Assembly: GCA_021432655.1 (NCBI GenBank)
Contig: MU271563.1
Coordinates: 1-44,261, forward strand
DNA: 44,261 nt
Reading direction: 5' to 3'
From: Atractiella rhizophila
Taxonomy: Eukaryota
In this document: piece by piece, positions 1-44,261 of the stretch
Numbering within the stretch: the first letter of the stretch is position 1
Layout of the letters: each line of letters opens with the position of its first letter
Notes under the pieces: model-generated
Told to the model about the DNA's origin: nothing
The model's database searches: none
What the model saw: the letters and a program-made list of their open reading frames with translations, nothing else
Program-made: the position numbers and the translations under genes

Positions 1-243
1 GACCGGCTCAAAGTTGTCGCGTGCCTCATCTCTTAAAAGGCAGGCTAACAAGTTTAGCTTGAATACTCCTCTCGCCATCACTGAGCTGCTGTGGGGTAAT
101 TTCAGTATTACTTGCTCTCAGTAAGTGCCCTCTTCAATTCACATACCCTTCTCATCTCATTCTTGCGCAAGAAAGCCATCGAGAACTGGTACCGTCGTTC
201 TGGGCTTCAAAAAAAATCGATCACTGTCAGTTCGAAGTGAAAG

Positions 244-2748
244 ATGGCCTCCCCTACGAATCATGAAGCAAAGGGGAAACTGTCCTTAGAGCAAGAGCAC
301 GACCTTGAGAAAGAAAGTCCAGAATTAGACTCAAAGGATCTAAAGAAATCGACTGGTGGCGAAAAAATTTCAAGCGACCTCGATGCTGCGTTTTATCACG
401 ATTCCATCGAGGCTACTCAGCCTTCAAAGTGGATCTGGCTCGTCTGTTTCGCCGTATCGGCAGGTTAGTCCTTTACATTTCTCCCAGCGTCAAAGTTTGA
501 TTAAAGTCAAATGCAGCTGATGGATTGTTGTTTGGTTGTATGTCCTCCATGCCCAGACAGTAATTGCCTGAAACTCGCTCTTGATAGACGATACTGGTGT
601 GATGAATGGTGTATTTATCACCGTTGGACTTGACCTTCGAACTTCCCACGAATTGACAAGCGGCCAGAAAGAACTGTTGACCTCAATCACTAGGTTCGTC
701 GTCCCAATTATGCACTTTCTCCTTCATGAACACTTGTTAATCTATTATGGATGGCATATAGCGCTGGTGCATTCATATTTGCTCTTCTTGCTGGATTTCT
801 CGCGGACAAATGGGGAAGGAAGAGCGTGATGTATCTCTCAACTGTTGTGTTTGTTATCCAGTCCGAGGTCCCTTCAGCTCACTTGCTGACGCATATTCCT
901 ATACAGATTTGTTCTAGGATCAGTCTTGCAGGCAGTTTCGTACTCCTTCGCCCAGGTACGTATACTTCGTTCTCGCTCCTTCCAGCACCAGCTCAATGAG
1001 TCTGAATTTTCGGTAGATGGTTATCGGCCGTTTGATCGTTGGGTCCGTCTACTGTCTTTATTCCAGCACGTTCAACCTAATCTCTCAATTCTGGACTAGA
1101 TTTGGAGTGGGCCTGGCGTCAATGGTCGTCCCTCTGTTCATTGGGGAAGTAGCACCACAACGATATAGAGGTCGTTTGGTTGTAGTCGGTTCGTATTTTG
1201 AAATATGGGTGGACGTGAAACCCTCTGCTGATCAGTTTTAATTAGATGTACTGTGTATCACTGGTGGCCAGCTCATTGCGTATGCAATTGACGAGGCTTT
1301 CTATCACGTGCACAAGGTTTTATCTCGTTTCCTCCTCTTGTCCAGTGCAACATGCTGAAATGGCAATCTAGGGATGGAGGTACATGGTAGCTCTCGGAGG
1401 TTTGCCTTTTCCCCTCTGTGTCCGTCAGCACATCTCATTATGAGATCAGCCATCCCTGCGATTGTCCTTTTCTTCCTCCTTCCCCTGATACCCGAAACAC
1501 CCCGCCATCTCATCCGAAAGGGGCGAGACTCAGACGCACGCGCCGTGATCAAGAAGACTTTTCCGTTCGCAACCGACGAGCAACTGGACCATAAGATTGA
1601 GCTGTTGCGAATGGTCATCCTCTCCAGCCCAGATGGAGGTCAAGGCAGTTGGTGGACTTCAACGAAGGCTCTCTGTAAGGAGATGTATACTAAGGTTCTT
1701 CTTCCCACTTTCTGTCTCTTGCATTAAGATATCGAAACTGAAGGACGTGTTGAATCACCAGGGCCCTAATCTGCGAGCACTCGTTTCAGCGTGTGGTTCT
1801 ATGGCTTTTCAGCAGTTTTGTGGGTTCAATACTCTGGTAAGCCTTTTCTGACAAGCGAGGAACATGTTATTGATAACCCGCGCCATAGATGTACTGTGAG
1901 TGGATTCCTTAGATTACCCCAGAGCGACCCTCATACGAGCAACTCTGCAGACTCGGCGACCATCTTCCAGACAGTTGGCTTCACCTCTAACCCGCTACTC
2001 ATCTCGCTCACTGTTTCCGCAACAAACTTTGTGTTCACAAATGTTTCACTGCTCCTTGTCGATCGTATTGGAAGACGACGGATTCTGCTCTGGTCTGCTT
2101 GGATAATGCCTGTTGCCCTTGTACGCTTGGCTACCCTCGCTTTTCTCCTCTTCGGTATGGAAAGGTATAACGGTTGCTTTGAAACCATGAAAGGTAATCG
2201 CTGCAATTGCGTTCGATCACGTCCCCCAGGATGACAGCGGAAATCCAATTACTTCGAATGGTCAAGGCTCAGGATGGGCGAGCAATTTGGTACTTGCGAG
2301 CATGCTGATCTATGTCGCTGGCTACGCTACTGGTCTCGGTATGTTGTCTCCCTCTTCTTTTTGTTGTATAAGTTTCATATGACCTTGTGTAGGTAATGTC
2401 CCTTGGACAACGTCGGAGTTCTTCCCCCTCAGAGTTAGGGCATTCGCAGCTTCCAACATTACACTGTTCAATTGGGGGCCAAACATTTTGGTCAGCTCAA
2501 CTTTCTTGTCACTCTTGCACTCGATTACTCCTTCTGGTGCGTTTGGTCTATACGCCGCGGTTTGTACGATCGGTTACGTCTTCATCTACTTCTTCTTCCC
2601 TGAAGCCTGTGGTCTTGCCATCGAAGAGGTACCATCGCTATTCCAGAACGGGTTTGGAGTAAAAGAGAGCAAGAGGAGGAGAAACGAGAGGCGGGAGAGG
2701 TTGAGAGAGCAGAGGAAGGAGTTGACGGAGCAGAAGACTGTGGGTTGA
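244..2748 (+). CDS. MFS sugar-porter family protein, myo-inositol transporter-like (multi-exon)
   Basis: Spliced exons give [102 protein letters not shown] and FFPEACGLAIEEV, all sugar-porter/ITR motifs. Many ~50-bp GT-AG introns; stop TGA at 2746-2748. Confidence 0.88.
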
Positions 2749-3070
2749 TTTAAAGAGATTGCGTGGGAGAGGTAGGTGGTGAACAAAAAGCTTTGAATGA
2801 TACCTTAATGATACCTCGTCAGCCAACGGCTGAGATGATTGGCGTGTTTGGCGTCTTATCTTACGTGAAGAAATGTTACATGAAGAAATGAGATGGCTTT
2901 TGATGCACTTACATGGCCCTTTTTAGGACTCAGTGAATGCAATCGTCGAAAGGTTCAATAGAACTGCCATATCTGAAACTCTTGTGAGAAAGACGGAGAC
3001 ATATGCTACATCAACCTTCATCAACTTGTTGATACAGGAAACAACGACGCGATCAAGGACGCGACTTTCG

Positions 3071-4405
3071 ATGGAGCGCCAATCACTTTCTCTAGCCGGT
3101 TCTCCATCTTCGAATGCGGCCCAGCGCGTAGATTTTGACACACGTGAGCAGTGGGAACACGTACTGGATGTTATTCGGAAGGATTTGGAGGAGTGCGTTG
3201 AGAAGGCACTTCTGGAGGAGGGAGTTGCTGCAGGAAAAGACGAGGTTATGGATATTGTGAACAAGGTGTGTGGTCTTGAATACGAAGGAAGAGTAGGGGT
3301 AGTACGCTCTGTAGCTCGTTTTGCTTGCCAATAGGCAACACTGGTTCAGACATTCTACTTTTTTCACATCGTTATTGTCTTACGACTTCTGGGGAGATCA
3401 AAACCTCACACATATGAAGCGCCCAACAAAGGTGTCAATCTGAATACTAGCTTGCCTGGCGCACCATCCATTTGCAAGTGCAATCCAAACGATATTCACA
3501 TTTCTAGGGGTAAGAAGCAGCAGTGAACCTCCGAACATTATAAGACCAAACTTTACCGTTTCTCCCTGACAAAACCTGTAGAAATGTACTGTTGCAGGCC
3601 ACCGATCATGGTTATTCTTTGACCTTTATTTCGAGAAAATGGGAACTCTTGGTCTTAAATTCCTTGTTGAGTTGTTTACTACAGTCACTGGACCTCGAGT
3701 TTCTTACTTGGCCTTGAGGGCATATTTGTTCCATATGAAACCGCTGCAAGCCTGGAAGGCCATCACCTTATTAAGAAGTTACAGAAATTGAGAAACAGTG
3801 CAGCGTACGGCATGGTTGCGCCATCAGTTAACACTAACGTAGTGTTCTGCAATAGACCTATCTGGAACCACTCTTCAAGCTCCTCGCAGGCAATACGACC
3901 ATCAACTCCATGCCAAATATTTATCCTAATCACGTAGCGCGACCTCAACTGTACGCACCGAAGAATGAAGAGCTGCATCTACAAGTGGAGAATTACCAAG
4001 AGAAGCTGTTTGGAGTCATGATGAAGAACACCACAGATCGGAAACGACTGCCCGATGAGCTCGGGAACAGCATCGAGAAACTCTTGGGAACCATCGAAGA
4101 AACCTTGGGCTCAAAGGACGACGTAATGATGGAAGTTGTCGAAGATGGTTCGTCCTTCATCTCACTTTAGAATTGCTGATTTAAGGTTGGCATTTTAGAC
4201 AAAGGAATCCTGGCATCAGCGGAGGGTATTAAGCAAGGCATGGAAACTGTTGACGCAGTATTGAAGGTACGCTTTACTCGCTTTCACTTTATATCCCACC
4301 ACTGAAGGATGGCGTCATGCACAGAACCTGCCAGTTCAAATTACGCAGGCAGAACAAGCTGTTCAAGTCCAAAAAGCCTTGCGAGAGCTAAAGGAACGAC
4401 CGTGA
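3071..4405 (+). CDS. Putative Mis14/Nsl1-like kinetochore (MIND complex) protein
   Basis: Exons 3071-3265, 3856-4147, 4199-4266 and 4325-4405 join in frame. RVDFDTREQWEHV...TYLEPLFKLLAGNTTINS...PKNEELHLQVENYQEKL...DRKRLPDEL resembles basidiomycete Mis14-family architecture (recalled, not searched). Confidence 0.6.
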
Positions 4406-5099
4406 CTAGTCTCTCACTATGCCATCTTCTTTTCGAGTTTCGGTGTGCATATTCGACGGAGTGATGTCTCGATGTATTGCTTAACGTTCTGTTATCCTTG
4501 TGCAATGTATTGAGAAGGGCAAAGGGTGTCTGCAAGTCTAGTCAGCATAACGTCACATCAGTTAATACACCTCACGCATAGGGCATTATCCTCTCTGCAT
4601 TACACAGCCGAGTAAAAAATTGATGGCAACCTTTCTGAAAATAGCAAATACAGGAGCAACAGGATTCAGCAACATATAAAATGGCACCCTGACCTACAAT
4701 ACAGCCCTTCCTGTGTTTCACTTCTCGTCAACATGATCAGCAGCACTTGAACCTGCATCCTGCTTCATTCCAGCCTTTGGTTCACCAGGCCGCTGGACGG
4801 TTGCAGGCCCTTTCCTAATGCTGAACCGATGTCGGATTGCTCGGCCTTTGATTTGAAGTAGTGGAACACTAAGAGCATCCATCAGCAAAGCTATTCATGA
4901 TTGAAGCTGGAGAGTGCAATCGACATCAATAGAAACAGACCACACCGTGGAACCCTTTTTACAAGAAAAACTTCGATGTAAAGCAAGTTGGAAACGGTAA
5001 TAGTTGTCATTATGAACTGGAATAAAACAGCAACTTACTGGAAAGTGACTGGATTGAAAAACAGGAAAAATCTGTATCACGGTGGAGACTATGGGAATC

Positions 5100-7150
5100 A
5101 ATCCAGTTTCAAACAGCATGTTTCTCCATGCAAAGCAGTAAGGTGGAAATGAAATAAAGGGGCTAGTGCTATCGGTTTGAAAACATTTTCTCTCATTGGT
5201 TCAGCGATGATTTGGATTGCTCCAATACAGGAGGTGGTCTTGAAAGCATGGATGTTGACCATGTACCACTCATTGGCCATTAAAAAGTTGACGATGGATG
5301 GGATGAAGTAGAAGAAGCCACAGAGATTGGTCAAGCGGCCTAGTTTGATGCACCACCTGAAAATGGGCCATCAACAGAAGAATACTTTGATGAGCAAGAT
5401 GTGGATGATCAGACAAGCTGGAGATTGCAAGCCTACCTAAGCTAGTCCGGAAACTTGGAAAGCTTGCTGAACTCAGAGTGAAAAAGTTTGCATGCTGCAT
5501 AAACTCGTGTTAATTTCAATTGTCCTCTTGTATGAGTCTCATGCACACTGCCCTTATTGCAACAAACCTCGCTATGACAACGACACAAATACAAGGAAGG
5601 TGTTGGGCCAAACACTATGTGCGGTCGCCGACAGGCGATGCGTCTGTAGTGGAGGTAAACCTAAGAGAATAGTATGGCATGAGAAGACTAACCTGTAGTG
5701 GAGGTAAACCTAAGTGAATACTCTAAGGTCACCACCACTACGTCTCGATGTATATATACATATGTAAAGGCACTGTCATAAACGGTAACATATGTTTCTT
5801 GAAACATGTAAGGTAGCTAGATCAGGAAAACAATAAAGGGAATACTTGGAAATAAGATATCCTGAGCAGTACTAGTGAGAAAGGATGATCAGGCTAAAAT
5901 GGGGCTACGTTTTAGGCCAGCAAAATGTATAAGGTTTGCTGTCACGTGACGTATTTGTGTGAGATCGTAGGATCAAGTGGCGAACAGGTCGGCGCTTTGC
6001 GCACGTTCGCGCAATAGGTAAGCACGTGATCCACTGACGTGGTAAAGTGGTCACGTGACTTTGGATGGTATATTCGGTATTGCGTAGGGGCAAGCCTGAC
6101 AGAAGGTGTGGAAGTATATCCCTCTCGTTCCTCAACTATGGGCAGCAATGGGCAATGAGGAGATGGGTGAACAAATGTTTTTTTGGAGCAAACACACAAT
6201 CAGAAAGGGAAGCCATGTAATCTCCTTGATGACAAGCATTATTAAAGGCTCAAGAGCAGATATGTTGTGATTGATGGGGAGAAACAGAAATACAAACCTT
6301 TTGAGGACCCAAGATATATCGCTCTAGGATTCTATTCCGATTGATTCTAGCTCTTCAAATATAGAAAATATGACTGCTGGCCTGGGATTGTTTATGATCT
6401 CAATCTTTATCCTACTCAGTCTTGCCACCACAAGAATTATCTTTCCCTGGTCCTTCATATTGGACTTTATGCATCTGGCCATTGAGAACATGACTAAGAA
6501 CTTGCGCATATTTGGAGTCTTGAAGGAGTTTGATAAGGATAATAAGGAAGATTATGTGATTTCGAAGGAGGATTGGTGTTGATGGAAAGGACATCGAAAA
6601 CGCAATGAAGATGATCCCATCCTCTGTTGGACAGCACTTTCACCAACTTCATGATGACCGTTCGAATCTTACTACAGAGGATTTTGCCAACTTTGTTATC
6701 TTTACCGGACCTTTTATACTTTGAGATCATTTAAAGCAGCCTTACTATCAACATTTCTTGGACTGGAGGACAATAGTCCTCCCATGTGTCCAGTATTTAA
6801 TGGAGAAGCAAGATCTCTGTCAGAGTTGAGGGAAGAACTAACAAACTAGGTGGTAAAGTACCAAGTGCTCTACAACCAGTACACGTATGATCACCTTCTG
6901 GCCTGTCCAATATTCTTCACTCTCTCCTCCCACATTGTAGACTATTAAGACTAGCTTAGACCTTCATAGGCAACTTGGACATTTAGTGGTGAACGATACT
7001 TGTGGAGCATGAAAGCTACCTTCGCTCACACATTCATCCCTATGCCAACCCTATCAATCACGGCAATCAGATTCCGTCAAGTTGCTCTTTGGTACCTCAT
7101 TCACCTTTCCACAGCTAGTTCCTCCTCTAACTCCTTTGAAACTGTATAGG
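5100..7150 (+). pseudogene. Decayed CACTA/EnSpm-type (Transposase_21/Tnp2-like) transposase, interrupted by a solo LTR
   Basis: CPYCNKPRY...RK before the LTR continues as VWKYIPLVPQL after it, then YVVIDGEKQKYKPFEDPRYIALGFYSD, DCWPGIVYDLNL and ERY...HIHPYAN. Many stops and frameshifts; boundaries approximate. Confidence 0.72.
5601..6101 (-). mobile_element. Solo LTR, subfamily A
   Basis: TGTT...GACA ends; perfect 5-bp TSD GAAGG (5596-5600 and 6102-6106); homologous to 7930-8416 and 34057-34545. Confidence 0.93.
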
Positions 7151-7229
7151 AATTACACAATTCAGAAACATCGGGTAATTTGGGTACACAAAGACAGTGC
7201 TTTGGTGTCGCAGTCATAGTACTGGAAGA

Positions 7230-7750
7230 ACGTGACAAAGGATGTCAGAAGATATGTTGAGTCATATTCAAGTTTTAACTGCCTTTTACCTCAAACAGAT
7301 GGACAATCGGAAGTGTTAAAAGAAGCACTCTGTCTATAGCAACTACATATAGGACAATTGGGATGAACTTCTTCCTTCTCTTGAGTTTGAATATAACAAC
7401 GTGAAACATGCCTCAATAAGTTAAATACCTTTTAAAACTTGAAGCTGGTTTTCATCCTATCACACTGGAGCGATTATGGGTACCAGAACTTACAGTAGCC
7501 TCTATGAAAGATTTATTGAAAGCTCGACCTTGACCTTCTGGCTGCCCACGAAAGCCTCAAGCTTGCTTCACTTCAATAAGCCAAGCACAAGGAGCCTACT
7601 CAACATTTACATGTGTTTAAAGAAGAAGACTTAATGAAGTTTTCAACTGAAAACTTGAATGTTGACATCTTCTCAGACTGGAACAGCATTAAACTCTTGC
7701 CTTATTGACTTTTAGGCCAACATAAAGATATTCCCTGTTAGTAATATGGA
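7230..7750 (+). pseudogene. Ty3/gypsy integrase remnant
   Basis: Frameshifted TAF..QTDGQSE and DNWDELLPSLEFEYNNVKHAS integrase-core motifs. Confidence 0.65.
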
Positions 7751-7929
7751 ATCCTTAGAACCATGGTTGGATTAAAATTTGGGTGATCGCGCCTCTTGAA
7801 CCTTCTCCACAATAGTGAGCAGTGTCTCCCTTGACTCCCCTGAACCTCTTGTTCTCCCTTCCTCATCCCTGAGAGCACCAATAACATTTTGAATGGACAA
7901 CTCTTCCTTAGTTGCCAATAACGATCCAG

Positions 7930-8416
7930 TGTCAGGCTTGCCCCTACGCATTATCGAAATGCACCACACGAAGTCACGTGACCTACTTCACGACGTTATG
8001 GGATCACGTGCCCCCCATCGCCGCTTTGCTCACGTACGCGCTGATCGCCGCTTTCCCTATCTCACACGAATCGCCGCTCAGCAAACCTTATACATTTCGC
8101 CGGTCTGCACCGTCTCCATTATTGCCTTATTATCCTTTCTCACTTGTACTGTTCAACATGCCTTATTTCCGAGTATTCCCTTTGTTGCTTTCCTGATCTA
8201 GCTATCTTACATGTTTCAAGAATCATATGTTACAGTTCATGGCAGTGCTTTTAAATATGTATATATACATCGAGATGTAGTGGTAGTGACCTCAGAGTAT
8301 TCTCTTAGGTTTACCTCCACTACAGGTTAGTCTTCTCATGCCATACTATCACTTAGGTTTACCTCCACTACAGACGCATCGCCTATCGGCGACCGCACAT
8401 AGTGTTAGCCCTAACA
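7930..8416 (+). mobile_element. Solo LTR, subfamily A
   Basis: TGTCAGG...CTAACA ends; perfect TSD TCCAG (7925-7929 and 8417-8421). Confidence 0.93.
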
Positions 8417-8859
8417 TCCAGCAACGTTCTTCCAGTACTCCATGAGGTTAAAAATAAGGACATCCGTAATATCGGTATTGGAGATCTGGAGTCCAATCAA
8501 TTTGAGAATCGATATAGTGGCAGAAACTTCTTGAACGTAGGACTCAATTGGCTCCGAGGGTTGTGTTTCGCATTATAGAAACAGTGTTTAAGTGTGATAT
8601 GGTTTGTGCAGCTATTTTTCTTATGCTTGTCTTTCAAAACCTTCTATGCCGCCATCCTGGTAGCTGAATCTCAGATGTAGATGAATTGTGATGGATCCAC
8701 ACTTAATCTGATGATCGTCAGCCCAACCTCGTTCACATCTTTCCAGTTCTTCAGTTTCTTCATCTCCTCCGTAGAAGGCTCCTACCACTCCACTTACTTC
8801 CTCCTAGCAACCATCTCTCTTCAAAACAACGAGACAGCAAATTTTTAGTCATAATAATT

Positions 8860-9960
8860 TGTTTCCATAAGCTTGGAAATAGACTGAATCAGAGAGTTAA
8901 GGTTGGAGTGGACATGGTTGAGCTGATCAAGTGGCCACGAGTGGTTGGTGCTTGTAAATTGAACTACTCTCACTACCATTTGTTGATTCCAAGGTCTGAA
9001 AGAAATGTACTACAACAAAATATTAACGGGCTTTTTATATCTTAAGCAGCTCAGCAGGACATATATAACCTGTAAGGAAGCAAAACTAGTAAAAGACTAA
9101 GAGTCCAAATGGAAGTGGCACAAATGCTGCTCAACGCAGTGCCAAATCCTCACAGAAGACACTTGAAAAACCTAAAAAATGTTCCAAATGCTGTTATAAA
9201 TTATGAAAGAAGCCTTATGACCATTTACACCATAATACCTCAAAGCCTGTCTGGTCTACATATCTGCCATTGTGTTAATGTCTCAAAAATGTTGATATGC
9301 TTTACTTTACTTTTCTTTCAGGAGAGAGTAAATCCATGGTATCAGGAATAGTCAGCTATAAATCTCATCCAATATCGGACTTCTCTTCTAATCCTAAAGG
9401 GCCTTCCTTCAGATTGATATGAACTAGCTTAAGAACTTGTAAACCTTTGCTGGAAAATAATGTGGGAAAAGGCATTGTTTTTGAATCTAAAGTAACTGAG
9501 CCTTGGCTTCTATTTGTGTAAGATTTCAAGAATTCAGTGTTGGTCATTCCATAAGTGGCAACCTTGTTCTTCATTATTACTGTGAACCAAATTTTTTGTG
9601 AATCAAATCTTTCCTTTTCTTAAGAACTTTATAAAGTCTTAAGAATAACAATTGTATATTGCTGTAAAGAGAAGAGTGAGAGGAGATTTGATTTTAACTT
9701 TGGGATATAAAATACATTTCTGATAACTATTGGCTTGGTAGGTTGTTTTAAGCAGGAATATATAGATTCTTTTCTTTTGGAATGGATGATGAATGCAACG
9801 TTTCTGATCATCATTTTGAAACAAATGATGAGATATCATAGGAGCAATGGTTCCAGTGTCTACCGTCTCTCTTTATTAGCAAGTAATGCTTGTACCCTGG
9901 TAGTTTTTCTAGCTTTTACCACTCTTTTTTTTTCTTCCTCAAAGTCACAAGATGATATCT
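8860..9960 (-). pseudogene. Highly decayed Ty1/copia pol remnant
   Basis: VIRNVFYIPKLKSNLLSL matches the copia post-protease 'VLYVP.L..NLLS' motif. The surrounding frames are AT-rich and stop-riddled; limits approximate. Confidence 0.5.
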
Positions 9961-10033
9961 CTTCCTTTTGACTTACACTATATTCATAGAATGTGCAATT
10001 GATGCCTAGGGATGGATTTTTCAAGCAGCCTCC

Positions 10034-10400
10034 TGTCAGGCTTGCTTCTACGCATTACCGAAATGCACCATCTAAAGTCACGTGACCTACTTTACCACGT
10101 CATAGGATTATGTGCTTACCTATCGCCGCTTTGCTCATGCCCGCACTATCCCTGCTTTCCGCTTTCTCACACAAATCGCCGCTCAGCAAACCTTATACAT
10201 TTTCGCCGGTCAGCACTGTCTCCATTTTCGCCTTATTATCCTTTCTCACTAGTACTGCTCAGTATATCTTATTTCCGAGTATTCCCTTTATTGCTTTCCT
10301 GATCTAGTTATCTTACGTGTTTCAAGAAACATATGTTACAGTTTATGGCAGTGCCTTTACATATGTATATATACATCAAGGTGTAGTGGTGGTGACCTTA
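10034..10400 (+). mobile_element. Truncated LTR, subfamily A (U3 part)
   Basis: Starts TGTCAGGCTTG and aligns with 7930 onward, breaking off at ...GGTGACCTTA before the R-U5 repeats. Confidence 0.88.
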
Positions 10401-11702
10401 CGGAGAAGATGGTGACTTCGAGTAAGACCAGATGGACCTAGTGGATGGGAGGAGGTTATTACTGATGGATAACCATCTCAATAGTGTTCAATCTATTGGA
10501 CCAGAGTGGCACCTTCAACCCAAGCAAATGTTGCATCTTCATTGATACCTGTGTAGATTCAACGAACACCAGGTCAAGGTTAGATGGTCAAATCACACCC
10601 CTTTTATCACACTAGAAGATGTTTGATGAGTTCGATTCTGATATTTACAATTCCCTCTATAATGTAGACCCGTTCAAAGTGTTTTTGAATTGCTACACAA
10701 CAGAATAAGATAGATTCTATCGTTCTTTTAGTAAAAAGGCTCAGCTTGATTTTTAATGAGCCATCAGTACAATGATGGAAGAAAGCTGAGTTAGAAGTTT
10801 CCAAGCAAAGGTGATACAAAAAGCAAGACCAGGGCTCCTATATTTATTACTCCTGGTCATGAAGATATTCAGGAAAACTTGAACAGCCTCCTCCAGATGC
10901 GACTATCATTTCATGGTACTCACCCTAGGATGAAGCTTCCTTATCTGATAGTGTTATCATTCGGCAAGGGAGTTGGAAAAGTATCAGATTATTATATCAA
11001 AGGGATTGGGTATCAAGAACTGTATTGTATGGAAATCCCTTTTTTTTCTTGCCAATTTTGTCAAGCTATACGAAGGTCAAGAATGTTTGAAGAAGACTAT
11101 CTGTCATATCGTCTACATCATGTATTCAAATTTGGACGGGACCGCTGAAGGCATCCTGGATGCTCCAATTACCTTCAACGGCATCCAATCAAAGAGTTTG
11201 CTTCACTCCCCAAATACTCTCCCAGTTATCTGATGTAGATGATGAGCATAAATCCTGCCCATGGTCAGGATCATAATGTTTCTTTCTTCCGTCGTCTATT
11301 AGGAGAAGAACAGCCTTCAACCCCGTGCTGACCAAAATCGCCCTGAAGAAATGAGTGAATGACTGTTATGAAGCTTGTCAATTTTGGTTCGATCTTTAAA
11401 AAGAGTTCTATCGAGAAACATTGCTACCAGTTTTTGATAGCAGCAAGCATTTCAAAGAGGCAGCTTGTACTTTGGAAGTGGTCCAGGGGATGTGAGTAGC
11501 ATGCCAAGCAGTCTTAGCATGGAAAGGACTTAGACGAGACGACATGTAAAGGTTAGAAGCTTTCACGACTAAACTTTACAAAGTTTATATTCTTTGACCT
11601 CTTTCATACTAGGTTTACACAACAATGATTTTGTAAGTAAGCTAGGTACAAGACTTAACGCTGTTAGTTGTTGGCAATCCTTATATGATCCAAAGAAGTA
11701 CT

Positions 11703-11924
11703 TCAAACGAGCACTCTAATGATTCTTTCAGGACATTTCAACCATTCTACTCCTTCAGCATATTCATGAGACCGGACTAACACCTCTACAACCAATCTTC
11801 AAACCTCTTCTTATATACATTTCATCTTTTATTAGTTGCAGAGGTGTTAGTCCGGTCTCTGGAATATGCTGAAGGAGTAGAATTGTTGGAATGTCCTGAA
11901 AGAATCATTAGAGTGCTCGTTTGA
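11703..11924. repeat. Fold-back inverted repeat (90-bp arms, 42-bp spacer)
   Basis: 11703-11792 is the reverse complement of 11835-11924 with only a handful of mismatches. Confidence 0.9.
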
Positions 11925-12219
11925 GCTCCTTTTATGTGGTTGCGAAATTGTTCCAGAATATTCTAAACGCTCTAGGCAATGGCAGTTAAGGTTATTCAGA
12001 GAATGTTCTAGGCTATTCTACCATATTTCAGAGTAATGTCCTAGACTGCTCTAAGATGTTCCAGAAGGTTCCTCTCCTATAATGTATGAAGCCTCGAGCA
12101 TTAACCAATAGACAGGTCTTCCATCTTCCTCATTTTCTACCCTACTATCATATGTTGTGGTAGGCCTCTGTATCTAGCATATTCTATTACTATTATATTC
12201 CATTATAATAACTCCTACA
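11845..12219 (+). mobile_element. Possible solo LTR of an unrelated family
   Basis: TGTTAG...CTACA ends, repeated TTCTAG/TTCCAGAA motifs and a TATAA. No TSD found. Confidence 0.3.
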
Positions 12220-12848
12220 AAATCACTTTTTCTCACTTTTTTCTATAAAACTGACATTGGGTCCTAAGGAGGATAGGACCTCTGGATAATGGGAGTCTCA
12301 GAGGCTAGTGTTGTCTTAGCTACAAAGAGATTATTATTAATTTAAAGGAAATATCATGGTTTATCATTTTTAAATAATCAGGATGTTTTTGGGATTTATA
12401 ATAACGTTCTAAGCTTAAGCCAAATGTGATGGCTGAGTAGAGCTCACTTAGAGCTTTAAACAGAGCCTTGGATGGCCTTATGCTTGTTGAAATTTGGTGA
12501 AATTATGATCAATTTTTTAAAATGGTCTCTGTCGATGCTACATACCCGCTGTTTTTCTTGTTTTATGTCTAACTACTTAACGAGACTTGATGAAATTTAG
12601 ATGGCTGAAAGACACTTGTCAGAGCTTTCAATTATTTCAATTAAGCTCTTATCTGTCTGCTTTGTTCCTGGTTTGACAAAGAGTACAAGTAAGGATTCTC
12701 CATACATTGTTTATCAACCTTAGATACATACCAAGTCTTAGCATGCAATTTTTGATGTAAAATTGTCATTATTACTTGTGTTTCCAGAATAGGAAGTTCC
12801 AGGAATTTCCAGTCGTTTTCCTATTTCTTACATAGTTCACATTCAAAG

Positions 12849-13346
12849 ATTATCTTTGTAAGACATATGGCTTATGATTAACAAAATGGTTTGAACCACT
12901 TGTTAGAGCAAGGACACAAGCATGTTTACTCACGTGAGTTCACTACCAGCCTGCCCTGTCAGGTTGTTTCTAATTCTAGCTGCATGTTCCAATTAGGATA
13001 GACCCTTTCCCTCTGGATTGGAGGATTTGGAAATAGATGGTAGCTATCCTATTCAATCATTCTTTTCTTCTCCCTTGCTTTGTGAAACGGCCTATTCTCG
13101 CTCAATTCAATCATTCTTTTCTTCTCCCTTGCTTTGTGAAACGGAACATTATCTGAGCCTGAACTTAGATGTGTTAGAGATTTAGAAGCCAAAAACTACC
13201 ATCTATTTCCAAATCCTCCAATCCAGAGGGAAAGGGTCTATCCTAATTGGAACATGCAGCTAGAATTAGAAACAACCTGACAGGGCAGGCTGGTAGTGGT
13301 TCAAACCATTTTGTTAATCATAAGCCATATGTCTTACAAAGATAAT
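12849..13346. repeat. Long inverted repeat (~151-bp arms) with an internal 40-bp direct duplication
   Basis: 12849-13043 vs 13196-13346 are reverse complements apart from a 44-bp insert in the left arm. The spacer holds ATTCAATCATTCTTTTCTTCTCCCTTGCTTTGTGAAACGG twice (13051-13090, 13105-13144). Confidence 0.92.
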
Positions 13347-13886
13347 TGTTGAAGAAACAGAGGTTGTCGAACGAATCCAACCACATCACCTTCAAGATAG
13401 AGAAAGAGGACAAATCAAACCATTCTCTTTTCAACAAAGATGAAGACCTTATTATAGAAGGTCCACCTGAAGGCCCCCCTGCAGATGAGCTGAGTTTGTT
13501 AGAAGTATCTGACAAAGATGGAGGGAAAGATGTTAGAAAGGGCAAGAAGAAGAGCAAGAAGGGTAGGACAAAGAAGATGAATATGTCTGCCACAGTCAAA
13601 GTGAGTTGTTCATCATTTATTGTGGGTAAAGAGAGGAGGTAATATTGATTGTGCCTCAGGTCCTGGAGGTCATCACTAATGAGGAAGACCAGCTGATTGA
13701 TAAAGCCCAAATCAGCTTGTTATTTAGCTGAGATCATAATTTGCAGATATACCTGAAAACGTCCAGATTAAATATGGTGCACATCTTCTCATAGTGAAGG
13801 TGAAGGAAAAGTAGGTGAGAGTATCTTCTCTATTGAAGGAATACATCCTGACTTTTGTTGGGGTACTGGAGAAAATTGGAGGCTTT

Positions 13887-13988
13887 CTACCTTTGACTTA
13901 ATACCGTTCATTCACCAGGATGTATATTATATATCTACCTTTGACTTAATACCATCCTGATGAATGAACGGTATTAAGTCAAGGGTAG
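13887..13988. repeat. Short fold-back (36-bp arms) with a direct copy of the arm start in the spacer
   Basis: 13887-13922 vs 13953-13988 are reverse complements (2 mismatches). CTACCTTTGACTTAATACC is repeated directly at 13935-13953. Confidence 0.85.
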
Positions 13989-14399
13989 TCTACCACCCTG
14001 CTCAATGCATCTGAAGTTAGCACAGTGCAAGGTGTATTTTGAAAAGGTCCCAAAGGAACACAAGGAGCAATCTGTTGTCAGCTCTTGAGTTAACCAAGCT
14101 ACCTTTAAGAAAATGTCTGGGTATATCACAACATCCTTGACTAGATCTGTCAAATGATCCGGAAAGGCCAGATCAAGTTGCTATCCTGAGGGTAAAATTT
14201 CATGTCTCTGAGTTGCTGGCTCAGAGTCATCCTTCGTCTGTTCAGTAGAATAGGAAGAACTGTCTCTTCCTGTTGATCAGACCATGGGTGAGGACTCCTC
14301 TTCGTCTAGCATCAACCAGTCCATAGAGTGACATCAGAAATCTTCTAGTGTTTTGTATGGTGACTACTTGATATACATATCTCATCTTATGAAATGACA

Positions 14400-16630
14400 T
14401 AAGATCCAAGAAGCAAGAGGAAGAATGATCTTAAGCCAAGATTGTTCGAGATTGGTGGATCATCTATTTGTTCCGTTTGCCTTACATTCTGGTTCTCTTA
14501 GGATATCCAGTCTAAGTGGTAGCCCCTTACTTGATAGCCTTACAGCATGTCAGCCCTAACAGCAAGGCTACAATCATTGCTGGAATTGTGAACACTGGAA
14601 AGCAATTTTAAACTTCCAACTCTGTTTGTTACTGCAACACATATTCCAGTTTTCAGTTTCCTCCTAATAATCCGGTTTATTATTTCTTTGGGAACCCAGT
14701 AAAAAGAGGACTCTAGAATGGTATGCACTATTGATACAATACTAGAAAGGTTGCTCAAACTCATCAACAAACACAGGTTGCATTTTTGTTTTCCCTCTAT
14801 CGACAATCCACCACTTTCTTCCATTCTTGTTCAAAATTCTTCCCACTACGCTGATGAGAGATCAGAAATTTATGACCTCTTGCCCCTCTGACAGTGTACC
14901 ACTTGTAAGTCAGCTTAATTTATTTGTCATCCTTTGATGGCTGGTATGAGTTCCCTTGATCCCCATATAATCGCAAGACACTCAAGTTTAGATGTGTTGT
15001 AGTTTGTCTCAGCTGAGGTAAGCTGCCGAGAGAAATACATGATGAGGTGTTCTTTCCCTTCCACAGCATGAATAACTCCTAATCCGATAGTTGAGGCATC
15101 GGTATAAAATAATGGATGACTTGCCATAGTCTAGATGAGCAAGTACTGGTACAGGACCTGAAGCAACTTTTTAAAAGACTGTTGATATTCTTCTGTCCAC
15201 TAGAGGTTAGTCTCCTTTTTGAGTGATTTTGTGATAGGAGCACACAGGTTTTTTCTCTATCTTCTTGATGTATAATTAATAGCTGATGGAAGCATTTCAT
15301 TGCATCATGGTTTGAGCCATGACATGCTGGAAAACTGCTCAAGGATATCATCATTCCATGGTAAAGGGTATTGATCTGCTTTTGTGACAGCATTAAGTTT
15401 TCAATAATCTATCATAAAGTGTACCTTTCCACCAGAAAATGTAATAACAACTAGAGCCGCCCATGTAGAGTTCCTTGCTCTATAAACTCTCTGCCTGCTG
15501 GTAATGCTCTATAGGGAGGCAAAGAGATAGGATGACTATCTCCTGTGTGATAACGAAATTAGCATCTCACATCTCTCCACAGAATAGAAAGCCGTAAGTC
15601 AATGCTTTCCTGTTATGAATTATCATATGCTGCATTGCTTTCCTTTGTTTAGATGTTAGGTCTGAGTTGATGTCAAGCTACTTTAATCCTATGCTCTAAG
15701 ATTCATCAGTTCTTGGCATGAGTCATAAAACACACTTTTGAACATTTGTACCTCCCTCACCTGGCACAATGAAATAAATTATGCCACCTTATTGCATATA
15801 CTTGTACCTTTATGAATCTGCAAGGAAACTTTATTTTGCAGAGGTCAAAAAATGTGTTTCATACTGGCCTTGAACCCTTACAAGGGTTGTAGTAGGGTTC
15901 AAGGGGCTATGCTCCATGTAAGTGGATTGGAGGGCCTGAGGGACGAAGGCCCATGACATACTTGTGCCTCAAGAAAAACCTTCAGGTCTTCTTGTTGAGA
16001 TAGTGTGTCATTGACACCAACATTCGCTTTAGTCTTTTTGGCTGGGATAATATCTTCTAGTATCTCTCCATGTTGAAAGATAGATCACTTGGTCCCTATC
16101 TAGTATAGCATTCTTCTACTCTGATAGGTGCATTTTGAAGTCACTTATCCCGGACTAGAGGGAGAGTTCGAAGTTGGGAATAAACGTTTGGTGGGCAAAC
16201 ACCGAAGCAGCTCAGTGAAAAAGAACTAGAACAGCAACTAGTGGTTTTGCAACGGAAAATACACTTTTCAACACTATAATTGACCCAAAGTACACTAAGC
16301 AAGCACCTGGGGACGAGAGAAATAAGTATGAAGTCAAACAAAAGTGTAGGATGCTCACAGTACGAGTGAGGAATGCTATTTCCATCTAAACTTTCCCCTT
16401 TATAGCTTTTCCTCCTCCAGCGCTCCACCTAGCGCCACCTTCTTTCCCTGATCTCCTACATCCTTCCCTAAATCCTTCGTTGCCCTATTTCTTTATATCT
16501 TGTCCACATTTTATATCTTGTTCAATCACCATTGTCTTCTTATTTAAGGTTAAGATGAAGTTTCTATTGGTCCTTGTTCTATCTTGAATTGGCCTTTGTC
16601 TGCTTTGCCTTGTTCTGATTGAATTAAAAA
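14400..16630 (-). pseudogene. Decayed Ty3/gypsy gag-pol remnant
   Basis: RNase H motif LFYTDASTIGLGVI...YFSRQLTSAETNYNTSKLECLAIIWG (14927-15127), with disrupted RT/integrase-like flanks. Confidence 0.75.
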
Positions 16631-16941
16631 CATGGTTGTGGAGTTATGCGTTGCGGGGAAGTACGTAATTTGGTTGATGTTGCAGTGAAATAGGTTGTTT
16701 GTCTTGCACGTGCCTGTCTTTGGCGTATGTACAGACGGGATGGGGTACGTCAATTTCCTTGCTTTAAGTCAATGGGTCCTACTAAAAATTCTTGTGTTTT
16801 AATAGATTCTAGGTTCTGAATGTGATAGCATGAGCTCTCTCGTTCACTTGGTCCCCTTCTATTCTACACTTAAGGTTAGGGTCACGTTCTGGTTCCACAG
16901 CGATTTGACCACCATCTGCTGTGGACCAGGTCCAGCGTACA

Positions 16942-16954
16942 TGGTAGCGAGAGC
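16942..16954 (+). promoter_or_regulatory. Putative tRNA primer-binding site of the copia element
   Basis: TGGTAGCGAGAGC directly follows a CA LTR end. TGG complements the tRNA CCA end; probably initiator tRNA-Met (inferred). Confidence 0.55.
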
Positions 16955-17062
16955 CGGATAGAATCCGGATCAATTCCAAGAATCAATTTTTTTTTTCCTT
17001 TTACACTCCAATTTCGAACGTCACAACGTTACCCTACCCCATTAGACGGTCACCTCACCATA

Positions 17063-17759
17063 TGTTAGGGCTGACACTATGTGCGGTCGCCGATAGGCGA
17101 TGCGTCTGTAGTGGAGATAAACCTAAGTGCATGATATGACATGAAGACTAACCTGTAGTGGAGATAAACCTAAGAGAATACTCTGAGGTCACCTCCACTA
17201 CTCTCTGATCTATATATACAAGCGGAATAACACTGCCACAGAGCGTAGAGGAGAGCAGATGAAACATGTAAGAGGACTAGAAGGGGAAGTGACAGTGGGA
17301 TTACGCGGAGTTAATAAGAGGAGGATAGGCACAATTGGGCTAAGTGGTGATGTAGGCGCAAATGGGCGAACGGGCGCCGATTTGCACTGCGTGCAAATAG
17401 GCGACGGGAGACGCAGTGGCGACGGGAGACGCAGTGGCGACGGGAGACGCAGTGGCGACGGGAGACGTGGCGACGGGAGACGCAGTGGCGACGGGAGACG
17501 CAGTGGCGACGGGAGACGCAGTGGCGACGGGAGACGCAGTGGCGACGGGAGACGCAGTGGCGACGGGAGACGCAGTGGCGACGGGACGCAGTGGCGACGG
17601 GAGACGCAGTGGCGACGGGAGACGCAGTGGCGACGGGAGACGCAGTGGCGACGGGAGACGTAGTGGCGAACGGGCGCCAATTCGCAGGGAACGCAAATGG
17701 GCGATAGGAGACGCAATCCGGCGAACGGGCGCCGATTTGCGTAAGATGCAAACCTGACA
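17063..17759 (-). mobile_element. Solo LTR, subfamily B, inserted in the copia gag 5' region
   Basis: TGTTAGGG...CTGACA ends; perfect TSD CCATA (17058-17062 and 17760-17764). Removing it restores the frame ...PIRRSPHHISNQRNLNV into gag. Confidence 0.93.
17400..17664. repeat. 18-bp minisatellite (GGCGACGGGAGACGCAGT)x15 inside LTR U3
   Basis: 13 full-length units plus one 15-bp and one 16-bp unit; no spacers. Confidence 0.95.
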
Positions 17760-20700
17760 CCATATCAGTAATCAGCGAAATCTCAATGTACCTGACGAAT
17801 CATCACCCACACGATTTTCTTCTCCAGCTATCTCTTCAGTCACCAAGCCTTTAACTCTGTCTACACCTTCTTCTTCTACTTCTTTGGTCCCCATGGAGGG
17901 TCCGAGAATGCCTCTGTACGGTGGTGGTGGTGACCACATCATCAACAACATACCTTCCATTTCGAGGGTCGGGTTTGAACGATGGTGGAAAGTGATTGTT
18001 CCTGGACTCAAGAGTCTAAAAGTTCATCAATATTGCCTTGATCAGAAACCAGACAATGGATTCATACGACAGAAACCCGTTTATCCTGGGGACGATGCGT
18101 CTGAAGCCACGAAAAGAGCTTGGGAAATGAACGTAATTGAATGGGATGCTGGAAATGTGAATGCCATTGCTGTCCTGCACGCGAACATGGATATTTCGGC
18201 TCAGAACAAAATTGCTCCGGACAAGAAACTTGCAACATCGATTGTTGTGAAACTTCGCTCTGTTTGTGGTACATCCCACTCCATCATTGCTCACTCTGCC
18301 TGGGGTACCTTTGCTAAACTATCTCAAGCGAACTCAGGATGCCAATCAATAGCAGAATTTATCATGATGTGGAACAACTCTTACACTGCCCTTTTGGCAG
18401 CAGACTCCCAATACGTTGACTCAGAACGAGTTCGTTTCTTAATCTTTGTCAATGCTCTGGAAGCGGAATGGAGGGATGTGGCCTTGGATGAATCGAAAGT
18501 GCCTCGTAACAACCTGGCAGTGTGCTTCGAGCACCTGAAGAAGGTAGCCCACTCCCGTGGAGTGCAGCACCAACTGGAGGACAAGATATCGACCGGGTCT
18601 ACATCATGTTCGAGAGCACAGAGCGTTAGCGCTTTTGTGACTGGGCTCGACCGACGATTCCCTCCTATGGGACGCTCTAGATGCATGAATTCCCGACAGT
18701 ACAATGCCAACATTCCTATTACCAACGCCCTCCAACTACGGGACCACAGGTATTTTCATACGACGATGCCCCTCTGCCCACTGGGAACATCCAGACCAAT
18801 GCTCCTTTCTCACCCAATCGGACCAAGATTATCCAACACGATCTTCCCCGATTGATCGCCAGTGCTCAGATTGTGAGCAACGTAGATGAGAGATTCCTCA
18901 ACCTTCTACCAGCGGACACTTGGAGGAACATCCTCTTTACATTCCAGGATATACTGCTGAGAATCCACTTGTAGAAAGCGAACCACACTTTCTCTCAAAA
19001 GCTACATATGCAGTTGATGGAGAAAAATCGTTCAAAGAGGCCTTAGCCACGTACACGGATGAACAGTATATCGCTTTCGAATTTCTTCAAGATCCTGACC
19101 ATCCACATCATGACCCCATGCGGACGCCTTCCCCTACTACTGCTAATCCAAGACTATCTGCGTTCTTTGTTTCACCTACGATTCCCAATCATGTTGATTC
19201 ACGACTTGCTTCTTCTTCTTCTAATATTTCTTCTGAACAGCCTTGCTTGGAAATGGTCCCGATCCTTCTTCTTCTCCTTTATCAGTTTCTTATCCAACTG
19301 ATTTCTCATCATATTATAAAAATTTTCGTCATTACCAATTACCTTCTCATCTCATTTCTTCCATTTGTTTTCTGACTTGCGTTGTGGGCAGACAACTTCC
19401 TATTGATGTTGCGGCGAAATCTCCTTATTCAGTCTCTTTGGAAGATGTATCCCAACCCCGATCGACCGCCTCAATCTCGCATACCTCTATCTACGATGCC
19501 ATCATCCCAGATGGGGCCCATCGATTCCTCTTCCGTGATGTCCCCGGAGTCGACATAGTTTCGCTTCCATCCTATGTCGATTCTGCTGCCACCGTGTCCA
19601 TGTCAAGCTCCACCGAACTTTTTGAAGATCTCTGTCCACTCCACCCTCCTCTATTCATTGTTGGAGCGTTTGGCACCAGAGGTTTCGCGACTCACACAGG
19701 GCGTGTACGACCGCTCCTCGAAGATGCCAGGGCCGCGACATCATGCAGGCGGACTTTGGGACTGGCCTTTATGTCGCGGGTCTCGGTGTGACTTTAATAT
19801 CGCAACTCAACTTGATGAAACGATGGATCAAGTTCACCAACAATCGTGATCGTCTCCTCTTCTGATGTGAGAATGGCCTGCACTTTGGGATGGCAAAATT
19901 TGGCAAAAGTCAGATCGAACTGGAGGCAAGTGCCCATTTCTTACCTGCAAAGGAGTACACAACTCATATTCCTATCTCTGCTTATACAACTACGACTGCT
20001 CAAACCTGGCATGCACATTTTGGCCACATAGGGTCAAAACAGTGGAGGGAATTGTGTACTGGAAAGGGGGTGACGGGCTGTGATTGCGATTCGACTAAGT
20101 TGAATCCATGCACATCATGCACGGCTGGAAAATCGAAAGCACGTCCGAGTCGGGTAGTCACTAAGTCGACTTCGTACGCGAAAGGTGAACGGATAGACTG
20201 TGATTTTGTGGGACCTGCCCCAGTTGTGTCAATGCATTCCGGTGTGCGATACGGTCTTAGGACCATTGAGGAGTCCATAGCCAGACTATGGTGGATTCCC
20301 CTTCGAGCCAAATCTGAGACTACGATGGTTCTGAAGCACTGGATTTTGGAGACTGAGCGACGCTATGATATCAAGGTGAAGATTGTCTGAAGCAACAATG
20401 GTGGAGAATTTCAATCTGTACAATTCAAATCTTTCATTTGTCAAAATGGTCTATCTCATGAGACCTCAATTCCTTATATTCATAATCAGATGGGATTTAT
20501 TGAAAGACAGTGGCATACTTTGTTTGATGTTGTATGAACAATTTTGTTTGAATCAGGTTTACCTTTATCTTTTTGGGAGAAAGCAGTGCAGTTCACGGTC
20601 TATACTCTTAATCGTCTTCCGACATTCTCGCATAGATTGTGGAAATGTCCAGAATCATCCTGGACTGGAAAAGTACCAGATGTGTCACACCTCCACACTT

Positions 20701-22090
20701 TTGGACGCCTTGTAGTTATACATATCCCTAAGGAGAAACAGGTCTCAAAATTACATGCAAGAGAATCCTGGGTTACTTTGTTGGATACCTGGAAGGAAAG
20801 AAGGGATGGTTGTTCTGGATTCTGGGACAGAGACGTTTTGTGGAATCTAAGGAGGTGCAGTGGTTTGAAGATCAGTTCTACAGAGACAGGGGGGAGCAGG
20901 AGACGGTAAAATTGACCAGTTGGTCACTGAATAAGCTCATGCCTTCAGATTTTGACTATCTTGCTGACAATATGCCTGTTCAAGTACCAGATGCTGATGT
21001 GATAATACCGCCTCCCATGACGATGACGAACATGCAACTTAACCCTGAACCACCCACTAGATCACCTTCTCTGACAAGGATGCACATCTTACCTGCAGGG
21101 CAGCTGGATAGGTGCGACGATAACAGCGAGCAGGAGAAGCTTTCTGCCGGTAATGAAGGGCAGGAACCCCTCCCACGGACTCGTACTCCCCGAAAGAGGG
21201 TTCCGAATCATTCTCCTAATCCCTACCCGCTGCCTTTGCACACCAGACGGATTATTCCTAGGGTCGATTATCGGGCTTTGAACAGTGGGCTCCCACAACC
21301 TGACAGCGCTCACAGGGATAGGTCCGATCTGAAACATTCTCAAGCACATACAGTAAAACCCCTCTCTCATTCTGAGCGCATTTCGGCTTTCCACCTCAAC
21401 GCACATTTCCAGCCGGGATTACGAGACTTCAATCCATCAGTTGCTGTGAAGGAAATGAATGCAGCTCTAAGGGCTTCAAACCAGTCAGCTCTCCCAGATA
21501 ATAGGATTGGTGTAAGTAGATGGGAAGTATTTGCGACAGGGGTAGGATGGAATGGGAATCTAGATGAACCTACGTTTAAACAAGCATTAGGAGGGCCACA
21601 CGCAGATGAATGGTGGACTGCGATCCAAGCTGAAATGGTGGTTCTTTGTGCCATGGGGACTTGGGAAGACGAGTTGGTTGACTTACCGCATGGAAAGCGT
21701 CCAATTGGATGTAAGTGGGTTTTGCTGATAAAGAGGGACTTAGATGGAAATATCATCAAGTATAAAGCAAGGCTTGTTGCTAGAGGTGACAGACAGGTGC
21801 CCGGGCAAAATTTCAAGGAGACGTATGCTCCTACTGTTCGTATGTCCTCTGTTCGCACCATCCTTTCCCTTGCTGCATCACAACGATGGGCGTTGGCACA
21901 ATTTGATGTTAGCAATGTGTTTCTTCATGGGGATCTGAAAGAGGGAGTATACTTACAGCAACCGCAAGGATTTATGGACCCCAATTCGCCCATCGAAGGT
22001 ATTCAGATTATGGAAGACGCTTTACGGACTATGACAGGCAGGAAAAGGCTGGAATGACACACCTCACACCTTTCTTATGCGACAAGGCTA

Positions 22091-22985
22091 ACGACCCCAC
22101 AGGGACAACGGTGACGACTTTGGTTTTTTTTGCTACAAAAAGTGCGATGCCATTCATAGATTTGAGAAATTTAAGAAACCGTGACAACATATGTTCAGCT
22201 CCATTGCTTAGATGTTATCGTCAAGTGGAATAGCTTATCGGGTAACGATTATGAGAGCAATCAATACGGAAAGTAGTGGTTCCCCATTCCTGGCCTGCAG
22301 GGTCAATGGTGAACCTTGATTCACCTGACTGTAACACGCTCACGCGCATTGCGTCACTGCTCCCTCCTCCATCACAATAGCTCATCCAGCATTCCTTCAG
22401 CCCTCAGGAGCCCCTCAGTATCATAAAACAAGCTCTTAGGTTATGACCAGACCAAAACAACAACCTCCCAAATCTCGAAAAGTGAAGACTGAAGCTCTCA
22501 ACAAATCCGAAACCTATGCTCGACAGCTCATTCAAGACACCCCTGCCTACATCAAGAGACAGGCCAAGAAGAAGGGAAAGCAGTTTCCAATCGATGTTAC
22601 TGCCATAGCGAGAACATTTAGCGTTCCTCGCCAAAGCCTCGTGAATCGACTGCAGGGCCATCGAACGAAGGACGAAGACATGCAGTCACGGCAAAAGCTG
22701 ACACCAGCTCAAGAGGACGCCATTGTCGAAATATGCAACTTCTGCGAACGGATCTTTTACCCTGTCACGAAGCAGTACATCATCAACTTTGCGAAAGAGC
22801 TTTACATAGAGACCCACCCGGAAAAATCAGCGGATGGTCTCAGCAGTCGCGGCTGGTACGAGGGGTTCATGAAACGCCATCCGGAATTCGCCAATCGAGT
22901 AGCCCGACGGATTGGGAAGGAACGTATCAACATCTCGTATCAAGAGTTAGAGAAGTGGTGGGAGGAGCTGGGAAAGGCTTGCGAA
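22091..22985 (+). mobile_element. 3'-truncated Fot1/pogo transposon copy
   Basis: TA followed by left TIR ACGACCCCACAGGGACAACGGTGA; near-identical to the copy at 24075 up to ...GCTTGCGAA, where it runs into an A18 tract (22984-23001). Confidence 0.93.
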
Positions 22986-23001
22986 AAAAAAAAAAAAAAA
23001 A

Positions 23002-23094
23002 GTGCGACCCTTATTCTTTGGTAACGCTATTGAAGAGTTTCTGGTTGGGCGTATCCTGTCCAATCAAACCATACGGCAATGTCACCTCCCCCAG
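23002..23094. repeat. 93-bp dispersed element, copy 1
   Basis: 92/93 identical to 37317-37409; GTGCGA...CCCCAG ends; internal hairpin; preceded by A18. Confidence 0.9.
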
Positions 23095-23241
23095 AATGGT
23101 TGACTATACTGTTAGGAACATGCTGAGAGATAATCGGTGATTGAGTACTCATAACACTTCTTTGGAAACTACATTATCTGTTAAATTGTGTGCAGGCACG
23201 TGTGGCTTCAAGGGTGACAAAATGTGAGGCAACAGAGAATC

Positions 23242-23712
23242 TGTCAGGTTTGCATCTTACGCAAATCGGCGCCCGTTCGCCGGATTGCGTCTCCTATCGC
23301 CCATTTGCATTCCCTGCGAATCGGCGCCTGTTCACCACTGCGTCTCCCGTCGCCACTGCGTCTCCCGTCGCCACTGCGTCTCCCGTCGCCACTGCGTCTC
23401 CCGTTCGCTCATTTGCACCTACATCACCACTTAGCCCAATTGTGTCTATTCTCCTCATATTAACCCCATGTAATCCCACTGTTGCTCCCCCCTTTTACTT
23501 CTCTTACATGTTTCATCTGCTCTCCTCTACGCTCTGTGGCAGTGTTATTCCGCTTGTATATATAGATCAGAGAGTAGTGGAGGTGACCTTAGAGTATTCT
23601 CTTAGGCTTATCTCCACTACAGGTTAGTCTTCATGTCATATCATGCTCTTAGGTTTATCTCCACTACAGATGCATGGCCCTTTGGCGACCGCACATAGTA
23701 TCTGCCCTAACA
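23242..23712 (+). mobile_element. 5' LTR, subfamily B
   Basis: TGTCAGG...CTAACA ends; ~4 minisatellite units; TATATATA at 23557-23564; followed by the self-complementary PBS. Confidence 0.9.
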
Positions 23713-23714
23713 GA

Positions 23715-23724
23715 AGAATACTCT
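23715..23724 (+). promoter_or_regulatory. Self-priming (Tf1-type) primer-binding site
   Basis: AGAATACTCT just after the LTR is the exact reverse complement of AGAGTATTCT at 23591-23600, ~30 nt downstream of the TATA box. No TGG tRNA-type PBS is present. Confidence 0.7.
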
Positions 23725-24074
23725 TCCTCCTTTTCAAAATCAAACTTAGAAAATGTCGGAGGTTTGCGGAGATATGGAAACGCGTGAATCACTGATGAGC
23801 AAAGAACGTATCCATCACTTAGAAAAGATGTTCCAAACTCTACACCTCACAACCGAAAAGCAGTTCAAAAAACTCAGACAAGACCTCATATCAAGTTTCA
23901 ACCAACAAAACACACAAACCTCCCAGAATGCGAATGAAATTGTGTGACTGAGGTCCAACGTCCCAAAACACAAACGACCAAATTTTACAATTGCTGGACT
24001 CCAGACTACCTCCTCCTAACCAACCTTTTTATTACAAAGAGACTCAATACCTCAAACTTACTCTCCTCACTCTA

Positions 24075-27000
24075 ACGACCCCACAGGGACAATGGTGACG
24101 ACTTTGGGTTTTTTTGCTACAAAAAGTGTGATGCCATTCATAGATTTGAGAAATTTAAGAAACCGTGACAACATATGTTCAGCTCCATTGCTTAGATGTT
24201 ATCGTCAAGTGGAATAGCTTATCGGGTAACGATTATGAGAGCAATCAATACGGAAAGTAGTGGTTCCCCATTCCTGGCCTGCAGGGTCAATGGTGAACCT
24301 TGATTCACCTGACTGTAACACGCTCACGTGCATTGCGTCACTGCTCCCTCCTCCATCACAATAGCTCATCCAGCATTCCTTCAGCCCTCAGGAGCCCATC
24401 AGTATCATAAAACAAGCTCTTAGGTTATGACCAGACCAAAACAACAACCTGCCAAATCTCGAAAAGTGAAGACTGAAGCTCTCAACAAATCCGAAACCTA
24501 TGCTCGACAGCTCATTCAAGACACCCCTGCCTACATCAAGAGACAGGCCAAGAAGAAGGGAAAGCAGTTTCCAATCGATGTTACTGCCATAGCGAGAACA
24601 TTTAGCGTTCCTCGCCAAAGCCTCGTGAATCGACTGCAGGGCCATCGAACGAAGGACGAAGACATGCAGTCACGGCAAAAGCTGACACCAGCTCAAGAGG
24701 ACGCCATTGTCGAAATATGCAACTTCTGCGAACGGATCTTTTACCCTGTCACGAAGCAGTACATCATCAACTTTGCGAAAGAGCTTTACATAGAGACCCA
24801 CCCGGAAAAATCAGCGGATGGTCTCAGCAGTCGCGGCTGGTACGAGGGGTTCATGAAACGCCATCCGGAATTCGCCAATCGAGTAGCCCGACGGATTGGG
24901 AAGGAACGTATCAACATCTCGTATCAAGAGTTAGAGAAGTGGTGGGAGGAGCTGGGAAAGGCTTGCGAAGAATATGGGATTGTGGATGCTGATCAAGTGA
25001 ATTGTGTTGATGAGAAGGGGTTTATGCTTGGAGTCTCTCAGAAGGAGCATGTGGTGATGAGAAGGAAGGATCAAGTAAAGAATCCTCAATTTGTAATGGG
25101 TGAGTTTTCCGCTTCTGTTTGTTTGATGGCTAAGGGGAGAATACTGTAGATGGGAATCATGAGTGGGTGACAGTCATCGAATGTATCAATGCTAGTGGTA
25201 AAGCAGCTAATCCCATGATTATTTTCGCTGGAAAGAACTTCATGAAGAGCTGGATGGAGGGAAGAATCAAGACGGCACGTTATGCTAAGTCAGAGAGCGG
25301 TTGGACCGACGACGAACTAGGCCACAAGTGGCTAGCCTTCTTTGAGGAGGAGAATCGCCGCCCCGATCGTAAATGGCAGCTTCTCTTGATGGATGGCCAT
25401 GGCTCTCACCTCACCTTCTCCTTCCTCCGATTCGCACTCGCTCATTATATCCTTCCCTTCGTCCTCATCCCTCATACTAGCCATCTCACCTCCCCACTAG
25501 ACGTTGCGATTTTCAGCTTTCTGCAGCTGTCTTATTCTCGGACATTGGATAACGAGCTAAGGGAGAGGAGGGACATAAAGAAGAATCGATTTTCATATTA
25601 TTTTAGGGAAGCCAGGAAGAATACTTACACGCCAGATCGGATCAAGAAAGCATTCGAAGTCTCCAGAATGTGGCCCGTCGACATCAGTGCGAATCATGGT
25701 CTGGAACCTCTTCGTCGACTTGCACAAGAAGCAGCCAACCCTAGATCATCCCCCTCAATAACACTCTCTTCTGCCTTCACTGATCCCTTCCATAAGCTCA
25801 CCCCCAATACCTCAAGACGAACTGCAGACCTTCTCCTTCTTAACAACCGACCTTCCACCGCTGATCTCCAAACCACCGAAGGACGAGCACTCAAGATCGT
25901 CGAGGGTCTACAGGCATCTAATCAACGCCTTCAGGCACTTGTCATACAACAGAATAAGGAAATCCAACAATGGAAGAACTCGTACATTGAGTCAAAGGCG
26001 ACCCGGACCCAGAAGGTTGTAAAGAAAGGTGTTGGAGCGATTAAAGCAGCTCAACTGGATGCGATGGAGGAAGCCGAAGTGAGGGCAGAAGAAGAGCATC
26101 AAGCAAAAAGGGATAGGAAGGAGCAAGAGAGGTTGGAGAAGCGGGAGAAGATGGAGGCCGCATATCGAGGGGAAGTGGAGGAGAGGCTGCGCGATTATAT
26201 TGCCAGCGGAGAAGGTGGTACCGCGTCTCAGAGAAGAGCTGGCGCTACAGGTGCTGCTCGGTCTGGAAGTGGTAGGGATGGAAGCAAGCGAAGTAGGAGG
26301 AAGAATGTCCAGATCAAGATGGGTACAAAGGTGGACACAGAAAGGGAGGTGGAGATTGAATTGGAGGTGGGAGAGGCATTGGAGCAAGAGTTAGGGATTG
26401 AAATAAACCCAACTGTGAGTTCATACCTTATGAGGGGAGCTAAAGGATCGGGAGGAAAAGAGAAGGAAGAAGTGCAGGAGGAGCAGGACGTTGTGATGTC
26501 GGATGAGTATGTACATCCTGGCTTCGAAGAGGACCACCAGAGCTCAGAGGATGGTTTGGATGGACTGCTGGACAATGCTAAAGATGTAGAGATGGGCATG
26601 GAAGAAGCAGAAAGCCCTCTTAAGAGCCGGAGTGGCAGAGTGCTTAGGCAACCGAAGGTGTTCTCCCCTTCATGATAACTGGGCTTGTTTCTCATTTATC
26701 GACACATCACATGTTTATAGCTTTGGATAAACAAAGTAGATTGCAAATTATGTATAGAGAGTTTACTACATGACAAGCAGCAAAATGAGAACTGGCTATG
26801 ATATTTACATCACTTTATTCGCGTTCCAAGCTCTAAAAGGTCTGATTACAGGTTGTATATCGTAGGTCTAGTTTGTCGCCACTTGCTAGATACTCTGTCA
26901 CGAAATTTCGAACATTCAGGAAAGCATTAAGCATGAGAGAAGAGGAGAATAGGACAAGTTCGACATATTCAATATGTGAAAGTCAGTCAAATTAGTAGCA

Positions 27001-27152
27001 ATCCAGCTCATTTTCGGGATATAGAACGTACTCACTTAGTTCCACATAATACTAAAGAATCAAGCGAAGAGCCTCCATAGTCATCGAAATACCAAGTGTC
27101 GAAAATTAAGTTCACCACTCAGCATGTTTCACCGTTGTCCCTGTGGGGTCGT
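24075..27152 (+). mobile_element. Full-length Fot1/pogo (Tc1/mariner superfamily) DNA transposon
   Basis: 24-bp TIRs ACGACCCCACAGGGACAAYGGTGA (1 mismatch); TA TSD at 24073-24074 and 27153-27154; 3078 bp. Confidence 0.96.
24427..26675 (+). CDS. Fot1/pogo DD35D transposase (732 aa, one intron)
   Basis: Exons 24427-25099 and 25150-26675 with a 50-bp GTGAGT..TAG intron. HTH/CENP-B N-terminus, VDEKGF, LMDGHGSH and SPLDVAIF, with 35 residues between the last two Asp. Confidence 0.92.
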
Positions 27153-30100
27153 TATACCTCAAACTGCACAAGTTTCACCTTATGCAGGAATCAGACTTGC
27201 CCCACCCTCTACCTTCAAAGGAGTGCCTAGCTTGGTGCTGACCTTTCTTCGCGAAATTTACGTCTACACATCTGCCATCCCAGGATAGTTCCCTTCAGAA
27301 AGGTCAAAAATTTTATTTACTCTATCGTATATGAAAGAAGGAGATGCTGAAAAATTCGACGCTGGGATACTGCGCCCACTTGTCAACAATGAAGAACAGA
27401 TTTCGTGGGAGCAATTTTTGTCGGAGTTCAGATGGCGTTTTTGCAAAACTGACCACAAACTTATTGCGCAAACGAAACTGTCTTCCCTGCAACAGAAGGG
27501 CAACCTAGAGTCCTACATCATCAAGTTTGAGGAGTTGGCAAATCAGGCAGACTTTGATGATGAGGTGCTCACATTTTTCTTCAAACGGGGCCTCAATCCT
27601 GCCCTGCACCTTAAAGTGACACAAGGTGATTTCCCCAAGTCCCTTGAAGAGTGGAAGGAAAAAACGCGGCGAATCGACGCAGAAGAATTTGCCCATTCCA
27701 GCTTCTTTTGGGGCATCTCATTGGCGACGAGTGGAACCCAAAATACACCTTCAGCAAAGAAAGATCACTCAAAATCTACGAAACAGAAGGACAACAACGG
27801 ACCCCCTCTGTACCGACCGAGCGCCGCTTTGTCGCCCATCGCCACTTCACAACCTCATGAAGCAAAAGACCCCGACGATATGGAGGTAGACGCAACGAAG
27901 TTCAGACCGCCTCGTTGTCGAAGATGCCGAGAGATCAGACACAGAGAGAAGGAATGCGAGGTGTCCATGAGTAAGGAGCAATATCTTCGTGCACAAGGAG
28001 AATATTTCGACTCTCGTCTCGTAGAACAAGAACGACAATCTGTGCAAATCGCTGACCAGTCGCCGAAAACAAGCGTCGCTCAATCATCGGATCTGGATGA
28101 GGATTTTTGAGACGGCGATGGGTGAAAGGGGTGTCCCTGTCGCCGACTTGCAATTCATTTTCATCATCTAGAGTCACTTCCAACAAAGTGCCGCTTTGCG
28201 CAGATTTCCCTTCTCCCGAACAGGACTCCCCATTTCCAAAATTGCGTTTTCCATCTTGGAGACAAAGATGCGCTGATGTCGCAAAAATGTACGACAAAGT
28301 CCATTTATGTTCGACGACATGCATCCCTAGTCAGTTCGAAAACGAAACTCAGGACCGCTTTCCATCACCCTCGGCGCTCGTTGACAGCGGGGCAACTACT
28401 TCCTTTATTTCTCCAAAACTCGTTTCTGAATACAACCTACCCATCACTCAACTCCCTTCCCCAGTGCCCGTTTACAGTATCGACGGATCTCTCAACCAGG
28501 GGGTTCCATCCATTCTGTCGCTTATTTACCCATCTCGATCGCCGCCTATCACGAAGTTTGGCAATTTGCGGTGGCGGAGTTGGGGATAGTCGACGTGATT
28601 CTGGGTCATGACTGGCTAAGACACCACAACCCAGAGATTAACTGGGCATCAGGGAAAGTTGAGTTCTCTCGTTGCCCCACCAGTTGCAATGCGGTTGATG
28701 TGTCCACCACACGAGACCAACTTCCATCGTCCTCTGCCTTAATACGCGCTGCCATGACAAAATCGCAGAAACTGACGAAAGACGCAGCGGCGATGAGACC
28801 AAAGAGTGTTGTCGAAATACCGACGCAAATCGCCGATTTTGCAGACATTTTCGACGACAAAAAATTCAAAACCTCTCTTCCCCCTCGATGACCTTCGGAC
28901 CATGCCATCAACCTCAAACCAGAAGCTCAACCATATACTGGTCCCGTCTACCCCTTGAAAAGAGACAAACAAGCGGCGCTTGACCAATTCATTGACGCTG
29001 AACTGAGCGCCGGTCGTATACGTCCTAGCACAGGTGAACATGGTGCGTCCGTCTTTTTTACACACAAAAAAGACTCACCCGAACTTCGTCCCCTTTTCGA
29101 CTATCGTAAGTTGAATGAAGCCACAATCAAGGACAAAACTCCACTCCCTATCCAAGCTGGCCTCTTCTCCATGGTCTCTGGTAAGAAACTTTTCAGCAAG
29201 ATTGACCTGAGAAAAGGTTTCAACAACGTTCGCATCAAAGAAGGAGACGAGCACAAAGCGGCGTTTCGCACAAATCGCGGACTTTTCGAACCATTGGTGA
29301 TGTATTTTGGTCTCTGCAACTCACCGGCGACTTTTCAGGCTTTCCTGAACTCTATTTTTCGCGCGATGATCGCTGCTGCGTTCATCTTCATATACATTGA
29401 CGATATCCTCATTGCGACAGAGCCTGAAGAACATTGGGAACGTGTTCGACAAGTTTGTCAAATTTTACGCGAAAATGGGCTTTACGTAAATTTGCAGAAA
29501 TGCGTTTTGTGTCAAGAGGAGGTGGAGTATCTAGGCTTGATCATTTCCAGCAGAGGGATCGAACCAGATCCTGTGAAAGTTGCAGGAGGTGATGGATTGG
29601 CCGGAACCAAAAAACATGAAGGAAGTCCAAATGTTCCTCGGTTTCGCTGATTTCTATCGCCGCTTTTGCGACAGATTCAGCCACATCGCACGACCTTTAT
29701 ATGAACTGACAAAAATGGAGGTTTCCTGGGTATGGGGAGTAGATCAACAACGTTCGTTCGCCGCTTTGAAACAACTCATGACTTCGGTGCCAGTTTTGGC
29801 GCATCCGGAACAAATAGGACGGTTTTTGCTCGAAGTCGACGCGTCAAATTTCGCGACAGGCGCCATTTTGTCGCAAATGAAGCCTGATGGGAAGTTTCAC
29901 CCTCTCGGTTTCGTGTCAAAATCGCTCGACGCTGCCCAGAGGAACTATGACACCTACGACAAAGAAATGCTTGCGATTATGCGTGGACTGCAAGAATGGA
30001 GACACATTCTTCAAGGTACTGATGAGCCATTTCTGATCTTGACCGATCACAAAAATCTTGAGTATTTCAGAATGCCACAAAAGTTGAATCGGCAACAGGC

Positions 30101-32415
30101 ACGCTGGATCACCGAACTTGTATCTTTCAACTTCACTCTTTTACACCGTCCTGGATGAAACTCCGCAAAACCAGATGCGCTCAGTCGGCGACCGGATCAC
30201 AAACCGGCGACTTGCGACAACTTTGACGTAGTATTACTCCCAGAACTTTTTTTCAACAGGATCGTATCACGATCAACGCCACTGGGAGCGCGGTTGCGCT
30301 CACAAGACACATGTCGGAGTTGAGTATACTGGAACGTGTGAAAAAGGTACCTGAACGGGAAGAACAAGTAGTCAAAGCCTTGAGAGAGATCCTAGACGAA
30401 CCAGTCGATGCAATTCACCGACGGGAGTGGCAAGAAGTAGATGGCGCTGTCTACTTTCGCGGAAAACTCTACATTCCCCGCGACGACGAAATTCGCCGCT
30501 CGATTTTGCAAGACCTGCATGATTCGCAAATCGCCGGTCATCCAGGCGTAAAATCGACGACTGCTCTCGTAAAAAGGTACTACTGGTGGCCAGGTTTGGC
30601 GCATTACATTCGCTGCTATGTCGGCGCCTGTCACACTTGCCACAGAACGAAAAACTTTCCTTCCCCACCTGTCGGGTTTTGCAACCAAATGACATTCCCA
30701 CACGTCGCTGGCAAATTGTCAGCATGGACTTGGTTGGACCACTCCCAGAATCTGGGGGGTTCAACATGATTTGTGTCATAGTGGACAGACTCTCAAAACG
30801 CACCCATCTCATCCCCATCCATTCGCGATGGATGCAGAGGGCCTTGCAAGACTTTTTCGCGACCACATATGGAAGCTACATGGAAAAAGAGTTTGTGTCT
30901 AAATTCACATCTGCGCTTTTTTCGCCTATTGGGTATCAAAGGCTCACCATCAACAGCCTATCATCCACAAAGTGATGGCCAGACTGAATGTATGAACCAA
31001 GAAGTTGAGCAATATTTGTGCATTTTCTGCAATCACCTTCAGGATAATTGGATGGAAGGACTCCCCAATGCAGAATTTGCGCTCAACAATCGCATCAGTT
31101 CGGCGACGGGCATAACTCCATTTTCGCTCGATTGTGGTCAACATCCCCGTATGGCCTTTGAACCCATCTCCGACGAGGACATTCCCGCAGCGGCGCAATT
31201 CGTCGAAAAGATGCAAATCGCCGACCGGGAAGCACAAGGGGCACTCGAGCAAGCAGCAGATCTCATGGCAAAACATTATGACAGAAAACGCGCACCGGCG
31301 CCCGAATATCATGTCGGCGATTTCGTCTGGTTGAGCGCGAAAAACATCAAATCGACGAGACCTGTCAAAAAGTTGGACGACAAATGGCATGGCCCTTTTC
31401 GCGTTTTGCAAGTTTTGGGTCCCCTCAACCTTAAACTCGAGTTGCCATCCTCATGGAAGATACATCCAGTGTTCCATGTGGGCCTAATACGAAAAGTCAA
31501 CAAAGACGACATCCCTGGCAGAGTCCAGTTGCCCAAACCACCTCCGGAATTGGTGAATGGAATTGAGGAATGGGAAGTAGAAAAAATAGTTGATGGGAAA
31601 TGGTTCGGTACCCAAAATAGAGTTTTCAAATATCGCGTTCGATACAAAGGGTATTCACCATCTGAAGACGAGTGGATCAACATCACAGATCTAGAAAATT
31701 CGCAGGATGCTATAAAAGACTATCACACTGCACACCCTCTCACAGTTCGTCCCGATTCCATACCGAACTCCGCCAAAAATCACCCAAATGCGCTTTTTCG
31801 CAACCTTCGACGAAAACGCGCTGAAGGGTCTTCCTCACTTTAAGGGGTCCAATACCCCTATATGCCTTGCCGGATGAAATCCTAGTCTTTGATACTTAGG
31901 TCAAGGCAAGGCGCCGACTTGCTCCTCAACGGGCAGGTCGGCGACTTAGGCGACGAATGGACTCACCAATGACCGTCAAAGACGAATGCTCATTGTGTTC
32001 TTGCACCATCACCAATGTCGCATTTATGAAAATTGCCCTCAATCGTGAGGTCCCCTCCCCATCACTTCAAGAGGACCTACTCCTCTACACGCCTCGCTGG
32101 GTGAATCCCTAGTCACATTGTTGAACATAGGTCTAGGGGAGGCACCGGTCTGTTCCTCAACGGACAGATTGGCGACCGGCTTGTTGGTGAGTTGTCCAGC
32201 CCGTTTTCGCAGAATGGGCACTTATTACACCAAAACAACACCTGGTCAACTTCGGAAAAATTCATCAAATTGCGAAGTACATAATGTCTCTTTACTCCGA
32301 CGATTTCATCTCCTTGCAAGCGGCGCCTTGCACTTTAGGCATTTTTGGCAAATAGGCAAACCTCACGAAGCAGAAGTTTCTGCCTGCAGCAAGCACCACA
32401 GAAACTGGGGGGTAT

Positions 32416-32911
32416 TGTCAGGTTTGCATCTTACGCAAATCGGCGCCCATTCGCCGGATTGCGTCTCCTATGGCCCATTTACGTTCACCGCGAATCAGCG
32501 CCCGTTTGCCCATTTGCATTCTATGCAAATCAGTGTCCCGTTGCCACTCTGCCTCTCCCATCGCCTGTTTGCACACAATGCAAATCGGTGCCCGGTCGCC
32601 CGTTCTCCCATTTGTGCCTACATTACCACTTAGCCCAAATTGTGTCTATTCTCCTCTTATTAACCCCAGGTAATCCCACTGTCACTTTCCCCTTTTAGTT
32701 CTCTTACATGTTTCATCTGCTCTCCTCTACACTCTGTGGAGATAAACCTAAGAGCAGATATGACATGAAGACTAACCTGTAGTGGAGATAAACCTAAGAG
32801 AATACGCTAAGGTCACTTCCACTACTCTCCAATCTATATACAAGCGGAATAACACTGCCACACTATAGATGCATCGCCCGTTGGCGACCACACATAGTGT
32901 CTGCCCTAACA
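32416..32911 (+). mobile_element. 3' LTR, subfamily B, with internal inversion
   Basis: TGTCAGG...CTAACA ends; preceded by a PPT; 32740-32857 is inverted relative to the 5' LTR. Confidence 0.9.
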
Positions 32912-34056
32912 CCATTCTCCAATAAAGCATGTGACTCAGTAATGCTTGCACTGAAAGATCAGGCAACAGCTAGTCAGCAAACACCCTGGTAAATGAAGGT
33001 CTCACAATTCTGATTGTTGGACTACTCGATAATCCTGAGCACACTCAGATTTGGCTCAGCTCAAATCACTGAAAGGTCACACTCATGCTTGTATGACACT
33101 TTACCTCTCCTACATCTCAACTACTCATTTCTACTCCACCTCACTCAACTATGATTGTTCTGCCGCTCCATCTACTGCAGCTTCGACTAGGTCTCATCCT
33201 TGCAAATCCACCGCCAGCTGACGAAGAGCATGAGAGATGGATGATGACGTCTGACGCCTGTGAAGCTATACATTTAAGATCAGTGAGTGAAGACAATATA
33301 GGTTTCATGATCAAGGCCTACACAGAGTGGGCTAGCTCCTAATTAGCCCAAATCATCTGGATGTTGATGGGAGTGGAAGGCAGTGAATCTACTTCTCCTT
33401 ATAACTTTGACGATGGTGTTATATCGGTAAAGAAACACTTGCCATTTCTGGTAGCCGAAGATGCTATGTGGGAGAATATGGAGAAGGTGATTTAGCAGTA
33501 AGAGGTGAAGAGGCGGGCGATGTAGCCGGTCGTTGAGAGTCAAGTGCCTGTGCAAGAGCAGTGACTCTATAAGTGGTACAATGTAAACACACTACTATAG
33601 CAGCATCAGGCTGGCCATGAAGGATTTGAGCTTAGTATGTATCTAGCCAAACTGTACTGAAGGTATTCTACATTCCATTATGCAGAAATAGAGAGAAAAC
33701 CTACAGTAGAATCTGCAATGGTTTCTCGTGCAAACATGCAGCCAATATGACATCCGGTCTGTGCAGCTCTGAGTTGGACCAGTAATCCACAATCACATAT
33801 TACGTAGCCATCATCATTCCAAGTTGTAATTCGGTGAGGATACAGCGGAACAGTTCCGAGCTCTTGCTGTGTAGTTTGGGAGGAATAGGCTCGTTGGGAC
33901 ATTGTGAGTTGAATGAGCATGGAGATCATCTTTGGAAACATATATATTGACCGCCTCCGGACACGACGTCTGTTGTAGGCATTGCAGCGGGATTGACTAT
34001 CAAGTCCATTTGCGCATAGCAGGAACCACGAATGCGCAAACAGTTAAGGAAGAATC

Positions 34057-34578
34057 TGTTAGGGCTGACACTATGTGCGGTCGCCGATGGGCGATGTGTC
34101 TGTAGTGGAGGTAAACCTAAGCGAATACTATAGCATGAGAAGACAGACCTGTAGTGGAGGTAAACCTAAGAGAATACTCTGAGGTCACCACCACTACTAC
34201 TCGATGTATATACATATGTAAAGGCACTGCCATAAACTGTAACGTATGCATCTTTGAAACATGTAAGGCAACTAGTTCAGGAAAGCAACAAAGGGAATAC
34301 TTGGAAATAAGAGATACTGAACAGTACTAGAGAGAAAGGGTAGTAAGGCGAAAAGGTAACGGTGCAGACCGGCGAAGTGTATAAGGTTTGCTGAGTGGCG
34401 ATATGTGTGAGATAGGGGAAGGCGACGATCAGCGCGAACGTGAGCAAAGCGGCGATGGGCAGGCACGCGATCCTATGACGTGGTGAAAGTAGGTCACGTG
34501 ACTTCAAGTGGTGTATTTCGGTAATGTGTAGGGGCAAGCCTGACAGGGCGCCGATCTGGGTGAGATGCAAACCTGACA
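34057..34578 (-). mobile_element. Chimeric solo LTR (complete A-type LTR plus 33-bp B-type terminus)
   Basis: The A end ...AAGCCTGACA at 34545 is followed by GGGCGCCGATCTGGGTGAGATGCAAACCTGACA. TSD GAATC (34052-34056 and 34579-34583) flanks the whole unit. Confidence 0.9.
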
Positions 34579-34599
34579 GAATCATTGCTAAGGGGCTGA

Positions 34600-35130
34600 A
34601 CCATTATGGACCAATTTTCGAAATGTTCTAAGCTTAATGGCGCGTCTTGCAAGAATGTGAAATTTAGGATTCACATTCTTGATTTAGTCATAATTCATCC
34701 AAGATTCAAGACTTATTCCACCAGGAGTGTGATTGTGTTAACGATTTGTCCAACATCGCCATTTCTTAGTGATACCTTGATGCTACATACTCCGATTGGA
34801 GCAATAGGAGCAACACCTGGAATGTAGTACACAGTGCTATCTATTCCTCTAAGATTCATCAGTTCTTGGCGTGAGTCATAAAACGCACTTTTGAGTGTTC
34901 CTACCTTCCTCAGCAGGCACGTTAAAGTGAAACTAATTACACCATCTTATTGCATATGCTTGCGCCTTTGTGAATCTCCAAGGAAATTTATTCTGCAGAG
35001 GTAAAAAAAAGTGTTCCATAGTAGACTCGAACCCTTACAAGGGTCAGTAGGGTTCAAGGAGCCATGCCCCTTGCGGGTGGGTTGGGGGCCTGAGGGACGA
35101 AGGCTGAGACACACTTGTGATGCTAAAAAA
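34600..35130 (-). pseudogene. Ty3/gypsy fragment related to the 14400-16630 remnant
   Basis: ~34845-35125 aligns with ~15690-15970 (CTCTAAGATTCATCAGTTCTTGGC...GGGCCTGAGGGACGAAGGC). Confidence 0.7.
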
Positions 35131-35260
35131 CGGCCAGAAGGGATACACGAAGCAGTCAGAAGGAAGACAGTGCAGGGAGCCTGTGTGCGGCGGAGGGAAC
35201 ATTCCATAGGTCAATGAATTTCGAATGATTCAACCCGCAGTCGTTGAATGTTAATTTGCT

Positions 35261-35359
35261 CTTATTTGCCACTCGAACATCTCGAACATGTTTGTCACTC
35301 GAACTTATGTTTGTCACTCGAACTTATTTGTCACTCGAAACTTATTTGTCACTCGGAAC
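35261..35359. repeat. Tandem array of ~5 x 17-19 bp (TTATTTGTCACTCGAAC)
   Basis: Directly visible, ~145 bp upstream of the ATG at 35504. Confidence 0.88.
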
Positions 35360-35503
35360 CAATTGAACGAACTGTAACGTATTTCGGTATAAGCTACTAG
35401 TATTCACCCCTCCCCATCTTTTCTCTCTCGGCCCTTGTTATTGTAAAGTGAACTGGTGCTCTAGGTACGGTTTGAACTTTCTGCTTCCTTGGTCTCACCT
35501 GAG

Positions 35504-37143
35504 ATGTCACAGGTCTTGCCTGGGTTATACGCAACAAACCTTTTCCAACAACGCAAAGACAACATGGACTTACGGAATAGAAATCTACTACGAACATGTA
35601 CGGCATCTTCATTGGAGGATTTTCCTCAACAGAGTGGATCTGGACGTCATGCTTCCGCAGATAACACTAGGCAACGCAAAACAAGACGCAACGCTACAAG
35701 AGACCCACTTTTTTCAATACGCCGCTTCAGCTCTCGAACTCGACTCCCTATTAGTTCCATTCATCGACATGAGCTGCTCGAGAACCCGTTCTATCGCAGA
35801 TACATCTGCGACGCATCGACGCTGCCAACACTTACTGGACACAATCTCACGTCTCCAGGAGCGAACAAGTTCCAAGCAGATTTGTCAGATTGGAACGATG
35901 AACACGTCCTTGCTTGCCGCGTCGTCCCATTGACGGGATTGCCCATTCAGCGTGTCATCCCAGAGGAATACTTCGAGGATGTCTCAGGTAGGATACGGTT
36001 GACAATGCGGCATGGCTGACAGAACTTTAGAGCTTGAGCAACGCCTCATTCTGGACTTCGAACGATTCTCCGTGGAGGAGCTGGAGTATGGTTGTGCTGA
36101 GGATATCCCTCGCAGAAACTTGATGTCGAAACCGTTGCAATCACTGAGACGTATTCTAGCAACTGACTCCATGGTTGATGTCGGGCATGCCTGCTGTCTC
36201 GTTGAAAGAATTCTTTCACCGCTCTTGCAAAACTCTGTTTTGAATTTAGAAAACAAGAGATTCAAGTTTCGTCTCGAGTAAGCGCTCCATCCAGAAAGAC
36301 TATTATTGATTGTTGCTAGCACGCAACCGAGAGTAGAAAATAGCGTGACCTTGGGTGGTGAAACAAATTGGAAACTTTCCACCTTATCTTCATTGGTTTT
36401 TAAAGACGTGACGGAGTCCGAAATGCATTTCTTGGACTTGGACAAGGAAGACCGTATTCCAGTCGTTGGGTTTTACTTCCAGGTTACCTTTCCTTCAAAA
36501 CCGTTTTATTTTTCCAACTAATGCGTCTTACCTCAGCACCGTAAAGCATTTGTTCCGGGGCCGCGTGAGGGAGATGGCTCGGGTTGGAGCCTATACGATG
36601 ATTCGGATGTCAGCTCTATCTGCTCTGATGTCGGCTCAGATGTCGGCTCTATTTTCTCTGCCTCCCCACCACCTCCACGGCCGACAGAGTCCATACATCT
36701 GAGAGGGGTCAACATTCCTAGTCCTTCTTCGTATGCTCAAGAGCTTGGCATGATGATAGTACACATCATGGCTAACAGCACATTTTACGGCGTTGGAGAT
36801 TGCGAGGTACGCATAGCTAGTGTTCTTTACGAGGTTGCTGAGTGCTGTTGCTGTCTAGGCTTTTGTTATCGGCATGAACCACACTAGGATGCACATCTCC
36901 GCCGCTTTCTTCCCTTCAGAGCACATCGTCGAAGCGATGAAGAACCCTGTCCTCCCGACAGACTCACTAGTCTACTTTCTTCAGAGTGAGGAGTTTGACC
37001 TTGCGCTGCCAGAGGGAAGAAGGGACGGCCTAAGGGCACTTATAGCACTATTCAAATATATGCTTTCCGGTAAAGTAAAGATTGGGAGAATGAAGAAATT
37101 TGCGAAGGAATTGAAAGCTCGCCGTGCGGAACTGAAGCGGTAG
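35504..37143 (+). CDS. Hypothetical protein (5 exons, ~482 aa), possibly a PD-(D/E)XK-like fungal family
   Basis: Exons 35504-35987, 36031-36277, 36320-36482, 36537-36806 and 36859-37143 splice in frame via canonical introns. C-terminus AQELGMMI..AFVIGMNHTRMHISAAFFP..SEEFDLALPEGRRDGLRALIALFKY. Confidence 0.7.
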
Positions 37144-37316
37144 CACATGTTGTTCTCCATATTGACCTGCCTCATCTCTTTTGTGTATATTTATCTGTAA
37201 CTGCTTTTATAAATGCACTGCAACAAATATTGTTGTGTTGATAAGAACAACGTTCGGAGCATAATTTGTTCGGTGGATATAACGTTGTCATCATTGAAGA
37301 TCACAGCACCTGCCAA

Positions 37317-37409
37317 GTGCGACCCTTATTCTTTGGTAACGCTATTGAAGAGTTTCTGGTTGGGCGTATCCTGCCCAATCAAACCATACGGCAATGTCAC
37401 CTCCCCCAG
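37317..37409. repeat. 93-bp dispersed element, copy 2
   Basis: 92/93 identical to 23002-23094, with identical end points. Confidence 0.9.
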
Positions 37410-38416
37410 CGGCCAATCCTCCTGAACGCACTCCCTCCTTCCGCTTCCTACCTCCAGAGTCTCTCCCCTTTACGGTCTCCAGCTCCCCCGCCTACAGCTC
37501 GATGGCTGCTCCCAAGACGCGGATTAGGAGGCTCAGGTTGGATGCATACGACTGTGCCTGCACAAGACGGTGCTTCAGAATCGGAAACAGAATCTACTGA
37601 GACAGCTATACCCCCTCAAACGTCAACGTCAGGCCGGGAAGTAATTCGAATTGAAGCACGAGCATCGGGGGAGAGAGACAGAGGAAGGGAAACAACGGAA
37701 CATGGCATGTCGCTTCTCTCCAGCGCGCGTGCCACACTTGCCAGTTTGGCGGCAGAAGAAGTCCCGAATATGAGTGCTAGTGAAGAAGAGAGCCTTGCAA
37801 GCATTAGAGAGCGTCAAGCGAGGACCATTGATGCACATACTAGCGTGAGTTACTTCTCCGTTATACTAGGACTGGGATGGTTCTGGAAGGCTGCATCGGT
37901 GTGCAGTTGATATCTGCTCAACGCGAGACATTGCGAGCAGCGGAGAGGACTATACATCTTCTCCAGGATCAGATACGGTTATACGAAGTCCGTTCACGCT
38001 TTACCGCCCGTCTTTCAAACTCCTCCACCTCATCATCCTCTCTCGCCGCCTCTTCTTCCAACGGCTCCCCACAACCTTCAACATCGGCCTCAACTGCCAC
38101 TGGACAATCCCCATCGCGGCACTTTCACTCCGCCCACAACGCGCTGAATACCCGCATCCGTGCTATCTCCCTTGATATCGCGCGGCAGCGGGACGCGGCT
38201 AAAGACAGGGAGAAGCAGGATACGGAGAAAGGAGAGGAGCAAGAGGACGTAGAAGAGGAGGAAGAACTGGTGATCATGCAACGGTGGTTGGAGGACTTGA
38301 GGACAGGTAAACGAGCCGCAGATGGCACCTTGCTGGGTCCTGCGCGTAGGAAAGAGATTGAGGAGGAACGACAGCGAGGAAGGGTGAGGAAGGATATGAT
38401 GAGTGTCGAGCGATAG
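37410..38416 (+). CDS. Hypothetical low-complexity/coiled-coil protein, 5' end uncertain
   Basis: Two open frames joined by intron 37845-37906 (GTGAGT..CAG); stop TAG at 38414-38416. First in-frame ATG is at 37542, but the frame is open back through the 93-bp element. Confidence 0.55.
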
Positions 38417-38676
38417 CAATACCAATCACACCGTTGTCAAGCTTTTCATTTCTAAATGTTGTATTATTATCGAGTCTTGGTGCAAATGCACACCTTATCG
38501 TTCATGCAATTCATGCTTCACGATCAGCTGTTACTTCGAAGTTATGCCAGGGATGGCATCATGATCATGCCCTGGATCACTATCCGTTGAGCTGGGTGTA
38601 GACCCGCGCAGCAAATCTTATATCTTTTGCTGCGGCTCAAACATTGCTTTGATCAACCAAACTCGCTACATCACTT

Positions 38677-40776
38677 ATGCGCTTAAACCAGCCCCTCGGA
38701 AGTGTAGTGCCAGCAATCCTAGGAATATTCCTTTTTGAAGGCACTCTCTTTGTGTATGGCGATGTTGGCAAGTCTCTCGTCCTTCGACTTGCGTGCCTTC
38801 TCCCTAACTCTTTGGCAGTTCCCTATCTACGTTATAATCAACAAAGTGTCGTGTTCTCGAGTGAGTAGCTTTGGGTCAAATGTTTCTCGAGTTTCACCAC
38901 GGTAAACCCAGTGATTTACGCCTCTGGCTTTGGCGTGTTTGCTCTCTATGCTCTTGTGACCTACTTCAGTAACAACCTTCTTTAGGCTCAGCGGGTCCTC
39001 CTGTGCGCTTGGCGAACCAGATTATAGAAACGAGGAGGCCATCAAGGCTTGACATGTCCAGTGCTGCTCGGGACGTTCTACACCTGGCAGTTTGTTTTGA
39101 CCAGGATTGTTTCCGGCATTTCAACTACAAGGTGAGCGGGTGTCTATGCGAGACGACTGAAGCCCAACATCAAAACCGTTACACGAGCTGGTCACCCCTT
39201 TCCTATGCTGTGCCCTGTCCTATAGTTTCTGCACTTAGGCCTCAAAGCGACACTAAAAAAGGTCACCATACGTGAGACTTGTAGTTCCAGTACTTCGACT
39301 ACTAGACGTCCTACTGCTCGCAATTTGCTGGCGGTTACTCACGTCATAGCCAAGGAGGAGGTTTTGCGTTCTTCACTTCAAAAAAGATTAAAGCGTACGA
39401 ACTCAAGGAAGCAACATACTCACTACGACATAGAAATAAGGGAACCAAGCTTAGACATACATTGCGTATACGAGCCAGGGTCGAGCTAGAACAACTCGTC
39501 CGAGAGACGTAGTCGCCTATGTCAATTCGCACATCGCTAAGAAAGACAAGTAGATACGGTGTGACGAAGGCTCGGTAGAGTTCGTCTTAGAGGACGGTAA
39601 AGAGTAAGTGAACACGGTCGAATGGCTAGAGGGGAGTGATATCCATCTCATAAGTACTGGTAGACTTCCACACTTCCTGTATGATCGCCGAATGGATCCT
39701 CAAGGACTTTCGGTTAGAGAGGTTCACTGAGGGTAGTGTGAAGAGGTTAAAGATACCTGAGGCGCCAACATATCTAGAACTCTTCCGCTCTGATCGTGGT
39801 GCGTTGGGACAGGAGGGGGCTTTCCTTGGGTTTCAAAGTAAGCCCCCAGTATCGGTAAGAGGGGGGAAACAAACTTTAGAAGAGGTTTCGAAGCATGCGA
39901 GCATGAGGTGTGAGCAATAAGGCGTAAGTTCAACGGTTTAATGCCTCATCTCGTACTGCCACCTGTTCCTGTTTCACTAGCAGCGTTTCTTCTGGTCCTT
40001 CTTCCTACTTTTACTCCCTGTGCGTTGGGCTAAAGCACTCCTGCGTCGCAGATTACTCCGTATAAACTTCCTTATCATATCCGGCGGGTAGGTAGATTTA
40101 CGCCACAACTACTCTGTAGTCGTTGCCCGGATTTCCGAATGGAGGTAGGTCCAGGTGGCTAGGTTCTGGAGGACTCCGAGGTGGTTACCAGGAAGTAGGT
40201 AACCAATGACGATAGTTCGGTGTGTCAAGCGTGTTAGAAAAGGCAGCTTAGTCGCATTGATACCTAGTTTCCGAGTTCGAATGTTCGCTGTCCACAAATG
40301 GTTAACCGGTTTGTTCGCCCTAATTACGGGTCCATTCTTCGTCGCCCTGTTAGCATTGTTTAACTTCCTTCCCGAAGTAGCAGTCGAGATTGCATTACGT
40401 CCTCAGTTTGGACGCCCTAGTAATCATTCCCTTTATTTCTTATGACCAATCTTTGAGTTGTACCTGTTACTACTAGTTTACATCTGGACTTCAACGAATT
40501 TAGCGTTACGGTCTGTGTTCCTTCATTTCTGTGTGAACGTGTTAGGTGTTAGGAATGTCACAGAGCTAGAGTCCCCAAAGGTTCGAGGAGGCGTTCTGGG
40601 AACCTTCGTGAAACGCCCACATGGAAGGTCCAGGCTACTAAGTATATAGATTACTTATTAGTAGTCTATACTGTAAAGGATTGTGAGCCCATCCATTTGG
40701 GTGGTGTTTAGAGAGATCTTGTCGGAAACCTTGGAGCTTACCGCCGAAGCTTACCACTTCTCCAACCCGCATCTGG
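38677..40776 (+). CDS. DHHC palmitoyltransferase; 5' exons normal (38677-38969), remainder encoded in the mirrored segment read 40776->~39524
   Basis: TM-rich start MRLNQPLGSVVPAILGIFLF...YALVTYF. Reading + backwards without complementing continues RVYAQPLHH...[33 protein letters not shown](W)FDSCI...MKPFLQF...GITSVE...LYNRGVHRNWRSVMG, mostly with GT-AG introns. Confidence 0.9.
38970..40776. other. 1807-bp segment reversed without complementation (mirror-image sequence; probable assembly/processing artefact)
   Basis: No meaningful protein in the six normal frames. The reverse reading gives DHHC exons and the complement reading gives the APN2 Zf-GRF. The left junction restores codons TTC AG|G GTC. 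Confidence 0.97.
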
Positions 40777-40801
40777 NNNNNNNNNNNNNNNNNNNNNNNN
40801 N
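40777..40801. other. Assembly gap (25 N)
   Basis: Run of 25 N inside the APN2 coding region. Confidence 0.99.
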
Positions 40802-42420
40802 CTCTTCGTTGCAGGTGTGGTAAAGAAATTGGCGAGAGTTGGCTGAACAGAAGACTTGTTCTTTTTCTTCTTCGAGTTAGTGGACGAGGGGCGTTCGGCT
40901 TCGGAGGTCGATTTTCTCTTCTTGGAAGAAAACCGTTCCTTCACAGGCGACGATGCTGCACCGGCAGAGGAGACGGTAATCATGGATGATTCCTGAGAGA
41001 GAGCTGAGGATGTACCGTTGTCAACAGCTGAGGAAGAGAGATCTGTTGATGAGGGAGGTCTACTGTCTGCCGCCTCCGGAGCTAGTGAAGACTCCGCCTT
41101 CTTGTTGAAGAAGGTGGTTAATGTGCCTTGTTTGAACTCTTGGTAAAATTTTGCCGCAAGTGGGGGAGGTTCAACTTCCTGGTCCTTGGCTCTACTAGGA
41201 TTGAGTTGGTCCCACAACCTGAACGTTTGTCCATCGACCTGGATTTCCTCCCGAAATGTCGCTACGACAGGGCAATGATCGCTACCTTTTATGTTGGGTA
41301 GGATATCACAACCATCGATCCAAGGAAGAAGACCATGAGTGACAAGGATATAGTCAATTCGAGTGCCATAGTTTGAAGCTCGCGCATCAATCTTCGTGTT
41401 CCAGCAGGTAAACATCTTCTCTCGGTCTGGATGGAACTTCCTGCAGATGTCGATGAGAATCCCGTTCTCGTTGATAAGATTGTCGAGCCATCGACGAGAC
41501 GGGTGCCAATACCAGTCTGTGATTCCGTGCTCCTTCATCCTCCCTTCAGGATCGCAATGATCTAGCGGACGATGACAGATATTCATGTCCCCAACAACGA
41601 CAACCTCCCTCCCTGCCTTCATTAAACCTCTAACTCTAGATTCCAACATAGATTCGTATCGATTCTTGTATTCCAGTCGGTCATCATTCGTCTCGTTCGG
41701 GCAGTAAAGGTTGATGAGAACAAACAGGGACAGATCAACCATCGTGCAGCGGCCTTCACAGTCCAATTCGAGGATCTCATTGAAAGTTAAATCAAGAGAC
41801 TCTAATGAAGGATGAGGGAGGATTTTAGATGAGTCGGAAAGAGCGGCAACGGTCTTTAGTCGGCCAGAAAGACCCTCTTCAGCCTTCACGGGAACGACGG
41901 TCGACTTCTTCGTGTAGATTCCAGTGCCGGAGTAACCCTTAACTGGGACGCGCTGCACAAAGGCATAAATCAGTTACAGTATTATTAGCTGTGTAATGAC
42001 CATGATTAACCGAATAGAAGGAATAAAAGCAATCGAACTCGTTCATGATGCACATATTCCGCTCGACTTGTTTTCGTGTCATTTTCGTTTCTACCACCAC
42101 ATTCTACGGCACCCTTCGCATCATTAAGAGAGGACGCACCTTGTACACACACAATGTCTGCATTCATGTTGGCAATTATCCCTTCATAAGAGCTGTTTGG
42201 TTTGAAGTACTCTGACCAACTGGTACCGGCTTTCACTCAGCTTATTTCGCGCTATCAAAGAGAGCACTTGCGGGTGATAGTAAGGAAGTGTTTTGAGTCC
42301 GTTCTAGGTACCACTTCAGTCCAGACAGACGGTTCGTGTTTGCTTACGATATTCCATGTCTAACCGCGACAATAGGTCATGACTGTCAGCTGTGAACTGA
42401 GTACTCACCATTAGCTTCAT
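40802..42420 (-). CDS. APN2: ExoIII-family AP endonuclease 2; C-terminal Zf-GRF lies in the mirrored segment (complement of 38970-39377)
   Basis: Spliced start MKLM|TWNI|NGLKTL, then ADIVCVQ, KGYSG, LDCEGR, INLYCP, VGDMNI, FTCWNTKIDARASNYGTRIDYIL and GSDHCPV; PIP-box-like QPTLANFF. Confidence 0.93.
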
Positions 42421-43041
42421 CCCAGCCGTGTTGGCCCAATAGTTGCTTAGTAGCTGTGGAGCTCTGAAGTCTTAAAAGACCTAGCGCGGCGGTCCAAGCT
42501 GTTGATAGTGGTCGTTTGACTCTGCCGGAGTGGCAACACCAGAACGCGAGAGTGGAATCTCGATCAACGCTCAACATAGAATGAGCGAACGACGGAGGGA
42601 GCAAGCATATCAACAAGACAACAAAGGATTGGATGCTATTATAGGGAGCTAGGACATTGCACAATCTCATTTACGACTTCCAGGTAAGCGCAGGATATTC
42701 CACTGTTTGTAAATGGGTGGGAGCACATTGAGCGGTTTAGAACAATGACAAGGTTGTTGAATCTATTTCGGACTAGAGCAATTCCTCTACAAGCATTGTT
42801 CCGCGCACTGAATTCAGGACTTGTTATCTGTAATGGATGAATCTACCTTATTCTAGCACATGTAATCCGGAGGAAGTAGGTGCAATGAAGTAGATGTGCC
42901 GCCTTGATTACATGTGGAGGATATGGAGCCTCTACCGGTGTCAACATCTACGCTACTTCGATTTTCTCAAAATCTATACAAACCTCTCCCCTTTCTCAAT
43001 GTTTTGGATGTGCTCATTCGTTCTAAGGCAAACACAATATC

Positions 43042-44136
43042 ATGCTCCTCGTTTTAACTCACCCTCTCGCTTTGTCCACCTCCTATGTTGCATCCCTCTA
43101 TCTCTTCAAACCGCGTCAACAACCATCTTCAGATGCACCGGTTCACCTGCCGCGAGACAATCCCGCTGTGATCCGAGCTCGCCTAACAGGACTTTCACTC
43201 TCCACAATCGCGTCTTTCGGACTACTTGCCCTTCGTTATCACCGCTCTGGACTCTCGATACTCGGGTGGAGAGGGTTGTTTGATCTCCTTGGCTTACAAG
43301 TCGACCGTCAAGCCATCAAAGCAAGTATCGTTGGAGTGGGGTTGACAGCATCCCTTTTTGCCGGGCCTCTTTTTGTTGAGTTTTTGGATCGAAAACTCCC
43401 AGGACAGAAGTGGTTCAGCTTGAAGCGTTGCTGGGGAGATGTAACGAGTTGGATCGGGCTGCGGAACTGGGTCTTTGTATGGGTTTATTGCTTCTACTGG
43501 TCCACCTGGTCCACGGAGCTGAACTGAGTCAAGGCACCGTTGACGGAGGAGCTGATTTTCCGCTCTTTCACGTTCGCTTCCGAGTTCATTATGACCAACG
43601 GAATGGTAGACTGGAAATGGCTTGTATTCTTTACACCCGTTTATTTTGGAGTTGCTCATGCACATCATATTTGGGAGTCCTATGTGCAAAGTGGGAGGAC
43701 AAGGGATGGACTGATCAGAGGAAGCATCCAAGCTGGTATGTCTTTCCCTTGTATTGGTAATTCTACAACTAATTTGTCAAAGCTTTTCAATTCTCCTACA
43801 CTACACTCTTCGGATGGTACTCGAGCTATCTCTTTTTCCGAACAGGTGTGCTTCTCCGATCTAGCACTAGCACAACCTGACTAGCGACAGGTTCTGTTTA
43901 TCCTTCCATCTTCGCCCACACCTTCTGCAATATGATGGGCTTCCCAACTTTGGGATACGATCTTGATCGCTATCCGGAGAAGAAACAATGTCTGTCCCCC
44001 CTCTCACACAGGGCTATCGTTAATCAAAGTCATAGCCATTATCTGCTCTTACATCGCCGGCATCGTTGCTTTCACGGCTGGTATGGTCGGATTTGTGCAC
44101 ACAAGGGAATTCGTTTATTGGCCAGCGCTCCTTTGA
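43042..44136 (+). CDS. RCE1: CAAX prenyl protease 2 (Rce1/Abi family)
   Basis: RDNPAVIRARL, LRNWVF|APLTEELIFRS, FGVAHAHH, FQFSYTTLFGWY and AHTFCNMMGFP; four introns; stop TGA at 44134-44136. Confidence 0.92.
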
Positions 44137-44261
44137 TCTCTTTCAGTCTTGGATTCAATTCACTTCAAGCGGTTTTTGTTACAGTTTGTTTCACAACGCA
44201 GCGGTACATCTGATAATATATAAACAAAAAGATGAGGCAGCACGAAATGAGAAGAATATGA

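Follow-up and report, generated by a model that had tools for sequence, protein, structure and literature searches.

Two kinds of known assembly fault come close to the one described here. Gap fillers of the PBJelly type lay a patch directly beside a spacer of 25 N, the form in which PBJelly writes gaps that were extended but not closed, and a patch that is an unpolished long-read consensus is expected to carry frame breaks at homopolymer runs. In an ordinary assembly inversion, a contig is entered as its reverse complement, so that the orientation is wrong locally, beside a scaffold gap. The locus we studied in Atractiella rhizophila has the patch beside the 25-N spacer, the frame breaks at homopolymer runs and the local error of orientation. 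It differs from the products of PBJelly-type tools in that these tools are not known to enter a patch reversed but uncomplemented; it differs from an inversion in that an inverted contig keeps its genes readable on the other strand, whereas here neither written strand is readable. One utility of the PBJelly suite uses a default minimum gap of 25 (PMC6240028). Among the matches listed in a literature search for assembly errors of the reversed-but-not-complemented type, none, judged by title, dealt with assembly errors of any kind.

The window, by which we mean the whole stretch of DNA that was analyzed, is 44,261 bases long and contains a single run of N (40777-40801, 25 N). A block of 1807 bases, 38970-40776, begins inside a gene on the + strand and extends up to this spacer. 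An earlier note, made from the letters of the window, had claimed that this block is legible only when it is reversed and not complemented. Homology, k-mer direction and the letters of read-derived contigs at the left junction agree in supporting that claim, and we conclude, with a probability of about 95%, that the block is an artefact of mirrored text and that the true DNA has the mirrored order, running from 40776 down to 38970 after position 38969. In what follows, the mirrored block is the block reversed without complementing, and corrected coordinates are those of the window with the block turned around in this way.

Homology and k-mer direction of the block

Immediately to the right of the spacer, on the - strand and in normal writing, lies the main exon of an APN2-like AP endonuclease gene (40802-41973, with upstream exons reaching to ~42303), which is matched by the Pfam family Exo_endo_phos (E 8e-12) and is truncated by the gap. 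Its public protein (P0001; 'DNase I-like protein, partial [Atractiella rhizophila]', 99% identical) is 455 residues long, lacks a GRF zinc finger, is flagged 'partial' and ends exactly at the gap edge. Apart from mismatches at a splice edge, it is identical to the translation of the window as far as the codon that borders the spacer. Most of the 120 listed APN2 homologues have ~560-680 residues and a C-terminal GRF zinc finger (PF06839). A metagenome scan with APN2 returned only two distant loci, at 33% (L001) and 46% (L002) identity, and no close relative; the former occupies positions 353-1669 of a metagenome contig of 4278 bases.

We compared the 120 homologues by tblastn, on both strands, with the block as written and with the block reversed but not complemented. 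The mirrored block was matched at E<1e-3 by 101 of the 120 homologues, with a best E of 5e-22; the block as written was matched at this threshold by none of the 120 on either strand (best E 0.036). The matches fell at the end of the mirrored block that faces the gap, at corrected positions 40757-40479 on the minus strand, which is where the APN2 gene would be expected to continue. As written, these C-terminal exons occupy 38989-39267 and become legible when the letters are complemented and read rightward. The aligned residues were 513-590 of P0028 (the best match), 565-633 of P0035 and 547-615 of P0024, and in each homologue the Pfam domain Zn_ribbon_GRF (PF06839) lies inside the aligned range, at 534-565, 577-608 and 559-590, respectively.

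A profile of the homologue tails gave the same distinction between the two readings. For its construction, we took the C-terminal 120 residues of 109 homologues out of the 120; the partial protein of the contig itself was excluded, as were ten homologues of fewer than 560 residues. This profile matched three of 81 translated segments of the mirrored text, at E values of 1e-13, 1.7e-11 and 0.027 (Z set to 1000), and none of the 74 translated segments of the text as written at E values up to 10. The mirror reading had been made to depend, among other things, on a GRF match in the reversed block, and both the profile and the tblastn comparison found a match to the homologue tails that carry this finger. 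The mirrored text gives the APN2 tail as ...C-K-M-W-T-V and then, one base out of frame, N-K-T-G-P-N-K-G-R-K, followed by a 50-base GT..AG intron and by F-W-Q-C-A-R-P-V-G... to the end; this tail is co-linear with the homologues. The far end of the block, which had been said to abut the 25-N gap within APN2, indeed falls in the linker of that protein.

Readings of the block as written were searched for protein families as well. Its four longest as-written ORFs had no Pfam family above cut-off, and a hit to Nt_Gln_amidase in one as-written ORF (E 0.051; 13.6 bits, against a cut-off of 27) was judged to be due to chance. We dropped ORF length as a means of telling the two readings apart: the longest ORF in the block measures 100 aa in the written and 109 aa in the mirrored reading. 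Short introns in the genes, together with the two frame breaks, make the measure uninformative here.

The direction of the text can also be assessed without any reference. In real DNA, the frequency of a k-mer is symmetric with that of its reverse complement, but not with that of its plain reverse. We trained a k-mer model on both strands of the rest of the window and summed the logarithm of P(k-mer)/P(reversed k-mer), with k=4, over windows of 600 bases. Inside the block, every such window was negative (mean -31.5, range -43.9 to -24.1). Outside the block, the mean was +33.2 (sd 15.8, minimum -9.2), figures that are slightly flattered by the model having been trained on the same sequence. The segment with the lowest sum in the whole window was 38770-40675 (sum -98), and the next-lowest, 34096-34386 (-23), was four times weaker. 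These results indicate that the block is mirrored over its whole length and that no other stretch of comparable size in the window is. The dinucleotide counts show the signal in its simplest form: the block contains 121 TA and 82 AT, and the rest of the window contains, per 1807 bases, 91 TA and 128 AT. The counts of GT and TG in the block are swapped relative to the flanks in the same manner. The description of the block as 'TA-rich' therefore holds as a signal of direction.

Elsewhere in the window, region 1-16000 has no ORF longer than ~154 aa, either as written or mirrored. Its k-mer direction is normal, which argues that this region is not mirrored, and its lack of long ORFs is likely to reflect intron-rich genes. 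A fragment of a sugar transporter was seen there at 1770-2234.

Contigs at the junctions and the interrupted genes

Fourteen public sequencing runs contain part of region 37200-42600, and the contigs of four of them (X1, X2, X3 and X5) were compared with the window over 38370-41369. X1 and X2 derive from one sample and X3 from another. X5, with 0.13 of the words of the region, contributes only a loose end before 40802; the runs that were not used, X4 and X6-X14, hold 0.05-0.14 of the words. The read evidence consists of 30 loose letters at each junction, and no read or contig spanning the whole block was seen. In all four runs, contig cover is missing from 18 of 18 hundred-base bins between 38970 and 40769 and present on the flanks; this hole in the cover is not probative.

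The contigs of X1, X2 and X3 agree with the window as far as 38969, precisely, and extend beyond it for another 68 or 182 letters (182 in X3). Of the 30 letters that are visible beyond this point, 29 agree with the mirrored block, against nine that agree with the written text; elsewhere in the window, in four readings, the same 30 letters have no fit better than 12 mismatches. Mapping of reads had been proposed as a check on the mirror reading, with the expectation that they would fit the corrected version only, and at the left junction the read-derived contigs of three runs follow the mirrored order. The single mismatch among the 30 letters is of the same order as the divergence of the runs from the window, which differ at five of 568 places to the right of the gap (40802-41369).

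These differences were observed in their own right. Five substitutions, at 40890, 40931, 41026, 41067 and 41224, are common to the contigs of X1, X2 and X3, and the same runs show none in 38587-38969. Although they come from one sample, X1 and X2 disagree at 38419, 38476 and 38548, and they show a small insertion at 38600-38601. The pattern suggests two haplotypes or strains.

The contig of X3 omits 38861-38911, a GT..AG stretch, and a second stretch of 51 bases; the two 51-base, intron-like omissions make it look like a spliced transcript that crosses the junction. On the basis of this contig, the normally written 5' part of a + strand gene (38677-38969) comprises exons at 38677-38767, 38819-38860 and 38912-38969, separated by introns at 38768-38818 and 38861-38911. 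The first of these introns is apparently GC..AG, not GT..AG, once an allowed shift of one ambiguous base is made in the X3 contig. The last exon runs in frame into the mirrored block: in the spliced translation, the frame that opens at a putative start codon, the ATG at 38677, passes through Y-F at the end of the normal text into R-V-Y-A in the mirrored text and remains open for 46 codons beyond the junction. The in-frame Y-F-R-V-Y-A junction described earlier was thus reproduced, and it coincides with the point, exactly after 38969, at which the contigs leave the text of the window.

The mirrored continuation of this gene contains the tetrapeptide DHHC. Among all 12 readings of the block, this tetrapeptide occurs once, on the + strand of the mirrored text, encoded at corrected positions 39270-39281 (40465-40476, read from right to left as written). 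It is absent from the written block and from the remaining 42 kb of the window, as written or mirrored. Excision of a 49-base GT..AG stretch yields HC-x2-C-x2-C-x4-DHHC-P with K-P-x-R before it; the arrangement HC-x2-C-x2-C-x4-DHHC with a preceding K-P-x-R is what we take to be the core of the DHHC cysteine-rich domain. The N-terminal exons also show two hydrophobic stretches. On the strength of its motif, the hidden gene is a putative DHHC-type palmitoyltransferase (PF01529). The earlier claim of a DHHC gene in the reversed block is therefore upheld at the level of the motif, which appears in the mirrored reading only. We searched a collection of 5.8 billion proteins with a 71-residue ORF that spans exon 1 of the DHHC-type gene, among proteins of 39-125 and 126-2000 residues, and found none that carries this exon.

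Both hidden genes contain a frame break at a homopolymer run. In APN2, the peptides '...CKMWTV' and 'NKTGPNKGRK' occupy neighbouring frames and are too close together for an intron to fit between them, at the run 39091-39093 (T as written, A in the sense of APN2); the off-frame piece is the one that matched the homologue-tail profile at E 0.027. A one-base length error is probably present in this run or in the next one, 39095-39098. In the DHHC-type gene, the frame slips at a run of six G (39861-39866), between a stretch that resembles what is presumably the TTxE motif and the next conserved-looking stretch, and here again a comparison of frames points to a probable one-base length error. Homopolymer indels had been claimed at 39091-39093 and 39861-39866. 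Both positions proved to be sites of frame breaks, and to this extent the claim stands; the extra bases themselves are deduced from the frames.

On the other side of the gap, all four runs have contigs that come up to 40802 from the right and extend past it; for X1 and X2, the record lengths imply an extension of at least 573 letters. The 30 letters that precede 40802 have no match in the window in four readings (the best has nine mismatches), indicating that real DNA is missing at the spacer. In the alignment with the homologues, ~80-110 residues of APN2 are unaccounted for between the two sides of the gap, a rough estimate because the linker is poorly conserved; this suggests that ~200-300 bases are missing.

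Origin of the mirrored text

A DNA strand reads 5' to 3', and we know of no recombination, inversion or template switch that gives a reverse-only copy. Since the contigs, moreover, show an organism without such a copy, the error must be sought in the text. The view put forward before, that a fault of assembly, gap filling or processing is likely and biology is not, is supported in that the block behaves as a text artefact. For the opposite view, that the organism truly carries a polarity-reversed copy made by some unknown biological process, nothing speaks beyond the written record itself. It conflicts with the chemistry of strand polarity, and the contigs of two samples depart from the written text at 38969 and go on in the mirrored one, as does the contig that appears to be a spliced transcript. 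We consider it the least credible of all the explanations weighed here.

Only slightly more credible, and still very improbable, is an explanation that makes the block an ordinary inversion or misjoin, that is, a reverse complement, or else foreign or degenerate non-coding DNA whose matches in the mirrored reading arose by chance. The absence of long ORFs and family matches from the written block would fit this. An inversion would, however, have left the genes legible on one of the written strands, on both of which tblastn gave 0 of 120 (best E 0.036). Chance could hardly account for matches of the mirrored text at E 5e-22 with tblastn and 1e-13 with the profile. The k-mer direction of the block, too, is inverted and not merely unusual, and the contigs continue with mirrored text. 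A somewhat larger, though still small, probability attaches to the idea that the deposited assembly is correct and that the mirror arose after the public record, in later handling of the data. Against this, the block ends exactly at the N spacer of the assembly and starts inside a contig, as a patch would and a file-level slip would not; P0001 breaks off at the gap and carries the flag 'partial'; and there is no protein model with exon 1 of the DHHC-type gene (39-2000 residues), even though the gene is present in a spliced contig. The partial state of P0001 and the lack of an exon 1 protein fit a deposited record that was already mirrored.

An artefact of mirrored text in the assembly itself is thus the reading we prefer. 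As to how it came about, we would give even odds to a gap extension made from long reads. Under this proposal, a patch would have been made out of error-prone long reads with minus-strand alignments, and would have extended the left contig into the scaffold gap without closing it. The patch would then have been either reversed or complemented, but not both; either slip would produce the same text. A 25-N spacer would have been left for the unclosed remainder. Whatever the cause, the true order in the organism is the window up to 38969, then 40776 back to 38970, then an unsequenced stretch of probably ~200-300 bases, and then 40802 onward. A gap-extension patch fits the observations in that the block has its start within a contig and its end at a fixed 25-N spacer and breaks off midway through the APN2 linker, and the occurrence of two one-base breaks at homopolymer runs within 1.8 kb fits an unpolished long-read consensus. 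A tool of the PBJelly type is a reasonable suspect. The Atractiella genome data are called unpublished in one passage (PMC13347111).

Consequences and surrounding DNA

The mirrored block is not a feature of the organism and does not represent new biology; its importance lies in the quality of the data. Almost all of the putative DHHC-type palmitoyltransferase gene is unreadable in the contig, and the annotation of APN2 is that of a partial protein lacking the GRF zinc finger, its DNA-binding tail. Both the DHHC-type gene and the APN2 tail exist in the organism, though they are absent from the record. Atractiella rhizophila represents a whole class in phylogenomic work (PMC13347111). Genes falsely recorded as lost in this species therefore pass into such analyses.

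It is possible, though we think it doubtful, that we are dealing with a systematic fault, a single software step having produced mirrored patches at many gap flanks of this assembly and perhaps of others from the same pipeline. If so, real genes would be invisible to annotation and would be scored as absent in the comparative genomics of a sparsely sampled fungal class. The k-mer direction score requires no reference and can be used to scan any assembly for mirrored text.

Other features of the window were recorded in passing. Downstream of APN2, at 43027-44213, lies a gene for an Rce1-like CAAX prenyl endopeptidase (Pfam PF02517, E 2.5e-5), which is spread over several frames, presumably owing to short introns. 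The + strand of 17000-32700 carries a cluster of mobile-element remnants. They are a Copia-type RVT_2 at 20732-22057, a Tc5/pogo-type transposase with HTH_Tnp_Tc5 and DDE_1 at 24424-26675, and a Ty3/Gypsy-type element at 27289-31843 with gag, RVT_1, an SH3_Tf2-1 domain and a chromodomain.
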